NCBI RefSeq assembly: GCF_003018115.1
Contig: NZ_CP027457.1
Source of the DNA: Escherichia coli
Lineage (GTDB): Bacteria > Pseudomonadota > Gammaproteobacteria > Enterobacterales > Enterobacteriaceae
Length of the DNA stretch: 64,000 nucleotides
Strand: one strand, 5' to 3'
Shown here: in pieces, positions 1-64,000 of the stretch
Layout: each line of letters starts with the position of its first letter
How positions within the stretch are numbered: the stretch's first letter is position 1
The notes under the pieces: generated by a model
The model's input: the letters and a program-made list of their open reading frames with translations, nothing else
What the model was told of the DNA's origin: nothing
The model's database searches: none
Made by a program: the position numbers and the translations under genes

Positions 1-657
1 ACCTGGGTCGGCGGCATTGGTATGCGCTATCGTTTGTACTCCCGACTAGGGTTACCGGGCAGCACTATTACGCGGATTTTCTCGCTCAGTATTACCACCA
101 ACTGGCTGGGCTATATTTTACTGGCAGGGATTATCTTTACCGCAGGCGTGGTGGAGTTGCCGGACCACTGGTATGTCGATCAAACCACGCTGCGCATTCT
201 CGGCATTGGCTTACTGATGATTATTGCGGTTTATTTGTGGTTTTGCGCTTTCGCGAAGCACCGCCATATGACCATCAAAGGGCAAAAGCTGGTGCTGCCT
301 TCGTGGAAATTCGCCCTCGCCCAGATGCTGATTTCCAGCGTTAACTGGATGGTAATGGGAGCGATAATCTGGCTGTTACTTGGTCAAAGCGTGAACTATT
401 TCTTTGTACTGGGCGTGTTGCTGGTTAGTAGTATTGCTGGTGTCATCGTGCATATTCCGGCGGGGATTGGTGTGCTGGAAGCGGTGTTTATCGCACTACT
501 GGCTGGGGAGCATACATCCAAGGGCACAATTATCGCCGCCCTACTCGCTTACCGTGTGCTGTATTACTTTATCCCGCTGCTGCTGGCGCTGATCTGTTAC
601 CTGTTGCTGGAAAGCCAGGCGAAGAAGCTGCGGGCGAAAAATGAAGCGGCGATGTGA
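1..657 (+). CDS. ybhN: Inner membrane protein YbhN (UPF0104 family), C-terminal part; 5' end lies outside the window
   Basis: Multi-TM hydrophobic translation in the expected position next to ybhL/moa; ORF open to the window start. Confidence 0.65.
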   Translation, partial: TWVGGIGMRYRLYSRLGLPGSTITRIFSLSITTNWLGYILLAGIIFTAGVVELPDHWYVDQTTLRILGIGLLMIIAVYLWFCAFAKHRHMTIKGQKLVLPSWKFALAQMLISSVNWMVMGAIIWLLLGQSVNYFFVLGVLLVSSIAGVIVHIPAGIGVLEAVFIALLAGEHTSKGTIIAALLAYRVLYYFIPLLLALICYLLLESQAKKLRAKNEAAM

Positions 658-660
658 AGT

Positions 661-939
661 TCAGTTAAGTTCTTTTGGTTTAAGTTCGGGATGCTGTTTA
701 TAGATGGGGTTCATGATGTCGATTAGCATGCGCCCCATTATTTCACCGATGGCGGAACGATAAGTATCAAGCTCAGATTCATCGCAAGTTTGCTGAACAA
801 GTGAAACGGAATTATCTAATTTCGCACCAATCTCAAGCATTAATGCACTAATTTCTGCTGCGACAGTTTTATCTTTAAACATTCTACAAATCCTTATTAT
901 TGCTAAATTCAAAGGAAACCACGTTTTCCATTTCATCAC
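661..939 (-). CDS. Hypothetical acidic protein in AT-rich segment (possible 3' part of a frameshifted gene)
   Basis: 92-aa ORF directly abutting the ybhN stop; overlaps upstream ORF. Confidence 0.3.
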   Translation of the reverse strand: MMKWKTWFPLNLAIIRICRMFKDKTVAAEISALMLEIGAKLDNSVSLVQQTCDESELDTYRSAIGEIMGRMLIDIMNPIYKQHPELKPKELN

Positions 940-1252
940 TTAAGGGATAATCATCTCTTTTTGTATAGATCAAATCGGTTGTTTGGAGAATTAGTTCTTG
1001 TATGACAGTCTCGAGCCTTTCAGGGATCAGCGATTCAATATCTTCAAGCTCACAACCATGATAAATTATATCTAGTAATTCTTTATCACAACCTTTCCTC
1101 CGTAGAGTACGGGCAAAAAAAGGACAGAAAACAAGTAATTCAGATTCATCTATGGTTACTGCTCCCCTTTCCAGCGAGTGTAAAACCCCTAAAAGCAGAA
1201 TAGCCATAAATTTATCAACATATTTATTTTCTATTGTGCAAACTAATGACAT
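884..1252 (-). CDS. Hypothetical acidic protein in AT-rich segment (possible 5' part of a frameshifted gene)
   Basis: 122-aa ORF, low GC, overlaps next ORF by about 56 nt in another frame. Confidence 0.3.
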   Translation of the reverse strand: MSLVCTIENKYVDKFMAILLLGVLHSLERGAVTIDESELLVFCPFFARTLRRKGCDKELLDIIYHGCELEDIESLIPERLETVIQELILQTTDLIYTKRDDYPLSDEMENVVSFEFSNNKDL

Positions 1253-1303
1253 AAAAACCGCTCTTGTTTAATATCATAAATATTTTTAAATATATCTGGA
1301 ATT

Positions 1304-1648
1304 TCATTTCCTTTTTGCATCAATTTTCTTTAAAAATAACACCGACATATACGATAGCATGAATGATAAAATCATTAAAATAACTCGCAATGGATGCAAA
1401 CCGCCCCACGAAAACAATAAATATAATATTGCAATACAAGATAGTGTGTGCGTGTACTTATTTGCTATAAATGGCGTCAGGTATACCACGGGGAGGAGAA
1501 CAAAAAGCATATAAAAGCGGATAAATCCCAAACCAACTCCGTGACTTGACGGCCTGAAATATGACGTATATATCTCGTGACCGAGGTCATGTGCCATCAC
1601 CATAATCATAACACCTGTAATCGCAATAATTATCTTTATCACTTTCAT
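1304..1648 (-). CDS. Hypothetical small hydrophobic membrane protein
   Basis: 114-aa ORF with hydrophobic stretches, very AT-rich. Confidence 0.3.
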   Translation of the reverse strand: MKVIKIIIAITGVMIMVMAHDLGHEIYTSYFRPSSHGVGLGFIRFYMLFVLLPVVYLTPFIANKYTHTLSCIAILYLLFSWGGLHPLRVILMILSFMLSYMSVLFLKKIDAKRK

Positions 1649-1940
1649 AATTTTATTTCTTCAATATGCGTCCATTACCTGCACCGTGAATGCCTGGGCC
1701 AGACAAGCACAAGAGCGTTCATGGCAGGAAACCGAAACAAGCGAATAAAATCGCAATAGTGTTTTATCCCGCCAGCTACCAGCCACCCTTTGAGGGGCCG
1801 GTTTTTTCCGGGCAAGTAAGTGACAGCGAATTGACGGTTCAAATGAGTTATCTATCCCTGAATTGACGCATACGGATAGTGTGGCATTTGCAGCGACTGA
1901 GTTCTCATGAAAATGAGCGAAACAGCCTTTATATAATCCG

Positions 1941-1964
1941 AAAAAATCCCGGCACCAGGCCGGG
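1941..1964 (-). terminator. Rho-independent terminator downstream of ybhL
   Basis: Hairpin CCGGC-ACCAG-GCCGG followed by a T-tract on the minus strand, just after the ybhL stop. Confidence 0.6.
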
Positions 1965-1984
1965 ATCAGCAGGAAGAAGAGAAT

Positions 1985-2689
1985 TTAACGGCGGTTGCCG
2001 AAGATCCGCAGCAACATCAGGAACAGGTTGATGAAATCGAGATACAGCGTTAATGCGCCAAGAATGGAATATTTGCGCAGGTTCGACGTGTCGCGGGTAT
2101 CTATCTGCTCACCCATATTTTTCAGTTTCTGGGTGTCATACGCCGTCAATCCGACAAAGACAATCACGCCGATGTAGGTGACTGCCCACATCAACGCTTC
2201 GCTTTTCAGCCAGAAGTTGACCAGCGATGCCAACACAATGCCGATTAACGCCATAAACAGCATATTACCAAAGCCGCTTAGATCGCGCTTCGTGGTGTAA
2301 CCATACAGGCTCATTGCGCCGAACATCCCGGCAGTAACGACGAAAGTACTGGCGATAGAAGCAGCGGTATAGACAATGAAAATACTGGAAAGCGTAAGAC
2401 CCGTCAGCGCCGAATAAAGCATAAAGAGCATCGTCGTTACACCTGCGCTCAGCTTTTGAATCATCGCTGATAACACAATAACCAATGCTAATTGCGCGAT
2501 GATCAGACCGATTAAAAAGACACGGTTAGTGAACAACAGCTCCATCACGGCCGCGGAATTAGCCGCATACCAGGCAACAAATGCGGTCAGCAACAAGCCA
2601 ACGGTCATCCAGCCATAGACTTGCGCCATATAAGTTTGCAAGCCAGCCCGGGGTTGTACGATTGAATCAGAACGTGGGAATCTGTCCAT
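1985..2689 (-). CDS. ybhL: BAX inhibitor-1 family inner membrane protein YbhL
   Basis: Translation MDRFPRSDSIVQPRAGLQTYMAQVYGWMTVGLL..., about 234 aa, 7-TM BI-1 pattern. Confidence 0.85.
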   Translation of the reverse strand: MDRFPRSDSIVQPRAGLQTYMAQVYGWMTVGLLLTAFVAWYAANSAAVMELLFTNRVFLIGLIIAQLALVIVLSAMIQKLSAGVTTMLFMLYSALTGLTLSSIFIVYTAASIASTFVVTAGMFGAMSLYGYTTKRDLSGFGNMLFMALIGIVLASLVNFWLKSEALMWAVTYIGVIVFVGLTAYDTQKLKNMGEQIDTRDTSNLRKYSILGALTLYLDFINLFLMLLRIFGNRR

Positions 2690-2825
2690 GACGATCTCCT
2701 GAAGATATAAGGAATATCTTAAGGATACTGCAAAATGATGAGGCTGTGCATCGACGCAGCGTAAACGCATGTACTGAGCGGTGAAATTGCCGGACGCAGC
2801 GGTGCCTTATCCGGCTAACAAAAAA

Positions 2826-3278
2826 CTACCAGCGTTTTGCTGCCTGCTGATCGCTCTCCCGAGCTTCAACCCAGCGGTCGCCTTCAGGCGTGGCTTCGCG
2901 CTTCCAGAACGGTGCGCGGGTTTTGAGATAATCCATAATAAACTGCCCGGCTTCAAACGCACTGCTGCGATGCGCACTGGTGACACCGACAAAAACAATT
3001 TCATCGCCCGGCCATAATTCCCCGATGCGGTGAATCACCGTGACGCGCCCCAGCGGCCAGCGGTTACGCGCTTCATCGACAATTTCTGCCAGTGCTTTTT
3101 CAGTCATCCCCGGATAGTGTTCGAGGGTTAATGCTTTGACGCTGTCGCCCAGGTTATGGTTGCGCACCTTACCAGTAAAGGTGACTACCGCACCGTCTTC
3201 GTCACGCTCCGCCAGCCACGGGTACTCTTCTCCTACGCTGAACGGCTGCGGACCAACAACAATTTTGGTTTCTGCCAT
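2826..3278 (-). CDS. moaE: Molybdopterin synthase catalytic subunit MoaE
   Basis: 150-aa translation MAETKIVVGPQPFSVGEEYPWL...; operon order moaA-E. Confidence 0.92.
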   Translation of the reverse strand: MAETKIVVGPQPFSVGEEYPWLAERDEDGAVVTFTGKVRNHNLGDSVKALTLEHYPGMTEKALAEIVDEARNRWPLGRVTVIHRIGELWPGDEIVFVGVTSAHRSSAFEAGQFIMDYLKTRAPFWKREATPEGDRWVEARESDQQAAKRW

Positions 3279-3279
3279 C

Positions 3280-3525
3280 TTAACCTCCGGTTACCGGCGG
3301 GAAGAAAGCTACTTCGTCGCCGTCAGTCAGCGGATGGTCAAAACTCACCAGCGTCTGGTTGACGGCAGCCAGTAATTTGCCATCTTCCAGCGCCAGCGCC
3401 CAGCGATCGCTCTGCGCAGCCAGGTGCTGGCGTAACGCTTCAACGGTTGGGAAATCCGCAGCCACTTCGGTTGCATCTGTTCCTACCAACTCGCGCACCT
3501 GGGCGAAAAAAAGAACTTTAATCAT
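3280..3525 (-). CDS. moaD: Molybdopterin synthase sulfur carrier subunit MoaD
   Basis: 81-aa translation [17 protein letters not shown]... ending in GG. Confidence 0.9.
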
Positions 3526-4003
3526 CCGCTTCCACCTTAAAGTCACCTGACTTGCCGCCGCTCTTCGCCAGCAAACGTACCGGACCAATCACCATATCTT
3601 TTTGCACCGCTTTGCACATGTCATAAATGGTCAGCGCCGCCACGGAGGCCGCGGTTAACGCTTCCATTTCGACACCGGTTTTCCCGGTCAGGCGGCATAA
3701 GGTTTCTATACGCACCCGATTGTGCTCCGGCTCGGCCTGTAAATTGACTTCAACTTTGCTGAGCATCAGCGGATGACACAGCGGGATCAGATCCCAGGTG
3801 CGTTTTGCCGCCTGAATACCGGCAATACGCGCAGTGGCAAATACGTCGCCTTTGTGGTGGCGACCATCAATAATCATCGCCAGCGTCTCGCTGCGCATGG
3901 TGACAAAGGCTTCCACCCGCGCTTCACGCACGGTTTCCGCTTTGGCGGAGACATCCACCATGTGCGCTTCGCCAGCGGCGTTGATATGGGTCAGTTGCGA
4001 CAT
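3518..4003 (-). CDS. moaC: Cyclic pyranopterin monophosphate synthase MoaC
   Basis: 161-aa translation [21 protein letters not shown]... Confidence 0.92.
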
Positions 4004-4005
4004 AC

Positions 4006-4518
4006 TTATTTCTTCAAATGTGGATGGAAATTACACGGACGCGTACGGGCATCCAGCTGCGGCGCGATGATATTTTCCCATGCGGTACGGCACGCTTTGG
4101 TCGAACCCGGCATGGCGAAAATCAGCGTTTTGTTAGCGACGCCCGCTACCGCACGAGATTGCAACGTGGAAGTGCCAATCTCTTCAAACGACAACATACG
4201 GAACACTTCACCAAAACCTTCAACTTCACGGTCGAACAACGGCAGCAATGCTTCGGGAGCCTGATCACCTTCCGTCAGGCCAGTCCCCCCCGTAATCAAC
4301 ACCACTTGTACATCGTCGCTGGCGATCCACGCAGATACCTGAGCGCGAATAGCGTAGCGGTTTTCTTTCACAATGGCTTTATCGACAACGTGATGGCCCG
4401 CTTCTTGCGCCGAATCGCGCAAATAGTGACCGGAGGTATCGTCTTCTTCACCGCGACGATTAGAAACCGTAAGAATAGCAATACGGGTCGGGATAAATTC
4501 AGTGCTTACCTGACTCAT
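4006..4518 (-). CDS. moaB: Molybdenum cofactor biosynthesis protein MoaB
   Basis: 170-aa translation [30 protein letters not shown]... Confidence 0.92.
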
Positions 4519-4539
4519 CTGATCTCTCCTTTTGACGTT

Positions 4540-5529
4540 TTAGCCGCCAATGTACGATAAGTTTTGCGTAATACCGGTGTTGTTTTGATGCAGGAAATGG
4601 GTCTGTTTCTTCTCCCGCAGCGCCGCTGAAATACGCGCTTCCAGCGCCTGTTGCTGGGCATCGTCTTCCAGCAGATCGCGCAGGTTAACACCGCCTTCAC
4701 CAAACAGGCAGAGATGGAGTTTACCAATGGAGGAAACGCGCAGACGGTTGCAAGTGGCGCAGAAGTCTTTTTCATACGGCATGATAAGGCCAATCTCTCC
4801 GGCGTAATCCGGATGACAAAAGACTTGCGCGGGACCGTCGCTGCGTTGACGTAATTGGTGGATCCAGCCGCGACGCAGTAGCTCGTCACGCAGAACCTGA
4901 CCAGAGATGTGATGCTTACGGAAGAGCTCGCTGCCCTCGCCCGTTTCCATCAGTTCGATGAAACGCAGCTGGATGGGACGATGCTGGATCCAGTTCAGAA
5001 AGGTGTCGAGCTGGTGATGATTAACATCACGCATCAGCACTGTATTGACTTTGACCTTCTCAAAACCGGCCTCAAATGCAGCATCAATCCCCGCCATGAC
5101 CTGGTTGAATTTATCCTGCCCGGTAATAGCGTGAAACTGGCGGGCGTCCAGACTGTCGACACTGACGTTGATGCCAGTAAGTCCAGCATCGCGCCAGTTC
5201 GCCACATCGCGTTCCAGACGGTAACCATTGGTGGTGACCGCAATCTGGCGGATAGCGTCGTTTTCTCGCACAGCGGCGATGATATCGGTAAAGTCGCGGC
5301 GTAAAGACGGCTCACCGCCTGTCAGGCGCACTTTTTCGGTGCCCAGACTGGCGAAGGCGCGCGTAACCCGGCGAATTTCATCGACGGTCAGAAAGCCTTT
5401 ATTGGTGACGCCGCTCGGTTTGTAGCCATCCGGCAGGCAGTAGGTGCAACGAAAGTTACACACATCGGTAATCGACAGGCGCAAGTAGTAAAACTTACGC
5501 GCAAATGCATCAGTCAGTTGTGAAGCCAT
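4540..5529 (-). CDS. moaA: GTP 3',8-cyclase MoaA (radical SAM)
   Basis: Translation from [31 protein letters not shown] (CxxxCxxC radical SAM motif); 329 aa. Confidence 0.92.
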
Positions 5530-5534
5530 GTACA

Positions 5535-5680
5535 CCTTTCCAGATACGGGAGGCGAAGTCATTTCTTCCTTCGCCCTGGTGGCAATCTTTACGAGCATTG
5601 TCACGGCCAAAGCACCGTATCAGTTGACCCAGGTGCAGAGGCTAGAGTGTTTAGTGGTTAAGCCGATACTAGCGTGTAAA
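5535..5680 (-). ncRNA. Probable molybdenum cofactor (Moco) riboswitch in the moaA leader
   Basis: Position only: structured 5' UTR immediately upstream of moaA, where E. coli carries the Moco RNA motif; boundaries approximate. Confidence 0.4.
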
Positions 5681-5865
5681 CGAGATTTTTACCATCCACA
5701 CTTTCGCTATGTAATCATGTATATAGCGTCATGATCGTGCTATTTCGCTACAGAATAAGGGAAAATGGCGGTTTTACTTTGATATACATCATCAGGGAGG
5801 CATAGCGTACATCGTCCTTTAGAGGTAGAAGAAAATAGTTTGTATCCTCAATATTGGCAGGTTAA

Positions 5866-6834
<969 letters not shown>

Positions 6835-6887
6835 CGGAAATCCGAAGGAAAATTCCGGCTTCCTATTGAAGACAAAGTGCGCGTTGT

Positions 6888-6990
6888 TTATGCCGGATGC
6901 GGCGTGAACGCCTTATCCGGCCTACAAACCGCGCTAATTCAATGTATTGCAGAATCATGTAGGCCTGATAAGCGTAGCACATCAGGCAAT
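6888..6990. repeat. REP (repetitive extragenic palindrome) pair
   Basis: GCCGGATGCGGCGTGAACGCCTTATCCGGCCTACA and TGTAGGCCTGATAAGCGTAGCACATCAGGCA motifs. Confidence 0.75.
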
Positions 6991-7024
6991 TTTGCTTTTG
7001 TCATCTGTCTTCTTCGTTATCCTG

Positions 7025-9046
7025 TCACGAAGCCGCGATAAATAATTCACGCAGCTGATGCAACTGGTCACGAATTTGTGCCGCTTCTTCGAACTCCAGA
7101 TTCTGCGCGTGTTGCATCATTAACCCTTCCAGCTCATGGATTTTCTGTTGCAACGCTTTAGGCGACATATCCATCGGCACATTATCCGGCTCAACAATCG
7201 GTCGCGATTTTCCTCTGCCCTTCGCTTTGGTTTTAGCAATGTTCTGCCCCAACGCCAGGATATCGACCACTTTCTTGTTCAAGCCTTGCGGCGTAATGCC
7301 GTGTTCCTCGTTGTACTTCTGCTGTTTCTCGCGGCGACGTTCGGTTTCGCCAATCGCTTTCGCCATTGATGGGGTGATCTTATCGCCGTAGAGAATCGCT
7401 TTACCGTTAACGTTACGTGCCGCACGACCAATGGTCTGGATCAACGAACGTTCGGAACGCAGGAAGCCTTCTTTGTCAGCGTCGAGGATCGCCACCAGCG
7501 ACACTTCCGGCATATCCAGACCTTCGCGCAGTAAGTTGATCCCTACCAGCACGTCGAACTCACCCAGACGCAAGTCGCGGATGATTTCCATACGTTCGAC
7601 GGTGTCGATATCTGAGTGAAGATAACGCACGCGCTCGCCGTGTTCTTCGAGATATTCCGTGAGATCTTCCGCCATCCGCTTGGTCAGAGTTGTAACCAGT
7701 ACGCGTTCGTTAATTGCCGCTCGCTGACGAATCTCCGAAAGAAGATCATCAACCTGTGTCGCCACCGGCCGCACTTCGATAATCGGGTCAAGCAATCCGG
7801 TTGGACGCACCACCTGATCCACCACATCGCCGCCGGATTTTTCCAGCTCATAATTACCTGGCGTCGCCGAAACATAGATGGTTTGCGGCGCTAATGCTTG
7901 GAACTCTTCAAATTTCAGCGGACGGTTATCTAGCGCTGATGGCAGGCGGAAGCCGTACTCCACCAGTGTCTCTTTACGCGCCCGGTCACCGCGATACATG
8001 CCGCCAATTTGTGGAATGGTGACGTGAGATTCATCGACCACCAGCAGCCCATCGGCAGGGAGGTAATCAAACAGCGTCGGCGGTGGCTCACCCGGTCCAC
8101 GACCGGAGAGGAAGCGCGAGTAGTTTTCAATCCCCGAACAGTAGCCCAGCTCGTTCATCATCTCCAGATCAAACTGGGTACGCTGGGTCAGCCGCTGCTC
8201 TTCCAGCAGTTTGTTGTTTTCCAACAGCACTTTGCGTCTGGCGGCCAGTTCTTCTTTGATCTCCTCCATCGCCTGTACGATGCGCTCACGTGGCGTAACG
8301 TAGTGCGTTTTCGGGTAGATGGTAAAACGTGGAATGGTGGAAACAATCTGTCCGGTCAGCGGGTCAAATAACGACAATCGTTCCACTTCCTCGTCAAACA
8401 GTTCCACGCGAAGTGCAATGTCATCCGATTCTGCCGGGAAGATATCAATCACCTCGCCCCGAACACGGAAAGTACCACGCTGGAATGCTTGATCATTACG
8501 AGCGTATTGCAGCTCCGCCAGTCGGCGCAGAATCGCGCGCTGATCGATAATCATACCGACCGTGAGATGGAGCATCATCTTGAGATATAAATCAGGATCG
8601 CCCAGACCATAAATCGCGGAAACAGACGCCACCACAACCACATCACGCCGCTCCAGCATCGCTTTGGTGGCGGACAAACGCATCTGCTCAATATGTTCGT
8701 TAACCGAGGCATCTTTCTCAATGAAGGTGTCGGAACTCGGTACATAGGCTTCCGGCTGATAGTAGTCGTAGTAGGAGACGAAATACTCCACCGCGTTTTC
8801 CGGGAAGAACTCTTTCATTTCGCCATACAGCTGGGCCGCCAGCGTTTTGTTGGGCGCAAGTACCATGGTTGGGCGCTGAAGGTCAGCAATGACATTGGCA
8901 ATGGTGAAGGTTTTCCCGGAGCCAGTCACGCCAAGTAACGTCTGGTGCGCCAGGCCATCTTCCAGCCCCTCTTCGAGACGTCGAATCGCCTCTGGCTGAT
9001 CGCCAGAAGGTTTAAAAGCGGAATTCAGTTTGAACGGTTTACTCAT
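7025..9046 (-). CDS. uvrB: Excinuclease ABC subunit B UvrB
   Basis: 673-aa translation [47 protein letters not shown]... Confidence 0.97.
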
Positions 9047-9120
9047 GAGTCGCTACCTGAAGGAGTTGGGCGGGCAGGTATGTAATTTTACTCGTCGTAC
9101 TTAATTATGCCAACAAATTA

Positions 9121-9140
9121 TACTGGATAAAAAAACAGTT
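9121..9140 (-). promoter_or_regulatory. LexA (SOS) box in the uvrB promoter region
   Basis: Minus-strand CTGTTTTTTTATCCAG (CTG-N10-CAG) about 80 bp upstream of uvrB. Confidence 0.7.
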
Positions 9141-9624
9141 CATCACCATAATATTTCTGTTACAGCGTAAACTCCGCTGTCAATCATGAGTAAAATTTAC
9201 TCTGTGGCGAGATAAAACTCCGGCCTTACCGGGTTATCCCCAAATCAACGGCTTTTTTAACATTTGTCAAGATGAGTGATGACAGTTTTATGGCAAGAGA
9301 TGCCTGTTCAGTGACTGCCATTGCAATTATCTAACCAGTTAAAAAATAAAAGATATTTCTTTGAGCCGTCTTTAACGCCAATTCGCGTGCAAGCCGCGTA
9401 TTCTCTCGCTTGCCTCGTGTTTTCTAACTCTAATACACATGGTTATCCACAGGAATAGTGGATAACTGTCTGCAGCCCCTATCCCCCGCCGCCTGGGCAA
9501 TTCCCACATTCGCCGCATGATGCGGAAGTAAAATTTTTTTCGTGATTATTTTAGAATTTAATTGGTTAAATTGCAGTCAATCGAAGACGCGATCTCGCTC
9601 GCAATTTAACCAAATACAGGATGG

Positions 9625-10302
9625 CTACAACAAGGCAAGGTTTATGTACTTTCCGGTTGCCGCATTTTCTGGATTTTCTGCAAGCCAGGGGATCTCTCCC
9701 AGCAGCGGCGCGGGAATCATGCGGGTGAGCGTGGTCATATATTCAGCGTGACGTTTTCCCGGAGGCGTGACATCGTTCGCCACCCAACCCGCTAGAGTCA
9801 GCCCGGCGTGTTGTATCGCCTGTGCCGTCAACATCGCGTGATTAATACAGCCAAGTTTCACGCCAACCACCAGTATTACCGGCAGTTGTTCCTGTGTTAC
9901 CCAATCCGCAAAAGTGAAAGTGTCAGAAAGCGGCGTAAACCAGCCGCCAGCGCCTTCCACTAACACCCAGTCAGCCTGTTGTTCAAGCGCGCGTAATCCG
10001 GAGCTCATTACCGATGATTCTATCGGCCTGCCCTCTTGCGCGCTGATGATGTGCGGTGAGGTGGGTTCTGCGAAGGTGTAAGGATTTACCGTTTCGTAAT
10101 CCAGCTGCAGGCTGCTGTTGCGCTGTAACGCCAGCGCGTCACTATTACGTAAACCCTCCGGGGTCTTTTCGCTGCCAGAGGCGACCGGTTTATAACCTGC
10201 CGTCCGATAGCCTGCTGCCTTTGCGGCTTGTAAAAGTGCACAACTGGCGACAGTTTTCCCCACTTCGGTATCCGTTCCGGTGACAAAATAACGTTTACTC
10301 AC
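9625..10302 (-). CDS. bioD: Dethiobiotin synthetase BioD
   Basis: Translation (V/M)[31 protein letters not shown]..., probable GTG start. Confidence 0.92.
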
Positions 10303-11050
10303 GAACAATCACTCCCAAAAAAAGATGATACGTCAGAGGATATCGCCCCTGTTGTTGCGGCCAGGCCAGTTGCAATCGCTGCAACTGTGAACGCGTTAAT
10401 ATTCGCTGGTCGCGCCCTTCATGAAGATGCGTGGCACCGATGCCTTTCAGCGAACGCATGGCACTGAGCGCATCATCAAACCATAGTGTGATGGGCTGAA
10501 TATGATGTTGATAATGCACGCCGTTCAGCGACTGTTCGATTTCATCTGGCGGTAAAAAGCGATTAGCATGCGGGCGCTCGTCCACCGCCTGCCACGCCTG
10601 ATGCAGTTCGGGTAACGATCCCTGCACCAGCGTGGTAAACGCGACCACGCCTCCGGGGCGCACCACCCGATACAGCTCGCGGAGTGCCGTTGATAAATTA
10701 CCGCACCACTGCACCGCGAGATTGCTCCATACAAGATCGAACGTCGCAGTCGCTAACGGCAGGGATTCGATATCTCCCGCCAGATAATGATCTGCGGCAT
10801 CTTTATGGCGGGCTTGCGCAAGCATTGGCGGCGAGAGATCTAACGCTGTCACCTGCGCGTGACGCTCTCGCCAGTGGCGGCTCATCCAGCCTGGCCCACA
10901 CCCCGCGTCCAGTACGTGGGTGTATTTACGCTGTGGGAGCATTGCCAGTAAGACGTCAGCACTCTGGCGCTGTAACTCTGCGTGTTGCTCATAGTGCGCG
11001 GCTGCCCGACCAAATGCCGCTGCAATGGCTTGTTTATTAACCGTTGCCAT
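10295..11050 (-). CDS. bioC: Malonyl-ACP O-methyltransferase BioC
   Basis: Translation from [28 protein letters not shown]..., 251 aa, SAM-MTase motif LDAGCGPG. Confidence 0.92.
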
Positions 11051-12191
11051 GCAGCACCTCCAGCAGACGGTCGATATCCTGCATTTCATGCGCGGAGGTT
11101 AGTGTTAAGCGCAGTCGCGCAGTACCAGCGGGTACGGTTGGCGGGCGAATCGCCGTGACCCAGCAGCCTTGCTGGCGCAGTTTTTCTGCCAGTTGTAACG
11201 CACGGCTGTTATCACCGACGATCAATGGCTGGATGGCGCTGCATGAATCAGCAAGCGTAAACGGCAAATCCTGTACTCCGGCACGAAAACGCGTAATGAG
11301 TGCCGCCAGTTTTTCGCGCCGTGCATCACCCTCATCACTGCGAATGACCGCCAGTGACGCACGTAATGCCTGCGCCTGAGCGGGCGGCATACTGGTGCTG
11401 TAGATAAGATGGCGGGCGAATTGCAGCAGATAATCCGCCACCGTACTGGAGCAAAGCACCGCAGCCCCACTGACGCCAAATCCTTTGCCAAAAGTCACTA
11501 CCAGCAATTCTGGTTTTACCTTTTGCAACCAGCAGGTGCCGCGCCCCTGCTCCCCGATAACGCCCGTGCCGTGGGCATCATCGACCATCAACCAGCCATT
11601 GTGCTGTTGCGTTACCTGCTGGATTTCCGCCAGTGGCGCACTATCGCCGTCCATGCTGAACACGCCTTCTGTCACCACCAGTTGCTGCCCCGGACAGGGG
11701 GAAGCAAGCAGTCGCGCCAGATGAGCGACATCGTTATGGATAAAACGGCGAAGCTGCGACGGGCTTAAACTGGCAGCCTCCAGCAATGAGGCATGGCTAA
11801 GCCGGTCGGCAACAATACGGTCCTCTTTCGCCATCATCGCGGCAATGACCGCCTGATTAGCGGCAAAACCAGAGATAAACAGCAGTGCCCGCGAATAGCC
11901 CAGCCACTCGGCCAGTTCTTCTTCCAGCGCCTGATGCGCCACGCTATAACCGCTGACGTGACCGGAACCGCCGCTACCGACGCCAAATTGCTCCGCCCCC
12001 TGCTTCCAGGCACGGATAATTTGCGGATGATGGCTTAAACCTAAATAATCGTTACTGGAAAAGTTCAGATACTGGCGATCATCCGCCACCAGCCAGCGTC
12101 CGGCTCCTTGCGCCACTGGATAACGGCGACGCAGGGCATCGGCAGCACGCCGCGCATCGAGCGCCGCGTTGATTTTCTCCTGCCAGCTCAT
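11037..12191 (-). CDS. bioF: 8-amino-7-oxononanoate synthase BioF
   Basis: 384-aa translation [52 protein letters not shown]... Confidence 0.93.
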
Positions 12192-13228
12192 AGTGCTGCC
12201 GCGTTGTAATATTCGTCAGTGTCCGGGGCCATCAGTGCCTGCTCCAGACGCTGCTGTTGTTCGTTATCCCCTGCCAGCACGGCAGTTTGCTGCGGATTTA
12301 GCCCCAGTTTGCGAAACAGTTGCAGGTCTTTATCTTCTTCCGGATTCGGCGTGGTTAGCAGTTTGCAACCGTAGAAAATCGAGTTTGCGCCTGCCATAAA
12401 GCACATCGCCTGAGTCTGTTCGTTCATCTGCTCGCGTCCGGCAGAAAGGCGTACGTAAGAGGTCGGCATCATGATCCGCGCTACGGCAATGGTGCGAATA
12501 AAATCAAAGGCATCGACATCATCGTTATCGGCAAGCGGCGTGCCTTTCACCTTCACCAGCATGTTGATTGGCACGCTTTCCGGCGGCGTCGGCAGGTTTG
12601 CCAGTTGCAGTAATAATCCGGCGCGATCTTTTACCGTTTCGCCTAAACCCACAATGCCACCTGAGCAGACTTTGATCCCGGCATCGCGCACTTTTTCCAG
12701 GGTATCAAGGCGTTCCTGATAAGTACGTGTGGTGATGATATTGCCGTAAAACTCCGGCGAGGTGTCGAGGTTATGGTTGTAGTAATCCAGCCCGGCGTTC
12801 GCAAGGCGCTGCGCCTGAGATTCACTCAACGTGCCCAGCGTCATACACGCCTCCAGCCCCATCGCTTTTACCCCCTGCACCATTTGTTCCAGGTACGGCA
12901 TATCGCGTTCGTGGGGATTCTTCCACGCCGCGCCCATACAGAAACGCGTCGATCCTGCCGCTTTCGCTTTGCGCGCCGACTCCAGCACCTGTTCAACTTC
13001 CATCAACCTCTCGGCTTCCAGCCCGGTTTTGTAGCGCGAGCTTTGCGGGCAGTATTTGCAATCTTCCGGACAAGCTCCGGTCTTAATCGACAGCAACGTG
13101 CTGACCTGCACCTGACGAGGATCGAAATGCTGGCGATGCACCTGCTGCGCTTCAAACAGCAGATCCAGCAACGGTTTTTCAAATAATTCTGTGACTTGCG
13201 ACAATGTCCAGCGTGGGCGGTGAGCCAT
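12188..13228 (-). CDS. bioB: Biotin synthase BioB
   Basis: 346-aa translation [35 protein letters not shown]... with CPEDCKYC radical SAM motif. Confidence 0.95.
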
Positions 13229-13273
13229 GGGGCTTCTCCAAAACGTGTTTTTTGTTGTTAATTCGGTGTAGAC

Positions 13274-13307
13274 TTGTAAACCTAAATCTTTTCAATTTGG
13301 TTTACAA
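13274..13307. promoter_or_regulatory. bioO: bio operator (BirA binding site) in the divergent bioA/bioBFCD promoter region
   Basis: Palindrome TTGTAAACC-N-GGTTTACAA between divergent bioB and bioA. Confidence 0.8.
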
Positions 13308-13314
13308 GTCGATT

Positions 13315-14604
13315 ATGACAACGGACGATCTTGCCTTTGACCAACGCCATATCTGGCACCCATACACATCCATGACCTCCCCGTTACCGGTTTATCCGGT
13401 GGCAAGCGCCGAAGGTTGCGAGCTAATTTTGTCTGATGGCAGACGCCTGGTTGACGGTATGTCGTCCTGGTGGGCGGCGATCCACGGCTACAATCACCCG
13501 CAGCTTAATGCGGCGATGAAGACGCAAATTGATGCCATGTCGCATGTGATGTTTGGCGGTATCACTCATGCGCCAGCCATTGAGCTGTGCCGCAAACTGG
13601 TGGCGATGACGCCGCAACCGCTGGAATGCGTTTTTCTCGCGGACTCCGGCTCCGTAGCGGTGGAAGTGGCGATGAAAATGGCGTTGCAGTACTGGCAGGC
13701 CAAAGGCGAAGCGCGCCAGCGTTTTCTGACCTTCCGCAATGGTTATCATGGCGATACCTTTGGCGCGATGTCGGTGTGCGATCCGGACAACTCAATGCAC
13801 AGCCTGTGGAAAGGCTATCTGCCAGAAAACTTGTTTGCTCCCGCCCCGCAAAGCCGCATGGATGGTGAATGGGATGAGCGCGATATGGTGGGCTTTGCCC
13901 GCCTGATGGCGGCGCATCGTCATGAAATCGCGGCGGTGATCATTGAACCGATTGTCCAGGGCGCAGGCGGGATGCGCATGTACCATCCGGAATGGTTAAA
14001 ACGAATCCGCAAAATGTGCGATCGCGAAGGTATCTTGCTGATTGCCGACGAGATCGCCACCGGATTTGGTCGTACCGGCAAACTGTTTGCCTGTGAACAT
14101 GCAGAAATCGCGCCGGACATTTTGTGCCTCGGTAAAGCCTTAACCGGCGGCACAATGACCCTTTCCGCCACACTCACCACGCGCGAGGTTGCAGAAACCA
14201 TCAGTAACGGCGAAGCCGGCTGCTTTATGCACGGGCCAACTTTTATGGGCAATCCGCTGGCCTGTGCGGCTGCAAACGCCAGCCTGGCGATTCTCGAATC
14301 TGGCGACTGGCAGCAACAGGTGGCGGCTATTGAAGTACAGCTGCGCGAGCAACTTGCCCCCGCCCGTGATGCCGAAATGGTTGCCGATGTGCGCGTGCTG
14401 GGGGCAATCGGCGTAGTCGAAACAACTCGTCCGGTGAATATGGCGGCGCTGCAAAAATTCTTTGTCGAACAGGGTGTCTGGATCCGGCCTTTTGGCAAAC
14501 TGATTTACCTGATGCCGCCCTATATTATTCACCCGCAACAGTTGCAGCGTCTGACCGCAGCGGTTAATCGTGCGGTGCAGGATGAAACATTTTTTTGCCA
14601 ATAA
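13315..14604 (+). CDS. bioA: Adenosylmethionine-8-amino-7-oxononanoate aminotransferase BioA
   Basis: Translation from [62 protein letters not shown]..., 429 aa. Confidence 0.95.
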
Positions 14605-14662
14605 CGGGAAGTCAGCGTGTGGGTTTCTGGCTACACTTTCTGCAAACAAGAAAGGAGGGTTT

Positions 14663-15139
14663 ATGAAACTCATCAGTAACGATCTGCGCGATGGCGATAA
14701 GTTGCCGCATCGTCATGTCTTTAACGGCATGGGTTACGATGGCGATAATATTTCACCGCATCTGGCGTGGGATGATGTTCCTGCGGGAACGAAAAGTTTT
14801 GTTGTCACCTGCTACGACCCGGATGCGCCAACCGGCTCCGGCTGGTGGCACTGGGTAGTTGTTAATTTACCCGCTGATACCCGCGTATTACCGCAAGGGT
14901 TTGGCTCTGGTCTGGTAGCAATGCCAGACGGCGTTTTGCAGACGCGTACCGATTTTGGTAAAACCGGATACGATGGCGCAGCGCCGCCGAAAGGCGAAAC
15001 CCATCGCTACATTTTTACCGTTCACGCGCTGGATGTAGAGCGTATTGATGTCGATGAAGGAGCCAGCGGCGCGATGGTCGGGTTTAACGTTCATTTCCAC
15101 TCTCTGGCAAGCGCATCGATTACCGCGATGTTTAGTTAA
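14663..15139 (+). CDS. ybhB: PEBP/YbhB family protein
   Basis: Translation MKLISNDLRDGDKLPHRHVFNGMGYDGDNISPHLAWDDVPAGTKSF..., 158 aa, RBS AAAGGAGGG upstream. Confidence 0.88.
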   Translation: MKLISNDLRDGDKLPHRHVFNGMGYDGDNISPHLAWDDVPAGTKSFVVTCYDPDAPTGSGWWHWVVVNLPADTRVLPQGFGSGLVAMPDGVLQTRTDFGKTGYDGAAPPKGETHRYIFTVHALDVERIDVDEGASGAMVGFNVHFHSLASASITAMFS

Positions 15140-15229
15140 TCACTCTGCCAGATGGCGCAATGCTATCTGGTATCACTTAAAGGTATTAAAAACAACTTTT
15201 TGTCTTTTTACCTTCCCGTTTCGCTCAAG

Positions 15230-15244
15230 TTAGTATAAAAAAGC
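15230..15244. repeat. attR: Prophage attachment site core, attR (P-O-B' read on the minus strand)
   Basis: Exact lambda 15-bp core GCTTTTTTATACTAA (as reverse complement) with bacterial B' arm CTTGAGCGAAACG on the ybhB side and lambda-like P arm on the phage side. Confidence 0.85.
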
Positions 15245-15691
15245 TGAATGCGAAACAGCAAACCAAATAATATCAATACGTTACAATGCATTTAGTCTAA
15301 AAAATAGACTGCATAATGCTACAAAACACAACATATCCAGTCACTATGAATCAACTACTTAGATGGTATTAGTGACCTGTAACAGAGCATTAGCGCAAGG
15401 TGATTTTTTGTCTTCTTGCGCTAATTTTTTGTCAACACACTGGGTTAGCTAAATTTACAACCATGCTCAGTATCTCGATAAGCGCAGAGAAATGATGCAG
15501 TGGTGGGCAGACTGGTTTGATAGGAAGGTGTAACCTGAAAGTAGCACACAGCCTTTATTCCGTTTACCAGGCTTTGTGCTATAACTCTTGCATAACATCA
15601 TTATTAACATCAATTTCCATTCAAATTGATTTTATTTAATCTAAATTAACAAAATGTAATCCTCATTTAAACGCATATTTAAAATCATTAT

Positions 15692-16756
15692 CTATTTCAC
15701 AAGCATATTTTTATTATTTCTTTTGAAAACAACATTGGTTAACAACCTTATTACAGGTTTTTCTAAGTAGTAACTAAATATCATTGACGTTATTAAAGCG
15801 AAGATAATCATTGCAGCATAAAGGATAATTGCTCCTGTATAGTCGGTTATTTTATAACCAATGCATCTTAAAAAGGTTGAAAGCACAATGAAAGAAATTG
15901 TATGAATCAAATATATAGAATACGAAGCATCCCCAAGCTTCATAAGTGCTTTGTGAACAAATGATTTTTCATTGAAAGAAATATTTATTGCGCCAAGAAC
16001 ACATAAGAGAGATGGCACCCCTACGTATATAATACGCTCATCACCAACACCCCATACATTAGTCCCAACAATTAAAAATAGACCTACAGCAAAACATAAA
16101 ACTGATAGTTTTATGTTTTGAAGAATCTTTTTCTGATAAACATAGCCGCATATCATACCGAATATGAATTCAAGATGTATCGGGCTGAAAAATAATCTTT
16201 GGATAAAGTTCAAGCTGCCCCAGTTATAAAACAAGAATGTATAAGTACAGAATAGGACGCCAGTGGCAACTCTTCCATATTTACCAAAAATACAGCACAT
16301 TAATGCTAGCGACATATAGAAGTAAACTTCAAAATTTAGTGTCCAACTTATTGCATAAATGGTTTCTGCCTTCCATGATTCAGATGGGTAAAACAAAAAC
16401 ATAGCGCTTGTTACAAACTTCCTGAAAGCATCATCAGGAATCTTGCCAGTTACCATTAAGGCTATAGCATAAAGCAAAAGAGACATCCAGAATGCTGGAG
16501 CTACGCGAATTAATCTTTTAATTATAAAATCACCAATACCACGATCGCTCCTCATGCACTTTCCGATAGTTATGTACATAACCATTCCAGAAATGACGAA
16601 AAATATATCAACTCCGTACTTACCGAACTGTACGAACCCCTGATCAGGGAGAATAAGTCGCGTAGATGGAACGAAGTGGTTTACTGCTACCTTGGCATGG
16701 ATGAACACTACCATCAAGGCCGCAATGCCTCGTAAATACTGAAGCCCAATAATCAT
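15692..16756 (-). CDS. Acyltransferase-3 family membrane protein, probable O-antigen acetyltransferase (seroconversion)
   Basis: 354-aa multi-TM translation MIIGLQYLRGIAALMVVFIHAKV...; located between att and tailspike as in Sf6 oac; AT-rich. Confidence 0.7.
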   Translation of the reverse strand: MIIGLQYLRGIAALMVVFIHAKVAVNHFVPSTRLILPDQGFVQFGKYGVDIFFVISGMVMYITIGKCMRSDRGIGDFIIKRLIRVAPAFWMSLLLYAIALMVTGKIPDDAFRKFVTSAMFLFYPSESWKAETIYAISWTLNFEVYFYMSLALMCCIFGKYGRVATGVLFCTYTFLFYNWGSLNFIQRLFFSPIHLEFIFGMICGYVYQKKILQNIKLSVLCFAVGLFLIVGTNVWGVGDERIIYVGVPSLLCVLGAINISFNEKSFVHKALMKLGDASYSIYLIHTISFIVLSTFLRCIGYKITDYTGAIILYAAMIIFALITSMIFSYYLEKPVIRLLTNVVFKRNNKNMLVK

Positions 16757-16767
16757 GAGGTTCTCCT

Positions 16768-16789
16768 AAAATGACATCCATGTCATTTT
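16768..16789. promoter_or_regulatory. Perfect 22-bp palindrome between the tailspike stop and the acyltransferase start
   Basis: AAAATGACATCCATGTCATTTT; possible terminator/attenuator or operator. Confidence 0.4.
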
Positions 16790-16850
16790 AGCGACTAAAC
16801 CACGATGGTAAAGATAATCATAACAACTATTCAACAGAGTAGTTTTGTGT

Positions 16851-18875
16851 TTAGTAAGCAACAAACGTTCCTGGAGATCCAGTGGCAGTGCATCGCAACC
16901 TGAATGGTGCCGTGGTTGCATTCACCAATACAAAATCCTCCCCCTTTCGCCAATAACCACCAGTTGGTATACCCTGAATCCCATTTTGACTATAACCTAA
17001 GTTGTACGTAATTTCTCTTAGGTATGGACCAATGTTTGTTTGCCAAGTTCCTGTTTCCACCCATACATTACTGTGTCGGAGTGATCTCCCCTGAAATGAA
17101 GCATTTGGTTGAGGAGTTACACCATCAACCATTAGACCAATAAATTTCATGGATCGAAGATAGCTAGGAGCTGAAGGTGAAACAGGAAATTCAAATGGCA
17201 CAGTTATTGTCGTTGTCGATAGATAATTGTTTCTGTCCCAAAATTTTATATTGATATCACCAAGATTAAACCTGTTGACATTTCTTATGTCAGCAATTCT
17301 AGAATCCATTAAAGATGGATTGTAAACAAACAAAAGATCACAATCCCCAATTGTTAAATTGTTCAAGGCTCCTTTATCACACGATAGAAACCTTACTCCC
17401 TCTATTTCTCCTGTTATTCTTCCTATAGACACCTCTTCTGCTAGAGTATTGGCGGACCTAGCATTCATAACAGACTTTGGAGTGTTACCATCTGTACCAC
17501 GAAATATATGTAAATGCTCAATATTTATTCTTGAACAATCAGCATAACTAACCGCACCAAGCCCGGTTCCGCCAACTTCAGCATATAGTATTGTCATGTT
17601 TGCATCTGTTGCACCAGCGATAGCTTCTTCACTTCCATCATAGTGGAAATAATCTATATGTATGCGACCACCTCCGTATATGCCATTGTCTGCACAATTT
17701 TTTAGATACATTCTGTTTACTGTTACTTCGATATCCTGCGCTGAATTAAGTATAGAACAACAGTCTACGGCAGATATTGAATTAATAATGTTATTTTTCG
17801 ACCCGTCAAAAAAATGCAGCAGTTGAGGCATAGAAGCATTGCTGTTACCAGTATTTACACAATTGTATCCTCTTATGACCCCAACAACATTATTGGAACC
17901 CTTGAACTGTATTCCAATTACACCAGTACCTGAACCAGATGGCGCGTAAAGCCCAGTTATATACACTGATTTAAAGGTATTGTTACTACCAGATACCCTG
18001 ATAGGCATGCAAGCTGTTTCATTGGCATCAATATTTAGATTAAAATATCCTTTTTCTTTAGTTATATTTACAATATTTCCATAAGTTGGTGATGTTGTAA
18101 TTAACTTGCCGTCATTAATACAATTAATTGAACGGGCTACAGAGGTTGTTCCTGTAAGTTTAATTGTAATCCCGTCTATCAGCACAGGACACCCAGGATA
18201 AGACATTGCAGAGTTGAATAGTTCTGTTTGGTCAACATCGCAACTATCTACAAGGCCTAAAGATTGTGCCTTAACTTCAGTTTGATATACAATAGCCTTA
18301 AGTCCATTTTCTATATCATGAATATTTGAATTATCTTGTATGCCTGAGCTAGATATTATATATACACAACTGCCACCGTCACCTTTTGAAAAAAAACCCC
18401 TCGTCTCAACAATATCGCCTTCCTTTAAATTCATATCTGATTTCATATCAGATACGGTGTCATATTTTCGACCATAATGTGATGAAAGACCTCCAATAAT
18501 AGCATATCCATTGCTACTTGATAAATCTACCCTTAGCCGGTCAGGGTCATACTTCAGCACATTAGGAAAATAGAACTGCTGTGCACCATACGCATCATAA
18601 ACAGCCATAGAATGGCCTTGCACGGTAACGAATTTGGCAATCTGTCCGTTATATACAGGGTAACCAGCAGCGTTAATGATGATTGGTTGAGAAACAGGAA
18701 CGTGAGAACCGTCTTCATTCTCTACATAAACCTGAATCTGGTTTTCAGGATTTACAGGGTCAGTGTCAATTTTACCGATATAAATTTTGCCATTGGCAAC
18801 CGCTTTAAAAGAACGCGCCATAGTGAAGAGTTGCGAAGGCATGCTTACCACAACATTTGCGGTGATATCTGACAT
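16851..18875 (-). CDS. Tailspike protein with P22 gp9-like N-terminal head-binding domain and divergent receptor-binding domain
   Basis: N-terminus [59 protein letters not shown] closely matches P22 tailspike; remainder unrelated. Confidence 0.85.
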
Positions 18876-18996
18876 TTCATTGCTCCAGACGAATGATATG
18901 ATGCAACCATGATGTGATTGCATACCGAAATGGTACTATTGAGTATTTATCCAGTAGGTTACGATGCCATTCCACCCAACTGGTGAGGCATCAAGG

Positions 18997-19263
18997 ATGT
19001 ACAGCAAATACGACGAGGCGCAGTTTCACTTGAGACTTCCGCATGAACTCCACGCGAAAATTAAGCAGCGTGCGAAGATGAATAACAGGTCGCTGAACTC
19101 AGAGATAATTGCAGCGATTGAAGAATCATTGGCTAAACAAAGCTCTGCACCAGTTTACATTGACGATGCAGAGCGTATGGCAGAACAACAATCCGATATA
19201 GTTAAGAAAATGGTTTTTGAAACGCTTAAGACCATGTATAGCAATAATAAAAAGGAAACATAG
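18997..19263 (+). CDS. mnt: Mnt-like ribbon-helix-helix repressor (immI-type)
   Basis: Translation MYSKYDEAQFHLRLPHELHAKIKQRAKMNNRSLNSEIIAAIEESLAK... resembles P22 Mnt/Arc family. Confidence 0.65.
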   Translation: MYSKYDEAQFHLRLPHELHAKIKQRAKMNNRSLNSEIIAAIEESLAKQSSAPVYIDDAERMAEQQSDIVKKMVFETLKTMYSNNKKET

Positions 19264-19333
19264 AAATCTAGTTTCCGACTAAAATGGCATTGCCTTCATG
19301 ATATCCTGTGAAAAACTAAGGAGAGTTAACCAT

Positions 19334-19819
19334 ATGAAAAAATCACTGTTAATTATCCCACTTCTGCTGGTTGGATGCGCAAAAGTAAGTGACTATCAAG
19401 CAAGTTGCGAACAACGCTATCAAAAGCTTAGCGATATGGCTAATTGCCTTGATGCCAGTGTGAAGAACGACTCACGCATGGCATCAGCACCAACACCTAA
19501 GCTGTATGTCCTTGCTGCAAAGGTGCTCGGGCAAGGTGTCGATGAAGGAAAGATAAGTGACGCACAGGCAAGACTTGAGCTTCAGAATCTTTATGTTCAA
19601 TTACAAAGCCAAGAACAAGCCCAACAAATAGCACAAAGCCAAGCATTCCAGCAGGCTTTATTGAATTATCAGGCTGTAAACACAATGCAAGCGATCGAGC
19701 AAAAAGCGCGCCAGCCTGTTATAACTCAACCTTACCCAACACGCGTTGACACATATACAAACTGCAATTCAGGATTTGGAAACACGGTAACATGCAACAG
19801 TAGCAGTAACATCAGATAA
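19334..19819 (+). CDS. Lipoprotein of unknown function (in the P22 sieA position)
   Basis: Signal peptide plus lipobox MKKSLLIIPLLLVGC; Q-rich mature region. Confidence 0.55.
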   Translation: MKKSLLIIPLLLVGCAKVSDYQASCEQRYQKLSDMANCLDASVKNDSRMASAPTPKLYVLAAKVLGQGVDEGKISDAQARLELQNLYVQLQSQEQAQQIAQSQAFQQALLNYQAVNTMQAIEQKARQPVITQPYPTRVDTYTNCNSGFGNTVTCNSSSNIR

Positions 19820-19909
19820 CAATCAGCAAAGGTATCGCCTATGCAGAGGAATACGATAAACCTCGCGTTCTACATATTTGGTTTTTGCACGTTCCTGGTG
19901 TTTGAAAGG

Positions 19910-21907
19910 CTATTCTGACAACGAATCAGACTTAGCACCCTGCGTCAGTGCATTAATCGCTTTTTGCGCTTGCTGCATGGCTTTCTCAAACGCTGTCGAT
20001 CCGCGTGGGGTGTTTGCCATTCGGAGCATTGCATTTCTGAATGGCTCGCTCTCATAGGCGCGAGTAAGAAGTCCGTAGCTTACTGCTGCGCCAGTTGTCG
20101 CCGGGTTCATTGCCGTACCATACCCAATAATGAACGGGATAGTTTGCTGCCCTGTTGGTGTTGTTACTGCCGCTTTTGCAGCCTGCTGCGTGGATTGCAG
20201 ATAGTTTTTTAATCCTTTCAGATAAGCAGCGTCCTGCCCCTTAAATGTGATGCCAGTATGGTTTTGCAGGATGTTAAGCTGCCGAAGGAACTGGTCAGGG
20301 GATCCGCCAGATTTCTCCATCGCCTTTCCAATGATGCCATTGCGCATTTGCGCCCTGCCAACACGACCAACTGAGTTATACAGCGTCTTAATTTCCGATT
20401 TGTTCTTGCTGAATAGCATGTTGTTGACAACTTCCGGCGTCAGGTCGCCTTTCATGAGAACATTCTTCAGCCTGGTATTCTTTAGTTTCGCCGCTTCGTC
20501 AGCGTAGACGGCATTGGCCTGCTGATATTTACGGAGAGTATCGTTGCCAAGATTCTGACCAATGGCACCATTGATATCGTCTGTCATTGCCTTGTAAACG
20601 CGCTGAATGGCAGCATCGGAACGGTTTGGTAACACTGGTCGTTCCCCCTTCACGTCCATTCTGAACTGGCTGCGCAGATCGCTTAATTGCTTCAAATCCA
20701 GATTTACCGGACCATCAGGACCAGCATTGCGAACAAGCTCATCACGATAGGACTGAAGTTTTGAAATAGTCTCGTTATCGGCGACCTTACCAAGCTTCTG
20801 CAGGTTAGATATTTCTGTATCAATCTGCTGAATTGCTCGAGCAGGCTGGATATTGACTCCCGCCATTGCATTCTGAACCTGCTCAAGACGGTTCCCTGCA
20901 GCACGACGAATTCCTGATGTTTTCGCTTTAAGGCTGTCAATAACAACAGCTGGATCATACTCACCGAATTTATCAGCAAATCTCTGCACCAACTGGCTTC
21001 TCGCTTCCTGTTGCGTTGCTCTCATTCCGCTTGTGCCAGCCAGAGGGATATTTTCTGCTGTAGTCTGCGCCATTTTTCCGACGCGGGAAGTTGGTTGTAA
21101 CAGGTCTGTGGTGTGCAGAGGAACTCCTTCACGCTCTGCAAATCTGATAGCCTGCTGCGCTTCTGGCGCAATAGCACCGCGAACACCACGATAAGCAGCA
21201 CCTAATCCACGTCCGGCAGCGTTAATAGCACCTCCAGCCAGCACACCAACGCCTAAATCGGTAGCGAGTGCTTCCGCATCATCTTTCGCACTATTTGCAG
21301 CAAGTGATCCAACTGCGTTTTCTGCTAGAAGGCGAGTTGCCCCCTGAGCAATTCGACCAGCAAGTGTTGGTGCCTGTACCGCCGCTCTCTCAACGCCAGC
21401 AGGAGTGAGGTAAGGCAATGCTTCAGCAAATACCCTTCCCTCTGTCGTTTGTGGAGTCAGCGCACCTTGCTGAAGGCCAAAGTCCTGCTCTAATCCCTGC
21501 GTTGTTACTCGTGGTGCTGGTTGATATGTACCATCGCCAATGCCGAGTTTACCGCCAGCCCAAGCCGCCGCGCTTGTTACAGCATCGGCAACTGATGCAG
21601 GTATGTTTGCCACGTTCACGCCAGCCTGCACCAGTCCACGACCAGTCTCTTTTACTGCTTCACCAAGATCAGACATAAATCCACTTTGCTGTGGTTGTTG
21701 CTGTGCTACTGGTTGTTGTGTCTCCACTGGCTGCACAGATGGCAATGGATAGGCAGCATAGAAAGCTTGCTTAGCCTGCTCTGCATTTTCTCCGGCTTGC
21801 GGGGCCACGACTTCATTGAAGTATTGCTCCTGAGCCTGCGCTTTTTGTTCTGGTGCTAACGCCTGATACTGTGGAGAGGCGATAACATCTTTCCATGCTT
21901 TAGCCAT
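19910..21907 (-). CDS. Ejection (injection) protein, P22 gp16-like
   Basis: 665-aa protein at the end of the gp7-gp20-gp16 series; position and composition. Confidence 0.7.
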   Translation of the reverse strand: MAKAWKDVIASPQYQALAPEQKAQAQEQYFNEVVAPQAGENAEQAKQAFYAAYPLPSVQPVETQQPVAQQQPQQSGFMSDLGEAVKETGRGLVQAGVNVANIPASVADAVTSAAAWAGGKLGIGDGTYQPAPRVTTQGLEQDFGLQQGALTPQTTEGRVFAEALPYLTPAGVERAAVQAPTLAGRIAQGATRLLAENAVGSLAANSAKDDAEALATDLGVGVLAGGAINAAGRGLGAAYRGVRGAIAPEAQQAIRFAEREGVPLHTTDLLQPTSRVGKMAQTTAENIPLAGTSGMRATQQEARSQLVQRFADKFGEYDPAVVIDSLKAKTSGIRRAAGNRLEQVQNAMAGVNIQPARAIQQIDTEISNLQKLGKVADNETISKLQSYRDELVRNAGPDGPVNLDLKQLSDLRSQFRMDVKGERPVLPNRSDAAIQRVYKAMTDDINGAIGQNLGNDTLRKYQQANAVYADEAAKLKNTRLKNVLMKGDLTPEVVNNMLFSKNKSEIKTLYNSVGRVGRAQMRNGIIGKAMEKSGGSPDQFLRQLNILQNHTGITFKGQDAAYLKGLKNYLQSTQQAAKAAVTTPTGQQTIPFIIGYGTAMNPATTGAAVSYGLLTRAYESEPFRNAMLRMANTPRGSTAFEKAMQQAQKAINALTQGAKSDSLSE

Positions 21908-23295
21908 TAATCACCCCATAGTGAAGAAAAGTTACTGCTGGCTGCTGGCTGTGATACCTGTGCAGGTTGAGATTGCTTCCGCTGAGATTTACCAACATTA
22001 ACGTTATATTGTTGGTTGTAATTGTTGGTGTATTCCTGAATTTCACGAATCGACTGCTGCATAGCCTCCGGGCTTGAATAGTCAACCTGCGGCATCCCCT
22101 GAAAATACATCTTCGCTTCTGCAACGGTGTTAATACCACTGGCACCCATGTCCCTTGCTGCCGCCACACCCTGATTCTGCATTCTGCCCTGAATACGTTG
22201 TGCTGAGTTATATAACTGGCGCTGCTCTTTTCCCGTTAATCGGCTGCGAACATCAGCACCAATTGCTGGATTACCTGCACCGCCTGTCATTCCTGTCATG
22301 AAATCGAGAGCAGAAGCGTCTGCATTTGCGATCGCGTCGATATCCTTCTTCATGGCATAGTTTTGTGCTGATGCAGACGATGTTGCAGGCGCAGCGATTG
22401 AACTGGCAGGGACGCGAACCATATTCCCCTCGTTGTCGATGCCTTCGTAGAACGCATTAGCCCCAGCGCCATGAAGCTTCCCGCCTACCGTTACAGTTCT
22501 GCCATCTGATAACTGAACTGTACGCTCATCATTCCCAGCGATTCCTCTTGTTGACGCTCGCTGCATTGCCAAATCCTGACCTCGTCGCGCAGTAGAAGCA
22601 GATAAGTCCTGACCGCGCATCGTGATGTTCTGGCCTCGTGCTGTTAGCGCCTCGCCAGCCTGATTGCTGCGGATTGTCTCTGCAAGTTTCCCGCGATCAA
22701 TCTCACGACCAGCCATCTTGTCCTGAACATTGAAGTAATCAATTGGACCAAGAGCAGCCATCCCAAGGTGATCAACAAACTCACCAAATCCTGAAGGATT
22801 CTGCTGATACATCTGAGCAACGTTATTAGGGTCAACACCGACGCGCGCCAGCTCATTGGCGTTGTTTTGCAGCCATGATTGCATTGCTTCTGGAGACGAG
22901 GCCGCAAGGCGTGCGCCAGCCGCTAAGGTGCCGATAGAATTGCGCTGGTCTTCATCAATGAATCCCATGCCTTTACGAACGGATTCAATCTGGTCTGGAT
23001 ATTGAGTAGCCAACTGACGCAAAGCACCGCGATCACCAGACGCATAAGCATTAGCGTATGCCTGCTGAAATTCTTTCTGCCGCTGAGCCTGCTTTTCCTG
23101 CTGAAACACCCCCGCAATACCTGAAAGGCCTTGCAAAGCAGTCAGCCCAACATTGTTAGCGCCTGAACGCTCAATATCATTGTTCTGCCTGATAAGCTGA
23201 AGCGTATTGCCGATGTCATTTACGCTCGGAGCGTTTGAGTTGACGCCGCCGATACCAGCCAACAATCCGCCGTTTGTTCCTTGCCAAGTAGCCAT
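21907..23295 (-). CDS. Ejection protein, P22 gp20-like
   Basis: 462-aa protein; synteny with P22 gene 20. Confidence 0.7.
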
Positions 23296-23304
23296 GATTA
23301 CCCC

Positions 23305-23997
23305 TTAAAACAACGAGCCAAGCAATCCGATACCAGCACCAATGCCAGCGCCCCAAGGCGTTGATGTTCCCAAAAGACTGGCAAGACCTGCACCGGCAAT
23401 CGCACCAGACGTGCCACCGCTAATTGCAGTCTGAAGACTTGATGGTTTATTGGCATTAGCAGCGGCAAGTGCTGCACTTTGCTGTGCAATGCTGCTCATG
23501 TTGTTGGCGTATGTCTGCCCAGCGTTTGCCTGACCTTGCAGCGCACCAAGCCCAACGTTTGCCAGATTGTTGTAATTGCTCATCTGGTTTGATAACCACG
23601 ACTGACCGAGAGTCGGAGCAATCGTAGCCAGTTGATTGCTTGTGGCTGTCGAACCAAGTCCGCCAGTCGCCTCCGCAGCAGCAAGACTCTGGTAACGAGC
23701 CTGACCTGCAAGGTCTTTATACTGCTGAGAATTGTAATACTGATTAAGTGCCTGCCCCTGACCTTCTAAACTGGAAAGATTCTGAAGCTGGTTAACATAC
23801 TGCTCCGCAAGCGGCGTGAACGGAGCAAGGTTTTTCATGATCGTCTGCCACTGCTGATTTTGCAGGTCTGCGGCATACTTCTGGGCTTCTGCTGCATACT
23901 TTGCGCTTTTATCAGAGCTACCACCTTTCCCGCCTTTTTCAGGGCACCAAGGTTCCTCGCCGCGCAGTTTTCTGCCCAGCTTAAATGCATATAACAT
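23305..23997 (-). CDS. Ejection protein, P22 gp7-like
   Basis: 230-aa Q/A/N-rich protein with C-terminal hydrophobic tail; synteny. Confidence 0.7.
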   Translation of the reverse strand: MLYAFKLGRKLRGEEPWCPEKGGKGGSSDKSAKYAAEAQKYAADLQNQQWQTIMKNLAPFTPLAEQYVNQLQNLSSLEGQGQALNQYYNSQQYKDLAGQARYQSLAAAEATGGLGSTATSNQLATIAPTLGQSWLSNQMSNYNNLANVGLGALQGQANAGQTYANNMSSIAQQSAALAAANANKPSSLQTAISGGTSGAIAGAGLASLLGTSTPWGAGIGAGIGLLGSLF

Positions 23998-23999
23998 GG

Positions 24000-24455
24000 C
24001 TATCTCCCGTGATTCAGGAAGTCGATTAGTTCTTCGCGTGTGGCGCTGTAAAAAGTCACGTCATCCACGCCTTTAAAGTATTTCTTGATGGTTCCGACAC
24101 GCTTAAGGCCAATCATTGCGCAGTAAATCTGCCCGTGGCGGAATTTGCGTGCGGCGAACGATGTGACGCACTGAACGGTGGTGTTAGTCAGAATGTATCG
24201 CCAGAAAGCCAGCCCGATTTCCTTGCTGAATCCACGAATCTCTGGCAGGTACATGGCGTGGCAATCGAATGTCAGCGGCTGAATCTCCTGATAGTAAACA
24301 ATGCCGCCGAACTGACCGTGCACGTTCACCTCAAAGTAACGGCAATCAGGTTTGTAGTCGTATCCATCACCGTTGTTGCTCCCGGCAATAATGTCAGGGT
24401 GATTTCCGACTGCTTCTATCAGGTCGATGTTTCGCGTTGGTTTGAACTGAATCAT
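24000..24455 (-). CDS. P22 gp14-like virion protein
   Basis: Translation [51 protein letters not shown]... Confidence 0.8.
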   Translation of the reverse strand: MIQFKPTRNIDLIEAVGNHPDIIAGSNNGDGYDYKPDCRYFEVNVHGQFGGIVYYQEIQPLTFDCHAMYLPEIRGFSKEIGLAFWRYILTNTTVQCVTSFAARKFRHGQIYCAMIGLKRVGTIKKYFKGVDDVTFYSATREELIDFLNHGR

Positions 24456-25303
24456 TACTGCTCCGCGATTATCTTGATGGTTGTGGCAGTAAACGCCGCA
24501 CCATTCGACTGAATGGTTAACGTGCTGCCATTTGTGGCAAGAAAGCCGTCTTTATCCACGCTGAAGAACGTAGCTAACAGGATGTTATCGGTCGTTGTCG
24601 CCGAGTTGCGGCTGCTTACCAGTGTGTCAGGAACAGAGCCGGAAAAGGTTAGCTGCATTGACCTGTTGGCTGTTCCGCTGGGCCACGTCCCGACGATCGA
24701 CAGCTTGAAGAACAAGGTTTTGTTCTCGTTGAACACAACCATCTTGTTGTTAACGGTGTCGAAGAATGGTGCCAACGTGCCGGATGACGGCGTGAGCGTT
24801 TTCAGCAGGCTAACAAGGTTGGTCGGCGCTGTCGGGATGGTTACTGATACGCCAGAGTAAACAACCTCTGACTTCTTGCGAGTAGTGGCATACTCCAGAG
24901 CATCGATGCGCGTTTCATGGTCTGAAACCTGCGATTCCAGCGACTGAACTCTGGTATCAAGCGACGCAATATCGCTTTCATTCTGCGCTATTCGTGTTTC
25001 ATGTTCCTGAAGAGTTGATTCTGCCTGGCTGATTCGCTCCTCATGATTAACAAGCGTTGCTTCCGCAGCAGAAATTCGCTGCTCATGGTCAGCGAGAATC
25101 ACATCCTGCTCATCGTTCCTGACCTGTGCATCATAAGCGCCCTGTCCGGCCTCGTTGGCCTTGTTAGCCACGTTACCAACATCAGTGCCCTGTGCGATAA
25201 CGTAAAGCAGATACGACTGCGAGAAGATATTGCGTGGAAGGACTGATGTGTCGAGCCGTGTAGCCTGAATGATTACCGGCACATTGAGATTCGAATCAGC
25301 CAT
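24455..25303 (-). CDS. Tail needle protein (P22 gp26-like) with extended C-terminal knob
   Basis: N-terminal [52 protein letters not shown] plus heptad-repeat coiled coil; 282 aa versus 233 in P22. Confidence 0.8.
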
Positions 25304-26721
25304 TACTCAATCCTTATCTGGCAGCCTGACAGAGTGACAGGTGACTTCGTGATAACGCGCAATTTGAAGCCGACATTTTTCCTGATGCGCCCGACTCGCT
25401 TCCACAAAACACGTTTGTCGTAAACGAACGGTTCATTCTGTTCAATCATCTGCTCACGTCCGTAATTTATGCCGTCAGTGGTTGCAGAGAGGAACAGGCG
25501 GTCGGCGTACTGCGCAACGCCAGTTGACGATTCAACCTCAAGGTCGAACACTCTGGCGTTATCCGCTTTGAACAACGGAGTAAACAGCAGGTGTTCCTGT
25601 TGCTTGTCGTACTGGCTGCTGATGTCGAATTGCAGTTTCCCGGTAACAGATTCCAGCTTATCGCCGCACGTTATCTGATTGCCTTCGTAAATGAAGTCGA
25701 TAGCGCGGTACACATCGTCATACAGGCCTGTTTTCAACACACACCATTGCGGACCATTGGCGCTTGAAGATGCGTCGTACACGAGGACGTGACGCGGAAG
25801 GTGGATAATCAGCAACTCATGAGCATCAAATCGCAGAGACTCCATCACGCCATCAGCCAGTTCATCAGCAGTGTAGGAGCGGAGGATTTTCTCAATGCTC
25901 GCGCTGGCGATTGGTGATACCTGACCAGATCCGATGATGTATACAGACGGCGCACCCGTTGCCGGATTGCTGATGAACGCATACGAATCAGCAAACGGCG
26001 TTTTGCAGTAAGTCCCGGCGATGCCTTTTTGCACCATCAGCGATGGCTGGGCGACATACAAAGCAGCACCAACGGTGGTTGCACCAGTCAGGGAAAAATA
26101 CTCAATCGTCGATGAACCAAAGCAGACGATGAAGTCTCGCCATGTCCCGATACCGATAATGCCGTCCGGCTGCGATTCTGCGCGATATTGTGCACTGTAT
26201 CGGTCAGGGTGCGATTCGTCTCCAAGGTCAGTGATAAACCATGAATCAGTGCCGTCTTTTGACCACGCATAACGCCCACGTAAGCGTGTAATGTCGCGGA
26301 CTGAACCTAACTCATACTGCGTAAATCCGCTGTCTGTAGGCCAGTTTGAGACGGTTTTAACCGTACCATCATAGCGATACTCGACCAGTTGACCATTAAC
26401 GCCTACCGCTTGTGATGTCCGACCATGTGCCATTGATACGCGACCACTTCCGGCGACGTCACCGACTTCGCTTTCGCCCTTATACAACTTGCTACCACAC
26501 ACGCGATAAACAGCACTCTGCGCCATGTTGTACTCGACGCCGCGCGATACTCCGTTCACATCAGAACGTTTGGCAATGCCCGGGAATGAGCGAAGATATC
26601 CGCTGCTGTTCAGGATTTCTTTGGGTGTAGCCAGCATATTTACTGGCAGATAGTCGATATAGTCGGCGTTTCGAAAGTCTTTGCCGACACCTTTCATAAG
26701 CGGAAGTTGCTGAATCGGCAT
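25303..26721 (-). CDS. Tail accessory protein, P22 gp10-like
   Basis: 472 aa, same length and position as P22 gp10. Confidence 0.8.
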
Positions 26722-27221
26722 TATTCGCTCCCGTTATCGCAAGGTTCCTTTCGGTGGAAGTAATTCCAACCGTTCCACTTCGCCAACTGGTTACCGCTAC
26801 CAACAGGCATACGGTTTGGATAACCGGACTTACATTTAGCGGCTTTTGCTCTGTCCATTGCAGACAGTTTGACGAGTCGCTCTTTCCCGTATCTGGCAGT
26901 GGTTATAAGTTTTGCAGACGCTTCCAGCGCATAATCTGGAGCAATGCGGCAGGCAAGGTTGAAAATGACGGCATTAATAGCGTTATTTGATAAGCCGTGC
27001 TCATCGCCCGGATCCGGAGCAACATCTGCATCAGCAAAAATGTAGCCAACGTTGATACCAGGTGACGCATCACCGCCAAGCCATTCAGCCATCATCATTT
27101 CAAGGTCGTTAACGCCGTCTTCCATAGACTGCGGTTCGACATCGGTTAACGTGGCATTTGATGCCACACCGAGCTTACGTAATGCCGCAAGAACTAAATC
27201 ACCCTTCGTTGTCAGGTTCAT
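26721..27221 (-). CDS. Tail accessory / head-completion protein, P22 gp4-like
   Basis: Translation ...[43 protein letters not shown]... matches P22 gp4. Confidence 0.8.
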
Positions 27222-27786
27222 CTGCTGCCGCCTTAGGTTTTCGACCAGGCTTTTTACGCTGTTTTTCTTCTGGCTCTGCAATGGCCGGACGCAAACTCAG
27301 GAGTCGTCCAAGAACATCATTTGCTTCATGACCATCCCACTCTTTCCCGAACTCAAGCTCAGTACCTTCAGGAAGGAACTCGATTTCTTCAACAGGTAGG
27401 TGATAAGTGATTTCGCCTTCTGGAGTGGTGATACCAGCAATAATCCAGCCATCCCACTCTTCACCGTCACTGTGTTTGCGAGACCACCACGAAAGCTCAG
27501 CGTAAGCATGCATCAGCGATGAGAAGAGGCGCACTCGGTGAGCGTAAAGCTCGTTAAAAGTGTGATAACCGTCGGACACTTCGCCCATATCAACTGGGGA
27601 AGTTTCACCTACGCCAACACTCCCAATTTGATCACCAACAAGAGGATCATCAGGAACATCGTCAGGGTGCTTATACCAGCCATTTGCTAAGTGCACAGCT
27701 ACATCATCAGGATCAACGGTTTTCGTTTTCAGCTTGCGCCCCCATATTTTGGTATCTCCGCCAGCCTGAAAAATCATTACGCTCAT
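27199..27786 (-). CDS. Hypothetical protein inserted between coat and gp4 genes
   Basis: 195-aa [21 protein letters not shown]... with GGAG RBS 7 nt upstream; no recognised family. Confidence 0.5.
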
Positions 27787-27796
27787 TGGTATCTCC

Positions 27797-27821
27797 AATA
27801 GAAAAGGGAGCCGAAGCTCCC
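27797..27821 (-). terminator. Hairpin plus T-tract immediately after the coat gene (terminator/attenuator)
   Basis: GGGAGC-TTCG-GCTCCC followed by TTTTCTATT on the minus strand. Confidence 0.55.
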
Positions 27822-27829
27822 TCTGGTTA

Positions 27830-29125
27830 TCACGCGGTCTGGTTAGGCAGACCAACACCAATTGCCTCTGGTCGTACAGCACATGCTGAATACCACACAG
27901 CAATACGGCACTTACCAGACAGAGTGTTGATATCACCCTGCGTTGCGAAGATGCCGTTAACACCAATACCAGGAATGCTGAAGGAAGACGTTTTCATGCC
28001 AGCAAACAGTTCATGGGTTACCGGGATCGGCTGAGACAGCAGACGGATTGAGTCATCAGCCCAGAACACGTTAGCGGTGGTCGTTGCCACGTTCAGAACG
28101 TTTACCGGAGTGGTATCAGCAAGAGAGGTGTTTACGTTAGCGTAAGCCTTCTCTTCTTTTGTCAGTGAAGCGTCATCAAGCGCAATCGGCTTCGGCGTGA
28201 TTTCGATGTGAGTACCATCGATCACACGGGTGATTGAGAAAGTCGCATCATCAGTCAGCACGTTCTTCGCCATCTGAGACAAGAATTTCACACCAGTGAA
28301 GCTGATTTTGTCGCCGCGCTTAAACCCGGTGGTGGAGGATACGGTCACCGTTGCAACACGGTTGTCGACGTTCTCTTTGTTACCATCGGTATCAAGGGTG
28401 TATGCCTGCGGCTTAAACTTCTGCGCACCAGAAACAGTTACACCAGTAGCGGTTGACTTGGTAACTGCCGGAAGTTTCGGTGAGCGAAGAATTTCATCAA
28501 AGCCAGCAATCTGACGCTGAATAGTACCGTTGCGATACGCTTCTTCAGGAACGCGCCCGAAGATGTCACCATCTACCAGGTTGCGGCCTGCTTTGCGGTA
28601 ATCGTCAGGGTTCAGGAAGTAACTGATGCCCATATCGCGGTTTAGCTCACGGGAGAACATCAGGCGCTCTGCATCAGACACAAAATCCCAGCCAGACAGG
28701 CCAGTAGATGGACCAATTGCGCGGGTATCGTGAACAACAAGCGAGCCCATTTCAGTTGCCTGTTTGGCAATCGCTGACTCAATGTTATTCGCCAGTTTTT
28801 TGGCGGATGCCTGGATGCGGCGACGGTAAGAACGCTCATCACGCAGGTCATCTGCACGAAGCTCGAAGAAATCGTTATCCGGATCGCCCATGTTGCATTT
28901 CACGGACAGTTCCAGAATACCGGTAGCGTTGCCAGTTAAATCCCAGCCAGTCTGAGTTGGCGCTTCCTGCTCAACAGGCATCCACACGGTGTTGCTTGAA
29001 CGTTGCATGGATTCTGCCGGAGGGGTGTATTTTGTCACTTTTGACGCCATTGGCGTCAGGTTCTGGACGGTTTCGATGATTTCATCCAGAGCATACGTGA
29101 CCAGTTGACCTTCATTTAATGCCAT
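27830..29125 (-). CDS. Major coat protein, P22 gp5-like
   Basis: 431-aa translation [54 protein letters not shown]... Confidence 0.92.
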
Positions 29126-30036
29126 TATCGAATTCCTTTATTCAGTTGCGCCTTGAGCTTGCGGTACGTCTCTACATCCCCTTTGTTTGCTGCCGCCTCC
29201 ATCTGCTTTTCAATCGCAGATATATTTGCAGCAACAGCGTGTCCCTGAATGGGTTCATCAGGTAGCGGGGCTTCTGAAACAGGTTTGGCTCGAGGCTTGA
29301 GAGTTAAACGTTCTGACAGTCGAGTGAGTTCAATCAGCGCGGATTGCCCGTCCATCGCCAGCAACTGGCGTGTTTTCTCAGGATTAGCACCAAGGTGATA
29401 CATGAGAGCGGCGGATTTCTCCGGGAAGAGGCGCATGATGTCGGCACCGACTGCTGGCGGCACCAGTTGCATGAATGCATCCTCTTTCTCCTGATAGTCA
29501 GGGATATTGAGCTTTTCCGCTGCGTCGTAGTGCTTACGGGCTGCCTCGACGTATTGCGCTGATTGCTGGGTGAACTCCTGAGTTTTGCGACCCTGCTCGG
29601 CGACAGCCTGGCTTCGTGCGTCCATAGCCTTGATCTGCCATTCACTGTTTGCCTGCTGGAAGGCAGCCAGTGCGCGGCTCTGGTCATAGTCGTACTTAGC
29701 CAGTGCATCTTCGGAAAGATAATCGTTAGGGTCTGGTTGTTTTGGTAACTCAGGGTTCACCCGCAGGTGCTCCGGCAACTCTCCACGCTTAACCGCTTCC
29801 ATCTGCTGCTCAAGCTCACGCTGGCGTTTGCGTTCGATGCGGCGACGGGCAAATTCAGCATTAGTTGCCGGGTCTTGTTTTGGTTTCTCATCGTCTTTCA
29901 GGACAATCTCGAAGCCTTCTTCCTGACCTGCGTTGTCGTTGGCATTATCGACAACTAAGCCATCAGCAGATGCCGCTGCATGATTGCCGGGCAGGGTTAA
30001 TTCTTCAGAAGCCTGAATGTCGGTGGTTTGGTCCAT
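29125..30036 (-). CDS. Scaffolding protein, P22 gp8-like
   Basis: 303-aa translation ...[60 protein letters not shown]... Confidence 0.92.
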
Positions 30037-30049
30037 GATTAACTCTCTC

Positions 30050-32215
30050 TTATTGAGGTGTCTCGGCTACTCCGCCGGAGGGGATTTGAACTTGACGCAT
30101 AAGATTCGCGAAATCAATGCGTTGTGAATGAGTCTGGTCTGCATCTTTAAGAAGCAGCTCAGCGTTAGCACGAGCATCTTTGCTGCGCTGTTGCTGGAAT
30201 TGACCTACGAGCTTGAGGTACTCACGCAGTTCTGCCTGCTTGTCGAGGTCCATATTGTTAAAGATTTCTGCAATCTTCGCGGCGTTGAGTTGGTTTTGGG
30301 CTTCAACCTTGGCGGCTTCAACCTGAATCTGCGCCTGTTGGTTCTCTGCCTTGAGCAATTCAGCCTGACCTTGCAGAAGGATACCCTGCGCCTGAATTTG
30401 CTCTGCTGATGGCTGCTGCGGCTGTTGTTGTGCCTGCTGTACCATCTCCATCTCTTCAGGTGTTTCTGGTTTCTTCAGCCCCATCATCACCAGTTGCTTG
30501 TTAGCGTACTCTCGCATCATCTCGACGCCTTTACCGTCAAGCAGCGTGAAGTATTGCAGCATCAGCATCTGGAACTCTGGAGTACCTTGCGGAACCTTGG
30601 TGAGCAACTCCTGAATCTCTGCGCGGTTCTGTTCCTTCATACTCTGGAAGGATGGTCCAACGTCCGTATAGCACTCATATCGACCACGAATGTCGTTGAG
30701 TGTGACCACATTGCCGGACTGGTAATCGACAACTTGCGCATAGAGTTGAACGTCTTTCTCGCTTCCATCTTCAAGTGTCAGCGTTACATGACGAGGAACG
30801 TCATAAATATCGTTGACCATTGAGGCATAAATCTCGCCATCACGTCGCATTGCGGTAGCCAGGTTATCCTGAAACACGTATGTCTCAAGGTCTGCCCGCA
30901 TGTTCAGTTGATTGACGGTATCGAAAGCGACCTGACCATTTGCCGCCTGCGCATCCACGCCAAGACTAGCCACCTCTTTCACTGCGTTGGTGGCAGCCTC
31001 AAGCATGTAAGCGTTGGCTTGCGGCACTTCAGGGTTTTCCATGTAGGAGATTGGACCAATCGGCAGGTCGTTACCGTTTTCATCGGTCTTGTTCTGCAAA
31101 TAGTACGGATAGTCATCATTTCCACCGTACATGTATTCGTAGCCTTCGATTTGCTCAGGGAAGAAGGTCGGTTTCTTCTTCGGTGAACGAGCAACAATAT
31201 CGGCGTTGAATGACATGATCATGTTACGAAGGCGCTGACCGTCTTTCGTCAGCCTTACCACTCCTTCGTAGCACTCCTTGTCACCAGCGAATGACCATTC
31301 GCCATACACTGGAACGATTGGAATATGCTCTCCGGCTATCTTCTCGCGGTCTTTCAGTATCTGCGTGCAGGTGATGATCGACTTATACACACGCCGACGC
31401 TTCACCTTGCGCTCTGCTACCTTAATGAATCCACGATTAGCCAGGTCGTCGATGACGTCTTTGATATCTTGCTGGTAATAGCTGACCGGCTCACCTGTCA
31501 GCGGGTCGCGGTAGATGAAGACTTTTTCTTTCTTCTCTTCGACCTCGTAATACTCAGCGACGTAGACGACATCATTCGATACCCACGGAAACAGCCATGT
31601 GTCGTTCGGATTCTGGAAAGATGGCAAGGTATCCGGATCAATACCGTAATCCTCTGCGAACTCTTTCCAGCCATTGCGTGACAAGGCGTTAATCACCGTG
31701 CAGTGCTTAGCGTCGCTCTTATCCATCTGCTTGCTGTTGGCGTCCCATATGACGTGTGAGCAGGCTTCATGGATTGGCAGGCGTCGGATTACCTGATTGT
31801 TGCTTGTTGGATCGTTGTCTTCGTACTGCGTGACCAGACGCCATGCACCAACGCCTGACTCTATCTGCTCACGAACGCCAACGTTAACGGCAATTTTTGC
31901 CGTATTATGGCGCATATCAGTACGATACATCCCCATCAACACATCGGCTGCATCAGGATTAGCGCCGTCTTTGGGTCGGAAGAGAACGTCGATAGGGTTC
32001 CGGCGCATCTCTGCGACCAGCTTCCTGACCACCGGGCGAACAACATCGAATTGTCCGCGATATTGCAGGGTGGTGTAGTTTGATAGCCAGTCATCCCATT
32101 GCGACACTCGGCTAAAATACAGGTCATTTGTCGCCTCGGTTCTGGCTTCATCGCTCGCCATCCAGTCCGCGTCAAACTTACACAGAATGGAATTGAGTCT
32201 GTTTTCGTCGGCCAT
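30050..32215 (-). CDS. Portal protein, P22 gp1-like
   Basis: 721-aa translation [43 protein letters not shown]... Confidence 0.92.
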
Positions 32216-33715
32216 TTAAGTTCTCCGTGCGATGGGCCTGATTGGGGCTGGTATCTTTTTCTCTTTTGGTTTTTTGATGTCGCGCATCATTTTGGCGAAG
32301 CGGCGCATCATGTATGCATAGCGAACGGCTGAGAGAACGTCGTCGTTAAGCTTGACGATCTTCCCGTTTTCATCACGGTGATAGAGGCGGAATTCCTCAA
32401 AGAATGGTTCACAGGTGTTGAATACCTTGAAGCGACCATCTAGCATCATGTCGCGCAATTCAGTGATTCCAGGCTCAACAGCATTACCGCCATCAGGCCA
32501 TGTCGCATGCTCCTGCAACATCATAAATCCAGCGTCCGCATACTGCCCTTTGAGCTGCTCACCGCCGCCCTTCTCGTGCTGGTTTCCGTCATGGGGCCAT
32601 GCGGTTGGCACTTTATGCGCCCATGGTTTAACGGCTCCCCACGCCTGAACGGCTGTCTTTTCTTTCGCCTTCCACACGCGTGAAAGGTAGATTATGTCTG
32701 CGTCCTTATCCCACCAAAGCTGAACCTGCGCCTGTGGGTGATCCCATCCGAAATCCATCCCGCCAATTACGTAGAAGTGATCCGGACACTCGAACGGCTG
32801 ACACTTAATCGTCTCTTCCGGTATCTGGAAGATTCGACCGCTACCCATCGTAGGAATACCGCGAGCACGCGCCTCTCTCTCATGCTCGGGATAGGATGCG
32901 ATGATTTGCTCTTTTTGCTCGTCGGTGTAGTGCTCAGCGTCGTAGATGGTCATGTTGACCACTTTCTGCGACTTGCTGGGATTCTTCAGGAACTTGGTAA
33001 CAACGTCAGACATCCCCATCAGCGGGGTAAACGTCAGAATTGAGAATTGCCCGTATTTGTTGGTACGGGTAAGGCCTTCGCCATAAATGCTGTATGGTGG
33101 TTCTTCGTCAAACCACACGCCATGGATTGTATCACCCTGCCAGCGAGCACGGCCTTGCGAGTATGGCTTGAAGTAGCAGATTGAAATGCCATCTTCAACG
33201 CCATCAGCCGTGTGATGCTTAACCAGAAGATGATCAACAAGGTTCGGAAAGAAAGGAGACTTCTTCCAGCTAATGATGTCTTCTTTCGGTATGGAACCGT
33301 AGCCAGGCTCATCATTCTCTTCGATACGACCGCACAGGATGCGTTGAGTCGTTTTGGTTACCGTCTCGTTTGTCTCGCCGCCAATCCAGAAGACAACAGG
33401 CTCATAGAAACGCTTACCTTTCCACTCGCCGCCATATTTACCATCAGCAGGATAGCCTTTTGTGCCAGGATAACGCCCTGTAAGGTGAAACGCGACTTCA
33501 GCAGCGCCAGTAAATGACTTACCAAGCTGGTTACCAGCCATAAAACATCGCTCTGGATAGTCATGCCCGGCGTCGATGAACTCACGCTGTTTGCTGTATG
33601 GCGTAAATTCATACAGCAGGTGTGTGTTCCGGTAGTTCTCTTCTTCTTCGAGTAGATCGAGCAATTCGATTTGCTCTTCATCGCTCAGGTTATCAAGAAT
33701 CGCGTCCAGTTCCAC
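32216..33715 (-). CDS. Terminase large subunit, P22 gp2-like
   Basis: 499-aa translation [46 protein letters not shown]... Confidence 0.92.
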
Positions 33716-34181
33716 GGTTGAATAGCTCCTTGATACGAGAGCGCCGCTTATCGCGATCTCCCTTATCAGGTGTCACGTCTTCAACTTGCGACTGCTCTTT
33801 GAGGCCCAAATCACGGGCGATGATGTTAGCGTTGAGAAGGTCAGCGGCTGCGCCAGAGAATTTCTGGTCGTAGATGACCTGCTCTGCTCGCGTAACGACT
33901 TCAGATAAATCTTCTCGCAGGCGATATGTGCGCCATGTTTCAAGCGTCACATCAATGAACAGAGTGAGGCCGGTGATGGTCATCGCTCGCATCTTGGCGA
34001 TAGGCTCTTGCATCACTTCCCCCTGATACGAGAACGCCTTCATCTCCCATAGCGGGTTAGCTTCCACCCACTCGAAGTATTCACAACAAGCAGCCCACAG
34101 CGCCTCAGGCGATTCGAATTTAGGGTTTCGCCCATGACTACTGCGGGCCTCCCAAAATCGGTTGCCCTTTGGTGCTGCCAT
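33693..34181 (-). CDS. Terminase small subunit, P22 gp3-like
   Basis: 162-aa translation [50 protein letters not shown]... Confidence 0.92.
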
Positions 34182-34260
34182 ATTGATTATTTCCCTTCTG
34201 CTTGCTTATCCCATTCATCGCGGAATTTGGATGGGTTGTCGAAACCTTGAGTTGCCATGA

Positions 34261-34503
34261 TTATGCTCCGGTGGTGAACAGGTCTAACACTTCCTTCGAT
34301 TTACGTACCGCTTCGATAGTGCGGGTCGTGATATCTGAATTAGCGCCGCCTGACTGGAAGTGAATTTTGAATAGCTCAAGCTTCAGCTCGTCAGTGCCAA
34401 TGAACTGAAATGCTTCTTCTGCGGCTGCGTTCTGGTTCATGACCAGTTTGTAAATCTCTAACTGGAATTTCTGTTCTTCAGTCATGGGAATAATCTCTGC
34501 CAT
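34261..34503 (-). CDS. Hypothetical 80-aa protein upstream of terminase (P22 ORF80-like position)
   Basis: ORF in the late operon between rha and the small terminase gene. Confidence 0.5.
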   Translation of the reverse strand: MAEIIPMTEEQKFQLEIYKLVMNQNAAAEEAFQFIGTDELKLELFKIHFQSGGANSDITTRTIEAVRKSKEVLDLFTTGA

Positions 34504-34712
34504 TGTTGGCTCCGTTTATCCGTTAAAAGGGATATCAGTTAAGTTATCCCGTGCAGGGTATAAGCTATTGTCGAGACCACTCATTGAATGGTCTCTCCAT
34601 CAGTCCGCCACCACAAAGAATCTTTTTTGCCATAAGGCAGGAGGTTCATCTTTCAGTGGCTGCCAGTGTTATTTCCCCACTTACTGGCTTGGGTTGTTTC
34701 GTGGTACTGCCG

Positions 34713-35255
34713 TTAATTGGTGAGTCCGGGGATTACGGTTTGCCCGTGCTGTTCAAGGCGTTCAATTCTCGCCAGTAGCTGAGGCTTCTTAATTTTTCCC
34801 CAGCGATTAAGCAGGCGGCCTGACATGCTGGCAACATCCTTCTCTTTCATGTACTCCAGCATTACGGCATTTCTCTCTTCTTCAAATTGACGATGACCAA
34901 CCTGAAGCATGGCGTACATCCAGTTGAATGCGTTGATGTAAGCAATTTTGATACGCATTGCTTCTTTTTTGGTGTAGGACATAACCAAAAGCATCAACCC
35001 ATCCTTACGTAGCCGATAGAATTTTTGCGGCTTACCATTCTGTAACTCATTGTTTTTATAGCAAAGCTCAAAGTTGAGCTTTGTATCAAACTCAGGAGGG
35101 CAAGCTTCTATGGTTCGCTCAATGTCACGGACTACGTTCTTCGGCAGCTTTCCAAATGCTTTTGCCACCATAAAAGAATCTGTAACCGGATCGTTGTTTG
35201 CTACAAAAATTAGGTCTCTGAAATCTATATCGTTAACAACGGTTGGGTAGTTCAT
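34713..35255 (-). CDS. rha: Rha family phage regulatory protein
   Basis: N-terminal ...VTDSFMVAKAFGKLPKNVVRDIERTIE... typical of Rha domain; position after the lysis genes as in P22. Confidence 0.65.
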   Translation of the reverse strand: MNYPTVVNDIDFRDLIFVANNDPVTDSFMVAKAFGKLPKNVVRDIERTIEACPPEFDTKLNFELCYKNNELQNGKPQKFYRLRKDGLMLLVMSYTKKEAMRIKIAYINAFNWMYAMLQVGHRQFEEERNAVMLEYMKEKDVASMSGRLLNRWGKIKKPQLLARIERLEQHGQTVIPGLTN

Positions 35256-35601
35256 TGCGTCTTTACCTTTTAGAAAGATGAGCCTGTTCGCACAGAAAAG
35301 CCGTCCCCGAGATGGTCGCCACCATATACGGCAATTCTCAGGCTCAGCTTTCTGAAAGACTCGGGATTGTTACGCGCTGCGATGCGCGGTTTACTGCAGA
35401 TGTAAAAAAGCCCCGCTACTGCGAGGCTAAATCCTGGTGTTTGTGATGACTGGCCCTTATCTCAACGCAGCCCCTTACCGCGCGCCAGATGCTCAATATC
35501 AAGCATCAGCAATGAGATGTTTAATCTGGATTCACTCCAGAAGTGATCACCACCCTGTCTACAGAGCCAGATGTGAAGGATGATGAGTAGAATTATCGCT
35601 A

Positions 35602-36039
35602 TCATCGAAGGCATTGCGTCCTGATGTATTCCTGCAGGTAGTTAACCTGCGCGGTTATCCTGTCGATTCCACTTCGGAGACGGTAATAATTGAGTTCAGC
35701 ATCTGCTGTAAGTCTTGGGCTTTCTCCATCGCCCATGCTGCTGGCTCCGGTCGTTGACTTTGCACAGGTGGCGGAGACTTGCAGGCGCTTACGACCAACA
35801 GAAACATCAGCACGGAGACTTTCGATAGTCGCGTTAGCATCAGCAAGCTCCTTTGTGTATCTGGCGTCGAGTTCTGCTACATCACGTTGACGCTTCTGCA
35901 TATCAGCGATGATGGATGTGGCTTTGTCGCGCTGGTCTTTATAGGCGATGGCGTTATCACGGTAATGATTAACAGCCCATGACAGGCAGACGATGATGCA
36001 GATAACCAGAGAGGAGATAATCGCGGTTACTCTGCTCAT
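35602..36039 (-). CDS. Rz: Spanin inner-membrane subunit Rz (lambda-type)
   Basis: Translation [34 protein letters not shown]... nearly identical to lambda Rz N-terminus. Confidence 0.9.
35655..35846 (-). CDS. Rz1: Spanin outer-membrane lipoprotein subunit Rz1, embedded in Rz in another frame
   Basis: Embedded ORF with lipobox VVSAC and proline-rich segment; start approximate. Confidence 0.7.
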
Positions 36040-36512
36040 ACCTCAATCTCTCTGACCGTTCCACCTGCTTCTTTGAATTTTGCAATCAGGCTGTCTGCCT
36101 TATGCTCGAACTGACCATAACCAGCCCCCGGCAGTGAAGCCCAGATATTGCTGCAACGGTAGATAGCCTGACGAATATCGCCGCGATCAATCATCGGTAA
36201 AGCGCCACGCTCTTTAATCTGCTGCAGCGCAACAGCATCCTGGCTTTTCGGAGAGAAGTCTTTCAGGCCAAGCTGCTTACGGTAGGCATCCCACCAACGG
36301 GAAAGAAGCTGGTAACGTCCAGCGGCTGTTGATTTGAGTTTGGGGTTTAGCGTGACAAGTTTGCGAGGGTGATCGGAGTAATCAGTGAATAGCTCTCCGC
36401 CAACAATGACGTCATAACCATGATTTCTGGTTTTCTGACGTCCGTTATCAGTTCCCTCTGACCACGCCAGCATATCGAGGAACGCCTTACGTTGATTATT
36501 GATTTCCACCAT
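36036..36512 (-). CDS. R: Endolysin R (lytic transglycosylase, lambda-type)
   Basis: 158-aa translation [49 protein letters not shown]... matches lambda R. Confidence 0.95.
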
Positions 36513-36819
36513 CTTCTACTCCGGCTTTTTTAGCAGCGAAGCGTTTGATAAGCGAACCAATCGAGTCAGTACCGATGTAGCCGATGAACACGCTCGTTAT
36601 ATAAGCGAGATTGCTACTTAGTCCGGCGAAGTCGAGAAGGTCACGAATGAACCAGGCGATAATGGCGCACATCGTTGCGTCGATTACTGTTTTTGTAAAC
36701 GCACCGCCATTATATCTGCCGCGAAGGTACGCCATTGCAAACGCAAGGATTGCCCCGATGCCTTGTTCCTTTGCCGCTAGAATGGCGGCTAACAGGTCAT
36801 GTTTTTCTGGCATCTTCAT
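36496..36819 (-). CDS. S: Holin/antiholin S (lambda-type, dual start)
   Basis: 107-aa translation [41 protein letters not shown]... matches lambda S. Confidence 0.95.
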
Positions 36820-37215
36820 GTCTTACCCCCAATAAGGGGATTTGCTCTATTTAATTAGGAATAAGGTCGATTACTGATAGAACAAATCCTGGCTACTGTG
36901 TTTAGTAATCAGATTTGTTCGTGACCGATATGCACGGGCAAAACGGCAGGAGGTTGTTAGCGCAGCCTCTTGCCACCCGCTTTCACGAAGGTCATGTGTA
37001 GAAGGCCGCAGCGTAACTATCACTAATGAATTCAGGACAGCCAGTGGCTACGGCTCAGTTTGGGTTGTGCTGTTGCTGGGCGGCGATGACGCCTGTACGC
37101 ATTTGGTGATCCGGTTCTGCTTCCGGTATTCGCTTAATTCAGCACAACGGAAAGAGCACTGACTAACCAGGCTCGCCGACTCTTCACGATTATCGACTCA
37201 ATGCTCTTACCTGCT

Positions 37216-37418
37216 GTGCAGATATAAAAAATCCCGAAACCGTTATGCAGGCTCTAACTATTACCTGCGAACTGTTTCGGGATTGCATTTTGCAGACCTC
37301 TCAGCCTGCGATGGTTGGAGTTCCAGACGATACGTCGAAGTGACCAACTAGGCGGAATCGGTAGTAAGCGTCGCCTCTTTTTATCTCACTACCACAACGA
37401 GCGAATTAACCCATCGTT
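37216..37418 (-). ncRNA. Lambda-type 6S RNA (pR' leader transcript ending at tR')
   Basis: Region collinear with the lambda pR'-tR' leader; tR' hairpin and T-tract at about 37216-37245; boundaries approximate. Confidence 0.6.
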
Positions 37419-37424
37419 GGGTCA

Positions 37425-37453
37425 AATTTACCCAACTTTATTCAATAAGTCAA
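37425..37453 (-). promoter_or_regulatory. Late promoter pR' with overlapping qut site
   Basis: Minus-strand -35 TTGACT (37448-37453), 17-bp spacer, -10 TAAATT (37425-37430); matches lambda pR'. Confidence 0.8.
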
Positions 37454-37495
37454 TATTATGCCGTTAATATGTTGCCATCCGTGGCAATCATGCTG

Positions 37496-38119
37496 CTAAC
37501 GTGTGACCGCGTTAAAAATGTTGTCTGCGATTGACTCTTCCTTGTGGCATTGCACCACCAGAGCGTCATACAGCGGCTTAACAGTGCGTGACCAGGTGGG
37601 TTGGGTAAGGTTTGGGATTAGCATCGTCACAGCGCGATATGCGGCGCTTGCTGGCATCCTTGAATAACCGACGCCTTTGCATCTTCCGCACTCTTTCTCG
37701 ACAACTCTCCCCCACTGCTCTGTTTTTGCTATATCAACCGCACGGCCTGTACCGTGGCAATCTCTGCATCTTGCGCCCGGCGTCGCGGCACTACGGCAAT
37801 AATCCGCATAAGCGAATGTTGCGAGCACTTGCAGCACCTTTGCCTTAGTATTTCCTTCAAGCTTTGCCACACCACGGTATTTCCCCGATACCTTGTGTGC
37901 AAATTGCATCAGATAGTTGATAGCCTTTTGTTTGTCGTTCTGGCTGAGTTCGTGCTTACCACAGAATGCAGCCATGCCGAATCCGGCTTGTGATTGCGCC
38001 ATCCCCATAGCAGCCATCACATCAGTACCGGAAAGAGAGTCAGAAGCCGTGGCCCGTGGTGAGTCGCTCATCATCGGGCTTTTTGGCGAATGAAATTTAG
38101 CTACGCTTTCGAGTCTCAT
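37496..38119 (-). CDS. Q: Late gene antiterminator Q (lambda-type)
   Basis: 207-aa translation MRLESVAKFHSPKSPMMSDSPRATASDSLSGTDVMAAMGMAQSQAGF... matches lambda Q. Confidence 0.95.
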   Translation of the reverse strand: MRLESVAKFHSPKSPMMSDSPRATASDSLSGTDVMAAMGMAQSQAGFGMAAFCGKHELSQNDKQKAINYLMQFAHKVSGKYRGVAKLEGNTKAKVLQVLATFAYADYCRSAATPGARCRDCHGTGRAVDIAKTEQWGRVVEKECGRCKGVGYSRMPASAAYRAVTMLIPNLTQPTWSRTVKPLYDALVVQCHKEESIADNIFNAVTR

Positions 38120-38304
38120 GGTCTTCCCCTCTTGCCCTGTTTGACCATCAGGACGCCGTTAACTATTACGTGACGCTCGCCTTTGCTGTCTCGGTTGTAC
38201 TTGAGCACTGTTCCTCTTGCGCAGGAAAGCATCCTCGCCACTTCGGTCTGATTGCCTCGTGTCTGGATAAGAAGCTCTGGTATCGTTTGAATTGTGGCGT
38301 TCAT
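38116..38304 (-). CDS. ninH: NinH-like protein
   Basis: 62-aa translation with ...YGNQTEVARMLSCARGTV... resembling lambda NinH. Confidence 0.7.
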   Translation of the reverse strand: MNATIQTIPELLIQTRGNQTEVARMLSCARGTVLKYNRDSKGERHVIVNGVLMVKQGKRGRP

Positions 38305-38663
38305 ACGTTCTCCAGTTCGGTGATTTTTATTCCAAGCCTTCCGCCTGGTACTTTCACACCACGAATTACGCGAATGTCATCGAATTGCTCGTCGTCTTCC
38401 GCAAATCCGGCGTGGATAAGGGAGTCGAGTAAACCCTTCAGGATGTTATCGAGGTCGCGGCGGCGGGAGTCTGGAACGTCTGCGATGACTTTGATGCGGA
38501 GTCGTGATTTGGTGAAAATATCTAACTTGAGTTGGCGGATGATTTGCTGAACGTCTTTTCGGTATTTCTGGCCTTTATCGCTGATGTAGTATTGGCTTCC
38601 CCGTCTTCGCCAGTAGGTATTCACCGACGGCGGGTATGGAAGCACAAACCGATATTCATTCAT
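38301..38663 (-). CDS. rusA: Holliday junction resolvase RusA-like
   Basis: 120 aa; motifs LPYPPSVN...DVPDSRRRDLDN... typical of RusA. Confidence 0.8.
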   Translation of the reverse strand: MNEYRFVLPYPPSVNTYWRRRGSQYYISDKGQKYRKDVQQIIRQLKLDIFTKSRLRIKVIADVPDSRRRDLDNILKGLLDSLIHAGFAEDDEQFDDIRVIRGVKVPGGRLGIKITELENV

Positions 38664-38950
38664 GACTTAACCTTCCCCTCCTTCAGCAATACCGCCTGCG
38701 TCCTGATCACGCCTTCGAGGTGGTAAAGTCTGGCGTCTTTGTTGTCGAGGTTATGGGTGCGTCGGTCGATTTCATCGTGACACGCGCTACAAGCCCATGC
38801 GCCGATCAGGTCGTCAGGCTTCATTCCCGTTCCGCAAATTCCAGCCATCCGGTAATGTGCCAGAACTGTAGTTTCAGGATTGCCATTGCATACGCCGTAA
38901 ATACGTACCTGGCATTCTCTGCCGCGTGCTTCTTTGCGTAGGTTAGCCAT
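38660..38950 (-). CDS. Cysteine-rich nin-region protein (DUF1364-like)
   Basis: 96 aa with paired Cys/His motifs; nin-region context. Confidence 0.5.
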   Translation of the reverse strand: MANLRKEARGRECQVRIYGVCNGNPETTVLAHYRMAGICGTGMKPDDLIGAWACSACHDEIDRRTHNLDNKDARLYHLEGVIRTQAVLLKEGKVKS

Positions 38951-39219
38951 TATGGTTCACTCCAGTAATTCTCAATTGCAGCAGCCATTCTCTGCATCCA
39001 CTCAGCCAGCTTTAACGCGGCTTCTCTTTCAGAACCACATTTAGGGAAATCCTTCATTTCCATGCTGGCCTTATATGTTCTGAATGCCAGGTCTCCGGTA
39101 ATAACCAGCTCCTGATCAAGCACCGAGCGTTTATTCCGGTGTTGAACGTAATAGACAGATTCAGTCCGCATTTCTTCTCTGTCTTTTTTGAAGGAAATAA
39201 GCTCAGAGAAATCACTCAT
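38950..39219 (-). CDS. Hypothetical nin-region protein
   Basis: 89-aa ORF, translationally coupled to neighbours. Confidence 0.4.
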   Translation of the reverse strand: MSDFSELISFKKDREEMRTESVYYVQHRNKRSVLDQELVITGDLAFRTYKASMEMKDFPKCGSEREAALKLAEWMQRMAAAIENYWSEP

Positions 39220-39387
39220 CGTCTTCTTCCTCGTACATTGAGCTATTCGGATCGCTCATCAGTTCTGCGCAGCAGTGCTCACATACGTGAACTTCCAGCA
39301 CATGCAGCTTCTGACCGCAGTTAGCGCACGTTAAAGCCCGCTCGACGCTTTCTTTCTGGTATTGAAGGGATTGGGATGGGCTAAGCA

Positions 39388-39753
39388 TTATTGGATTCTC
39401 TGCATCATGAGAAAGACAATCATGGCGGCGCGGAGGGGATTTTCATGTATAACTCGCTTAGATTTACAGTAGGCCACACCGCGTGCACCCCACTCGTCTT
39501 CATCGAGATTGATAATGCTAATCCTGTATTTTTCAATAATCGGCCATGCGTCTGCTGGGTTTGCGCATGGGTTAAAGGATCCGCGCTCAACTTCTACTTC
39601 AACTGCGTCTCCGTTTACAATGTCTCCCTCAAATGAGACAAACACCATATCGCCATTCTCACCTTCTTTGTAATCCGGTGATCCGTTATGAATGGCTTCG
39701 AATACCGCCACGTTAATTTCAAAATCACTTAACTGTGAATAATCCATTGTCAT
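39388..39753 (-). CDS. Hypothetical acidic nin-region protein
   Basis: About 121-aa ORF; start approximate. Confidence 0.4.
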
Positions 39754-39926
39754 TTCCTCGCACGATGTCTTAGCCACCGGATATCCCACAGGTGAGCCGT
39801 GTAGTTGAAGGTTTTTACGTCAGATTCTTTTGGGATTGGCTTGCGTTTATTTCTGGAGCGTTTCGTTGGAAGGTATTTGCAGTTTTCGCAGATGATGTCG
39901 GTGATACTTCGTCGCTGTCGTCTCAT
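39750..39926 (-). CDS. ninE: NinE-like protein
   Basis: Translation [58 protein letters not shown] matches lambda NinE. Confidence 0.8.
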
Positions 39927-40333
39927 TCGTACCTCCTGTCGGTAAATCTGACACCCTGACCAATAGCCCACGCTGTTGTGTACTCAATCAGACTTGCCAT
40001 ACGCTTTACACTCATCTGCGCGCTGCTTTCGCGGATGTTGACGTATTCGCCTTCAAGCCCGGGCAAAACATCAGCTTCCTGCTTTGTTGCCACTGCATGA
40101 CCGCTGATCAACAAAACCTTCCATTGTTCTGGTTTTAACCATTTATCGCGCCACTGAACTTGCCTGGCGATATCTGCGACCATCGCGTGAAATTTTGCGT
40201 TCTGGTCAAGATTTCGCTTGTAGTCAGTAATGCGGATGGTGACTGGCTTGTCTTTATCGAGTGGTGTTGCGAGGATGGCATTTATTGCGGCTTGCTGTTG
40301 TTGCTTAGTTCGGAGGAAGATTGTTTGCTTCAC
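39923..40333 (-). CDS. ninB: NinB (Orf) recombination mediator-like protein
   Basis: 136 aa; ...[27 protein letters not shown]... resembles lambda NinB. Confidence 0.75.
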
Positions 40334-40344
40334 TGAATACTCCT

Positions 40345-40536
40345 TTATTTTTTATGCCTGTAACCCCATTCTTCCAGCAACCTTGCGGCGTACCACCCAA
40401 GAAACAAAGGAAAGAACATTACAATGAGATATTCCCCGCCACGGTCAATGTTCGAAATTGACCAGATTACGATGTAACCAGTGCAGGACAGGAATATTAC
40501 AAACCCCAAAAAGCTACTTCGTCGACTCATGCTCAC
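40345..40536 (-). CDS. Hypothetical small membrane protein
   Basis: 63-aa ORF with two hydrophobic helices. Confidence 0.35.
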   Translation of the reverse strand: MSMSRRSSFLGFVIFLSCTGYIVIWSISNIDRGGEYLIVMFFPLFLGWYAARLLEEWGYRHKK

Positions 40537-40853
40537 TCCTTCACTTTGATTCCAGCAGCGCGGATGTTTTCCTCATAAGCATCCATTGCATCACCGAAGC
40601 CATTGGAATAATCAACAGTAAACCCTTTGGCTAAGGCTTCTCTGCTGTCGATAAACTTTGGCGCGGTTATTTCAATAGCTGCTCGCGATGCCTGCCACGT
40701 TTGCCAGTGGCCTTGAACATCGTCCATCACGTATTGACCACCAATATTACCGCTGCCAATTTCATGGTGATTTTCAGGGTAACGGATAAGGTCTGAAGAT
40801 TCGCCCCCACGTCGTAACCAACTCTCTTCAAACTGCTTTCTTGATTCGTCCAT
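40533..40853 (-). CDS. Hypothetical protein
   Basis: 106-aa ORF in the operon between helicase and nin genes. Confidence 0.4.
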   Translation of the reverse strand: MDESRKQFEESWLRRGGESSDLIRYPENHHEIGSGNIGGQYVMDDVQGHWQTWQASRAAIEITAPKFIDSREALAKGFTVDYSNGFGDAMDAYEENIRAAGIKVKE

Positions 40854-40870
40854 CGATACTTATCCTCAGT

Positions 40871-41077
40871 TCAACTCACAAAACGCCACGCCATTTTTGC
40901 AACAGCGACAGGCGCAACACCGATAATCACCCACATGAGAGTGCTACCGAAAAGCACACCCACCATGTCTTTACCTTCACCTACCAACCGGATAAAACTG
41001 CTGGCAATCACAATGAACGTCACCACCATCCACGACGCACCGAGAAGCCTCAATGCAGAGAAAATTAACTCAGCCAC
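40871..41077 (-). CDS. Hypothetical small membrane protein
   Basis: 68-aa ORF with two hydrophobic helices. Confidence 0.35.
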   Translation of the reverse strand: MAELIFSALRLLGASWMVVTFIVIASSFIRLVGEGKDMVGVLFGSTLMWVIIGVAPVAVAKMAWRFVS

Positions 41078-41149
41078 GATTTACTCTCCCCCAAATAAAA
41101 AGGCCTGCGATTACCAGCAGGCCTGTTACAAGCTCAGTGATGTAGATGG

Positions 41150-42526
41150 TCATACGTCAGCCCCTTGTGCATATCGTCTGCCACGCGCAGCAGGTGCATT
41201 TGATGCTGTGCAAATCTGTCTGGCTTCATCCTGGTCACATGCAACAAAGTGTCCGTTACAGAACCGCTGGTAAACCGTACCAAGCGAGCCAAAACGGTTT
41301 TTCGTCACAATGATTTCAGCAAATGGTGCGGCGCTACTGTTCTCGTCATATACCGCTTCCCGATAGAGCATGATGATTGAGTCTGCGTCCTGCTCAATGC
41401 TTCCTGAATCACGCAAATCTGCGTTTGTCGGGCGTTTGTTTGGTCGCTTCTCAACATCGCGCGAAAGCTGACTCAGGGAGATAACAGGCGTTTTCAGGTC
41501 TTTCGCCATCGCCTTCAGGCTTCCGGAGATGTGAGCAATTGCAAGGTCGTTGCGGTCTGCTTTCGGCTTCTCAATCAGGCCAAGATAATCCGCCATGATG
41601 AGTGACAGGTTTGGATTTTCCTGTTTGTGCCGTTCTGCGATTGAGCGTATTTCTTCGACCGATAAACGCGAGGCATCGACTACCCATACATCCAAATCTG
41701 CGAGCTGACTCATGCCGTTAGCAACACGCGCCCAGCCTTCGTCATCCATCGATGCAGGATTTCGCAGTACGCTAACCGACATCCTCCCGGCGTTGGCAAT
41801 GCTTCGCTCTGCAATCTGCAATGCGCTCATTTCCATTGAGAAAATCAATACCCCGCGCCGGACGTCAGAACCAGGAATAACGCGGCTTGCAACGCCTTCG
41901 GCAATCTTCAGCGCCAGTTCGGTTTTCCCCATACCAGGACGAGCGGCGATAATCACCAGGTCTTCCGCGTTCATCCCTCCGGTGATAGCGTCAAGTTCTT
42001 CGATTCCGGTCTTCAGGGTATCTGACTCTTCTCCGTTCCTCAGACGCCTGTCAAGCGTGTCAGTGTAGTCGGTGATGATTTCCCCTAACCGTACCGGTTT
42101 AACCTCGTCACGGGGCTTTCTGATGGCTGAAAGACGCTTTACAAGCTCATCCATCGCCTGACTAGATGCGTCGATGGTTCCGCTCTGAATTGGTTCACGC
42201 ATTTCGTCCATGATTTCCAGCACCAGACGGCGGTGATAGTTATCCGCGACCATTCCGGCATATCCCTTCAGGTTTGCGGCACTCGGGCAGTTTTTGCTGG
42301 TCATCAGGATTGACGTGAAATGCTCCTCTCCGCACGCCTCGGCAACCATCAGCGCGTCGATTAGGTTTCTGTTTCGCGCCTGCTTGCGGATAACCTCGAA
42401 GGCTTTCCGGTAGAGCGGAATTGAAAACGCTTCCGGCTCAAGCGTTGCCAGAACGTCACTGGCGGTTGGAGTTAATCCACCAATCAGCAGGCCACCGATA
42501 ACGCTCGCTTCGATATCCTGTCTCAT
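41150..42526 (-). CDS. Replicative DNA helicase, DnaB-type (P22 gene 12-like)
   Basis: 458 aa with Walker A GMGKTE and DnaB C-terminal motifs. Confidence 0.9.
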
Positions 42527-43344
42527 GCAATCCCCCTGTCTGCAAACTTCCCTTCCCGAACTCCCGTTAACGAGTCTTCCCTCAGCAGGTAATCAAAATC
42601 AGCCGTCCAGCCCGTGTCGTTGTCTCCGAAGTAAAACGGCTTGGCCTGATGCACAAACGCCCTGACATACGCTCTGAAACCGTCCACATTTGGCGTTTTC
42701 AGTTGCGGGATGATTTTCTTCAGGCGGCGTTTGCGTTTCTCGTTGACCGCAACAGCGTGTGGCAGTCTGTCACCGACTTCGGTGTTGTAGGCGTTCAGGA
42801 AGGATTCGTAGTCGATTCGTTCTGCCTTGCGACGTTCAGGTTTAACCTGCCCATCGCCACCCCCGTTAGGGGGTAAGGGGGTATTTGTATTTATTGTCTT
42901 TTGTATATTGTCTTTTGTGTTTAGCTGACTTGGCTTATACCCATTAGCCGACTTGGCTAATGTTTTATTAGCTGTTTTAGCTAATGTTAAGCTGTCATGG
43001 CTAATCCACTGAGAAACCACCTTGTTCACTCCGATTTTCACGCCATCAGCAATGAGGAATTTACGCTCGATAAGCTGGCGCTTGGCAGCGCAAACATGAG
43101 TGTGATGAATACCTGTCATGGCTGCTATCTGCGTGTTTGTGAGTCGATCCATCGGCTTATTGAATCCGTATGTCTTGCGCATGATAGCGAGCATCACCTT
43201 CATCTGCCGGACGGTTAAATCAGCCATCAGCAGACTGTCGGTAATCTCGTTAGCAACGCGCATGAAACCATCTTCGGTATCTGCCACGCGATGCTCCACG
43301 ACCTCCAGTTGAGGCCTGTAATCAGCTAACTTAACGACGCCCAT
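42523..43344 (-). CDS. Replication initiation protein with lambda O-like N-terminal domain (P22 gene 18-like)
   Basis: ...[36 protein letters not shown]... resembles the lambda O N-terminus; iterons inside the gene. Confidence 0.85.
42875..43000. repeat. ori: Replication origin: iterons and AT-rich tract inside the O-like gene
   Basis: Direct repeats TTAGCTGACTTGGCTTA / TTAGCCGACTTGGCTAA / TTAGCTGTTTTAGCTAA / TTAAGCTGTCATGGCTAA adjacent to an AT-rich stretch. Confidence 0.7.
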
Positions 43345-43526
43345 GTTTCACTCCTGCTTTGGCTAGTCTGTAAACACCAACAAGGCGCTCTGCGAACGCC
43401 CTGTTATTTGCTGCGGCTACCACTAATCCCTCAGGTGAATCAGGGTGTCGAATCTCTTCTTTTTCCTGGTATTTCTTACGACGTTTTGTCATAATTACTC
43501 CTGTGGATTGATCCAGTCTTTCTACA

Positions 43527-43802
43527 TCAGGCCTCGAAGAATTCGCCGTTCTTCGGGGCTTTTTCTTTTGTCAGCATTCTGGCTACTTTCTTAGCCAGTT
43601 CCGCCAACTCCTCGTCTTCAACACCCCATTCAAGAACAGCCAGAAGCATTCCCATTTTTGGGATGAAGCTGTCTTTCCATCGCGAAATTTGCGATTCATT
43701 AATTCCTAACGCGTCGGCAACCTTTCGCTGGCCACGTACAGCAATTCGATTCAGGATGTTGCTTGTAATTGCATTCGCTTTCTTGCGAGTACTTGTAAGT
43801 TC
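43527..43802 (-). CDS. cII: CII-like transcriptional activator
   Basis: ...GINESQISRWKDSFIPKMGMLLAVLEWGVEDEELAELAKKVARMLT... resembles lambda CII; start approximate. Confidence 0.8.
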   Translation of the reverse strand, partial: ELTSTRKKANAITSNILNRIAVRGQRKVADALGINESQISRWKDSFIPKMGMLLAVLEWGVEDEELAELAKKVARMLTKEKAPKNGEFFEA

Positions 43803-43862
43803 CATATGTAAGTATTTCCTTAACAAATAAGAAGTTATGCGCATCAACTTATGCGCGTTGTA

Positions 43863-43908
43863 TTCCCGCATTTCGGCGGGAATGAGGACCATGACTGTTA
43901 AAGAGCGG
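43863..43908 (-). promoter_or_regulatory. nutR (boxA CGCTCTTTAACA, boxB TTCCCGCCGAAATGCGGGAA)
   Basis: boxA/boxB pair just downstream of cro on the transcribed strand; same boxB as the nutL candidate. Confidence 0.6.
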
Positions 43909-43913
43909 TGTTA

Positions 43914-44108
43914 CTATTTGTTTTTCTTGTTGCTTGGGAAAGGACGAACTTCCTCTCCAATCACACTGCCATCAGGCTTTACCGTAACCATGATGTTACG
44001 GCCTGCCAGAATGGCCTTGCTGATAGCGCACTGGATTACACCAAAGTCACTGGCTGCTTTAGCCTGTCCATGGATTTTGGCGTAATCGGCAAGTGTCATT
44101 CGAATCAT
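43914..44108 (-). CDS. cro: Cro repressor
   Basis: Translation [62 protein letters not shown] resembles lambda Cro; GGAG RBS. Confidence 0.85.
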
Positions 44109-44139
44109 ATGCACTCTCCGTTATTAACCATGAACAAAG

Positions 44140-44203
44140 AATACTACAGGTATTCAAAGCAATCAATACTCAGGGTATTTTTAGTTTAAGTACCTTAGCT
44201 ATT
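44140..44203. promoter_or_regulatory. Right operator OR1-OR3 with divergent promoters pR/pRM
   Basis: 15-bp palindromes AATACTACAGGTATT (44140-44154), AATACTCAGGGTATT (44165-44179) and weaker AGTACCTTAGCTATT (44189-44203); pR -35 TTGATT / -10 TATTCT on the minus strand. Confidence 0.65.
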
Positions 44204-44214
44204 AGAATTAAGCT

Positions 44215-44931
44215 ATGGAAAATAAAAAATCACTGACGACAGAACAGCTCGAAGACGCTAAGCGGCTTAAGGCTTTGTATGAGTCAAAAAAGAAAGAATT
44301 GGGAATAACCCAATACTCAATCGCTGATGAACTGGGTATCACCCAAGGAGCGGTAGGGCATTATCTTAATGGCAGAAACGCGCTAAACGTTGAGGTCGCA
44401 TCTGGTTTTGCACGTTTGTTGCAAGTCTCAATTGCTGATTTTAGCCAGTCAATTGCTGCCAAGGTTGCAGAACAGGCAGAAAGCCTTAAGAGCGATGCCA
44501 ACGTAAGGTATGCAGGGGAATACAGAGCAGGAAAGAGGTATCCGGTGTTAAGCAGTATCCAGGCTGGCTCGTGGTGTGAAGCATGCGAACCATACACCAT
44601 TAAAGACATAGATGTTTGGCTTGAGTCTGACGCGCATATTCAAGGTAATGCGTTCTGGCTTAAAGTGGAAGGTGATTCAATGACGGCACCGGTTGGGTTA
44701 AGCATTCCAGAGGGAACATTCGTTCTTTTCGATACCGGAAGGGAGGCGATCAACGGCAGCTTGGTCATAGCAAAACTTTCTGACTCTAACGAAGCAACAT
44801 TCAAGAAGCTGATAATCGACGGCGGAAATAAATACCTCAAGGGACTTAATCCTGCATGGCCTCTCGTGCCAATCAATGGAAACTGCAAGATTATAGGCGT
44901 TGCAATTGAGACAAAACTAAGGCTGGTTTGA
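44215..44931 (+). CDS. cI: CI repressor (HTH plus LexA-like S24 autocleavage domain)
   Basis: 238 aa; ...LTTEQLEDAKRLKALYESKKKELGITQYSIADELG... and C-terminal ...AFWLKVEGDSMTAP... resemble lambda CI. Confidence 0.9.
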   Translation: MENKKSLTTEQLEDAKRLKALYESKKKELGITQYSIADELGITQGAVGHYLNGRNALNVEVASGFARLLQVSIADFSQSIAAKVAEQAESLKSDANVRYAGEYRAGKRYPVLSSIQAGSWCEACEPYTIKDIDVWLESDAHIQGNAFWLKVEGDSMTAPVGLSIPEGTFVLFDTGREAINGSLVIAKLSDSNEATFKKLIIDGGNKYLKGLNPAWPLVPINGNCKIIGVAIETKLRLV

Positions 44932-44945
44932 TCACGCAAGGGGCG

Positions 44946-45317
44946 ATTATGGTTGGAACCGCTATAGCAAGCTTTTTTGGGATGTTGGCAATCTCGACAA
45001 TTTACGGCTTAGCGCATGCTTTTATTGCGAAATCTCTATCAGAAAAAATAAGCCAGGCTTGGGCGCATAGATCAGCTCGTTTCATGATTCTGGTGATCAT
45101 AGCAATACAAGGGATATCTGCATTTATCCTCTATGGATCAAGCTTATACCTATTGTATCAAGGCGCGACATTTACGCCTTACACCAGTGATTACGGAACT
45201 CTATACGATGGTAGTGAAGACATCACTGTGGCTTGGATCGTCTTTGGTTTATCTATGGCCGTGTCTGTTGTAGCAGACATCATTAAGGTAATTCTCGTCT
45301 TAACCTTCGCTGACTAA
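44946..45317 (+). CDS. Small multi-pass membrane protein in the cI operon (rexAB position); function unknown
   Basis: About 123-aa ORF with 3-4 predicted TM helices beginning just after the cI stop; precedes OL/pL. Confidence 0.55.
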   Translation: MMVGTAIASFFGMLAISTIYGLAHAFIAKSLSEKISQAWAHRSARFMILVIIAIQGISAFILYGSSLYLLYQGATFTPYTSDYGTLYDGSEDITVAWIVFGLSMAVSVVADIIKVILVLTFAD

Positions 45318-45403
45318 CCTATAATCCCGGCAGCAATAGCTATCGGGATCCACTTCACATATCCCGCATAAAAAGCACTGAACAAGCAGACACCGAAAAA
45401 ATA

Positions 45404-45490
45404 AATATCCTTTGTATTCATTTGCTTATCATTATTTCACCAAAAATAAATACCTTGGGTATTTACACAATAAAATACCTACAGTATTCT
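45404..45490 (+). promoter_or_regulatory. Left operator OL1-OL3 and pL promoter
   Basis: AATATCCTTTGTATT (45404-45418), AATACCTTGGGTATT (45449-45463), AATACCTACAGTATT (45474-45488); -35 TTTACA / -10 TATTCT overlapping OL1. Confidence 0.65.
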
Positions 45491-45536
45491 TTAGCCATCA
45501 GCAGGACGCTGGAAGCCAAACGGAACAGATTGGCAG

Positions 45537-45577
45537 GCTCTTTAACATTGATGGGATTGTCCCGCCGAAATGCGGGA
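45537..45577 (+). promoter_or_regulatory. nutL (boxA GCTCTTTAACA, boxB TCCCGCCGAAATGCGGGA)
   Basis: boxA closely matching the rrn-type consensus followed by a hairpin, between pL and N. Confidence 0.6.
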
Positions 45578-45684
45578 ACCAAAGAGTAGTTGGCTTTGGG
45601 GTGACGTGAAGTGCAGCTGCACGACGGCAACCGGAAGATAAGCACCCGGCGCGTCACCGCCAAAGTCAATCATCGGAGGTCAAC

Positions 45685-45990
45685 ATGACAGTAGTCATTA
45701 CATATCTGGCTGACGATAACGCCAGAAATCGCCGCAGAGCACGCAGACAGGCTCAACGTGAACAGGCAATGCAAGAGCAGCGACTGGCGCGAAAAATTGC
45801 GCTAAAGCTCTCTGGTTGCGTCAGGGCAGACAAAGCAGCATCACTCGGAAGCCTTCGCTGCCAGAAGGCAGAAGAAGTCGAGCGTAAACAGAACCGTATT
45901 TACTACCGCAAGCCACGCAGTGAAATGGGTGTGACATGCTCAGGCCGCCAGAAGCAACGCGGAAAATCAATTCCAGCTTATTACGATTGA
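45685..45990 (+). CDS. N: N antitermination protein
   Basis: Arginine-rich motif NARNRRRARRQAQRE near the N-terminus; C-terminus ...GVTCSGRQKQRGKSIP resembles lambda N. Confidence 0.8.
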   Translation: MTVVITYLADDNARNRRRARRQAQREQAMQEQRLARKIALKLSGCVRADKAASLGSLRCQKAEEVERKQNRIYYRKPRSEMGVTCSGRQKQRGKSIPAYYD

Positions 45991-45998
45991 GGTTAATG

Positions 45999-46265
45999 AT
46001 GAAATTCAAATTGAACGATGAAGTTAAATGGTCTAGCTCATCAAACGGTGTAACGAAGGTAAAAATCGGGTTTATCGTTGAGGTGATTCCTCCTGGTGTC
46101 AACGTAAAAAAATTCGAACTAGGCCGTCTGCTAGATGCACCTGGCCTTCCGAGGAAAGAAGAGAGCTATATAGTTTGTGTAGGTCCAAGACCAGGATCTC
46201 GTGCCAAGCCAAAATATTACTGGCCGCGAGTTAATAACCTGCGTCGCTTACACGATGACAAATAG
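45999..46265 (+). CDS. Hypothetical early protein
   Basis: About 88-aa ORF immediately after N. Confidence 0.4.
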   Translation: MKFKLNDEVKWSSSSNGVTKVKIGFIVEVIPPGVNVKKFELGRLLDAPGLPRKEESYIVCVGPRPGSRAKPKYYWPRVNNLRRLHDDK

Positions 46266-46320
46266 AAGTGAGTATCCTTGTTTTACTTTTTCGCAGCAAA
46301 CCACTTATTTGAGGTGAGAT

Positions 46321-46572
46321 ATGGAATTTCATGAAAGTGCGATTTGTGATTTTCGCGCTAACGCAAATTCAGTAAAACCACAGCCAATTGCAGTTCTTTT
46401 TAAAACAATGGGTGCGTGGGCTGTTTTATGCTTCGCCGCTGATGACACTGACGCAAGAATGGCAATAGGCCAAGAGATGGAGATGGACCCGACAAACGAT
46501 GAATTCATAATTTATGGCGCTCCATCTAATTACTTACTTGATACCTGCAACATTTACAACAAGGCTGCCTGA
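46321..46572 (+). CDS. Hypothetical early protein
   Basis: 83-aa ORF. Confidence 0.4.
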   Translation: MEFHESAICDFRANANSVKPQPIAVLFKTMGAWAVLCFAADDTDARMAIGQEMEMDPTNDEFIIYGAPSNYLLDTCNIYNKAA

Positions 46573-46611
46573 TGGTGGCCTTTATTTTTGGCATAAACAA
46601 CAGAGGCTAAC

Positions 46612-46908
46612 ATGGAATTTAAAGGTACTAAAGGTAAGTGGGAAATAATGATTGATGGCGATGAGATTAAAATCATCCAGGCAGACTCACTTGAAAATGG
46701 CGCAGGCTGGCGTTCGTATATTGCAATCTGTGAGGAAGTTCAATGCATTGAAGATGCCAATCTAATAGCGGCAGCGCCTGACCTTCTCGAAGCACTTCAG
46801 TTATTACTTAAGCAAACCAAAAATAGAACAACGACAACATATCCAGAATGGTATGGAGCTGTTAATAAAGGTATCGCAGCAATCAGAAAAGCTCTTGGGG
46901 ATAAGTAA
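46612..46908 (+). CDS. Hypothetical early protein
   Basis: 98-aa ORF. Confidence 0.4.
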   Translation: MEFKGTKGKWEIMIDGDEIKIIQADSLENGAGWRSYIAICEEVQCIEDANLIAAAPDLLEALQLLLKQTKNRTTTTYPEWYGAVNKGIAAIRKALGDK

Positions 46909-47096
46909 TGAAAGTAAAAATAACTGCTTCTAATACCAGTTTTGTTAGTGTTGGTGATATTACAGAAGTAATAACAAACCATGATGGAACACAAGTTATG
47001 TGGTCTGATTTTTGTAAAAGATATGAGCGAGTCACTTGGTGTAAACTCGTATGGGGAGTCGAATACGAAGAATTACCTGAAATGCATGACGAATAA
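46908..47096 (+). CDS. Hypothetical early protein
   Basis: 62-aa ORF translationally coupled to the preceding gene. Confidence 0.35.
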   Translation: MKVKITASNTSFVSVGDITEVITNHDGTQVMWSDFCKRYERVTWCKLVWGVEYEELPEMHDE

Positions 47097-47281
47097 GCAC
47101 TGTGTATTCATTCCAACGAGTGAATACACGGAGCAATGTTGCTCGTAACTAAACAGGAGCCGACTTGTTCTGATTATTGGAAATCTTCTTTGCCCTCCAG
47201 TGTGAGGGCTTTTTTATATGCATACCAATAACGCTTCACTCGAGGCGTTTTCGTTATGCAATCAAACAGAAGGAGCATCCT

Positions 47282-47452
47282 ATGCAACAGTTCGCTATTG
47301 CAGGGGCGGCATCGGTTCGCCCTTTCAACCCGATTTTATCGGTACAGCATTCACGAAAAAACATTCTAACCGGAGCAGACTTTAAACAACCAAGAATGAA
47401 AAGTTTGCTCGAAAAGCTTTGGGATATTTTGAAACAACAAGGCCGCCCATGA
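47282..47452 (+). CDS. cIII: CIII-like protein (FtsH inhibitor)
   Basis: Translation MQQFAIAGAASVRPF...KSLLEKLWDILKQQGRP resembles lambda CIII; AAGGAG RBS. Confidence 0.7.
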   Translation: MQQFAIAGAASVRPFNPILSVQHSRKNILTGADFKQPRMKSLLEKLWDILKQQGRP

Positions 47453-47533
47453 GTTTTACAGATAGCTGGTCAGACGAAGAATTCATTCGTCAGATGAACA
47501 AAATGCTCAATCAGCACAAAGAACAGGAGAAAG

Positions 47534-47845
47534 ATGATGATTCTGACTCTGAATGATAAGCGTGAAATATCGCAAATAATCGCAAGTTTTACTGATGAAG
47601 ATTACGAACGAATCAACAGTGAAGTTGATCGCCTCTGCAAACGTTGCGACCCAATAAGCGAAATGCTTCGATCATATAAACCAGATGAACACACTAAGGA
47701 CGCTATCGACTGGCTGGAAGATGATGACTGTAACTATCAGGAAAAAGCCGCTGAATGGTTCTGGGATGCAATAACCGAAAGAGTTAAGGCTGAATATGCC
47801 TTCGCAATATTCAAACGCAGACATATTTATGGAGAAGCTGCATGA
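47534..47845 (+). CDS. Hypothetical protein upstream of recT (possible Abc2/Kil-like function)
   Basis: 103-aa acidic ORF; position analogous to anti-RecBCD/kil genes in P22 and lambda; no direct motif evidence. Confidence 0.4.
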   Translation: MMILTLNDKREISQIIASFTDEDYERINSEVDRLCKRCDPISEMLRSYKPDEHTKDAIDWLEDDDCNYQEKAAEWFWDAITERVKAEYAFAIFKRRHIYGEAA

Positions 47846-48744
47846 GCAATATCGTTGAATTCGTTAAACAGCAAGAGCAGTTATTCTGCGGAGCATTGAC
47901 TGAACAGACGGTGACATGGGCTAAGGAAAGCCAGTTTGCAATTCAGTATTTCCAGAAAAACGATTACCTGGCTAAAACAGCACTGGCAAATCCAACCAGC
48001 GCACAGAACGCCATCATCAATGTTGCGGCGATCGGCATCACCTTAAACCCGGCCAGCAAACTGGCTTATCTGGTTCCTCGCGACGGCATGGTGTGCCTTG
48101 ATATCAGTTACATGGGATTACTTCATCTTGCGCAATCGACAGGATCAATTAAGTGGGGGCAATGCAAACTGGTGTACTCAAACGACACCTATGAATCAAA
48201 TGGCCTTGATTCAGCACCAACCCACAAATACAACGCATTTGGTGAGCGAGGCTCTATTGTTGGAGGTTATTGCACGGTTAAAACAGCAGATGGTGACTAC
48301 CTGACTGAAGAAATGAGTCTGGCAGAAATTAAAGCTGTGGAAGCAACGAGCAAGGCAAAGAATGGACCGTGGAAAACATTCTGGGAAGAGATGGCGCGTA
48401 AAACAATAGTTAAACGCGCCAGCAAATACTGGCCTAAAGCCCAGCGACTGGATAATGCCATTCACCTGCTTAACGAAGATGAAGGTGTGCATCAGGAACC
48501 AGTTATGCCGCACAAATCAGAGGAAGATATCCGCGAAGATGAACGGAAACGCCAGCAGGAAATAATGGATAAAGCACAACTTCTTTGCGATGAAATGTCT
48601 CAGGCAGAAAACATGGATGATTTGAAGCGATATTTTGCAGAAGCATATCGCCTGACATCTGGAATGAAATTGCAGCAGAACGTACAAGCCATTTACATAG
48701 AATGCAAAGCGAAACTGGAGGTTGCCAGTGAGCAAACTGTATGA
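47842..48744 (+). CDS. recT: RecT-family single-strand annealing protein
   Basis: 300 aa; ...NGPWKTFWEEMARKTIVKRASKYWP... matches the RecT family signature region. Confidence 0.8.
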   Translation: MSNIVEFVKQQEQLFCGALTEQTVTWAKESQFAIQYFQKNDYLAKTALANPTSAQNAIINVAAIGITLNPASKLAYLVPRDGMVCLDISYMGLLHLAQSTGSIKWGQCKLVYSNDTYESNGLDSAPTHKYNAFGERGSIVGGYCTVKTADGDYLTEEMSLAEIKAVEATSKAKNGPWKTFWEEMARKTIVKRASKYWPKAQRLDNAIHLLNEDEGVHQEPVMPHKSEEDIREDERKRQQEIMDKAQLLCDEMSQAENMDDLKRYFAEAYRLTSGMKLQQNVQAIYIECKAKLEVASEQTV

Positions 48745-49210
48745 AATAGCCAATGAATACGCAAAGCTGATGGATTCAGATTTAGAGCCAGAGATGATTG
48801 CTGACACAATAGAAGGCATGGAAGGAGAATTTACCGATAAAATAGAGCAACTTCTCGCCATTATTAAAAATGAATCTGGTTATGCTGAACGCCTCAAGGA
48901 AGAGGCAAAGTCACTAAATGAGAGAGCCGCAGTAATTCAAAATAAGATTGACAGCATTATGGCGTATATAGCGTCATCGCTTGAAATGGTTGGCAAGAAA
49001 AAGATTCGAGCAGGTATTCACCAGGTAACAATCCGCAAACCGTCAGAAACTGTAGAAATCATCGACTCAAGCGCCCTTCCTCCTGAATACGTTGAATTTG
49101 AAACGACAATTAAAGCCGACAAACTGGCAATCAAACACCAACTAAAAGCAGGAATAAATATCCCCGGCGCTCAACTCAAAGTTGGGAAACCTTCACTTCT
49201 TATCAAATAA
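48728..49210 (+). CDS. Siphovirus Gp157-like protein
   Basis: About 160 aa, (M)SKLYEIANEYAKL... coiled-coil-rich; typical partner of recT modules; probable GTG start. Confidence 0.45.
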   Translation: MSKLYEIANEYAKLMDSDLEPEMIADTIEGMEGEFTDKIEQLLAIIKNESGYAERLKEEAKSLNERAAVIQNKIDSIMAYIASSLEMVGKKKIRAGIHQVTIRKPSETVEIIDSSALPPEYVEFETTIKADKLAIKHQLKAGINIPGAQLKVGKPSLLIK

Positions 49211-49221
49211 CGGTATCGCCT

Positions 49222-49536
49222 ATGAAAAAGACTCCATGGGAGAAATGGGAAGTCGATTTCTTGCGCGAAGTGGCGGCGACAATGCCAGTTGAAGTTATCG
49301 CTGAAAAACTGGAAAGGACTGAAAAAGCAGTAATGGCGAAAGCAACAAGGATTGGAGCTGACATTGTTAGCCGACTTCGTGGAAGACGCTGGACAAGAGC
49401 CGAAGTATCACTTTTCGGTAAGTTCTCCGCAGAAGAAATAGCAATTGCAACCTGCCGCTCAATTTATTCAGTAAGAGCTATGAGATACAAGCTAAAAAAA
49501 CTCGATGAAGAAAGAGCAGGCATACGAATAAATTAA
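49222..49536 (+). CDS. Hypothetical protein
   Basis: 104-aa ORF. Confidence 0.4.
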   Translation: MKKTPWEKWEVDFLREVAATMPVEVIAEKLERTEKAVMAKATRIGADIVSRLRGRRWTRAEVSLFGKFSAEEIAIATCRSIYSVRAMRYKLKKLDEERAGIRIN

Positions 49537-49552
49537 CATGGAGTAATTAACA

Positions 49553-49834
49553 ATGAAGCTAAACATAGACCTAGGCAAATATGTTATTACAGGAACCAAA
49601 CACGACCTGATTCTTAGTGAAAGAGGAATTATCAAAGAAGGTGAGAATGCAGGGAAAGAAACACTAAGCCGTATCGGTTATTACAGCAAGTTTGAGCATC
49701 TGGTTAAAGAGTTATGTAACCGTGAAATCCTGTTATCTCAGGCGCAGACGCTACAGGATATTCAGCAGCATATCGAAACTTTAGGTATGTCACTTAGCAT
49801 GGCTATTGACCAGTTCGTGGAGAGTAAATCATGA
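49553..49834 (+). CDS. Hypothetical protein
   Basis: 93-aa ORF. Confidence 0.4.
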
Positions 49835-49991
49835 GAGGACTTGCATACAATCCCGGCATTCTTCCGGCAGAAATGATTATTCGCCAACGCGTAAAACCAA
49901 TGCCATCGAGAGAGGAATTGCTTAAGAGAAATTCTTTTCCATCAGTGAATCAAAACAAATATCTGAATGCTATGTGGCGGAGTGGGAAGAA

Positions 49992-50468
49992 ATGAAACTA
50001 ATGTCACTAATTGAGATGGATGGTTTTCTGAAAGGTAAATGCATCCCACGAGATTTAAAGGTTAACGAAACAAACGCTGAATATCTGGTGCGTAAGTTCG
50101 GTGAGCTTGAATCAAAACTGGAAACGGCGTTGCGGGAGTGTCGTTCTGCTGGAATCACGATTGATAACCTTGAGGCTAAATGCGCGAAGATGGCTGCTGA
50201 AAATACCTCGCTTAAGCAATCTGAGAAGGAATTTAATGACTTTTGTCGTGAGGAGTTTAGCGAATGGGAAGATGATGTTACTGAACCCCAAGCCACCGAT
50301 GCTTTCCTGGCTGAAGTCCGGGCTAAGGCGTTTGATGACCTTTGCGCGGCGTTCGTTAAGCACGCGTCGGTGTCCGGGCTGGACGATGGCGACTGCGTTA
50401 CGGTGAAAGAGGCGACTGACGCCCTGCTGCATTGTGCGGAACAGCTTCACGAGGGAGTGCATTCATGA
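49992..50468 (+). CDS. Hypothetical coiled-coil protein
   Basis: About 158-aa ORF from [16 protein letters not shown]... Confidence 0.4.
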
Positions 50469-50707
50469 GCAACCTACTACCATGTCCATTCTGTGGCGGC
50501 GCAGCGCACGTTGCCAGCGAAGCAGATCACCCTGAATATGGCTCTGGCGGTCGATTCTATTTCGTTCGATGCGGTACGTGTCGCGCTCAATCTGGTAGCA
50601 AATATGCAGCGCCTGGAAATGACTGCGCGATTTTTTATTCAGAGGTTAGAGCAGAGTGGAATCAGCGAGCAAAGGAGGCAACCAGTGAGCGGAAAAAGAA
50701 TGACTAA
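50465..50707 (+). CDS. lar: Lar-family restriction alleviation protein
   Basis: Translation [16 protein letters not shown]...FVRCGTCRAQ... with the CPFCGG zinc motif typical of Lar. Confidence 0.65.
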   Translation: MSNLLPCPFCGGAAHVASEADHPEYGSGGRFYFVRCGTCRAQSGSKYAAPGNDCAIFYSEVRAEWNQRAKEATSERKKND

Positions 50708-50909
50708 CAGAGAGCTTGTTGATGCCGCCATTAAGCTTGCTGGTGATTTTTATTCAATGATGGGGTACACGCATCGCCCAGGCTTCAAATATTGGGAGTC
50801 TCCGCACCCGCAAGAGCAACTGGTATTTCAAATGGCCTGCCGTGCTTTTGAGGTTATTCGCGGTTCTGATGTGATGGACGCCGTTGCCGACTTGGAGGAT
50901 GAAGAGTGA
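50700..50909 (+). CDS. Hypothetical protein
   Basis: About 69-aa ORF MTNRELVDAAIKLAGDFYSMMGY...; start approximate. Confidence 0.35.
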   Translation: MTNRELVDAAIKLAGDFYSMMGYTHRPGFKYWESPHPQEQLVFQMACRAFEVIRGSDVMDAVADLEDEE

Positions 50910-51358
50910 GCAAGATTGACTATCAGGCACTGCGTGAAAAGGCAGAGAAAGCAACGTGTGGGGTGTGGTCGCTCGAATATGGAGAGGAGAGATTTGATGC
51001 TGATGATGCGCTAATTCATCGTGAAGTTGTTGGATATCTTCCCATTTGCAGAATTGAAGGAGCGCATCCAGAAAGCGGTTTCGATGAAGATTTCCAAATG
51101 GAACAGCAGGCCAATGCTGAATTCATCGCCGCAGCCAATCCAGCTACCGTGCTGGCGCTGCTGGATGAGCTGGAAGCCAAAGACAAGCGGATTGCTGACA
51201 TGGAGGCGCGGGAGGTTGTACTGCCGCGTGCGCACGATGTTCACCCATTAGGGCCGCAGGCGGCGAAAATTTTTTGTGAGTTTCACCGGAGTATCGTGAA
51301 CAGATGCGCCGATGAGATTCGCAAGGTTGGCATCAAAGTCAGCATCAAGGGGAATTAG
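50906..51358 (+). CDS. Ead/Ea22-like protein
   Basis: 150 aa; ...QANAEFIAAANPATVLALLDELEAKDKRIADMEA... typical of Ea22-family early proteins. Confidence 0.55.
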   Translation: MSKIDYQALREKAEKATCGVWSLEYGEERFDADDALIHREVVGYLPICRIEGAHPESGFDEDFQMEQQANAEFIAAANPATVLALLDELEAKDKRIADMEAREVVLPRAHDVHPLGPQAAKIFCEFHRSIVNRCADEIRKVGIKVSIKGN

Positions 51359-51362
51359 GGAT

Positions 51363-51896
51363 ATGGCTGAACTAACCAAAGAATGGCTGAAGCAAACTAT
51401 CGCTGAATACGAAGCCAATCGTGATGAATTACCGTTTGGACTGGATACCAACAGTGCCATTGGGCTTCAGGCGTTCAAGTTGGCGCTGGCATCGCTGGAA
51501 GCAGAGCCGGTGGCGTGGGAGGTAACCTTCACGCAAATTGACCGTGAATATAACACGTTCACTGGTATGTATCCTGACAAAGCAGAAGTCGAACGGTGGG
51601 TGCGTCTGCATAAAGCATGTAATTTTCGGGCAGATATAACACCGCTTTATACCGCCAAGCCAGTGCCGGTAACTCCGGATGGTTGGATAAGCTGTAGTGA
51701 GCGAATGCCGGAAAAGAATCAGAACGTGCTTATTTCGGTGAATTTCGATAGCTCTCTGGTTGAACCGCTAATATGCTCCGCACGCTATACAGGAAGCACA
51801 TTCCGGCGAGGGGAAGCAACGATTAAGCCGGGTAATGGTATTGAGCAGGCAACTCACTGGATGCCGCTACCAGAACCGCCGCAGGAGGCGAAATGA
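51363..51896 (+). CDS. DUF551 domain protein
   Basis: C-terminal ...WISCSERMPEKNQNVLI...THWMPLPEPP resembles DUF551. Confidence 0.5.
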   Translation: MAELTKEWLKQTIAEYEANRDELPFGLDTNSAIGLQAFKLALASLEAEPVAWEVTFTQIDREYNTFTGMYPDKAEVERWVRLHKACNFRADITPLYTAKPVPVTPDGWISCSERMPEKNQNVLISVNFDSSLVEPLICSARYTGSTFRRGEATIKPGNGIEQATHWMPLPEPPQEAK

Positions 51897-52153
51897 TGGA
51901 TGTAAAAGAGAAGGTTTTGCAGGTGATGCGTTCCCGGGCTGCCCTGCAAGATAAAGCTCTCGGCGGGGAATATCAATTCAGGATGGCAACCTGGAATCTG
52001 CGGTTGGCAATGGAGAAGGAATTTCCTGATGAAGAATGGCGTTCGGCAGATTTGCGCAAAATTCTTATGGAGCTGGCTAAAGACGGAGCAGTATCCAAAG
52101 ATACCTATGCCAGCCGGATTGGTCAGGCGGTATGGAGACTGGAGGTGCGGTAA
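51893..52153 (+). CDS. Hypothetical protein
   Basis: 86-aa ORF. Confidence 0.4.
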   Translation: MMDVKEKVLQVMRSRAALQDKALGGEYQFRMATWNLRLAMEKEFPDEEWRSADLRKILMELAKDGAVSKDTYASRIGQAVWRLEVR

Positions 52154-52247
52154 TGGCTAACCTGCAACTTGCCGTCAAAGGTGAATAACAATCCTCGCAC
52201 TCGCGGGGATTTCTTTTATCTGAACTCGCTATGGCGGGTTTTGTTTT

Positions 52248-52559
52248 ATGGAGATGATTATGGCCTATTCAACATTCAACCCTTTAACGTTACAGAAATA
52301 CCAGACAGACCCTGAAGATTTATGCTCACTGTGTGGCGGAAATCATGGTAAAGCAGCCATGATCGAATGTAAGGACAAAATCCACATTTGCCTTAATTGC
52401 GTTGATGTCCTCGTTGATATCAAAAATGAAAGAGAAGATAAAAAGCGTAGCGAGGCTATTCGCGCCTTAGATTCATGGATGCGAGATGGGTATAGTGCTG
52501 CGCAAATTTATGACTTAGCCATTTCAAAAGGCGAAATACCAGGTGTGCGAATCGAATAA
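52248..52559 (+). CDS. Hypothetical cysteine-containing protein
   Basis: 103-aa ORF with CxxC...CxxC. Confidence 0.4.
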   Translation: MEMIMAYSTFNPLTLQKYQTDPEDLCSLCGGNHGKAAMIECKDKIHICLNCVDVLVDIKNEREDKKRSEAIRALDSWMRDGYSAAQIYDLAISKGEIPGVRIE

Positions 52560-52594
52560 GAAGCGCACTCAAGCATCTTTTGGAGAAATCACAA

Positions 52595-52762
52595 ATGCAC
52601 TTCCGAGTCACAGGTGAATGGAATGGAGAGCCATTCAACAGAGTTATCGAAGCAGAGAACATCAATGACTGCTATGACCACTGGATGATATGGGCGCAGA
52701 TAGCACATGCAGAAGTAACCAATATTCGAATTGAAGAACTGAAAGAACACCAAGCCGCCTGA
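52595..52762 (+). CDS. Hypothetical small protein
   Basis: 55-aa ORF MHFRVTGEWNGEPF... with GGAG RBS. Confidence 0.35.
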   Translation: MHFRVTGEWNGEPFNRVIEAENINDCYDHWMIWAQIAHAEVTNIRIEELKEHQAA

Positions 52763-52801
52763 TGGCGGTTTTTTCTTGCGTGTAATTGCGGAGACTTTGC
52801 G

Positions 52802-53020
52802 ATGTACTTGACACTTCAGGAGTGGAACGCACGCCAGCGACGCCCAAGAAGCCTTGAAACAGTTCGTCGATGGGTGCGCGAATGCAGGATATTCCCACCA
52901 CCGGTTAAGGATGGAAGAGAGTATCTGTTCCACGAATCAGCGGTAAAGGTTGACTTAAATCGACCAGTAACAGGTAGCCTTTTGAAGAGGATCAGAAATG
53001 GGAAGAAGGCGAAGTCATGA
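52802..53020 (+). CDS. xis: Excisionase Xis (lambda-type)
   Basis: 72-aa translation MYLTLQEWNARQRRPRSLETVRRWVRECRIFPPPVKDGREYLFHESAVKVDL... matches lambda Xis. Confidence 0.95.
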   Translation: MYLTLQEWNARQRRPRSLETVRRWVRECRIFPPPVKDGREYLFHESAVKVDLNRPVTGSLLKRIRNGKKAKS

Positions 53021-54068
53021 GCGCCGGGATTTACCCCCTAACCTTTATATAAGAAACAATGGATATTACTGCTACAGGGACCCAAGGACGGGTAAAGAGT
53101 TCGGATTAGGCAGAGACAGGAGGATAGCAATCACTGAAGCTATACAGGCCAACATTGAGTTATTTTCAGGACACAAACACAAGCCTCTGACAGCGAGAAT
53201 CAACAGTGATAATTCTGTTACGTTACATTCATGGCTTGATCGCTACGAAAAAATCCTCGCCAGCAGAGGAATCAAGCAGAAGACACTCATAAATTACATG
53301 AGCAAAATTAAAGCAATAAGGAGGGGGCTGCCTGATGTTCCACTTGAAGACATCACCACAAAAGAAATTGCGGCAATGCTCAATGGATACATAGACGAGG
53401 GCAAGGCGGCATCAGCCAAGTTAATCAGATCAACACTGAGCGATGCATTCCGAGAGGCTATAGCTGAAGGCCATATAACAACAAACCCGGTCGCTGCTAC
53501 TCGCGCAGCAAAATCAGAGGTAAGGAGATCAAGGCTTACGGCTGACGAATACCTGAAAATTTATCAAGCAGCAGAATCATCACCATGTTGGTTAAGACTT
53601 GCAATGGAACTGGCTGTTGTTACCGGACAGCGAGTTGGTGATTTATGCGAAATGAAGTGGTCTGATATCGTAGATGGATATCTTTATGTCGAGCAAAGCA
53701 AAACAGGCGTAAAAATTGCCATCCCAACAGCATTGCATGTTGATGCTCTCGGAATATCAATGAAGGAAACACTTGATAAATGCAAAGAGATTCTTGGCGG
53801 AGAAACCATAATTGCATCTACTCGTCGTGAACCGCTTTCATCCGGCACAGTATCAAGGTATTTTATGCGCGCACGAAAAGCATCAGGTCTTTCCTTCGAA
53901 GGGGATCCGCCTACCTTTCACGAGTTGCGCAGTTTGTCTGCAAGACTCTATGAGAAGCAGATAAGCGATAAGTTTGCTCAACATCTTCTCGGGCATAAGT
54001 CGGACACCATGGCATCACAGTATCGTGATGACAGAGGCAGGGAGTGGGACAAAATTGAAATCAAATAA
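52998..54068 (+). CDS. int: Integrase Int (tyrosine recombinase, lambda-type)
   Basis: 356-aa translation MGRRRSHERRDLPPNLYIRNNGYYCYRDPRTGKEFGLGRDRRIAITEAIQANIELF... matches lambda Int. Confidence 0.97.
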   Translation: MGRRRSHERRDLPPNLYIRNNGYYCYRDPRTGKEFGLGRDRRIAITEAIQANIELFSGHKHKPLTARINSDNSVTLHSWLDRYEKILASRGIKQKTLINYMSKIKAIRRGLPDVPLEDITTKEIAAMLNGYIDEGKAASAKLIRSTLSDAFREAIAEGHITTNPVAATRAAKSEVRRSRLTADEYLKIYQAAESSPCWLRLAMELAVVTGQRVGDLCEMKWSDIVDGYLYVEQSKTGVKIAIPTALHVDALGISMKETLDKCKEILGGETIIASTRREPLSSGTVSRYFMRARKASGLSFEGDPPTFHELRSLSARLYEKQISDKFAQHLLGHKSDTMASQYRDDRGREWDKIEIK

Positions 54069-54141
54069 TGATTTTATTTTGACTGATAGTGACCTGTTCG
54101 TTGCAACAAATTGATAAGCAATGCTTTTTTATAATGCCAAC

Positions 54142-54156
54142 TTAGTATAAAAAAGC
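54142..54156. repeat. attL: Prophage attachment site core, attL (B-O-P' read on the minus strand)
   Basis: 15-bp lambda core (as reverse complement) with lambda-like P' arm between core and int and bacterial arm on the ybhC side. Confidence 0.85.
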
Positions 54157-54202
54157 AGGCTTCAACGGATTCATTTTTCTATTTCATAGCCCGGAGCAAC
54201 CT

Positions 54203-55486
54203 GTGAACACATTTTCAGTTTCCCGTCTGGCGCTGGCATTGGCTTTTGGCGTGACGCTGACCGCCTGTAGCTCAACACCACCCGATCAACGTCCTTCTGA
54301 TCAAACTGCGCCTGGTACCTCTTCTCGCCCGATTCTGTCGGCAAAAGAAGCGCAGAATTTCGATGCTCAACACTATTATGCATCCCTGACACCAGGTGCT
54401 GCAGCGTGGAATCCGTCCCCGATAACCCTGCCTGCGCAACCTGACTTTGTTGTCGGCCCGGCGGGTACTCAAGGTGTAACGCATACCACGATTCAGGCGG
54501 CGGTAGATGCGGCAATTATCAAGCGCACCAACAAGCGCCAGTATATTGCCGTGATGCCTGGTGAGTATCAGGGAACGGTGTATGTCCCTGCTGCTCCAGG
54601 TGGAATTACTCTGTACGGTACAGGTGAAAAACCGATTGATGTGAAGATTGGGCTTTCCCTTGATGGGGGCATGAGCCCTGCCGACTGGCGTCACGACGTC
54701 AACCCGCGCGGCAAATATATGCCAGGTAAACCAGCGTGGTATATGTACGATAGCTGCCAGCGCAAACGCAGCGACAGTATCGGTGTTCTGTGTTCTGCGG
54801 TCTTCTGGTCACAAAACAATGGCCTGCAACTGCAAAATCTGACCATCGAAAACACGCTGGGCGATAGCGTAGATGCAGGTAACCATCCGGCGGTGGCACT
54901 GCGTACTGACGGTGACCAGGTACAGATTAACAACGTTAACATTCTCGGTCGTCAGAACACCTTCTTTGTCACCAACAGCGGTGTGCAGAACCGTCTGGAA
55001 ACGAATCGTCAGCCGCGTACGCTGGTGACCAACAGCTACATTGAAGGGGATGTGGATATCGTTTCTGGTCGCGGCGCAGTGGTGTTCGATAACACCGAAT
55101 TCCGCGTGGTGAACTCACGTACTCAGCAAGAAGCGTATGTGTTTGCACCGGCTACGCTGTCCAACATCTATTACGGTTTCCTCGCCGTAAACAGCCGTTT
55201 CAATGCTTCCGGTGATGGCGTGGCGCAACTGGGCCGCTCGCTGGATGTTGATGCCAATACCAACGGTCAGGTGGTGATCCGTGATAGCGCCATCAACGAA
55301 GGTTTTAACACGGTTAAACCGTGGGGCGATGCGGTGATCTCTAATCGTCCGTTTGCGGGTAATACCGGCAGCGTTGACGATAGCGACGAAATACAGCGCA
55401 ATCTGAATGACACTAACTACAACCGCATGTGGGAATACAATAACCGCGGCGTGGGTAGCAAAGTGGTTGCAGAGGCGAAGAAGTAA
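54203..55486 (+). CDS. ybhC: Pectinesterase-like outer membrane lipoprotein YbhC
   Basis: 427 aa; signal peptide plus lipobox LTAC; right-handed beta-helix-like repeats. Confidence 0.85.
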   Translation: MNTFSVSRLALALAFGVTLTACSSTPPDQRPSDQTAPGTSSRPILSAKEAQNFDAQHYYASLTPGAAAWNPSPITLPAQPDFVVGPAGTQGVTHTTIQAAVDAAIIKRTNKRQYIAVMPGEYQGTVYVPAAPGGITLYGTGEKPIDVKIGLSLDGGMSPADWRHDVNPRGKYMPGKPAWYMYDSCQRKRSDSIGVLCSAVFWSQNNGLQLQNLTIENTLGDSVDAGNHPAVALRTDGDQVQINNVNILGRQNTFFVTNSGVQNRLETNRQPRTLVTNSYIEGDVDIVSGRGAVVFDNTEFRVVNSRTQQEAYVFAPATLSNIYYGFLAVNSRFNASGDGVAQLGRSLDVDANTNGQVVIRDSAINEGFNTVKPWGDAVISNRPFAGNTGSVDDSDEIQRNLNDTNYNRMWEYNNRGVGSKVVAEAKK

Positions 55487-55499
55487 GAGCTATTAACTA

Positions 55500-55620
<121 letters not shown>

Positions 55621-55626
55621 CGCTTT

Positions 55627-57888
55627 TTACATCTGACGGTTTTTATTGAAGTTAATCAAACTACCCGCCTTGATAATCTCGCGCTCTTCAGCAGTCAGAC
55701 TTTCCATATAGAGCGTAATTTCCGTTACCGGCGCATCTTCATGGATCACATAACCTTTAAACGTCGTACCCGGATTATCCAGCGCCGCTTTAATGCCAGG
55801 GATGTAAATGTAATCCCCCACTTCAAAGGTTGGCACTTCCGCCATTTGCAGCGGTAACATCCCCCAGTTGATGACGTTAGAACGATAGCGTTTAGTCGCG
55901 TACTCCTCGGCAATATTCGCCAGACCGCCAATCACACGCTGGCAGCTCGCCGCCTGTTCACGCGCAGAACCATCGCCTGGTTTCACCGCATAGACCATGC
56001 TGCCAATTTCAGTTTGCAGCGGATCAATATGCTCCTGACCAGCAATCTGCTTAATGCGCGCAAACACCTCTGTCAGCTCGCTGACATTCCCCGCCAGACG
56101 CTGATTTTCCAGCTCAGCAGTCGCTTTACTTCTGCCAACATAACCGGGATCGCGGCGAGACAGGGTAAACTCCGCCAGACCAATCGGATTTGAACGATAA
56201 GAAGAGGTTTCACCGGAAGGGATCAGTTCGTCGGTGGTGGTCACTTCGTCGAGGATCTTCGAGCACACTTTGAGGACGATATTGTCAGTCAGCGCACCTA
56301 ATTCCGGCCAGTCTTTAATGTTCGGTCCGTAAATCAGCGGTTGCTGAGTTGCCCCTTTCACAAAGCCCTGATAAACACGGTTTTTATACGGCGTTACATC
56401 GAAGGCGTACTCCGGCACGTTGTCCCAGCAATCGAGTTCGCTGGCAGAAGTTAAATAGCCACCGTTTCCCGCAGTCGCAGCGATAGAACGAGCGTCCATC
56501 AACGCCACCGCTGACATCTGCCCATTAGCTGGCTTAGAGCCTTCGCGGTTCGGGAAGTTACGCGTGGTGTGGCGAATACTTAAACCGTTGTTGATTGGCG
56601 TATCGCCCGCGCCAAAGCATGGGCCGCAGAACGCGGTTCTGATGATTGCGCCTGCGCCAATCAAATCTGCTACCACACCTTTTTTGGCGAGATCCATAAA
56701 CACCGGCTGTGATGACGGGTAAACCGCCAGCGAGAAGGTGTCATTGCCACAGGATTGACCGCGCAGTGCATTCGCCGCCGCGATGACGTTTTCGTAGTTA
56801 CCGCCAGAACAGCCCGCGATAATCCCCTGCTGCACTTTCAGGCGACCATTTTCCACTTTATCCAGCAGCGAGAGTTTGGCTTTACCGTGCGCCACGCGCT
56901 CGGACTCAATTTCAATCTCACGTAGAATGTCGGTCAGGTTCTGGTTCAGCGTGTCGATTTCATACACGTTGCTCGGGTGGAACGGCAGCGCAATCATTGG
57001 TTTGATGGCGCTTAAATCAACGCTGATGCAGCCATCGTAGTACGCCATCGGTTGAGGGTTAAGCTGGCAGTAATCCTGGCCGCGACCGTGCAGCGCCAGC
57101 CAGTTATGCACTTCTTCATCGGTTTGCCAGACAGAACTTAAACAGGTCGTTTCAGTGGTCATAACGTCAACACTGTTACGGAAATCGGTAGAGAGCGCAG
57201 CAATACCGGGACCTACGAATTCCATCACTTTGTTTTTGACGTAGCCGTTTTTGAACACGGCACCGATGATAGCCAGCGCCACATCCTGCGGCCCCACATA
57301 CGGCGCTGGTTTTCCGGTCAGATGCACCGCAACAACTCCCGGATAGTCGATATCCCAGGTGTCATTAAGCAATTGTTTTACCAACTCGCCGCCGCCCTCA
57401 CCGACTGCCATTGTCCCTAATGCACCGTAACGGGTGTGACTGTCTGACCCGAGGATCATTTTGCCGCCACCTGCCATCATCTCACGCATATATTGATGGA
57501 TGACCGCAATATGCGGAGGCACAAAAATACCGCCATAACGCTGAGCCGCCGATAAACCAAAAACATGGTCATCACCGTTAATGGTGCCGCCGACGGCGCA
57601 AAGTGAGTTATGGCAGTTGGTCAGCACATACGGCAGCGGGAAACGTTCCATACCGGACGCTTTAGCGGTCTGTACTATACCAACAAAGGTAATATCGTGA
57701 GAGGCTAATGAATCAAACTTAATTTTAAGTTTATCCATATTTCCGGACGTATTATGAGAAGAGAGAATAGACCAGGCAATAGTGCCTTTTTTGGCTTCTT
57801 CTTTTTTAATTTCGCCGGTGAAATGTTCTTCGGCAATTATTTCGTTATTACTGGCGAGAAACACGCCTTTTTCAGATAACTTGATCAT
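55627..57888 (-). CDS. ybhJ: Aconitase-family hydratase YbhJ
   Basis: About 753 aa, aconitase-like; position between ybhI and ybhC. Confidence 0.8.
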
Positions 57889-58070
57889 TAAATGCTCCAG
57901 ATATCTGCGCACCGTGAAGTGCGCAAAAAGATAATAAATGGATATACTCTAAATAATTCGAGTTGCAGGAAGGCGACAAGCGAGTGAATCCCCAGGAGCT
58001 TACATAAGTAAGTGACTGGGGTGAGCGAACGCAGACTCAGCACATGCAACTTGAAGTATGACGAGTATAT

Positions 58071-59504
58071 TTACAGCATGTTCCAGCCGATCAGCATATT
58101 CCACCACCACACTCCGAGGGTGATATGCACCAGGAAGGTTAATATCGTCAGTACCGCACCGACCAACCACCAGGATTTAATATCGTTATAACCCACGCCA
58201 AAGATGACCGGACCTGCCGCGCCGCCATAGTGAGTAACCATGCCGCCATAGGAGTTGGAGAACAACAGTGCCAGCGCGGTTAACATTAACGGTGCGCCGG
58301 AGACGTTCGCCAGCATGGCAAATACCGGTAACATAGCAACGATATAGGCACTACCGGAAGCGAAGAAATAACGCACGATGATGCTGAGGAAAATAATAAC
58401 GAAGAAAGCAACGTTACCGTGACCATCAAATGCCAGGTTATTTTTAAAGACTTCAGCTAACCATTCGAAAAATTTAACTTTCGATAATAAGGAGCTTAAG
58501 CCGATAATACCGCCGTACCAGATTAAGGTATTCCAGCCGCCTTTATTTTTAACCACGTCTTCCCAGGTAACGATACCCAGCAGCAGCATAGTCGCCATAA
58601 CAACGATTGCCACGGTGGATTCATCAACCCCCAGAGACTTACTGAAAATCCAGCCCAGCAGCGCCAGCACAAAGACACCGAGCAGCATTTTTTCGCGGAT
58701 TTTCATCGGTCCCAGTTCGGCAAGGCCCGCTTTAGCGATGGTTTTGTTATCCACCTTCTTAATTTCTGGTGGATACATGGTGTAAATCACCAGCGGGGTG
58801 ACCAGCAGCATAATGATGCCCGGCAATCCGGCGGCCAGCGCCCATCCACCCCAGCTAATTTGCAGGTGCAGAATGTCGTTGATCATTTTCAGCGCCAGAA
58901 TGTTCCCCGCCATTGCGGTAAAGAACATATAGCTGGTGGTTTTGGTGACCATGTAAATGGACATCATCAGGTAATGTCCGACACGACGCGGACTTTTTTC
59001 CGGTTCGGACCCCAAAGCCACCGCCACGCTGTTGATGATCGGTAACACAATGCCGCCCGCACGCGCGGTGTTAGACGGTGTTGCCGGAGCCAGTACCAGA
59101 TCGAGGAATACCGTAACGTAACCCAGACCCAGCGTGGTGTTACCGATTTTACCAATCAGCAGATAGGCAATACGTTTACCTAAACCGGTGGTCACAAATG
59201 CGGCGCTTAAGGTAAACGCCGAGAACACCAGCCAGGTAGTACCTGAAGAGTAACCGCTTAATACGGCGGTGGTTTTAAACGCACCGTCGGATAAGTTACC
59301 GACCACCACCATGGAGGCAGCAACGGCAATTAACAGTACGACAGGTTCCGGGAAAGGCTTGATAACCAGCCCCACAATGGCCGCCAGGTAAATACCAAAA
59401 AGCACCCACGCCAGTTCGCTTAATCCTGCCGGAGCTGGCATAAAGCCAATAATACATGGGATCGCTAATATGAGAATTAGCTTCCATAACGATTTCTTAT
59501 TCAT
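58071..59504 (-). CDS. ybhI: DASS-family anion:sodium symporter YbhI
   Basis: 477-aa polytopic membrane protein. Confidence 0.8.
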   Translation of the reverse strand: MNKKSLWKLILILAIPCIIGFMPAPAGLSELAWVLFGIYLAAIVGLVIKPFPEPVVLLIAVAASMVVVGNLSDGAFKTTAVLSGYSSGTTWLVFSAFTLSAAFVTTGLGKRIAYLLIGKIGNTTLGLGYVTVFLDLVLAPATPSNTARAGGIVLPIINSVAVALGSEPEKSPRRVGHYLMMSIYMVTKTTSYMFFTAMAGNILALKMINDILHLQISWGGWALAAGLPGIIMLLVTPLVIYTMYPPEIKKVDNKTIAKAGLAELGPMKIREKMLLGVFVLALLGWIFSKSLGVDESTVAIVVMATMLLLGIVTWEDVVKNKGGWNTLIWYGGIIGLSSLLSKVKFFEWLAEVFKNNLAFDGHGNVAFFVIIFLSIIVRYFFASGSAYIVAMLPVFAMLANVSGAPLMLTALALLFSNSYGGMVTHYGGAAGPVIFGVGYNDIKSWWLVGAVLTILTFLVHITLGVWWWNMLIGWNML

Positions 59505-59579
59505 TTAAAATCCTGTTCTTTCTGTATGACTCATACAGAAGTCCTTTATTGATTGTCCTTATCCTGACAACGAATCTTT

Positions 59580-60632
59580 TCAGGGAAGATAAACTTCACC
59601 GGAAAATATTTTTCTGGTCGTCCGAATAACAGATGCGCGTAACGTCGTGGCATCCTGACCTTCATTAGTTAAATGAACGTCGAGCGCACCACTGGGGTGT
59701 TCAATATTGATATTGCCATATCCTACAGAAGGGATGATTTGTCGGGTGACGGTGCCTTCCAATGCACAACTACTGGAAATAGCAATAGCACCGGTTATCG
59801 CCAACGCGCGATGGCAAGAATGCGGCATAAAATAACGCACATTAATTGCCCCGCCTTTCTGCGCTGGAGAAATAAGCACAGGTTTAGGGATAACCATATT
59901 ACTGACATCACCTAAGCCCATTGCTTTACCCGCTTGTAGACGGATAGATTCAATGCGGGCTAATAATGCTTTGTCGGCATCCAGTTCCGCCGGTAATTCA
60001 TAGCCTGTTTTTCCCAGATATTCAGCCGGAATAATGACGACTGGCATCGCCATATCGATACAGGTCACCGGGACATCGTCAAAATAATCAATCTGATTAT
60101 CAGTCGGGAAAACTTTTCCGGTTTTGGTTCCAGCGGCATTCAGGAAAGTGAGCGCAACCGGTGCGGCAGTACCCGGTACGCCGTCAATTCTGGCGCTACC
60201 CTCGTACTCGACAACACCATTTGGCGTTTGCACATCAGCTTCGATGAACGTACCCGTATTGACGTTGCGGATACGTACACGGGTAACTGGCGAAGTCGCT
60301 GCAATCAAACCATTTTCAATGGCGAATGCGCCAACGCCAGACAGCATATTGCCGCAGTTAGGCGTGGTATCGACACGTTGCTCATGGACGATAACTTGAG
60401 CAAACAGATAATCAACATCAGCACGCGGATCGCTGGAACGGCTAATAATGGCGACTTTACTAGTCAGCGGATTACCGCCGCCAATACCGTCAATTTCCAG
60501 ATCGTTACCGGAACCCATAATTGCCATCAATATTTTATCGCGCTGCGTTTGATCTTCGGGTAAATGTTCCGCTAACAGGAACGCGCCCCTCGAGGTTCCA
60601 CCTCGCATCATCACGCAGGGTATTTTTTTCAT
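59580..60632 (-). CDS. ybhH: PrpF/AcnD-accessory family isomerase YbhH
   Basis: 350-aa translation MKKIPCVMMRGGTSRGAFLLAEHLPEDQTQRDKILMAIMGSGN... Confidence 0.8.
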   Translation of the reverse strand: MKKIPCVMMRGGTSRGAFLLAEHLPEDQTQRDKILMAIMGSGNDLEIDGIGGGNPLTSKVAIISRSSDPRADVDYLFAQVIVHEQRVDTTPNCGNMLSGVGAFAIENGLIAATSPVTRVRIRNVNTGTFIEADVQTPNGVVEYEGSARIDGVPGTAAPVALTFLNAAGTKTGKVFPTDNQIDYFDDVPVTCIDMAMPVVIIPAEYLGKTGYELPAELDADKALLARIESIRLQAGKAMGLGDVSNMVIPKPVLISPAQKGGAINVRYFMPHSCHRALAITGAIAISSSCALEGTVTRQIIPSVGYGNINIEHPSGALDVHLTNEGQDATTLRASVIRTTRKIFSGEVYLP

Positions 60633-60815
60633 AATAATGCCCTCAATTTAAAAACATAACTTATTGCGATATGGTTACATTAAGGACAAAGCATCTCTAA
60701 TGACTTTAGCTCAACGATTAATAACATTTTTTCATTAATTTAAGTTGGCTAAATGCAGTTAAAATTTTTAACGACCAGCCACCCAAAATCGTCGCTTCCA
60801 TTTTCCGGAGTAATA

Positions 60816-61769
60816 ATGAAGCATGAATTATCAAGTATGAAGGCATTTGTCATACTGGCAGAGTCCAGTTCATTTAACAATGCCGCTAAATTACTCAACA
60901 TTACGCAACCTGCATTAACGCGAAGAATAAAAAAGATGGAGGAAGATTTACATATTCAACTATTTGAGCGTACAACTCGCAAGGTTACGTTAACAAAAGC
61001 AGGAAAAAGGTTGCTCCCGGAGGCGCGGGAATTAATAAAGAAATTCGATGAAACGCTTTTTAATATTCGTGATATGAATGCTTATCATCGTGGTATGGTG
61101 ACGTTAGCGTGTATTCCGACCGCAGTATTTTATTTTTTACCGCTGGCAATCGGTAAATTTAATGAGCTGTATCCCAATATTAAAGTGCGGATTCTGGAAC
61201 AAGGCACGAATAATTGCATGGAATCGGTGCTATGTAACGAATCAGACTTTGGCATAAACATGAACAACGTCACAAATTCATCCATTGATTTTAGCCCACT
61301 GGTCAACGAGCCGTTCGTGCTGGCCTGTCGGCGTGACCATCCATTGGCCAAAAAGCAGCTTGTAGAATGGCAGGAGTTAGTGGGTTACAAAATGATTGGC
61401 GTACGCTCCTCCAGCGGCAACCGACTGTTGATAGAACAACAGCTAGCCGACAAGCCCTGGAAGCTGGACTGGTTTTACGAAGTGCGTCATCTTTCGACGT
61501 CATTAGGACTGGTGGAGGCAGGACTGGGGATTTCAGCGCTTCCTGGTCTGGCAATGCCCCATGCGCCCTATTCTTCGATTATTGGTATCCCACTGGTGGA
61601 ACCCGTTATACGTCGGACATTGGGGATTATTCGCCGCAAAGATGCCGTGCTTTCTCCGGCAGCTGAACGCTTTTTTGCCTTGCTGATTAATTTGTGGACT
61701 GACGATAAAGACAATTTGTGGACCAATATCGTCGAACGCCAGAGACATGCGTTACAGGAGATAGGTTAA
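60816..61769 (+). CDS. ybhD: LysR-family transcriptional regulator YbhD
   Basis: 317 aa from MKHELSSMKAFVILAESSSFNNAAKLLNITQPALTRRIKKMEEDL (HTH). Confidence 0.85.
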   Translation: MKHELSSMKAFVILAESSSFNNAAKLLNITQPALTRRIKKMEEDLHIQLFERTTRKVTLTKAGKRLLPEARELIKKFDETLFNIRDMNAYHRGMVTLACIPTAVFYFLPLAIGKFNELYPNIKVRILEQGTNNCMESVLCNESDFGINMNNVTNSSIDFSPLVNEPFVLACRRDHPLAKKQLVEWQELVGYKMIGVRSSSGNRLLIEQQLADKPWKLDWFYEVRHLSTSLGLVEAGLGISALPGLAMPHAPYSSIIGIPLVEPVIRRTLGIIRRKDAVLSPAAERFFALLINLWTDDKDNLWTNIVERQRHALQEIG

Positions 61770-61809
61770 TACACCGGCGCAGGAGAGACTGCGCCGGGTA
61801 AATCAGCGG

Positions 61810-62841
<1,032 letters not shown>

Positions 62842-62959
62842 CTAAAATTAGTCGCTTTTGGCGGTGAATGCTGAATTAAAACGCAGAATTTTGTCCGATA
62901 GTGGTATCGGTGTACCATTCGCGCAGACGAAAATTCTTAACCTTAATCTGGAATACGCC

Positions 62960-63778
62960 ATGACCACACGCGTGATTGCTCTCGACTTAGACGGCACCTT
63001 ATTGACCCCGAAAAAGACCCTGCTTCCTTCATCGATAGAAGCCCTGGCCCGTGCTCGCGAAGCAGGCTATCGATTAATCATCGTCACAGGTCGCCATCAC
63101 GTCGCTATTCATCCTTTTTATCAGGCGCTGGCGCTGGATACACCTGCTATTTGCTGTAATGGCACCTATTTGTATGATTATCATGCAAAAACCGTGCTGG
63201 AAGCGGACCCAATGCCCGTTAATAAAGCCCTGCAACTCATTGAGATGCTGAATGAACACCACATTCACGGTCTGATGTATGTGGATGATGCAATGGTCTA
63301 TGAGCACCCGACCGGGCATGTCATTCGCACGTCTAACTGGGCGCAAACCCTGCCGCCGGAACAGCGTCCGACTTTCACACAAGTCGCTTCTCTGGCTGAA
63401 ACGGCGCAACAAGTTAACGCCGTATGGAAGTTCGCCCTGACGCACGATGACCTGCCGCAATTGCAGCATTTTGGTAAGCATGTCGAACATGAACTGGGAC
63501 TGGAGTGTGAATGGTCCTGGCACGATCAGGTTGATATTGCACGCGGCGGCAACAGCAAAGGTAAACGTTTGACGAAATGGGTTGAGGCGCAAGGCTGGTC
63601 GATGGAAAACGTCGTGGCGTTCGGCGATAACTTTAATGATATCAGTATGCTGGAAGCCGCTGGTACAGGCGTGGCGATGGGCAACGCCGATGACGCGGTA
63701 AAAGCGCGCGCCAACATTGTGATTGGTGATAACACCACCGACAGCATTGCCCAGTTCATTTATAGCCACCTGATTTAA
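62960..63778 (+). CDS. ybhA: HAD-family phosphatase YbhA (Cof-type)
   Basis: 272 aa from MTTRVIALDLDGTLLTPKK (HAD motif I DLDGT). Confidence 0.88.
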   Translation: MTTRVIALDLDGTLLTPKKTLLPSSIEALARAREAGYRLIIVTGRHHVAIHPFYQALALDTPAICCNGTYLYDYHAKTVLEADPMPVNKALQLIEMLNEHHIHGLMYVDDAMVYEHPTGHVIRTSNWAQTLPPEQRPTFTQVASLAETAQQVNAVWKFALTHDDLPQLQHFGKHVEHELGLECEWSWHDQVDIARGGNSKGKRLTKWVEAQGWSMENVVAFGDNFNDISMLEAAGTGVAMGNADDAVKARANIVIGDNTTDSIAQFIYSHLI

Positions 63779-64000
63779 TCAGGCGGTTATCGACACACTT
63801 TTAATTTGCGCGTACAGCCACAGGCCAGGTTTGATCGCCAGTTCATCCCTGGCCCACGGGCTGATACGCGCCCACAGCGTTTTACCGCCGACTTCCAGTT
63901 CCACTTCCACCTGGCCGTTGTCGTCATAACTATTAACAACTTTTGCCCGCAATACGTTACGAATGCTGGTTTGCTGCGGCGGTTGTAAAACCAGAGAAAC
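63779..64000 (-). CDS. modC: Molybdate ABC transporter ATPase ModC, C-terminal fragment (gene continues beyond the window)
   Basis: Hand-translated minus-strand C-terminus ...[13 protein letters not shown] followed by a stop at 63779-63781. Confidence 0.65.

Follow-up and report, generated by a model that had tools for sequence, protein, structure and literature searches.

What is the 195-codon gene that separates the coat and gp4 genes of a P22-like prophage in Escherichia coli, and what could its product do for the phage? An earlier note on this DNA had taken it for an extra gene, on the understanding that P22 itself passes directly from gene 5 (coat) to gene 4. The gene was analyzed within the window, i.e., the whole stretch of 64,000 nucleotides under study. 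The ORF is real and lies where it had been placed, but on the minus strand, running from 27786 to 27199 (ATG 27786-27784, stop TGA 27201-27199); the protein of 195 aa, here called ORF195, ends in DEPDNEG. Judged from the scores obtained with the WDGH and phrog_3769 profiles and from a 90%-identity cluster comprising 1,929 sequences, it is a genuine gene, and RefSeq already names proteins of this type 'WDGH domain-containing protein'. The locus contains the following features, all on the minus strand:

27830-29125, minus strand: homologue of the coat gene (gene 5), upstream neighbour of ORF195 (Pfam P22_CoatProtein, E = 2.8e-166)
27797-27824, minus strand: post-coat terminator-like hairpin with T-rich run (stem 27824-27803, T-rich run 27805-27797)
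27793-27796, minus strand: Shine-Dalgarno sequence GGAG of ORF195, 6 nt 5' of the ATG, read from the sequence
27199-27786, minus strand: ORF195, long allele of the P22-like coat-gp4 slot gene (phrog_3769 over the full length, E = 3.7e-101)
27652-27786, minus strand: N-domain of ORF195, aa 1-45, a beta-hairpin plus helix (phrog_1175 match, E = 1.4e-8)
27592-27651, minus strand: acidic, Pro-rich, disordered linker of ORF195, aa 46-65 (pLDDT <50 at aa 50-61)
27292-27591, minus strand: WDGH domain of ORF195, aa 66-165, optional cargo (PF25311, E = 1.3e-39; pLDDT 96-98)
27199-27291, minus strand: basic disordered tail of ORF195, aa 166-195, plus stop codon, the same as the Bas106 tail
27228-27235, minus strand: TAAGGCGG, the gp4 Shine-Dalgarno region within tail codons of ORF195 (P-K-A-A)
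26721-27221, minus strand: homologue of gp4, the head-tail adaptor (Pfam P22_Tail-4, E = 1.1e-58)

Long and short alleles of a conserved gene in P22-like phages

Sequence comparison identifies ORF195 as the long form of a gene present between coat and gp4 in all P22-like phages. The long form (PHROG 3769) is found in phage L (Orf186), epsilon34 (gene 6), ST104 (ORF54), ST64T and BTP1, the short form (PHROG 1175) in P22 (orf69, 69 aa), in Bas106 (Bas106_0006, 76 aa) and in phage Louie, where it is represented by an unannotated ORF of 82 aa. P22 does not, then, lead from gene 5 straight into gene 4, as its record (NC_002371) has a stem-loop and orf69 annotated between the two. Since P22 possesses both the hairpin and orf69, which consists of N-domain and tail, the gene is not an addition but a conserved feature of P22-like phages in which only the center varies. 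Conservation of the ORF in all P22-like phages had been named in the earlier note as the finding that would speak against its interpretation; such conservation does apply to the slot gene, and does not apply to the central part. Presence or absence among collinear relatives is limited to the central domain, the slot gene itself being always present; in Sf6, the slot is occupied by the unrelated gene 6 (phrog_3251), behind the terminator 't coat'.

The long forms of phages L, epsilon34, ST104, ST64T and BTP1 share with ORF195 the slot, the three-module architecture and 62-64% identity over aa 1-167, the value for L Orf186 being 63%, and the hairpin, annotated as a terminator, is common to these phages and the window. 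In phage L, the annotated order of coat, terminator, Orf186 and gp4 is syntenic with the window. ORF195 differs from these long forms in its slightly longer linker and its lineage-specific tail, which equals the tail found in short-allele phages of E. coli and is unlike that of L, while the window prophage differs from the respective phages in its Sf6-type needle knob. P22 orf69, Bas106_0006 and the Louie ORF have the slot, the hairpin, the ribosome-binding site and the fold family of the N-domain in common with ORF195, and their basic tail likewise overlaps the start of gene 4, but they are devoid of about 120 aa comprising the linker and the WDGH domain.

Comparison of otherwise near-identical phages shows that N-domain and WDGH domain are exchanged together, as a cassette. 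The N-domain of the short alleles is only ~35% identical to that of ORF195, which therefore argues for replacement of a cassette and not for a clean deletion. The cassette is bordered by the hairpin and ribosome-binding site (GGAG) on the left and by the tail on the right; identity of the window with the short-allele phages resumes at ~27278, and the boundaries are the same in the E. coli pair (window versus Bas106 and Louie) and in the Salmonella pair (L versus P22). By this alignment evidence, recombination falls into the conserved hairpin/ribosome-binding site at one flank and into the tail at the opposite flank. The gp4 proteins of the window and phage Louie are 100% identical. The coat-gp4 module was present in 247 E. 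coli genomes, 42 with the long and 174 with the short allele. Both N-domain subtypes occur together with long alleles; the profile search with the N-domain is not a census, as the best 120 matches were short proteins only and known long alleles such as P0001 were missing. A disrupted gene was considered for E. coli genomes in which RefSeq calls a protein of 129 aa, and rejected, the ORF being intact there.

As a genome feature, ORF195 is ordinary: the gene of this type, the hairpin and the length polymorphism were already known years ago from phage L and epsilon34, and the domain is in Pfam. The P22 copy has been described as internally deleted, non-essential and of unknown role (Villafane et al. 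2008), and for phage L orf186 the 'detailed function' is given as 'unknown' (PMC8022706).

The post-coat hairpin and expression of ORF195

The hairpin with T-tract that had been noticed behind the coat stop is indeed present (27824-27803); it has the core GGGAGC-UUCG-GCUCCC and a folding energy of -19.2 kcal/mol (z = -2.5 versus shuffles). With a stem of 9 bp, six of them G-C-rich core pairs, a UUCG loop and the subsequent UUUUCUAUU, it has the makings of an intrinsic (rho-independent) terminator and, by sequence and folding, is a putative one. A simple terminator scan did not list it, in our reading because base-pairing of the stem can continue into the T-run, leaving fewer trailing T's than the rule of the scan demands. 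An Rfam scan of the whole window gave no match at the hairpin, its sole match being a host Moco riboswitch.

Placement and architecture of the hairpin are common to P22, L, Bas106 and Sf6, with different stem sequences, and the annotations call the element 'stem_loop' in P22 and 'terminator' in L and Sf6. As in the window, Sf6 't coat' and the P22 stem-loop are GC-rich tetraloop hairpins followed by a T-run, 4-9 nt past the stop codon of the major capsid gene and within a Q-antiterminated late operon, and a likeness of the P22 stem-loop to the hairpins behind the capsid genes of HK97 and lambda has been noted. Apart from the lineage-specific stem sequence (GGGAGC versus GGGGC), nothing notable separates these lambdoid post-capsid hairpins.

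ORF195 would be transcribed within the late operon, without a promoter of its own. A mere 16 nt separate hairpin and ATG, and a consensus scan, which is a weak test, found no sigma70-like site near the gene; in the 3' direction there is no terminator, and ORF195 overlaps gp4. By analogy with lambdoid phages and P22, antiterminated RNA polymerase would read through the conserved post-coat hairpin, and ORF195 would be translated from its own GGAG site; the ribosome-binding site proposed earlier is indeed present. The sequence TAAGGCGG lies 6-8 nt before the gp4 ATG and is conserved in the window, L, P22 and even Sf6. The gp4 ATG (at 27221) falls into the end of the slot gene, which overlaps gene 4 by 23 nt in the window and Bas106, by 17 nt in L and P22 and by 26 nt in Sf6. 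Because the 3' end of ORF195 carries the Shine-Dalgarno sequence as well as the start of gp4, the two genes are probably translationally coupled. In BTP1, the late genes form a single polycistronic operon with low expression in lysogens, where the structural region is not flagged as an accessory locus, and the capsid cluster contains internal transcription start sites, the positions of which are not given (PMC7067206).

Architecture of the protein and properties of the WDGH family

ORF195 (pI 4.7) is composed of three modules, a slot-specific N-domain, an optional central WDGH domain and a basic, AT-hook-like disordered tail. The earlier description of an acidic protein with a conserved-looking core and a Lys-rich tail was accurate, and the motifs quoted for the core lie in the WDGH domain; the core does, however, belong to known families, namely Pfam PF25311 (WDGH) and PHROG 3769. 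The phrog_3769 match spans aa 1-193, while the N-terminal 61 aa match phrog_1175, the family of P22 orf69 and Bas106_0006. Residues 1-40 of the N-domain are modeled with pLDDT values of 86-96. The linker holds all amino-acid differences that distinguish a 98.8%-identical E. coli copy. The Pfam WDGH profile is matched from position 1 to 97 of its 97 positions by aa 68-165 with 134.8 bits (cut-off 27), and no other Pfam family matched ORF195 up to an E value of 0.1. The tail reads KKPGRKPKA in ORF195, RKGRKPKA in P22 and KRGRKA in Sf6, and P22, L and Sf6 all retain a [KR]-G-R-K motif, spelled by different codons; the canonical AT-hook core G-R-P is not found in the ORF195 tail, which has G-R-K-P instead and thus bears a resemblance only.

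The WDGH family comprises 3,657 clusters at 50% identity; it is widespread among the phages of Proteobacteria, Firmicutes, Actinobacteria and cyanobacteria, and it is found in myoviruses, siphoviruses and podoviruses. Strictly lytic phages, among them A511 and P100, commonly carry the domain. Listeria phage A511 gp21, P100 gp128, Klebsiella SopranoGao_65 and S2L_55 from cyanophage S-2L share the domain of ~97 aa and its invariant residues with ORF195. Unlike ORF195, the PF25311 proteins of other phages stand alone or carry other N- or C-terminal extensions, and while their genes reside mostly in early or accessory arrays (among small genes of this kind in A511, SopranoGao and metagenomic phages), ORF195 is encoded in a head-gene cluster.

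Conservation and fusion partners were assessed in 149 diverse family members. At least 91% conservation was found for S71, D72, H75, T76, E79, Y81, H83, R84, W100, H105, D107, Y128, H129, W150, D151, H153 and R161 (ORF195 numbering), and ORF195, in which W150-D151-G152-H153 is present, matches every column that is at least 90% conserved. This invariant constellation of His, Asp, Arg, Trp and Tyr is, as far as residue patterns go, enzyme-like. The domain models as a dimer: a linked pseudo-dimer reached a pTM of 0.81 in AF2, compared with 0.58 for the two-domain monomer, and natural tandem WDGH-WDGH proteins exist. A sequence search of the PDB with ORF195 gave no match (best E = 0.52), no solved structure neighbors the modeled WDGH fold, the viral structures in BFVD returned other unnamed WDGH proteins only, PADLOC and NCBIfam had no hits for ORF195, and nothing relevant was found in the literature searched for the WDGH domain or PF25311.

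A candidate counter-defence domain and alternative explanations

Pfam domains that recur as partners in the 149 WDGH proteins are Sequestin (PF21825, six cases), Lar_restr_allev (three), Acb2_Tad1_hairpin (one) and Tad2-like (one). One protein (P0101) is a Tad2-WDGH-Sequestin fusion encoded in the late operon of a P22-like prophage from Serratia, and at another locus (L018) a Tad2-like gene is located immediately upstream of a WDGH-Sequestin gene. The Lar fusions were found via the motif CPFCGG and confirmed for one protein (P0224); Lar, as defined in Pfam, is a zinc ribbon with a loose functional meaning. A recognised anti-defence partner is present in only ~8% of the sampled WDGH proteins, and ORF195 itself has no partner domain of the Tad2, Sequestin, Acb2-hairpin or Lar type.

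From these fusions and neighbors, we infer that ORF195 probably has a role in counter-defence. The WDGH domain would be a non-structural accessory module that, according to the models, most likely acts as a homodimer, and its pocket of conserved His, Asp, Arg, Trp and Tyr residues most likely binds or cleaves a small molecule. As a candidate target, a bacterial immune signal derived from a nucleotide is the most plausible, and with such a target WDGH would be a domain by which phages counter host defence. The explanation as a whole, with ORF195 as the long allele of the slot gene and a late-operon accessory protein equipped with a candidate counter-defence WDGH domain, is one that we favor tentatively and at a little less than an even chance. 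That WDGH constitutes a very large counter-defence family, whose homodimer sequesters or hydrolyses a Thoeris- or CBASS-type nucleotide signal and which travels as swappable cargo in a late-operon carrier, appears possible to us, with considerable doubt. Expression from a late operon is unusual for counter-defence genes; the gene for the Tad2-WDGH-Sequestin fusion is likewise part of a late operon. The accessory behavior that the earlier note had ascribed to the gene is borne out.

Two other candidates for the domain were discarded. A DNA-mimicking anti-restriction protein does not fit, as an acidic character is no conserved trait of the family (median pI of the domain 5.3, values up to 8.3) and His and Arg are invariant; the H-x-[ST]-x motif pattern of 2H-phosphoesterases (Acb1-like) was not seen by eye.

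WDGH may also be an enzyme or binding module that serves a purpose other than immune evasion, for instance host takeover or the metabolism of nucleotides or nucleic acids, in which case the fusions with sponges would reflect a general tendency towards concatenation. The dense array of invariant His, Asp, Glu and Arg resembles a catalytic site more than the pocket of a typical sponge, the majority of WDGH proteins have no recognised partner, and in many types of phage the domain is encoded amid early genes without an assigned function. In addition, it is fused once to an RNase_T-type (RNase H-like) exonuclease and once to YodL, and other roles of WDGH are therefore possible. The recurring partners, however, are four different counter-defence families and not metabolic domains, Tad2-like genes are both fused and adjacent to WDGH, and no similarity to known metabolic enzymes was found by sequence or fold. 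We regard such a non-immune function as unlikely, albeit worth keeping in mind.

Another explanation starts from the carrier: the slot gene could chiefly serve the expression of gp4, as a coupling leader past an attenuating hairpin, or the handling of DNA during packaging and head completion, with a tail that binds DNA or RNA and WDGH as a near-neutral passenger. All variants, including the unrelated gene 6 of Sf6, extend 17-26 nt into gene 4 and include TAAGGCGG, the [KR]-G-R-K motif of the tail is kept with codons that vary between lineages, and the short allele is the commoner one in E. coli (174 versus 42 genomes). P22 orf69, on the other hand, was reported to be non-essential in the laboratory, and the GRP core that is canonical for AT-hooks is missing from the tail. 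Many invariant residues across the 3,657 clusters at 50% identity show strong purifying selection on WDGH, which is therefore not neutral. This explanation covers the carrier part of the slot gene and not the WDGH cargo, and we consider it rather improbable.

The decoration or virion protein envisaged in the earlier note has found no support. ORF195 does belong to the head-gene cluster and would be co-expressed with late genes, the WDGH gene of Streptococcus phage IPP39 is located between the portal and head-morphogenesis genes, and a predicted homodimer with a disordered tail could in principle dock on the capsid. However, gp13, the tailspike and the 15-kDa Dec protein are the only differences seen on gels between virions of P22 and those of epsilon34, which has the long allele; there is no extra band of ~21 kDa and none attributable to gene 6. 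A relation of ORF195 to Dec was not seen in any sequence search. Furthermore, near-identical capsid modules work with or without WDGH, and the domain is encoded in early or accessory, non-structural gene arrays of unrelated myoviruses, siphoviruses and podoviruses and fused to cytoplasmic sponge domains. A decoration, cementing or minor head protein is thus highly improbable. A classical moron, i.e., an independently transcribed lysogenic-conversion gene that is expressed from the prophage to the benefit of the host, is hardly credible at all: the central domain is indeed optional cargo, present or absent among close relatives, a terminator-like hairpin precedes the gene and the BTP1 capsid cluster has internal transcription start sites, but the 16 nt between hairpin and ATG contain no promoter-like site (by the weak consensus scan), no terminator follows ORF195, its hairpin, ribosome-binding site and gp4-overlapping end are common to the short allele, the structural region is merely low in BTP1 lysogens and unflagged as an accessory locus (PMC7067206), and WDGH is common in the strictly lytic A511 and P100.

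Significance and comparison with known sponges

What is added here to a known gene is a lead, namely the recurrent occurrence of WDGH in fusion with, or next to, verified sponges (Tad2, Sequestin, Acb2/Tad1 hairpin) as well as Lar. Natural near-isogenic pairs (L versus P22, the window prophage versus Bas106 and Louie) differ essentially by the cassette only and offer ready controls for defence-evasion assays. If the counter-defence interpretation is true, the phage anti-defence repertoire would gain a new family, and anti-defence modules could ride inside structural-gene clusters.

Membership of ORF195 in the described sponge families (Tad2, Sequestin, Acb2/Tad1, Acb4, Acb5, Lockin) was not found, WDGH has neither sequence nor fold similarity to Tad2, Sequestin, Acb2/Tad1 and Acb5, and WDGH and YHLP motif strings are absent from six supplementary files of the study on Sequestin, Lockin and Acb5 (including the screened sequences and part of Table S1). 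Like WDGH, for which a homo-oligomer is predicted, Tad2 (PF11195), Sequestin (PF21825), Acb2/Tad1 and Acb5 are small phage-specific domains, and a conserved pocket with aromatic and basic or His residues is common to immune-signal sponges, to the enzymes that cleave such signals and, putatively, to WDGH. Sequestin was discovered via its fusions to Tad2 and Acb4 and has been verified as a sponge for 3'cADPR (bioRxiv 10.1101/2025.07.12.664507), and the occurrence of WDGH in fusion with, or encoded beside, sponge families follows the very same logic.

The coat–gp4 slot and its gene

ORF195, the 195-aa open reading frame between the coat and gp4 genes, is almost certainly the long, WDGH-bearing allele of a slot gene that is conserved at this position in P22-like phages. 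The window is E. coli chromosome with a P22-like prophage, and the frame with a ribosome-binding site behind a T-run hairpin that had been described from the sequence was borne out on the minus strand:

27830–29125, minus: coat homologue (Pfam P22_CoatProtein, E = 2.8e-166), 3′ end at 27830
27824–27803, minus: post-coat hairpin, core GGGAGC-UUCG-GCUCCC, then UUUUCUAUU; 5 bases past the coat stop codon
27786 (ATG) to 27199–27201 (TGA), minus: ORF195, 195 aa
26721–27221, minus: gp4 homologue (P22_Tail-4, E = 1.1e-58), starting 23 nt ahead of the ORF195 stop

ORF195 is clearly a genuine gene, judging by the match of aa 68–165 to Pfam WDGH (PF25311; 134.8 bits, cut-off 27), the full-length match of phrog_3769 (E = 3.7e-101) and a 90%-identity cluster of 1,929 sequences. 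A Shine-Dalgarno sequence, GGAG, lies 6 nt upstream of its ATG, and plus-strand ORFs across the region lacked support.

The earlier note had P22 going straight from gene 5 to gene 4, and took ORF195 to be extra. Neither statement holds: when the coat–gp4 junction was compared, the slot was filled in every P22-like phage examined, P22 included:

P22 (NC_002371): stem-loop 6102–6119, orf69 6135–6344, overlapping the gene 4 start
L: coat, "terminator", "Orf186 protein", gp4
Sf6: terminator "t coat", then gene 6
Bas106: 76-aa ORF
Louie: 82-aa ORF (2275–2523), unannotated

P22 orf69 and Bas106_0006 match phrog_1175, the short-allele family, over their full length and also positions 1–45 of phrog_3769, and the first 61 residues of ORF195 also hit phrog_1175 (E = 1.4e-8). 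The short slot proteins are therefore an N-domain plus a basic tail, between which the long ones add about 120 residues. Sf6 gene 6 belongs to a separate family (phrog_3251), yet has a tail of similar kind. Villafane et al. (2008) describe the P22 copy as non-essential and "partly deleted relative to epsilon34", so that epsilon34 carries the long allele, and for orf186 of phage L the "detailed function [is] unknown" (PMC8022706). In Louie (PQ850616.1, locus L003), a 45-aa out-of-frame CDS (2202–2339) spanning the hairpin is annotated instead of the slot ORF, an HNH endonuclease gene (346–873) has entered between scaffold and coat in opposite orientation, and a short GAGCCAGAGTCA-type repeat in the linker is expanded relative to Bas106, giving an extra ESEPES in the protein.

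Cassette exchange between conserved flanks

The gp4 proteins of Bas106 and Louie are 99–100% identical to that of the window, and the DNA is near-identical in the coat 3′ end, the hairpin and the ribosome-binding site. Similarity is lost at the start codon and, after about 370 extra bases in the window, identity is back at CAGAGCCAGAAGAA (~27278) and continues into gp4; an alignment of L with P22 has both boundaries in the same places. The long allele was counted in 42 complete E. coli genomes and the Bas106-type short allele in 174, and both N-domain subtypes are found among long alleles. Because the N-domains within a long/short pair are only about 35–40% identical, the allele difference is, as read from these alignments, a cassette replacement and not a simple deletion.

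Elsewhere in the prophage, the tail-needle gene (24455–25303, minus; 282 aa) has an Sf6-type knob (PF16532). The Bas106 needle has 233 aa and lacks the knob; in this phage gp4 is 99.4% identical and the adjacent gp10 arrangement is shared with the window. A mosaic joint lies directly past gp10. In the host flank, a Moco riboswitch (RF01055; 5517–5661, minus; 103 bits, gathering score 36) overlaps the annotated start of a minus-strand ORF (4540–5610). ARAGORN found no tRNA genes across window 1–64000; in the closely related prophage of E. coli GPEC60-33-648, the antiterminator and lysis genes have tRNA-Thr and tRNA-Asn between them (locus L017, 30516–30671).

The coat–gp4 segment is present at ≥95% identity in 247 of 5,426 complete E. 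coli genomes, and RefSeq labels ORF195 "hypothetical protein" or "WDGH domain-containing protein". In NZ_CM142764.1 the RefSeq/PGAP gene (L017 20500–20889) has 129 aa and begins at an internal Met, leaving ~240 nt past the coat gene unannotated. This call is a start-site annotation artefact, because the 195-aa frame is intact in the same genome, and its three substitutions all fall within the linker. In further genomes the entry reads "hypothetical protein" or consists of two ORFs; start-site annotation is inconsistent.

Hairpin, gp4 start and expression

A hairpin followed by a T-run occupies the equivalent place in the window, L, P22, Bas106 and Sf6, with varying stems (GGGAGC/GCUCCC vs. GGGGC/GCCCC). 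That of the window has a folding energy of −19.2 kcal/mol (z = −2.5 relative to dinucleotide-shuffled sequences) and is missing from the output of a consensus terminator scan, in our reading because bases of the T-run can be drawn into the stem. A consensus scan, which is a weak test, found no sigma70-like promoter near ORF195. Lambdoid late operons are known to be governed by Q/gp23-type antitermination. Transcription antiterminated in this way would pass through the post-coat hairpin, ORF195 would be translated from its own Shine-Dalgarno sequence, and gp4 translation would be coupled to it. The late genes of the related prophage BTP1 make up a single polycistronic operon, with hardly any expression in lysogens (PMC7067206).

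In the same five genomes, TAAGGCGG lies 6–8 nt before the gp4 ATG. Since it falls within codons of the tail, gp4 translation initiation constrains the very 3′ end of the slot gene. Upstream of it, a [KR]-G-R-K tail motif is conserved with different codons, which points to selection on the peptide; the motif is AT-hook-like but has no GRP core.

Architecture of ORF195

An AlphaFold2 model built with 76 homologues (mean pLDDT 86) has four parts:

aa 1–45: N-domain, beta-hairpin plus helix (10-residue block means 86–96 over aa 1–40)
aa 46–65: linker, disordered in the model
aa 66–165: WDGH domain, alpha+beta fold (pLDDT 96–98)
aa 166–195: tail, disordered in the model

The WDGH family comprises 3,657 clusters at 50% identity (E 1e-3 or better). 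At least 91% conserved in 149 diverse members are S71, D72, G73, H75, T76, F77, E79, L80, Y81, H83, R84, L87, F88, W100, S102, H105, D107, G108, G113, G118, G124, Y128, H129, W150, D151, G152, H153 and R161, a constellation suggestive of a catalytic or ligand-binding site. Tandem two-copy WDGH proteins occur naturally, and a linked pseudo-dimer was modelled with pTM 0.81 and a fully disordered linker (two-domain monomer, pTM 0.58), consistent with a predicted homodimer. At locus L023 (4222–5768), adjacent genes for 260 and 255 aa both contain WDGH, the 255-aa protein (P0151) as two tandem stretches.

Possible function

ORF195 is probably a late-operon product with an accessory, non-structural role. 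In Listeria phage A511, Klebsiella phage SopranoGao and metagenomic phages, WDGH has small early or accessory genes as neighbours; it lies close to one genome end in cyanophage S-2L, and between portal and head-morphogenesis genes in Streptococcus phage IPP39. Fusion partners, counted by Pfam among the 149 WDGH representatives, were Sequestin (PF21825; six members), Lar_restr_allev (three) and, in one member each, Acb2_Tad1_hairpin, Tad2-like, YodL, an RNase_T-type exonuclease and zinc ribbons. PF21825 is the Sequestin 3′cADPR sponge, found via Tad2/Acb4 fusions and then verified experimentally (bioRxiv 10.1101/2025.07.12.664507). One WDGH protein (P0101) is a Tad2-WDGH-Sequestin fusion; its gene (locus L010, 6001–6798) lies between the lysis cassette and the terminase/portal genes of a Serratia P22-like prophage, and verified sponge domains can therefore occur in P22-group late operons. 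On a metagenomic phage contig (L018 4071–5870), a 293-aa Tad2-like gene lies directly upstream of a WDGH-Sequestin gene; the pair belongs to a series of small genes, unannotated and close to an integrase, that may be an anti-defence island.

Because WDGH is fused to sponges, the same logic that led to Sequestin makes it a tentative candidate for a counter-defence module directed at an immune signal, possibly by binding or cleaving a nucleotide-derived one. Against this role, most WDGH proteins, ORF195 among them, have no such partner, and the Lar domain, a zinc ribbon, is loosely defined. WDGH is unmentioned in the Sequestin preprint, and its motif strings are absent from the six supplementary files, including the screened candidates' sequences (Table S1 in part); we found no mention of PF25311 in the literature.

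A DNA-mimic role is disfavoured because acidity is not conserved across the family (WDGH domain pI, median 5.3, range 4.4–8.3). The evidence also speaks against the suggested virion decoration role: the only differences between epsilon34 and P22 virions on gels are gp13, the tailspike and a ~15-kDa Dec band, capsid modules of 97–99% identity work with either allele, and WDGH is found across all phage tail types within non-structural gene arrays.

The feature itself is already known, as Orf186, as gene 6, as the Pfam WDGH domain and by its RefSeq naming; the value left lies in a concrete functional hypothesis and in natural plus/minus phage pairs for testing it.

Follow-up and report, generated by a model that had tools for sequence, protein, structure and literature searches.

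A conserved RNA leader in the interval between Rz and rha of a P22-like late operon in Escherichia coli

The stretch of Escherichia coli DNA analyzed here (64,000 nucleotides of contig NZ_CP027457.1, in the following called the window) carries phage late genes on its minus strand, where the Rz ORF (35602-36039) and the rha ORF (34713-35255) are separated by 346 bp (35256-35601), a distance confirmed from the ORF ends. What does an interval of this length hold inside a late operon, and what does it do there? The initial annotation had considered a recombination scar, a small RNA or a regulatory structure. The interval was found to be neither empty nor a scar, but to consist of a small, likely coding ORF, a terminator and a folded RNA leader.

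Composition of the interval

The following features were identified in and next to the interval:

35462-35614, minus strand: small ORF of 50 codons (47 from Met4), from the ORF listing and phrog_11822
35403-35428, minus strand: intrinsic (rho-independent) terminator in the late operon, from the terminator scan
35253-35395, minus strand: whole conserved leader RNA of 143 nt, from covariance model R1, with its 3′ end at the rha ATG (35253-35255)
34713-35255, minus strand: rha, the cargo gene of the leader, with the Pfam domains Phage_pRha and ORF11CD3

Over 100% of its length, the interval is 98-99% identical to the matching interval in the P22-like phages vB_EcoP-720R6, Sf101 and CUS-3, and judged by this alignment it is what this lineage normally has at the site. 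The initial annotation had placed a junction between a lambda-type lysis module and P22-type genes here and had suggested an alignment to locate the breakpoint. Such a junction is supported only in part: the match to P22-like phages covers the whole interval, but mosaic breakpoints were found at the boundaries of its internal parts (about 35251, 35403-35405 and 35440). A recombination scar is not supported, as the sequence is intact, under structural selection and present in hundreds of phages. The interval marks a hot spot for the exchange of the downstream gene.

The transcribed strand had been described as lacking a convincing ORF. However, the 50-codon ORF overlaps the stop codon of Rz and matches the phrog_11822 profile over residues 1-50 of 50 (E = 3.9e-38), so that truly non-coding DNA is limited to about 35256-35461 (roughly 206 bp). 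The ORF is the counterpart of Sf6 gene 65 and epsilon34 gp67, and homologues are annotated as CDS in Sf101, epsilon34 (citing Sf6 gene 65) and vB_EcoP-720R6. The family is narrow, with 66 clusters coming nearly all from E. coli. As read from the sequence, the ATG of the internal Met4 (35603-35605) and the TGA of Rz form an ATGA stop/start overlap, and the N-terminus, with the first residues M(PSM), is hydrophobic. Among 20 DNA variants, about 20 non-synonymous and 7 synonymous changes were counted, a roughly neutral ratio; apart from one S3L within the codons overlapping Rz, all non-synonymous changes lie beyond codon 19. A homologue from a Klebsiella phage (70% nucleotide identity) has kept the hydrophobic N-terminus alone and shows an in-frame indel. 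Taken from these sequence comparisons, the small ORF is likely coding, and its product would be a small hydrophobic protein translationally coupled to Rz. Two ORFs on the plus strand (35312-35446 and 35437-35583) gave no significant family match (best E = 0.3) and were rejected. One of the two is annotated in vB_EcoP-720R6.

The terminator consists of AGCCUCGC AGUA GCGGGGCU followed by a U run, i.e., a GC-rich hairpin with an 8-bp stem (6 G-C pairs), a 4-nt loop and U6. The hairpin has a free energy of -14.1 kcal/mol (z = -4.3), and none of 200 shuffled sequences was equally stable. At the homologous site a terminator is annotated in epsilon34, phi80, HK106 and HK639; the stems vary among contexts and phages, yet stay complementary. 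It belongs to the intra-operon terminators of P22-like late operons, whose "roles are not known" (phage L genome paper, bioRxiv 10.1101/2020.10.05.325894), but differs from these in being systematically paired with the following leader, as a hairpin with a T-run occupies the site in 76 of 86 distinct contexts upstream of a leader. The Q-modified late RNA polymerase would be expected to read through this terminator, and other transcription would stop there.

Structure and covariation of the leader

A cmsearch with model R1 detected the leader as a single copy in the window (150.5 bits, E = 5e-38). Its minimum free energy is about -49 kcal/mol (-49 to -49.7 kcal/mol), and its elements are as follows:

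35373-35388, minus strand: P1, a small GC hairpin (CGCGC AUCGCA GCGCG)
35360-35365, minus strand: 5′ strand of helix Ha (CCCGAG), directly 5′ of the anti-Shine-Dalgarno (anti-SD) sequence, with its partner at 35306-35311
35339-35359, minus strand: 5′ strand of the basal stem, UCUUUCAGAAAGCUGAGCCUG, which begins with the anti-SD; every base pair was checked
35294-35338, minus strand: upper arm of the hairpin, with an upper helix of ~10 bp (AGAAUUGCCGU / ACGGCUUUUCU), Hd and a 3′ bulge
35312-35325, minus strand: apical hairpin Hd (AUGGU GGCG ACCAU), with covariation in 4/4 pairs
35306-35311, minus strand: 3′ strand of Ha, formed by the 3′ bulge CUCGGG in the upper arm and complementary to CCCGAG
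35287-35293, minus strand: asymmetric internal loop GUGCGAA, confined to the 3′ side, where it separates the upper helix from the basal stem
35266-35286, minus strand: 3′ strand of the basal stem, CAGGCUCAUCUUUCUAAAAGG, containing the rha Shine-Dalgarno (SD) sequence AAAGG at 35266-35270

The main hairpin is roughly 95 nt long and its basal stem comprises about 21 bp with 2-3 conserved mismatches. P1, with its 5-bp GC stem and 6-nt loop, corresponds to the GC-rich inverted repeat quoted in the initial annotation, which is located at 35374-35389 on the plus strand. A coding potential of the leader was rejected because the variants differ by 1-nt indels and no start codon lies in frame upstream of the rha ATG.

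The fold is kept by covariation. In a MAFFT alignment of 68 leaders, 91.7% of the cells are paired, compared to 35-47% when the partner is slid, and 0 of 500 shuffles reached the observed values, although these shuffle statistics are not true probabilities because the sequences are related and recombining. An alignment of 70 leaders from both subfamilies shows changes on both sides in 30 of 38 pairs (covariation score of 0.39 versus 0.156 in shuffled alignments), and 91.6% of the cells are paired compared to 31-50% in the slid controls. Because this alignment had been fitted to the structure of the model, its pair counts are inflated, a bias mitigated by the MAFFT result and by a de novo RNAalifold prediction from 25 diverse leaders, in which the same fold was recovered and 17 of 27 pairs were compensatory. 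G-U pairs are frequent, which fits an RNA of the minus strand, and they are tolerated on that strand only.

The single helices show the same pattern. In the 70-sequence alignment, each of the five P1 pairs has both of its bases changed in one or more sequences, e.g., from GCGC/GCGC to GUGC/GCAC or GCGU/ACGC. The basal stem is 96% paired, with compensatory changes in 12 of 16 pairs, and in the upper helix 7 of 10 pairs covary when the P22-type leaders are included (AGAA..GCCG/CGGC..UUCU vs. AGGA..CCAG/CUGG..UCCU vs. AGGA..UCAG/CUGA..UCCU). The internal loop was found in every variant, as GUGAGA, GUGCGAA, GUGCGG or AUGCGG.

The lower stem, which pairs the SD with the anti-SD, contributes -10.5 kcal/mol. 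Over 69 leaders the SD core has a mean paired probability of 0.82, with at least 0.5 in 65 of them. The variant SD sequences UAGGA, UAAGG and AGGU each face a matching anti-SD, so that the pairing of the SD in the conserved fold is kept by covariation. In the leader of the window an alternative register exists (GUCUUU with AAAGAC), and its SD core is just about 50-70% paired in the ensemble. Of the proposals in the initial annotation, the regulatory structure is supported, as a stretch of 143 nt in the gap adopts a conserved RNA fold that is rich in compensatory base changes and sequesters the SD of rha.

A further helix, Ha, crosses the long hairpin. At least nine sequence versions of it occur across the family, each of them complementary: CGAGAG/CUCUCG, CCCGAG/CUCGGG, CACCGA/UCGGUG, CCAAGAG/CUCUUGG, CACAGAA/UUCUGUG, CGUCGA/UCGACG, CUCAGAA/UUCUGAG, CACCGAA/UUCGGUG and CAAGAG/CUCUUG. 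The case for Ha is based on this list and on specific compensatory double changes and not on the longest-helix statistic, as a test of cognate against non-cognate strands discriminated weakly (mean longest helix of 6.0 vs. 4.8) because the versions share GC-rich cores. When Ha is forced in a nested-only fold, the energy is -36 kcal/mol compared to -49.7 kcal/mol; a nested-only fold is uninformative for a pseudoknot and therefore the energies of the component helices were compared, which are of similar strength (-10.4 to -11.9 kcal/mol for Ha and -10.5 kcal/mol for the lower stem). According to a geometric estimate, Ha and the closed lower stem should not be able to coexist. In addition, the conservation of the leader's primary sequence goes far beyond what a hairpin would require merely to mask an SD, which hints at a binding partner or a further function.

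Occurrence of the leader and the genes behind it

The leader matches 217 phage records. Of 5426 complete E. coli genomes, 916 contain it, in no case with an annotated feature under it, and an annotation as RNA was never encountered. A P22-type subfamily was detected in 957 of the 5426 genomes and in 75 phage records, which for either subfamily corresponds to about 17% of the complete E. coli genomes. Carriers include P22, phi80, HK620 and Stx phages as well as many genera of the Enterobacterales. In phi80, HK106, HK639 and Stx phages, and in phages of Klebsiella, Hafnia, Providencia and Enterobacter, the match is to the leader alone. It always lies within the late operon, usually directly 3′ of a terminator, and its strand and its position relative to the start codon are constant. 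Some single phages carry two copies; other copies are located between Q and holin or between R and ant.

Sequence homology between phages stops at or near the rha start codon, and the genes behind the leader encode Rha, KilA-N, Bro-N, ANT, T5orf172/MUG113 or HNH proteins. The 209 bp after rha (34504-34712) are likewise widely conserved and often unannotated, and the rha slot therefore has conserved flanks on both sides. As in a moron, a variable gene lies between conserved neighbors, but a promoter of its own was not detected, as the minus strand from 34500 to 36500 contains no sigma-70-like site; candidate -10 elements are, by eye, not conserved between the leader types.

The leader matches no family of Rfam 15. 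A cmscan at E ≤ 1 gave no match in positions 34000-38500, and therefore none to the c4 model (RF01695), nor did the leaders of five other loci (P22, a Stx phage, RothC, phi80 and Arsenophonus) give one over their length. In the whole window, a single Rfam match was obtained at gathering thresholds, the Moco riboswitch at 5517-5661. No published description of the leader was found in the literature on rha, phi80 and IHF, late-operon terminators, lambdoid RNase III sites, the KilA-N/Rha/Bro-N slot and BTP1 transcription, and no literature match was found for its sequence strings. The integration host factor IHF reportedly regulates rha; its consensus WATCAANNNNTTR (≤ 1 mismatch) is absent from 35256-35601, the nearest site lying inside rha (35043-35055).

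Proposed function and alternative explanations

Based on these observations, the interval probably serves as a punctuation in three parts that sets the lysis cassette apart from the late gene behind it, and in which a cis-acting mRNA leader of 143 nt controls the following gene, here rha. The most likely role of the leader, as modeled from its fold, is the translational gating of cargo genes. In the most stable fold, a long hairpin, the lowest 11 bp would lock the SD against the anti-SD; translation of rha would thereby be off by default, and transcription would continue into the head genes. Ha would link the bulge near the hairpin tip with the 6 nt that directly precede the anti-SD, and because of its estimated incompatibility with the closed lower stem it is read as the putative "on" conformer, in which the pseudoknot would draw the anti-SD away and free the SD. 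The switch might be flipped by the kinetics of folding, by a protein, by RNase III or by a ligand. A wider version of this model is speculative: the leader might be a signal- or factor-responsive switch between the Ha pseudoknot and the SD-masking stem, and form the constant 5′ end of a promoter-less lambdoid "cargo slot", in which Rha, KilA-N, Bro-N, ANT, HNH and T5orf172 genes would be swapped at several operon positions (after lysis genes, Q/holin, R/Rz) and gated by a phage or host cue.

As an alternative, the leader might be a processing site for RNase III (or another endonuclease) in the polycistronic late mRNA, which we consider rather unlikely. A cut would split the lysis part from the downstream mRNA, leave a protective 3′ hairpin on the upstream part and free the SD of the cargo gene. 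The interrupted basal stem of about 21 bp, the loop of 6-7 nt on the 3′ side only and the 10-bp upper helix have the structure of such a site, and the mismatch positions, e.g., an opposed C-A, are conserved. RNase III processing signals are known from phage T7 (R0.3, R1.1 and others) and from the lambda N-leader, and the leader duplex resembles the T7 R sites. Like these, it is intergenic in a long polycistronic mRNA and has an upper and a lower stem with an asymmetric internal loop, but its lower stem is twice as long, a crossing helix is added and the SD is included. However, a processing site leaves the strongly covarying Ha and P1 unexplained, and a 21-bp lower stem might remain annealed after a single nick. 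MG1655 is not known to carry the element, and RNase III target maps of E. coli K-12 therefore do not bear on it. Processing is compatible with translational gating, as a way of opening the lock.

It is improbable that the leader is only a DNA-level linker, i.e., a homology patch without RNA function that allows the downstream gene to be swapped by homologous recombination. Homology breakpoints lie exactly at the leader ends, many different cargo genes follow the same leader, the 209 bp at 34504-34712 are conserved too and the conservation of the primary sequence is high, all of which fits a linker. A mere homology patch is not expected to show compensatory double substitutions in every helix including Ha, G-U pairs tolerated on one strand only, SD:anti-SD pairing kept even with differing SD sequences, and a constant strand and position relative to the start codon. 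Both roles can coexist.

Transcription attenuation, by which read-through and not translation would be controlled, appears quite improbable. The upper arm with UUUUCU would then be the terminator and Ha the anti-terminator. In one subfamily, CGGC and the UUUUCUGUG behind it hardly vary, and Ha adjoins the 3′ strand of the upper helix, so that the two structures would compete. However, the U run itself is paired with AGAA in the stable fold and this pairing covaries (AGGA/UCCU in the P22-type leaders), a large loop is closed by a short stem, the structure was not called by the terminator scan and essential head genes lie downstream. Furthermore, the Q-modified polymerase of lambdoid phages should ignore terminators.

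Finally, it is very improbable that a small RNA is made here, whether from a gene of its own or out of a 3′ UTR. Hfq-bound small RNAs, among them AgvB, AsxR and the Pas RNAs, are indeed known from the late regions of prophages (PMC4104026; bioRxiv 10.64898/2026.05.13.724894), and the terminator at 35403-35428 has a U tail. However, these known RNAs are encoded at another site, 3′ of PR′ and ahead of the lysis genes, the leader matched neither the covariance models of AgvB (RF02702), AsxR (RF02703) and STnc100 (RF02076) nor another Rfam family, and it has neither a promoter-like site in the scan of 34500-36500 nor a terminator of its own on the transcribed strand, running instead into the rha start codon. 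The small RNA of the initial annotation was accordingly not retained.

The proposed translational gating has parallels in known systems. Hairpins sequestering the ribosome binding site reportedly precede homing endonuclease genes of phage T4 (I-TevI, seg/mob), both intron-encoded and free-standing. In both cases a selfish or accessory gene lies in an essential phage transcription unit, the SD is buried and read-through transcripts are, or in the case of the leader would be, poorly translated; HNH and GIY-YIG-like (T5orf172) genes are also among the cargo of the leader. In contrast to T4, where late transcripts starting inside the hairpin open the lock, no internal promoter was found by the scan. 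The leader also differs in being one homologous family common to many unrelated cargo genes and in having the covarying crossing helix Ha and the extra hairpin P1.

Pseudoknot or hairpin translational operators are also known from the E. coli rpsO leader, which is bound by S15, and from the T4 gene 32 leader. As proposed here, two alternative folds of the 5′ leader, one of them an SD-adjacent pseudoknot, decide on ribosome initiation. However, the pseudoknot of rpsO is the repressed form, whereas Ha would be the "on" form, and sequence similarity is absent. RNA control of phage antirepressor genes is exerted by the c4 RNA of P1/P7 and the sar RNA of P22, which block the translation of an antirepressor-type gene in a temperate phage at the RNA level, as is proposed for the leader. 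Unlike the leader, however, both RNAs act in trans by an antisense mechanism and are processed or transcribed from promoters of their own.

If the proposed function is correct, the model phages P22, phi80 and HK620 and the medically important Stx phages carry an unannotated conserved regulatory RNA, either subfamily of which occurs in roughly every sixth complete E. coli genome. It would explain how potentially harmful antirepressor-like or nuclease genes reside inside an essential late operon, with their translation locked and the Q-modified polymerase still transcribing. Little is understood of what Rha/KilA-N/Ant-type genes do in host killing and in the cross-talk between lysis and lysogeny, and the leader would offer a testable handle on their regulation. 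In addition, the annotated rha genes of P22 (ORF201) and phi80 as well as many Rha/KilA-N CDSs from PGAP start inside the leader, and their gene starts would have to be corrected.

Composition of the interval between Rz and rha

The late genes of the prophage are located on the minus strand. The interval of 346 bp between Rz and rha (35256-35601) is real according to the gene coordinates, and divides into three parts: an ORF, a terminator and a structured mRNA leader that belongs to a large family. The observation made in the initial annotation holds in part, and its guess of a regulatory structure is borne out.

37496-38119, minus strand: Q, late gene
36496-36819, minus strand: S, late gene
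36036-36512, minus strand: R, late gene
35602-36039, minus strand: Rz, with Rz1 embedded at 35655-35846
35462-35614, minus strand: small ORF of 50 codons
35403-35428, minus strand: intrinsic terminator, AGCCUCGC-AGUA-GCGGGGCU followed by a U run, called by a terminator scan
34713-35255, minus strand: rha, directly after the interval
34261-34503, minus strand: DUF2560 gene, after rha and followed by the terminase genes

Aligned with the P22-like phages vB_EcoP-720R6, Sf101 and CUS-3, the interval and both its flanks show 98-99% identity across 100% of the length; this is ordinary sequence of that lineage. Of the suggested module junction or recombination scar, only the breaks stand: BLAST matches are interrupted at three points inside the interval. 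Many phages, among them epsilon34, g341c and HK620, in which a GIY-YIG-type or KilA-N gene replaces rha, match only from about 35251 upward, mEp460, Ayreon and Kapi1 only from 35403-35405 upward, and Sf6 and mEp213 only from about 35440 upward. In a large distinct set comprising phi80, HK106, HK639, SPN3UB, many Stx1/Stx2 phages as well as Klebsiella, Hafnia, Enterobacter, Providencia and 'Actinobacillus' phages, only 35257-35412/35427 is matched, without either flank. These differing break points indicate that the interval is made of separately inherited pieces, and that the piece adjacent to rha is conserved by itself.

The interval had been described as lacking a convincing ORF on the transcribed strand, but the small ORF has a full-length match to phrog_11822 (E = 4e-38), and Sf101, vB_EcoP-720R6 and epsilon34 carry it as an annotated CDS (in epsilon34 gp67, with a note of similarity to Sf6 gene 65). 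Reading of the sequence places its start 13 nt ahead of the Rz stop codon, with AGGA in front; at codon 4, a methionine ATG and the Rz TGA overlap in the sequence ATGA, and part of the family begins at this Met4, resulting in 47 amino acids. The family is narrow, with 66 clusters almost all from E. coli or Shigella and without distant relatives. The count over 20 DNA variants, about 20 non-synonymous against 7 synonymous changes, is roughly neutral. The hydrophobic N-terminus is invariant, and all amino acid changes lie beyond codon 19, except for one S3L in the codons overlapping Rz. A Klebsiella phage homologue with 70% nucleotide identity starts 2 nt past its Rz stop codon and retains MLILFILLSIWLCR with an in-frame indel, followed by divergence and an early stop. 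Judged from these sequence features, the small ORF is probably a real Rz-coupled gene for a small membrane peptide, for which the evidence is not decisive. Additionally, DNA similarity at 35429-35475 (small-ORF 3′ end plus the next 30 nt, GGUAAGGGGCUGCGUUGAGAUAAGGGCCAG) is kept in Klebsiella phage ST13-OXA48phi12.5 (locus L159) and extends past the earlier stop codon of this phage; this stretch may be conserved by something besides coding.

The terminator hairpin has a free energy of -14.1 kcal/mol (z = -4.3). The homologous site is annotated as a terminator in epsilon34, phi80, HK106 and HK639, and a hairpin with a T-run occupies this spot in 76 of 86 distinct leader-upstream sequences from other phages. 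Intra-operon terminators of this sort have been reported, but "their roles are not known" (phage L genome paper, bioRxiv 10.1101/2020.10.05.325894). The stems in those leader-upstream sequences vary yet remain complementary, as in GCCUCGC/GCGGGGC, GCCUGAC/GUCGGGC, GCCAGC/GCUGGC and GCCCACG/CGUGGGC. Lambdoid Q-modified polymerase reads through such terminators, so that this one would block non-late transcription only. In leaders of the Stx2/HK544 type (L170, L163, L167 and similar loci), the first leader hairpin, P1, reads AUGCGU ACCGCA ACGCAU and is itself followed by a run of 6-8 U; in this subtype P1 may serve as terminator as well.

A conserved, structured sense-strand RNA upstream of rha

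Between 35395 and the rha ATG, the RNA of the minus strand is predicted to fold at -49 kcal/mol into the following elements. An inverted repeat quoted in the initial annotation was located at 35374-35389.

35373-35388, minus strand: P1, a small GC hairpin
35339-35359 with 35266-35286, minus strand: basal stem of 21 bp at the base of the long hairpin, UCUUUCAGAAAGCUGAGCCUG with CAGGCUCAUCUUUCUAAAAGG
35266-35270, minus strand: rha Shine-Dalgarno (SD) sequence AAAGG, within the 3′ strand of the basal stem
35287-35293, minus strand: loop GUGCGAA on the 3′ side only
Above these, minus strand: upper helix of about 10 bp
At the top, minus strand: Hd, the apical hairpin, with loop GGCG

Leaders were collected by a pattern scan of viral contigs, which resulted in 120 loci, and by a scan with one genome per species. 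The latter identified the leader in Pantoea, Proteus, Providencia, Arsenophonus, Xenorhabdus, Rahnella, Brenneria, Symbiopectobacterium, Shimwellia, Pluralibacter, Buttiauxella, Leclercia, Enterobacter and Intestinirhabdus. With 68 distinct leaders aligned in MAFFT, 91.7% of the cells are paired compared to 35-47% with partners slid, and 13 pairs are changed on both sides compared to 2-6 in the slid controls; none of 500 shuffles attained the observed values.

A covariance model built from this alignment detects a single leader copy in the window and a diverged one in P22 (57.9 bits; NC_002371 39500-39641). The P22-type leader occurs in 75 phage records, among them ES18, HK544, BTP1, Stx2 phage 1717, RothC and CharmingMan. 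Of 5426 complete E. coli genomes, 957 carry it, and 916 carry the first-type leader, which is annotated in none. When 70 sequences of both subfamilies were aligned to the model, both-side changes occurred in 30 of 38 pairs, with 91.6% pairing cells (31-50% slid) and a covariation score of 0.39 (0.156 shuffled). Helices which earlier were invariant owing to the search anchors covary once both subfamilies are included, with the forms AGAA..GCCG/CGGC..UUCU, AGGA..CCAG/CUGG..UCCU and AGGA..UCAG/CUGA..UCCU, or GAGCCUG/CAGGCUC versus GAGCCGUUG/CAACGGUUC. An independent RNAalifold prediction, made on 25 diverse leaders in a plain MAFFT alignment, yielded the same architecture, with 17 of 27 pairs compensatory. 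G-U pairs are frequent in the helices of the 70 sequences; as these would be A-C mismatches on the opposite strand, they argue for an RNA of the late-transcript strand.

The leader also exposes misannotated starts. The annotated start of P22 rha (ORF201) is a GTG at 39575 inside the leader (L160 1001-1147, NC_002371 39500-39646), whereas similarity to the Rha of the window and to other Rha proteins starts at Met24, which has its own SD sequence, GAAGG, 8 nt upstream. Phi80 rha likewise has its annotated GTG start within the leader, 36 nt ahead of the conserved ATG (L005 1497-1636), and in E. coli genomes annotated Rha and KilA-N CDSs also overlap the P22-type match.

Shine-Dalgarno masking and the crossing helix Ha

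In its most stable fold, the leader buries the SD. Across 69 leaders, the mean paired probability of the SD core is 0.82, with values of at least 0.5 in 65, and the variant SDs UAGGA, UAAGG, AGGU and GAAGG each face a correspondingly changed anti-SD strand. In the leader of the window, an alternative register (GUCUUU with AAAGAC) lowers SD-core pairing to about 0.5-0.7.

A further helix, Ha, crosses the long hairpin, which makes it a pseudoknot or an alternative fold.

35360-35365, minus strand: Ha 5′ strand CCCGAG, 6-7 nt directly 5′ of the anti-SD
35306-35311, minus strand: Ha 3′ strand CUCGGG, complementary to the former, in a bulge beside the apical hairpin

At least nine forms exist in the family, every one complementary: CGAGAG/CUCUCG, CCCGAG/CUCGGG, CACCGA/UCGGUG, CCAAGAG/CUCUUGG, CACAGAA/UUCUGUG, CGUCGA/UCGACG, CUCAGAA/UUCUGAG, CACCGAA/UUCGGUG and CAAGAG/CUCUUG. 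Several are separated by clean compensatory double changes, e.g., CACAGAA/UUCUGUG and CUCAGAA/UUCUGAG. The 5′ strand adjoins the base of the stack of about 30 bp and the 3′ strand lies near its top. This covarying helix is topologically at odds with SD burial; by geometric reasoning, it would form only with the lowest approximately 10 bp, the SD:anti-SD part, open. The lower stem contributes -10.5 kcal/mol and Ha -10.4 to -11.9 kcal/mol before loop penalty, and the two states are plausibly balanced in energy.

Downstream genes and proposed function

The leader homology always ends a few nt ahead of the ATG of the next gene, and the leader consistently comes with a terminator ahead of it and a Rha/KilA-N/nuclease-type cargo gene directly behind it.

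Cargo genes following the leader
Rha: Phage_pRha, often with ORF11CD3
KilA-N: with ORF11CD3 or P63C
Bro-N
ANT
T5orf172/MUG113: RefSeq name 'GIY-YIG'
HNH_3 endonucleases

Its usual position is just past the lysis cassette (nine annotated records checked), but this is not fixed. In Klebsiella phage RothC (L281 1197-1344) and Escherichia phage CharmingMan (L283 1195-1338) it precedes the lysis genes, with Q (or tRNA genes) on one side and the holin gene on the other, and stands before an HNH or homing endonuclease gene. Stx phage Lys12581Vzw (NC_049917) carries one copy before its rha and a second, diverged one (L008 2864-3005, minus strand) between the lysozyme gene R and the antirepressor gene ant; in other contigs, second copies precede KilA-N and HNH genes (L133, L035, L017, L068). 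These varied positions with a recurring cargo set tie the leader to a class of late-operon accessory genes and not to one locus. Furthermore, the 209 bp between rha and the DUF2560 gene (34504-34712) are widely conserved, often without an annotated feature, and match 201 phage records, including HK97, mEp234, HK140, P22 and ST64T. The variable gene slot thus has constant non-coding flanks on both sides.

With moderate confidence, we favor the leader as a cis-acting translational gate, which would hold cargo translation low by default. The SD would be opened when Ha forms, when RNase III cuts the long duplex or when a factor binds. Within such a gate, Ha is a tentative candidate for the ON conformer, and involvement of RNase III, which would be compatible with it, seems rather unlikely. 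The very high conservation of the primary sequence suggests a binding partner of the leader. Q-modified polymerase should resist Rho too, so that an untranslated cargo gene should cause no polarity on the head genes. The RBS-masking hairpins of T4 homing-endonuclease genes, rpsO-like pseudoknot/hairpin translational operators and T7 RNase III sites are the closest analogues in function; none is a homologue.

No promoter (by scan) and no IHF consensus were found in the gap. AgvB, AsxR and the Pas RNAs, which are small RNAs of prophages, are located elsewhere, 3′ of PR′.

Rfam 15 contains no match for any leader variant, and literature text searches, the leader's own sequence strings included, found no description. 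The HK620 paper of Clark et al. (2001) reportedly discusses conserved inter-module 'linker' sequences, and Henthorn & Friedman (1995) are said to discuss sequences upstream of rha; the leader may thus have been mentioned before as conserved DNA, whereas the structured family appears undescribed so far. It matters for its breadth, its occurrence in textbook phages, the quality of its covariation and the annotation errors it exposes.

Elsewhere in the late region, the close relative vB_EcoP-720R6 has tRNA-Thr and tRNA-Asn in the 676-bp interval between Q and S (36820-37495 in the window); ARAGORN predicted no tRNA genes in the whole window, and so none in this interval. Finally, an ordinary molybdenum cofactor riboswitch (RF01055, 103 bits) is located at 5517-5661 on the minus strand, in the host DNA flanking the prophage.

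Follow-up and report, generated by a model that had tools for sequence, protein, structure and literature searches.

The 1300-nt segment at positions 38119-36820 (minus strand) of the window, as we call the whole 64,000-nt stretch of E. coli DNA analysed here, is very probably a standard late antitermination cassette of lambda type, i.e. of the Q-lambda family, residing in an apparently intact P22-like (Lederbergvirus-type) E. coli prophage. This is a textbook cassette, and both the cassette and the mosaic around it are already known, having been sequenced and annotated many times. The original prediction had recognized the likeness to lambda and had further proposed that the late regulator of a P22-type phage was exchanged here for that of lambda. 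The first of these ideas was borne out by our analysis, while the second was not.

A lambda-type late antitermination cassette

As had been foreseen, Q and the interval between Q and S are collinear with lambda. The segment aligns without gaps to lambda positions 43886-45185, with 1272 of 1300 bases identical, and megablast against the lambda sequence (J02459) gave 100% coverage and 97.8% identity (E = 0), which is far beyond chance. The Q-S interval (37495..36820), expected to be roughly 680 bp long, comprises 676 nt, exactly the length of its lambda counterpart (44510-45185), and is identical to it at 661 of 676 positions, again with no gap. By sliding-window identity and blastn, the lambda-like block runs from near 38129, some 10 bp before Q begins, to near 36000, at the start of Rz, past which P22-like sequence takes over. 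Such a high identity to lambda over 2.3 kb could also be expected if a lambda cloning vector or contaminating laboratory lambda had been assembled into the contig. We rejected this artefact, whose probability seems negligible. The identity is 97.8% rather than 100%, and several of the 28 substitutions in 1300 nt are shared with natural phage sequences (IME10, E212, EC32) and not with lambda; moreover, the block sits unbroken in P22-like and nin-region sequence which is also found in other genomes.

The Q gene (37496..38119, minus strand) encodes a 207-aa late antiterminator. Its DNA is identical to that of lambda Q at 611 of 624 positions by direct comparison, and its product at 205 of 207 residues, the two differences being L135Q and L202F. 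The protein matches Pfam PF03589 (Antiterm, E = 1.3e-57) and, over its full length, chain Q of PDB entry 7UBM (E = 6e-138), as well as the solved Q-lambda chains of 7UBN and 4MO1. It thereby belongs to the Q-lambda family, which is marked by a helix-turn-helix body and a zinc-ribbon arm. In the arm (residues 114-152), the sole change relative to lambda is L135Q, which P22 also has; in fact, Q135 is the common allele among the Q sequences compared and lambda L135 is the outlier. We found a single Q gene in the 64 kb by tblastn with lambda Q and P22 gp23 as queries. The related EC32 prophage likewise has one antitermination protein in its PGAP annotation. There are 115 phage records encoding a Q at least 95% identical to that of the window, which, among the phages checked, include lambda, P22-like phages and the Hendrixvirinae phage mEp235, and the 90%-identity cluster to which the window Q belongs holds 3759 member sequences.

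Immediately downstream of Q, 42 nt past its stop codon, begins the sigma-70 promoter pR' (37425..37453, minus strand), predicted to be constitutive. It was found by promoter scan as the only sigma-70-like site in 36400-38300, and it consists of the predicted -35 TTGACT (37453-37448) and -10 TAAATT (37430-37425) separated by a 17-nt spacer; both hexamers are the same in lambda and P22. The promoter overlaps qut (37405..37447, minus strand), which comprises a Q-binding element in the spacer and a sigma-dependent pause element, AACGAT, at +1..+6 (37418-37413), and onto which the qut annotation of P22-pbi maps. A putative Q-binding element between -35 and -10 is recognized by comparison with the lambda Qut 21-mer, as annotated in HK630 and mEp235, from which it departs at a single position; this is an A to G change at -18, common to P22, IME10, E212, mEp235 and EC32, and the other 20 of 21 positions agree. 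The pause element, and indeed all of +1..+36, is the same as in lambda. From -35 to +36 this core differs from lambda by two substitutions, G at -18 and C at -2, the latter common only to the EC32 prophage among the sequences compared. The qut/pR' segment, whose substantial divergence from lambda would have spoken against the original prediction, is not substantially diverged.

A 6S-like leader transcript of about 193 nt (37226..37418, minus strand) is predicted to extend from +1 (A at 37418), placed by homology with the annotated 5' nucleotide of the P22 P late RNA, to the U-run of tR'. It has 3 substitutions relative to lambda, and the fold of the whole transcript gave z = -3.7. The intrinsic terminator tR' (37226..37283, minus strand) lies between the promoter and the late genes, as originally predicted, and is formed by a long hairpin (37283-37231) followed by a U-run (37230-37226); it folds at -28.3 kcal/mol (z = -5.6), and its sequence matches lambda. 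A simple terminator scan missed tR', as its loop is beyond the limit of the scanner, and it was recovered by direct folding. By string match, lambda, the EC32 prophage, IME10 and E212 contain the arms of its stem, while P22 and mEp235 do not. An Rfam scan of 30000-48000 (E <= 1) returned no family, which is uninformative if Rfam is without a model of the lambda 6S/pR' leader. It can also be mentioned that the ATG start codon of lambda orf-64, inside the 6S region (position 37382, lambda 44623), is ATA in the window, with no equivalent ORF; this argues that the annotated orf-64 of lambda is not a conserved gene.

Two features of the cassette count against its being a standard one, namely the second residue change in Q and the substitutions in the promoter core. 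L202 of Q touches the flap-tip helix of RNA polymerase, and substitutions at this site impair, and can abolish, antitermination (PMC9388147). The change found here, L202F (Q codon 202, within 37499-38119, minus strand), is absent from the seven other Q sequences compared (including lambda, P22, IME10, E212, mEp235 and EC32), and the exact F202 protein (WP_106888426.1) is rare, occurring in 5 contigs from E. coli and Salmonella genomes. It could thus be supposed that the prophage is defective and its cassette a relic without function, for instance if L202F or the promoter-core substitutions disable antitermination. We consider this very improbable. Leu to Phe is a conservative replacement, viable phages also carry G at -18, and no change affects -35, -10 or the pause element. 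All genes examined have their full length, and both att cores and an intact integrase, described below, are present. Furthermore, the occurrence of the allele in two genera suggests its transfer by a working phage, and since genomes of both E. coli and Salmonella carry exactly this allele, L202F is probably tolerated in Q.

Comparison with P22 and the late regulator

According to the original prediction, P22 uses its own gene 23 antiterminator, and hence the cassette would represent a functional swap, in which the distinct gene 23 regulator of a P22-type phage gave way to the lambda Q cassette. This seems to us very improbable, since P22 gene 23 and its qut do not differ in type from lambda Q and qut. 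P22 gene 23 (AF217253) is 624 nt long and encodes a 207-aa product identical at 199 of 207 residues to both lambda Q and the window Q; in the corrected P22-pbi record, gp23 is identical to lambda Q at 201 of 207 residues (P22 gp23 is thus 96-97% identical to lambda Q) and shares 97.1% identity with the window Q. In P22 (AF527608 37186-37945) the order is gene 23 - P late - qut - t late, and P22-pbi carries the annotations "P late or P R'", "qut site (gene 23 protein utilization site)", the late RNA 5' nucleotide and "t late or t R'". From upstream of -35 to about +22, including TTGACT, TAAATT and AACGAT, P22, lambda and the window are the same nearly base for base. Published work also treats lambda Q and P22 gp23 as one type: P22, epsilon34 and Para1 carry lambda-type Q, and the qut of epsilon34 is identical to that of lambda (PMC2629481), while lambda Q and P22 gp23 are interchangeable (PMC8022706). 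With gene 23 and qut of P22 being of the same type, no regulator was replaced. A second P22-type gene 23, also looked for in the 64 kb by tblastn, was not found; neither this outcome nor the negative one on qut divergence addresses the faulty premise of the swap.

Two observations can nevertheless be cited in favor of an exchange. Other P22-like phages (L, ST104 and ST64T) carry different Q types, and in the window everything from the 6S body through tR' and the leader to S and R resembles lambda and differs from P22. Because of the latter, some recombination with a lambda-like phage must have occurred relative to P22. However, the segments unlike P22 start downstream of qut and not at the regulator. 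On sequence comparison with P22, the lambda-type modules are only the leader after qut and the endolysin R. In P22, transcription of the leader stops at a short hairpin located about 30-58 nt from the start, while the window has the 194-nt 6S/tR' of lambda, and the 676-nt interval from Q to the holin gene in the window compares with one of 434 nt in P22. The P22 endolysin, gp19, is unrelated to the lambda-type R of the window (19.6% identity). On the other hand, the antisense P a23 / t a23 elements, Rz and the packaging and head genes of P22 are of the same type as those of the window.

A standard lambda-type cassette in a P22-like prophage is also what the comparison with lambda and with P22-like coliphages points to. 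In lambda (J02459 43886-45969), the order Q-pR'-qut-6S-tR'-S-R, as well as lengths and spacing, is the same as in the window, and -35, -10, the pause element, the tR' hairpin and the paQ box with its terminator are unchanged. The two sequences part on either side: upstream of Q the window has ninH where lambda has ninI (orf221), and downstream lambda has its own Rz, Nu1 and A, while the window is P22-type from Rz on. The same mosaic is found in IME10, E212, HZ41, APC_JM3.2 and EC32-like prophages, which have a lambda-type Q, qut with G at -18, tR', S and R, followed, as in the window, by P22-type Rz, gp3, gp2, portal, scaffold and coat genes. Identity between the window and these P22-like coliphages and prophages is about 95-97% from Q to terminase, the closest sequenced phages being the P22-like coliphages HZ41, IME10 and APC_JM3.2, and 51 complete E. 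coli genomes cover at least 80% of the Q-to-terminase segment. None of the four phages and EC32-like prophages has the F202 residue of the window Q. They also vary in the leader between tR' and S, with an interval of 712 nt for E212 and of 809 nt for IME10, whereas that of the window is the simple lambda form of 676 nt. As mEp235 has a short leader in the style of P22, and IME10 and E212 have a long one in the style of lambda, the Q/qut core and the downstream leader reassort freely among lambdoid phages.

The leader upstream of S, lysis genes and late operon

The leader between tR' and S (36820..37225, minus strand) is of lambda type, with 97-100% identity to lambda in 100-nt windows. In EC32, Kapi1 and mEp506, tRNA-Asn and tRNA-Thr genes replace part of this leader (in the EC32 prophage, L004 25430-25585). 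A search for tRNA genes found none in the window, the leader included.

Fold and pairing comparison revealed a conserved GC-rich hairpin followed by GUUUUG (36939..36974, minus strand), about 150 nt upstream of S, which lambda, P22, mEp235, IME10 and E212 all possess. At its centre lambda has a G-C pair, E212 a U-A pair and P22 an A-U pair, and the window has an A.C mismatch there. The fold amounts to -28.5 kcal/mol in lambda, -31.9 kcal/mol in E212 and -21.8 kcal/mol in the window, where the hairpin is weakened. A role as secondary terminator or as processing site is conceivable. In the literature searched, we found no earlier account of additional terminators in the late leader of lambda; Luk and Szybalski are reported to have described tandem terminators in the lambda late operon in 1983. 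One may speculate that the GC-rich hairpin with its U-tract is a functional tandem terminator or an RNA-processing element which travels with the holin gene and not with Q, and that the natural L202F variant, at the flap-tip helix contact, may tune the efficiency of antitermination. We hold these two ideas jointly, as tentative and rather unlikely ones.

A second hairpin (36825..36841, minus strand), found by fold and pairing comparison, lies just upstream of the dual start of S (Met1-Lys-Met3, at 36819 and 36813). In P22, two compensatory changes preserve its pairing, and by its position it corresponds to the lambda sdi structure.

The lysis genes had been predicted to be those of lambda throughout, which holds for S and R and fails for Rz. 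The S holin/antiholin gene (36496..36819, minus strand; PF05106) encodes a product identical to lambda S at 106 of 107 residues, and the R endolysin (36036..36512, minus strand) is identical to lambda R at 155 of 158. The 145-aa Rz spanin (35602..36039, minus strand; PF03245) is of P22 type, with 131 of 145 residues (90%) identical to P22 gp15 and 57.5% identity to lambda Rz. Rz1 is embedded in Rz in the +1 frame (about 35655-35846, minus strand), and this embedded ORF has a lipobox-like LVVSAC.

Further downstream come packaging and head genes like those of P22 instead of lambda Nu1 and A, in agreement with what had been anticipated. A strong hairpin resembling an intrinsic terminator (35403..35428, minus strand; an 8-bp stem, of which 6 pairs are G-C, with TTTTTT after it, identified by folding) lies within the late operon, between Rz and a Rha-like gene (34713-35255, minus strand; Pfam). 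It is followed by a DUF2560 gene homologous to P22 ORF80 (34261-34503, minus strand; Pfam, 97.5% identity), the P22-type small terminase gp3 (33693-34181, minus strand; PF16677 GP3_package, 99.4% identity) and the P22-type large terminase gp2 (32216-33715, minus strand; Pfam, 92.2% identity). Portal, scaffold, coat and other head genes come further along the late strand, the last gene being that of a tailspike with PF09008 (Head_binding). This is a P22-like (Lederbergvirus-type) virion and packaging module in P22 order, collinear with P22, IME10 and HZ41, and its late genes are all intact and all on one strand.

The prophage and the proposed regulation of its late genes

The exact lambda att core, GCTTTTTTATACTAA, occurs twice in the window, at 15230-15244 and 54142-54156, about 38.9 kb apart, with 0 occurrences expected by chance. 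At one end of the prophage there is an intact lambda-type integrase gene (52998-54068, plus strand) with Arm-DNA-bind_1 and Phage_integrase domains, and the flanks consist of bio/uvrB/moa on one side and of pectinesterase-like and aconitase-family genes on the other. The two exact att cores, the lambda-type integrase and the bio/uvrB/moa flank together show that this P22-like prophage occupies the classical attachment site of lambda.

Within the prophage, the tailspike gene is closely followed by a gene for a 354-aa membrane acyltransferase (15692-16756, minus strand; Acyl_transf_3), which probably serves lysogenic conversion by O-antigen acetylation. Where the early antiterminator N/gp24 would be expected there is a 101-aa ORF (45685-45990, plus strand); its N-terminal stretch, NARNRRRARRQAQREQ, is rich in arginine, and no Pfam family matched it. 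The ORF may encode an N-like protein of distinct boxB specificity.

Elements of the lysogeny circuit were recognized as well. Inside Q there is an antisense promoter of the paQ type (37819..37851, plus strand), to which the "P a23" and C1 binding site annotations of P22-pbi map; its CII/C1 box, TTGCGAGCACTTGC, at 37819-37832, is the same in lambda, P22 and the window. The terminator of the antisense paQ RNA (taQ, or t a23; 38052..38084, plus strand) corresponds to the mapped "t a23" annotation of P22-pbi, was detected by terminator scan at 38056-38074, and folds at -24.9 kcal/mol (z = -3.4). Together, these elements probably make an antisense RNA that restrains Q in the establishment of lysogeny. 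TTGC-N6-TTGC motifs are also present at 43759-43772 (plus strand) and 52776-52789 (plus strand), i.e. at the positions of lambda pRE (cII region) and pI (upstream of int). The motif as such is not enriched in number (6 found, 6.1 expected), and only the paQ, pRE and pI positions are meaningful; these three suggest a complete CII-dependent lysogeny circuit.

The architecture of the cassette agrees with that described for lambda, for which the mechanism of Q loading is also known (PMC9388147). While the identities, motifs and folds reported above were observed directly, we infer pausing, Q loading and read-through from the near-identity to lambda, and the following course of events may be proposed. 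Q would be made as the product of the last gene of the early right operon, and RNA polymerase would start constitutively at pR', with +1 at 37418. The polymerase is expected to pause at about +16/17, because sigma-70 would rebind the -10-like AACGAT at +1..+6. When Q is lacking, transcription would terminate at tR', yielding the 6S-like RNA of about 193 nt. When Q is present, it would bind the Q-binding element in the spacer, load together with NusA onto the paused polymerase and form a nozzle on the RNA-exit channel. Polymerase modified in this way should pass both tR' and the terminator-like hairpin at 35428-35403, and go on to transcribe the remainder of the late operon, which is roughly 20 kb long and covers lysis, terminase, head and tailspike genes. 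During lysogeny establishment, CII-activated paQ inside Q probably damps Q.

What these results correct is the misconception that P22 "gene 23" is a regulator different from lambda Q, and beyond correct annotation they are of little importance. The Q gene, its promoter and qut are inherited as one unit which is common to lambda, P22 and many lambdoid phages, whatever their type of head and tail, and the real joints of the mosaic lie just after qut and around the endolysin.

Follow-up and report, generated by a model that had tools for sequence, protein, structure and literature searches.

The interval between the DnaB-type helicase gene and rusA in the window (the 64,000-nt stretch of the E. 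coli contig NZ_CP027457.1 that was analyzed) is crowded with small ORFs, which raises the question of what they are and, in particular, whether two short membrane proteins encoded among them are host-takeover or exclusion factors, as the earlier note had considered. All of the ORFs described in that note were found in place on the minus strand. The gene order of the block was orf68, orf106, orf61, NinB, NinE, NinX, NinF, orf89 and YbcO-like, followed by RusA, NinH and Q, which is the last gene of the early-right operon (Table 1); a lambda-S-like holin and an endolysin are located at 36819-36036. The full map runs from an O-like gene through the DnaB helicase, tR2 and the small ORFs to RusA, NinH and Q.

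Table 1. Features of the nin block and its flanks in the window
Feature	Coordinates	Strand	Basis and remarks
nin block	38660-41077	-	nine end-to-end ORFs, ~99% coding
NinA-like 27-aa hydrophobic mini-ORF	41070..41153	-	translation; HK620 equivalent annotated ninA
tR2-type intrinsic terminator	41101..41124	-	terminator scan; directly after helicase gene, opens nin block
orf68, 68 aa	40871..41077	-	GTG start; phrog_1165, populated family, no assigned function
orf106, 106 aa, acidic, soluble (predicted)	40533..40853	-	phrog_343, populated family; precomputed Pfam PF26207
orf61, 61 aa	40345..40530	-	ATG at 40530; AAGGAG 5 nt before ATG
NinB/Orf recombination mediator	39923..40333	-	PF05772, E 4.6e-53; phrog_72
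NinE, 58 aa, very basic, pI 11.2	39750..39926	-	PF05322, E 7e-44
NinX (DUF2591), 121 aa, acidic	39388..39753	-	PF10765, E 4e-19; phrog_444
NinF, 58 aa	39212..39388	-	PF05810, E 1.8e-12; phrog_672
orf89, 89 aa	38950..39219	-	phrog_1258, populated family
YbcO/DUF1364-like, 96 aa	38660..38950	-	PF07102, E 3.2e-44, 149.3 bits (cutoff 29.9)
RusA Holliday-junction resolvase	38301..38663	-	PF05866, E 1.1e-16; phrog_34; downstream boundary of block
NinH	38116..38304	-	NinH annotation in 97%-identical phages; weak Fis-like match
Q-type late antiterminator	37496..38119	-	homologous-region annotation in mEp235 and vB_EcoP-611R6

Published accounts describe the nin genes as non-essential and closely packed, with ATGA motifs, and put the pool that supplies them at 30-50 genes (PMC5630979, PMC8022706, PMC10695390). 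The block displayed the features of a lambdoid nin region, lying between the replication genes and Q downstream of tR2 and consisting of packed, overlapping small genes. The interval is thus very probably the nin region of a P22-like or lambdoid prophage in the E. coli chromosome, made up of small non-essential genes of the distal PR operon. Dispensability for plaque formation and N-independence upon deletion are documented in the literature for lambda and Sf6 only (PMC10695390, PMC5630979).

Non-coding gaps within the block amounted to 17 nt and 11 nt only. The stop/start overlap ATGA, a form of packing described for nin regions in PMC8022706, joined helicase/ninA, ninB/ninE, ninE/ninX and ybcO/rusA, while TAATG joined ninX/ninF and orf89/ybcO, and a ATGAGTGA overlap linked ninF to orf89. 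The nine block ORFs carried Shine-Dalgarno sites or ATGA/TAATG overlaps, from which, read directly off the sequence, translation would be expected to proceed along the chain. Eight of the nine matched family HMMs (Pfam, PHROGs), and purifying selection in frame was detected for orf68, orf106 and orf61.

The placement of the nin region between the helicase gene and rusA in the earlier note was borne out, as was its recognition of NinB (PF05772) and NinE (PF05322), whose HMM bit scores of 178.9 and 148 compare with gathering cutoffs of 23.8 and 25. That several of the remaining ORFs have no assignable function held for orf68, orf106, orf61 and orf89. It did not hold for the 121-aa and 96-aa proteins, since the former matched NinX (PF10765; 69.4 bits, cutoff 22.6) and the latter matched YbcO/DUF1364 (PF07102) as well as PDB 3G27. 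The 58-aa NinF (47.3 bits, cutoff 27.5), which displays a zinc-ribbon-like CxxC...CxxCC pattern and an acidic tail, was omitted from that note.

The YbcO-like protein aligned with 3G27 over residues 1-95 (E 3.7e-40), and residues C13, C21, H32, C39, C54, C57 and H58, comprising the treble-clef cysteines and the beta-hairpin histidine, were identical. YbcO/DUF1364 has been classed as a His-Me finger nuclease fold with predicted nuclease activity (PMC4999995, PMC5714182), the role of the conserved histidine being taken from PMC4999995. The 96-aa protein is accordingly predicted to be a treble-clef zinc finger protein and His-Me finger nuclease. Together with the NinB/Orf mediator and the RusA resolvase, it would form a recombination and repair set. 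The rest of the content would comprise the named families NinE, NinX, NinF and NinH and the unnamed modules orf68, orf106, orf61 and orf89, and the block as a whole may be viewed as a mosaic assembled from the lambdoid nin gene pool.

Searches of orf68, orf106 and orf89 against Pfam, NCBIfam, PHROGs and PADLOC returned only PHROGs labelled as of unknown function, and literature searches on these three and on orf61 found nothing. Both orf106 and orf89 appear to be genuine soluble proteins. The former has a mosaic structure within the gene, its two ends being conserved and its middle variable, and its dN/dS was 0.41 in frame versus 1.5 and 2.5 off-frame. Its AF2 model reached a pLDDT of only 70.5, and Foldseek with this model gave no meaningful fold match. 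The orf89 family (43 sequences) shares the conserved motif DFP...EAALKLADWL.RL, and the AF2 model (pLDDT 96.5) consisted of four antiparallel beta-strands followed by one long C-terminal helix. A search of the orf89 profile against the PDB returned nothing, and no informative structural relative was found for this confident predicted fold. Sequence searches of orf106, orf89 and NinX against the PDB likewise found no relatives.

The description of two small double-helix membrane proteins agreed with hydropathy, which gave two hydrophobic segments each in orf68 and orf61. Topology was assigned by Kyte-Doolittle hydropathy and the positive-inside rule. The product of orf68 (GRAVY 1.37) had 19-residue windows of up to 2.16 and exceeding 1.6 in both halves, and is likely a two-TM inner-membrane hairpin with N-in/C-in topology. 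Its GTG is preceded by GGGGGAGAG 6 nt upstream. The second TM segment and tail (WVIIGV.PV.VAKMAWRFVS) were almost invariant, while substitutions in TM1 replaced one hydrophobic residue by another. A homologue diverged by 44% retained the 68-codon ORF, with differences by codon position of 31/17/41 and a pN/pS of 0.49 in frame versus 0.78 and 1.37 off-frame; pooled dN/dS among close relatives was only 0.50. Stx2a-converting and HK022/HK620-type phages commonly carry the gene, which was left unannotated in several phage records (HK022, HK620 and many Stx2a phages). A profile search of the orf68 family against the PDB found no relatives.

The orf61 product had a Kyte-Doolittle maximum of 2.08, with hydrophobic segments at about residues 7-25 and 34-50, the second being short (~17 residues), and basic termini (RR... 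and ...RHKK). It is predicted to be a two-helix inner-membrane hairpin, also N-in/C-in. The program-made ORF list gives this gene as a 63-aa version starting at GTG. As an ORFan of narrow range, it occurs in enterobacterial prophages only, has no family match in Pfam, NCBIfam, PHROGs or PADLOC, and adjoined an orf106-family gene in all loci sampled. Comparison with a 72%-identical homologue yielded a dN/dS of 0.19 in frame versus 0.83 and 1.60 off-frame. Near-identical copies offered 15 variable sites and a pooled dN/dS of 0.84, so that this one diverged pair carries the coding evidence for orf61. For both membrane ORFs, diverged homologues thus gave in-frame values of ~0.2-0.5 versus ~0.8-1.6 off-frame. 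A paralogous relationship between the two was rejected (hhalign probability 0.6%), and they appear to be genuine, unrelated genes.

The tR2 terminator is composed of an 8-bp GC-rich stem and then UUUUUAUUU, and the hairpin RNA folded at -16 kcal/mol. An identical sequence in phage HK620 is annotated as 'terminator tR2'. The hairpin is enclosed by the NinA-like ORF, whose ATG overlaps the helicase stop (ATGA) and whose TGA overlaps the orf68 GTG. This ORF lies outside the interval covered by the earlier note and was absent from it. The HK620 record calls the equivalent 84-nt ORF ninA, 'similar to P22 NinA', and the 27-aa ninA/tR2 element was conserved in 386 phage records, lambda included. Conservation of the hairpin could account entirely for that of the ORF, so that its translation is putative. 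An identification of orf68 itself as NinA was rejected: in HK620, the ORF over tR2 merely abuts an unannotated orf68 homologue, and the window holds its own copy of the NinA-like ORF upstream of orf68.

Since transcription would have to pass the conserved tR2 directly after the helicase gene to enter the nin block, the nin genes would be dependent on phage antitermination and made only as delayed-early products during lytic growth, as homology to lambda and HK620 suggests. A single promoter-like site was found in 37400-41400, at the PR' position downstream of Q, against 5.0 expected by chance in 37400-41400; the stretch 38100-41400 contained none in this consensus scan, which is weak evidence. 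With a terminator immediately before the block and no promoter-like site within it, expression of orf68 and orf61 in the lysogen is unlikely. A moron would carry its own promoter and terminator, whereas these two genes follow a terminator and are translationally coupled to their neighbours. The block should therefore be expressed as a delayed-early lytic unit and not as a lysogen-expressed moron.

Most likely, orf68 and orf61 encode small accessory inner-membrane proteins that would act in lytic development by binding a membrane protein of the host or phage and modulating it, and we favour such lytic modulators over exclusion factors expressed in the lysogen. A role in host takeover or exclusion was not supported. 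None of the searches linked any block ORF to defence, exclusion, holin or toxin families, and the PADLOC-DB HMMs gave 0 matches for all 10 proteins at E <= 0.01. A type I toxin of the Hok/TisB type did not fit either, with no Rfam match at E <= 0.1 in 36000-45000, no toxin family and a co-directional operon. One or both proteins might nevertheless act in superinfection exclusion, keeping the DNA of other phages from entering as T4 Imm does, or in anti-defence, by counteracting abortive infection of the membrane-based kind in the way that lambda Ren acts against Rex. The conserved two-TM architecture of both, their location in the variable slot that follows directly on the replication genes and holds ren in lambda, and the frequency of orf68 in Stx2a-converting and HK022/HK620-type phages are consistent with this. 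We consider it unlikely, given the lack of PADLOC matches and of similarity to named families and the improbable expression in the lysogen; moreover, a position shared with ren is not homology. It is similarly doubtful that either or both are unrecognised delayed-early inner-membrane effectors targeting a host membrane protein. If they were, they might shut out superinfecting phages while the lytic cycle is under way or, as a counterpart of Ren, disarm an abortive-infection system acting at the membrane, and diversifying selection on a surface that binds a partner or target could explain the hypervariable middle of orf106.

The size of 61-68 aa and the two TM segments resemble class II holins and would suit a holin, antiholin or pinholin-like protein that works with the S-type holin to set the time of lysis. 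Such a function is highly improbable, since the genes lie in the early operon ~4 kb upstream of a lysis cassette that already supplies a holin and an endolysin, orf68 ends in AKMAWRFVS without a charged C-terminal tail, and no holin family was matched in Pfam or PHROGs. It is also quite improbable, if slightly less so, that the small hydrophobic ORFs are chance reading frames, not genes, within spacer or 'boundary' DNA that does not code and is conserved for the sake of recombination or termination. The missing annotation of orf68 in HK022, HK620 and many Stx2a phage records would fit such an origin, as would the very low diversity of orf61 and its lack of a PHROG or Pfam family, and the hairpin explanation available for the neighbouring ninA ORF. 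Against it, lengths of 68 and 61 codons were strictly kept across 25-44% nucleotide divergence, third codon positions carried an excess of changes, and dN/dS fell below 1 only in the annotated frame; both ORFs also have good Shine-Dalgarno sites and conserved charged loop and terminal residues. Accessory membrane modulators of lytic development remain the preferred reading.

The region is an ordinary, already catalogued nin block, and every block protein is present in public databases in identical or nearly identical form, often on hundreds to thousands of contigs. Apart from annotation hygiene, for which it counts that orf68 is a conserved gene missing from several reference phage annotations, the region is of little consequence. 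As well-defined genes that are cheap to test, orf61, orf68, orf89 and orf106 lend themselves to functional screening of the accessory genes that lambdoid phages carry, Shiga-toxin phages among them, and orf89 is of modest value for its very confident predicted fold without an informative structural relative.

The gene order (replication genes, tR2, small ORFs, ninB, ninE, (ninX), ninF, orf89 homologue, ybcO-like, rusA, ninH, Q) is shared with vB_EcoP-611R6 (ON470589), mEp235 (NC_019708), HK620, HK022, HK97 and Salmonella P22-like phages. Over most of the interval, DNA identity to known phages and E. coli prophages was 96-98%, and the ATGA/TAATG coupling was shared as well. The exact combination of modules differed from that of all these phages, and the modules between tR2 and ninB were independently present or absent. 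No phage record covered at least 80% of the interval in a single piece, and only 8 of 5,426 complete E. coli genomes did so; this rarity is ordinary lambdoid mosaicism.

The YbcO protein of the DLP12 prophage in E. coli K-12 (PDB 3G27; His-Me finger group 7) aligned end to end with the 96-aa protein and also neighbours rusA (PMC5714182), while ~30% of the residues differed. Lambda ren and the ninA of P22 and HK620 occupy the same slot as the small ORFs of the window, between the replication genes and ninB and around tR2. However, ren is located upstream of tR2, whereas orf68, orf106 and orf61 are located downstream of it and are not homologous to NinA. T4 Imm, class II holins and HK97 gp15 are small phage inner-membrane proteins with two predicted TM helices. 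The orf68 and orf61 products match them in size class and in the number of predicted TM helices, but share no sequence similarity with any named family and are encoded at a different genomic location. Their predicted expression is also delayed-early rather than lysogenic or late.

The interval at 38660-41077 on the minus strand, between the DnaB-type helicase gene and rusA, was filled by nine co-directional ORFs and contained only 28 non-coding nucleotides, as found from the ORF list and inspection of the sequence. Four unnamed ORFs are designated orf68, orf106, orf61 and orf89 according to their length in amino acids. The ORF list and the sequence agreed on the presence of all ORFs named in the earlier note, including the acidic 121-aa protein (pI 4.4 from composition) and the Cys/His-rich 96-aa protein (5 Cys and 4 His), but the 58-aa ORF had been overlooked. 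The mechanically called 63-aa version of orf61 with a GTG start is probably overlong by two codons.

Features in and around the nin block, with start context and family assignment
Feature	Position	Strand	Context	Family
DnaB-type helicase gene	42526-41150	minus	flanks interval upstream	
NinA-like 27-aa hydrophobic ORF	41153-41070	minus	encloses tR2 hairpin	
Intrinsic terminator (tR2)	41124-41101	minus	directly after helicase stop; 8-bp GC stem and U-run	
orf68	41077-40871	minus	GTG start, GGGGGAGAG 6 nt upstream	phrog_1165, unknown function label
orf106	40853-40533	minus	GAGGA 9 nt upstream	phrog_343, unknown function label
orf61	40530-40345	minus	ATG start, AAGGAG 5 nt upstream	
NinB	40333-39923	minus	GTG start, AAGGAG 7 nt upstream	PF05772, E 5e-53
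NinE	39926-39750	minus	start overlaps ninB, ATGA	PF05322, E 7e-44
121-aa ORF (NinX)	39753-39388	minus	start overlaps ninE, ATGA	PF10765, E 4e-19
58-aa ORF (NinF)	39388-39212	minus	TAATG overlap	PF05810, E 2e-12
orf89	39219-38950	minus	ATGAGTGA overlap	phrog_1258, unknown function label
96-aa ORF (YbcO-like, DUF1364)	38950-38660	minus	TAATG overlap upstream; ATGA overlap with rusA	PF07102, E 3e-44
rusA	38663-38301	minus	flanks interval downstream	
Sole sigma-70-like site	37425-37453	minus	PR' position after Q	

Two of the proteins previously regarded as unassignable, NinX and the YbcO-like protein, thus belong to families. The YbcO-like protein aligned over its full length with the crystal structure of DLP12 YbcO (3G27, E 4e-40), and the core Cys and His residues were all identical. 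DUF1364 has been classed within the treble-clef/His-Me finger nuclease superfamily, and its genes typically neighbor rusA and Q (PMC4999995, PMC5714182). Together with RusA, NinB and the YbcO-like predicted nuclease make up a set of recombination/repair proteins. For orf61, a family match was found in none of the libraries scanned, and NCBIfam and PADLOC scans of the proteins of the interval gave no further assignments. The exact protein sequences of all but NinX were already public, mostly labelled "hypothetical protein", and some were found on about 1000 contigs of Escherichia, Shigella and Salmonella. One of 43 members of the orf89 family matched the Pfam Rv2179c-like 3'-5' exoribonuclease (E 2.9e-13). 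This member, which we guess to be P0346 (143 aa, with an N-terminal extension), may be the product of a gene fusion, or its start may have been called wrongly so that a neighboring gene was joined to it.

The two tiny membrane proteins proposed earlier correspond to orf68 and orf61, each of which displayed two hydrophobic stretches that exceeded the Kyte-Doolittle transmembrane threshold in common use (GRAVY of orf68, 1.37); a short charged loop lay between the two stretches (RLVGEGKD in orf68, NIDRGGE in orf61). Since basic residues lie close to both termini of the two proteins, the positive-inside rule would suggest an N-in/C-in hairpin. They are not relatives of each other (hhalign probability 0.6%). 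Clustered at 90% identity, the orf68 family comprised at least 182 groups, every one of 68 aa and only from Escherichia or Salmonella. It was detected in 162 IMG/VR loci. Of 50,697 phage records, 107 contained it, among them 48 Stx2a-converting phages, HK022, HK620, HK75 and mEp235; in these records it was frequently unannotated. Homologues without an annotated feature were located in HK022 (NC_002166, 33101-33298), HK620 (AF335538, 12378-12581) and many LC616xxx Stx2a phages; orf68 is therefore a small gene overlooked in well-known phage reference records.

Among close relatives, the pooled dN/dS of orf68 was 0.50 in frame versus 0.66 and 0.98 off-frame. Substitutions in TM1 replaced hydrophobic residues by hydrophobic ones, while residues 49-68 were nearly invariant. 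A homologue from a Salmonella phage differed at 89 of 204 nt (31/17/41 by codon position); the 68-codon ORF was still unbroken, and pN/pS was 0.49 in frame versus 0.78 and 1.37 off-frame. By comparison, orf61 is a narrow ORFan with 4 protein clusters, 56 IMG/VR loci (≥95% identity) and 4 phage records, and its near-identical copies, with 15 variable sites in all, were uninformative. A single 72%-identical homologue, directly following a DnaB helicase gene on a metagenomic contig, kept the charged residues and the FFPLFLGW core and gave a dN/dS of 0.19 in frame versus 0.83 and 1.60 off-frame. Therefore, on these sequence comparisons, orf68 and orf61 appear to act as protein-coding genes under purifying selection.

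At the left boundary, the ATG of the NinA-like ORF overlaps the helicase TGA (ATGA) and its own TGA overlaps the GTG of orf68. The annotated tR2 of HK620 is identical in sequence to the terminator found here, and the equivalent 27-aa mini-ORF was named ninA by the annotators of HK620 and 933W. The HK620 "ninA" label under the orf68 match belongs to this mini-ORF, so orf68 is not ninA. The ninA/tR2 element recurred in 386 phage records, lambda and 933W among them, and was at least 95% conserved in most. The NinA-like ORF may be translated as a third tiny membrane peptide or may be a mere ORF across a conserved terminator.

Between tR2 and ninB, orf68, orf106 and orf61 were independently present or absent among 130 related viral loci, and in many of them orf68 directly adjoined ninB with an 11-nt gap. 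Intragenic mosaicism marks the orf106 gene: the N-terminus (M-D/E-ESRKQFE), a W..WQASRAAIEI core and the C-terminus (IRAAGIKVKE) are conserved, the middle is hypervariable, and alternative C-terminal segments exist. The last codons of orf106 (GTG AAG GAG TGA) at the same time provide its downstream neighbor with a Shine-Dalgarno site. A total of 433 homologues were returned with the precomputed Pfam tag PF26207; homologues such as P0003 had no match at E ≤ 10 in a Pfam-A copy without the PF26207 model. The AF2 model of orf106 was mediocre (pLDDT 70.5), and a fold search with it gave no match. In all 54 viral loci with orf61, this gene lay beside an orf106-family gene, in either order or between two copies; the 72%-identical orf61 homologue had no orf106-like gene after it within the 135 nt of available sequence. 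The linkage may indicate a functional pair, but may equally reflect recombination-driven insertion at the conserved orf106 ends or simply the fact that the copies sampled share a recent ancestor.

Downstream of tR2 the small co-directional genes form a translationally coupled chain. A promoter scan found no sigma-70-like site inside the nin block and a single one in 37400-41400, versus 5.0 expected by chance. This site falls between Q and the holin gene (36819-37496), in a gap of ~680 nt for which PR' and a qut site are annotated in mEp235; neither tRNA genes nor Rfam matches were found in the gap. A TTGAGA-N15-CATAAT sequence at the orf89/ybcO junction (38949-38975, minus), missed by the scan owing to its 15-nt spacer, is the counterpart of the mEp235 "promoter similar to consensus". 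Since its -10 box runs into the ybcO ATG, this sequence could serve as a promoter for no more than the genes further downstream, for example rusA. By analogy with lambda and HK620 and from the literature, transcription of the block would depend on phage antitermination and occur only when the PR transcript is extended in the delayed-early phase. On the same grounds, the block would be non-essential for plaque formation and would have been put together from a pool of 30-50 nin genes, through both illegitimate and homologous recombination.

The most economical reading, held with low confidence, is that orf68 and orf61 encode small accessory inner-membrane proteins, whose partner during lytic growth would be a membrane protein of the host or of the phage. 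The suggestion in the earlier note that they are exclusion or host-takeover factors is improbable; no result backs it, and an exclusion function expressed in the lysogen would sit badly with the expression programme predicted here. Other candidates each lack a defining feature. A holin is not expected in an early operon, and no holin family matched in Pfam or PHROGs; type I toxins are argued against by the absence of Rfam matches in 36000-45000 and of toxin family hits in Pfam and NCBIfam; and a moron would be expected to have a promoter of its own, where the consensus scan showed no promoter-like site and a terminator directly upstream. It is also rather unlikely that orf68 or orf61 stands for a so far undescribed class of delayed-early membrane effector that may block injection or serve as a functional counterpart of Ren.

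The block is part of a P22-like/lambdoid prophage in the E. coli chromosome. The right flank (55000-64000) carries ybhJ, ybhI, ybhH, pgl and ybhD and was 100% identical to several complete E. coli genomes such as those of O169:H41 strains; therefore, the prophage adjoins the pgl/ybh region. Downstream of rusA follow NinH, the Q antiterminator and a lambda-type holin/endolysin cassette. The nearest phages for the early and lysis regions were HZ41, vB_EcoP-611R6 (a Lederbergvirus), IME10 and Gally, with ~96% identity in mosaic pieces. Lambdoid nin regions have been known since the 1980s. The interval is an already known kind of system, a lambdoid nin region, and known phage and E. coli records were 96-100% identical to its sequences with the same gene order.

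Follow-up and report, generated by a model that had tools for sequence, protein, structure and literature searches.

The DNA analysed here, a stretch of 64,000 nucleotides from Escherichia coli (contig NZ_CP027457.1; hereafter the window), contains what appears to be a lambdoid prophage, and within its putative replication initiator gene lies a short array of repeated sequences. The question raised by this locus is whether the array is the replication origin of the prophage, placed inside the initiator gene as in phage lambda, and, if so, to which initiator specificity it belongs. The anatomy of the locus, its positional homology with the lambda iterons, the purifying selection on the half-sites of the repeats and the covariation of these half-sites with the N-domain of the initiator lead us to conclude, with a probability of roughly 90%, that an HK97-like lambdoid prophage has its vegetative (theta) origin here, within the part of its initiator gene that codes for the linker, and that this origin is of the lambda ori-in-O kind. 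The ori-in-O arrangement is already textbook knowledge, and the gene is essentially HK97 O.

The array is found in the early-right operon, which consists of the following features (coordinates of the window).

41150-42526, minus strand: DnaB-like replicative helicase gene (Pfam DnaB_C, E = 9.5e-78, plus a DnaB N-terminal domain)
42523-43344, minus strand: O-like initiator gene, 273 aa (Pfam Phage_rep_O)
43331-43492, minus strand: ORF of 53 aa situated between cII and O and equivalent to HK97 gp53 and P22 orf48
43527-43892, minus strand: cII (Pfam Phage_CII, E = 2.4e-42)
43914-44114, minus strand: cro (Pfam Cro, E = 3.6e-26)
44215-44931, divergent from the cro-cII-O operon: S24-type repressor gene

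The gene order is cro-cII-orf-O-helicase, all on the minus strand, and cro and cII are ordered as in HK97 and lambda. The early-right operon is a canonical lambdoid one, and these two upstream genes put the origin, like that of lambda, downstream of a promoter of the pR type. Because a sigma-70 consensus scan of positions 42400-44300 found no promoter, both pR and pO were placed by homology only. The 53-aa ORF gave no Pfam match, overlaps the start codon of O by 14 nt, and has no equivalent between cII and O in lambda. At the other end of the initiator gene, the stop codon overlaps the start of the helicase gene in an ATGA sequence (42523-42526), suggesting that initiator and helicase are translationally coupled. 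The helicase, with identities of 99.6% to HK97 P and 89.6% to P22 gp12, is presumed to be the partner recruited by the C-terminal domain of O. Positions 43485-43568 also contain an oop-like antisense RNA unit. The 33-mer that lambdoid phages reportedly conserve at pO and the oop 5' end (PMC3349717) has an exact match at 43485-43517, and a strong terminator-like hairpin followed by a T-run lies at 43529-43561 on the plus strand, antisense to the 3' end of cII. An Rfam scan of positions 41000-46000 matched no family.

The Pfam domain Phage_rep_O (PF04492) was assigned to residues 19-113 of the initiator (E = 4.1e-33; bit score 114, with the cut-off at 28.7). The protein is laid out as an N-terminal winged-helix origin-binding domain (aa 1-113), a linker (aa ~113-165) and then the C-terminal domain, and it is the linker that is encoded by the origin DNA, namely the iterons, the AT-rich tract and a mini-palindrome. 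Of 5426 complete E. coli genomes, 714 (~13%) carry the initiator gene. The elements of the (putative) origin are listed below, with the iterons numbered in gene order.

42988-43004: iteron 1, window strand TAAGCTGTCATGGCTAA, sense strand TTAGCCATGACAGCTTA; the least symmetrical of the four copies
42968-42984: iteron 2, window strand TTAGCTGTTTTAGCTAA, sense strand TTAGCTAAAACAGCTAA; a perfect 6+6 palindrome with an A4 centre
42944-42960: iteron 3, window strand TTAGCCGACTTGGCTAA, sense strand TTAGCCAAGTCGGCTAA; a perfect 6+6 palindrome
42921-42937: iteron 4, window strand TTAGCTGACTTGGCTTA, sense strand TAAGCCAAGTCAGCTAA; adjoins the AT-rich tract
42882-42919: AT-rich tract of 38 bp, sense strand CACAAAAGACAATATACAAAAGACAATAAATACAAATA; 25% GC, the GC minimum of the gene
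42860-42881: GC-rich mini-palindrome, sense strand CCCCCTTACCCCCTAACGGGGG; flanks the AT-rich tract

The four 17-bp copies have the general form TTAGCC-N5-GGCTAA, and their start-to-start distances are 23, 24 and 20 bp by ascending coordinate. Every copy is an inverted repeat with a 17-bp core (19 bp with the flanking A/T), and the iterons are best described as four palindromic dimer sites in direct order; symmetry is poor in iteron 1 (TTAGCC...GCTTA), and the first letters of iteron 4 are TAAGCC. The whole array (42921-43004) corresponds to nt 341-424 of the gene, or aa 114-141, in the middle of the initiator. The original prediction of four direct repeats beside an AT-rich tract inside an initiator coding sequence was confirmed by these coordinates, by the 25% GC tract and by the ORF at 42523-43344. 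The repeats within the span then given to them, 42875-43000, are real, but it stops 4-5 bp short of the end of the last copy. Iteron 3 followed by TTTTATT (42942-42962, plus strand) scores as an intrinsic-terminator-like element on the strand antisense to O, probably as a by-product of the palindrome.

The AT-rich tract, located directly 3' of the last iteron in the sense of the gene, is presumed to be the DNA-unwinding element. It contains two copies of CAAAAGACAAT at a spacing of 14 bp, forming a tandem 14-16 bp repeat. We compared 12 O-like genes, from the window, HK97, P22, lambda and eight distant phages (of Klebsiella, Cronobacter, Providencia, Erwinia, Yersinia, Salmonella and Escherichia), and in all of them, lambda and P22 included, the tract opens with CACAAAAGA, a motif that is unpaired in the predicted single-strand DNA fold. 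The longer motif CACAAAAGA...CAAAAGA is likewise common to the window, lambda and all relatives compared. The GC-rich mini-palindrome matches in position the palindrome that lies to the right of ori-lambda. Beyond the AT-rich tract, 73% of 81 unique relatives have a perfect stem of 5 bp or more, compared with 14% of shuffles, and each group has a stem sequence of its own (for example CCCCC..GGGGG, GTCATC..GATGAC, CCGAAC..GTTCGG, and TCAGAG..CTCTGA in lambda). To judge from these alignments, a GC-rich inverted repeat to the right of the AT-rich tract is a shared architectural feature whose sequence varies with the group.

When the genes were anchored on CACAAAAGA, the four repeats of the window fell column for column on lambda iterons 1-4, and iteron 1 has the same position relative to the anchor as lambda iteron 1. 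The lambda iterons, inverted repeats of 18-19 bp, are annotated in NC_001416 at 39034, 39054, 39078 and 39101, and their spacing of 20/24/23 bp is that of the window in gene order. Lambda also shares the Phage_rep_O N-domain, the location of the origin in the inter-domain linker, the AT-tract motif, the GC-rich repeat beyond the tract and the cro-cII-O context with an oop-like antisense unit upstream. In contrast, the half-site is TTAGCC in the window and TCCCTC in lambda, the recognition segment (see below) is GIHHTHVC in the window and KLPVKRCN in lambda, and the N-domains are only ~39% identical. The window C-domain is unrelated to the P-binding domain of lambda, and the partner gene encodes a DnaB-like helicase in the window, whereas it encodes the loader P in lambda. 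The locus thus combines Phage_rep_O, four mid-gene iterons in lambda register and spacing, the AT-rich tract, the operon context, selection at the DNA level and a match of half-site and specificity segment, and the lambda ori-in-O arrangement suspected at the outset is well borne out.

Gene O (gp54) of phage HK97 is 99.0% identical in nucleotides over 822 bp (99.4% in the iteron region). The same module occurs in HK97 (gp54/gp55), HK544, HK446, mEp213, ST104 and the Stx phages 1717, 2851 and YYZ-2008. Across the HK97-type phages the O gene, iterons and AT-rich tract included, is 98.7-99.1% nucleotide-identical with single-base differences only, and the centre of iteron 1 reads CATGAC in the window and HK544 compared with CAGGAC in HK97. 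With an N-domain and iterons near-identical to those of HK97 gp54, the window initiator belongs to the HK97 specificity class. Database records leave this origin unannotated, and that of HK97 in GenBank contains no origin or iteron feature.

Phage P22 has the same architecture in its gene 18/gene 12 pair, with the origin inside gene 18. Four repeats of ~20 bp, unlike those of lambda, have been described in P22 gene 18, and the protein group is said there to vary with origin-binding specificity (PMC8022706). The AT-rich tract and the CCCCC..GGGGG element of P22 are 93-100% identical to those of the window. Compared with gp18, the window protein has 39% identical amino acids in the N-domain, 24% in the stretch that the iterons encode and 64% in the C-domain (same family), and the P22 iterons are TTTACC-N5-GGTAAA as against TTAGCC-N5-GGCTAA in the window. 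Because both N-domain and iterons differ, the initiators of P22 and the window are predicted not to be interchangeable. With TTAGCC iterons, another recognition segment and an N-domain identity of 39%, the window gene falls outside the P22 gene 18 specificity class; the initiator, which had been called gene 18, is of the HK97 gp54 type, and of the two proteins it is the helicase alone that closely resembles that of P22. The comparison of the iterons with lambda and P22 that had been proposed gave the lambda register with half-sites that differ from both (TCCCTC and TTTACC). We also considered and rejected an identification of the C-terminal half of the gene with P22 gene 18, since the near-identity covers an island of only ~69 bp and the C-domain stands at 64%.

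This 69-bp island (42860-42928), which takes in the mini-palindrome as well as the AT-rich tract, shares 95.7% of its nucleotides with P22 gene 18, whereas its flanks are ~40-60% identical; in gene coordinates, nt ~420-480 show 93-100% nucleotide identity to P22, unlike the remainder of the gene. Because the near-identity is confined to the island and the N-domain and C-domain modules reassort there, the island appears, on sequence grounds, to be a mosaic joint at which N-domain and iteron modules recombine with varied modules of C-domain and helicase or loader.

We then compared silent positions in the relatives. In pairwise comparisons with four relatives whose N-domains are 57-61% identical in amino acids, the identity at third-codon positions was 0.66-0.83 in the iteron stretch as against 0.31-0.45 in the N-domain. 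An IMG/VR scan with the N-domain alignment retrieved 80 loci (56-100% N-domain identity), and four sites in register were found in 80/80, although these conservation counts come from phylogenetically related relatives and so do not represent independent events. The information content of the different regions was as follows.

Iteron half-sites: 1.90 bits at all positions, 1.99 bits at third-codon positions (37 diverged unique origins)
Iteron centres: 1.31 bits at all positions, 1.25 bits at third-codon positions (37 diverged unique origins)
Inter-iteron spacers: 1.23 bits at all positions, 1.22 bits at third-codon positions (37 diverged unique origins)
N-domain: 0.91 bits at third-codon positions, 1.05 bits at codons with invariant amino acids

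Silent positions are thus conserved, and the arms of the palindromes are conserved while their centres are free; selection therefore acts on the DNA, with the signature of a dimer-binding site. The check that had been suggested, conservation of the repeats in related initiator genes, accordingly came out in favour of the iterons at the DNA level. Five or six iterons were observed in Cronobacter phage phiES15, phage Perceval and Klebsiella phage GZ7, in which a block inserted between iteron groups lengthens the encoded linker. Analogous six-iteron origins have reportedly been described for the Stx phages 933W and P27.

The original prediction had also presumed that the repeat sequence defines the specificity of the initiator. 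In the AlphaFold2 model, residues 41-110 of the N-domain (pLDDT 83-95; <50 from aa 111) form a winged helix with helices at 45-58, 70-77 and 81-93 and a beta-hairpin wing at 97-106. In this model, the segment of the protein that covaries with the iteron half-site comprises the turn and the beginning of helix 3, the usual recognition helix.

43066-43113, minus strand: turn and predicted recognition helix H3, codons aa 78-93; covaries with the iteron half-site

The Foldseek neighbours of the N-domain model were all winged-helix regulators (CRP, MarR and IclR types), but the matches were weak (E >= 4e-3, the best being 4e-3) and were taken as consistency evidence only. A PDB sequence search with the full protein returned no solved homologue at E <= 1.

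To relate this segment to the half-sites, 129 unique pairs of N-domain and origin were collected from the window, three IMG/VR scans and reference phages; the lambda-seeded scan gave only sequences 97-100% identical to lambda and added little diversity. Among these pairs, the half-site tracks the recognition segment without exception in the in-register origins.

GIHHTHVC or IHHTHVC (window, HK97): half-site TTAGC(C/T)
LTGMAPTKCS (P22): half-site TTTACC
LTG(I/M)LPHKCS: half-site TTACC(C/T)
ITKLPVKRCN (lambda): half-site TCCCTC
MIxKH(L/H)THCS: half-site TTAGCA

Phages phiES15 and Perceval were considered as exceptions and rejected as such, their deviations being register shifts from the extra iterons. 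The TTAGCC/GIHHTHVC pair occurs in phages of Escherichia, Salmonella, Klebsiella, Yersinia, Providencia and Cronobacter. N-domains of the IHHTH type were paired with at least five C-domain classes (HK97/P22, RCIP0114, phiES15/GZ7, lambda and Eho49/Yen types), and the HK97/P22-type C-domain was paired with three iteron types, so that the half-site is independent of the C-domain class. The half-site covaries with the recognition helix independently of the C-domain, which supports the presumption that the repeat defines initiator specificity.

Several other explanations of the array have to be weighed against an origin in use. That the cluster is a chance or low-complexity product of an AT-rich stretch has a practically negligible probability. 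The region is indeed AT-rich, and isolated iteron-like sequences with one mismatch were observed at 4133-4149 and 43591-43607, a number that equals the chance expectation of ~1.9 per window; one isolated sequence of this kind lies inside cII (TTAGCCAGTTCCGCCAA). For the pattern TTAGC-N7-GCTAA with at most one mismatch, however, the 64-kb window contains 6 matches in total as against ~1.9 expected, and 4 of the 6 lie within 84 bp, a density never reached in 1000 first-order Markov simulations of the window, in which the largest cluster per 100 bp was 2. Since the search pattern was derived from the same data, the conservation in relatives, with four sites in register in all 80 IMG/VR loci of the same N-domain type, is stronger evidence than this chance test. 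We also regard as very improbable, if less so than chance, the idea that the repeats are a by-product of a repetitive peptide linker under selection at the protein level and have no cis-acting role as DNA. The repeats do encode a repeated LAKxAN peptide, and the linker is of low confidence and probably disordered, with pLDDT below 50 from aa 111. Against this, the third-codon positions of the half-sites carry 1.99 bits, compared with 0.91-1.05 in the well-conserved N-domain; the units are palindromic as DNA, a property that is meaningless for a peptide; and their centres vary freely although they code for part of the same peptide. In addition, the units lie at the exact positions of the experimentally defined O-binding sites of lambda, and the half-site changes whenever the DNA-binding helix changes.

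An explanation that we consider unlikely, though the least so of these, accepts the array as a true lambdoid origin by descent and takes it to be disused now, because the prophage is defective or replicates from another origin, the iterons then being titration or incompatibility sites or a recombination joint. The mosaic joint is clear, with 95.7% identity to P22 over 69 bp and 40-60% in the flanks, and the N-domain and C-domain modules reassort at this AT-rich island. However, the whole O gene with its origin is 99% identical to those of the viable phages HK97, HK544, HK446 and mEp213, the reading frames of O and the helicase are intact, and the strong purifying selection that the half-sites show across genera speaks for an origin still in use in this lineage. 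We therefore retain the reading as a probably functional vegetative origin of the HK97 type.

For this origin, protein binding, unwinding, helicase recruitment and origin activity are inferred only by homology with lambda. With the recognition helix at aa ~78-93, dimers of the O-like protein would bind the four palindromic iterons and their TTAGCC half-sites. The resulting nucleoprotein complex, together with negative supercoiling and transcription from the pR-like promoter, would destabilise the adjacent 38-bp AT-rich tract, and the C-terminal domain of O would then bring in the phage's own DnaB-like helicase, which is encoded immediately downstream. Lambda itself uses P plus the host DnaB; binding of lambda O bends the DNA, and the A+T region opens on supercoiled DNA. 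Lambda O dimers bind inverted-repeat iterons and open an adjacent A+T region of 40 bp (PMC5043065), and the AT-proximal iterons are needed and, together with the AT tract, suffice for unwinding and replication in vitro (cited in PMC7466680). Small in-frame deletions in the iterons or the AT region are cis-acting ori- mutations, some of which leave O able to complement (PMC6022878). Iteron plasmid origins of the Rep_3/RepA/pi type likewise have a replicon-specific repeat array by an A+T-rich unwinding region and a winged-helix initiator (PMC5043065). The plasmid iterons, however, are bound by monomers, non-palindromic, helically phased and located outside the rep gene, whereas the sites in the window are palindromes inside the gene, which by analogy with lambda would imply dimer binding.

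In the searchable literature, which did not include the original HK97 and P22 genome papers, we found no experiment on, or listing of, the TTAGCC iteron class, and a literal text search for the iteron sequences gave only unrelated primer matches. We tentatively propose, as a possibility that taken as a whole we hold to be somewhat doubtful, that the TTAGCC iteron and the His-rich helix (GIHHTHVC) form an experimentally uncharacterised specificity class of the lambda O type, that the list of segments and half-sites is a predictive code, that the AT-rich joint is a site of module exchange and that the iterons are sensed by defence systems. If this is true, the segments and half-sites would predict the origin specificity and replicon compatibility of co-resident prophages, and the nearly invariant AT-rich joint would be a recombination site by which N-domain and iteron modules are swapped onto helicase or loader modules. 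In HK97-like phages, Lamassu- or OLD-type defences might in addition recognise the palindromic iterons, as has been reported for lambda.

The origin of a common prophage module, found also in several Stx-converting phages, is now marked, and the origin can be annotated in HK97-like prophages. Shared initiator specificity of co-resident lambdoid prophages also becomes predictable. Reports of an enrichment of Lamassu and OLD defence proteins at lambda iterons (PMC12663957; bioRxiv 10.64898/2026.07.10.737580) make it relevant that the exact palindromic sites are now defined.
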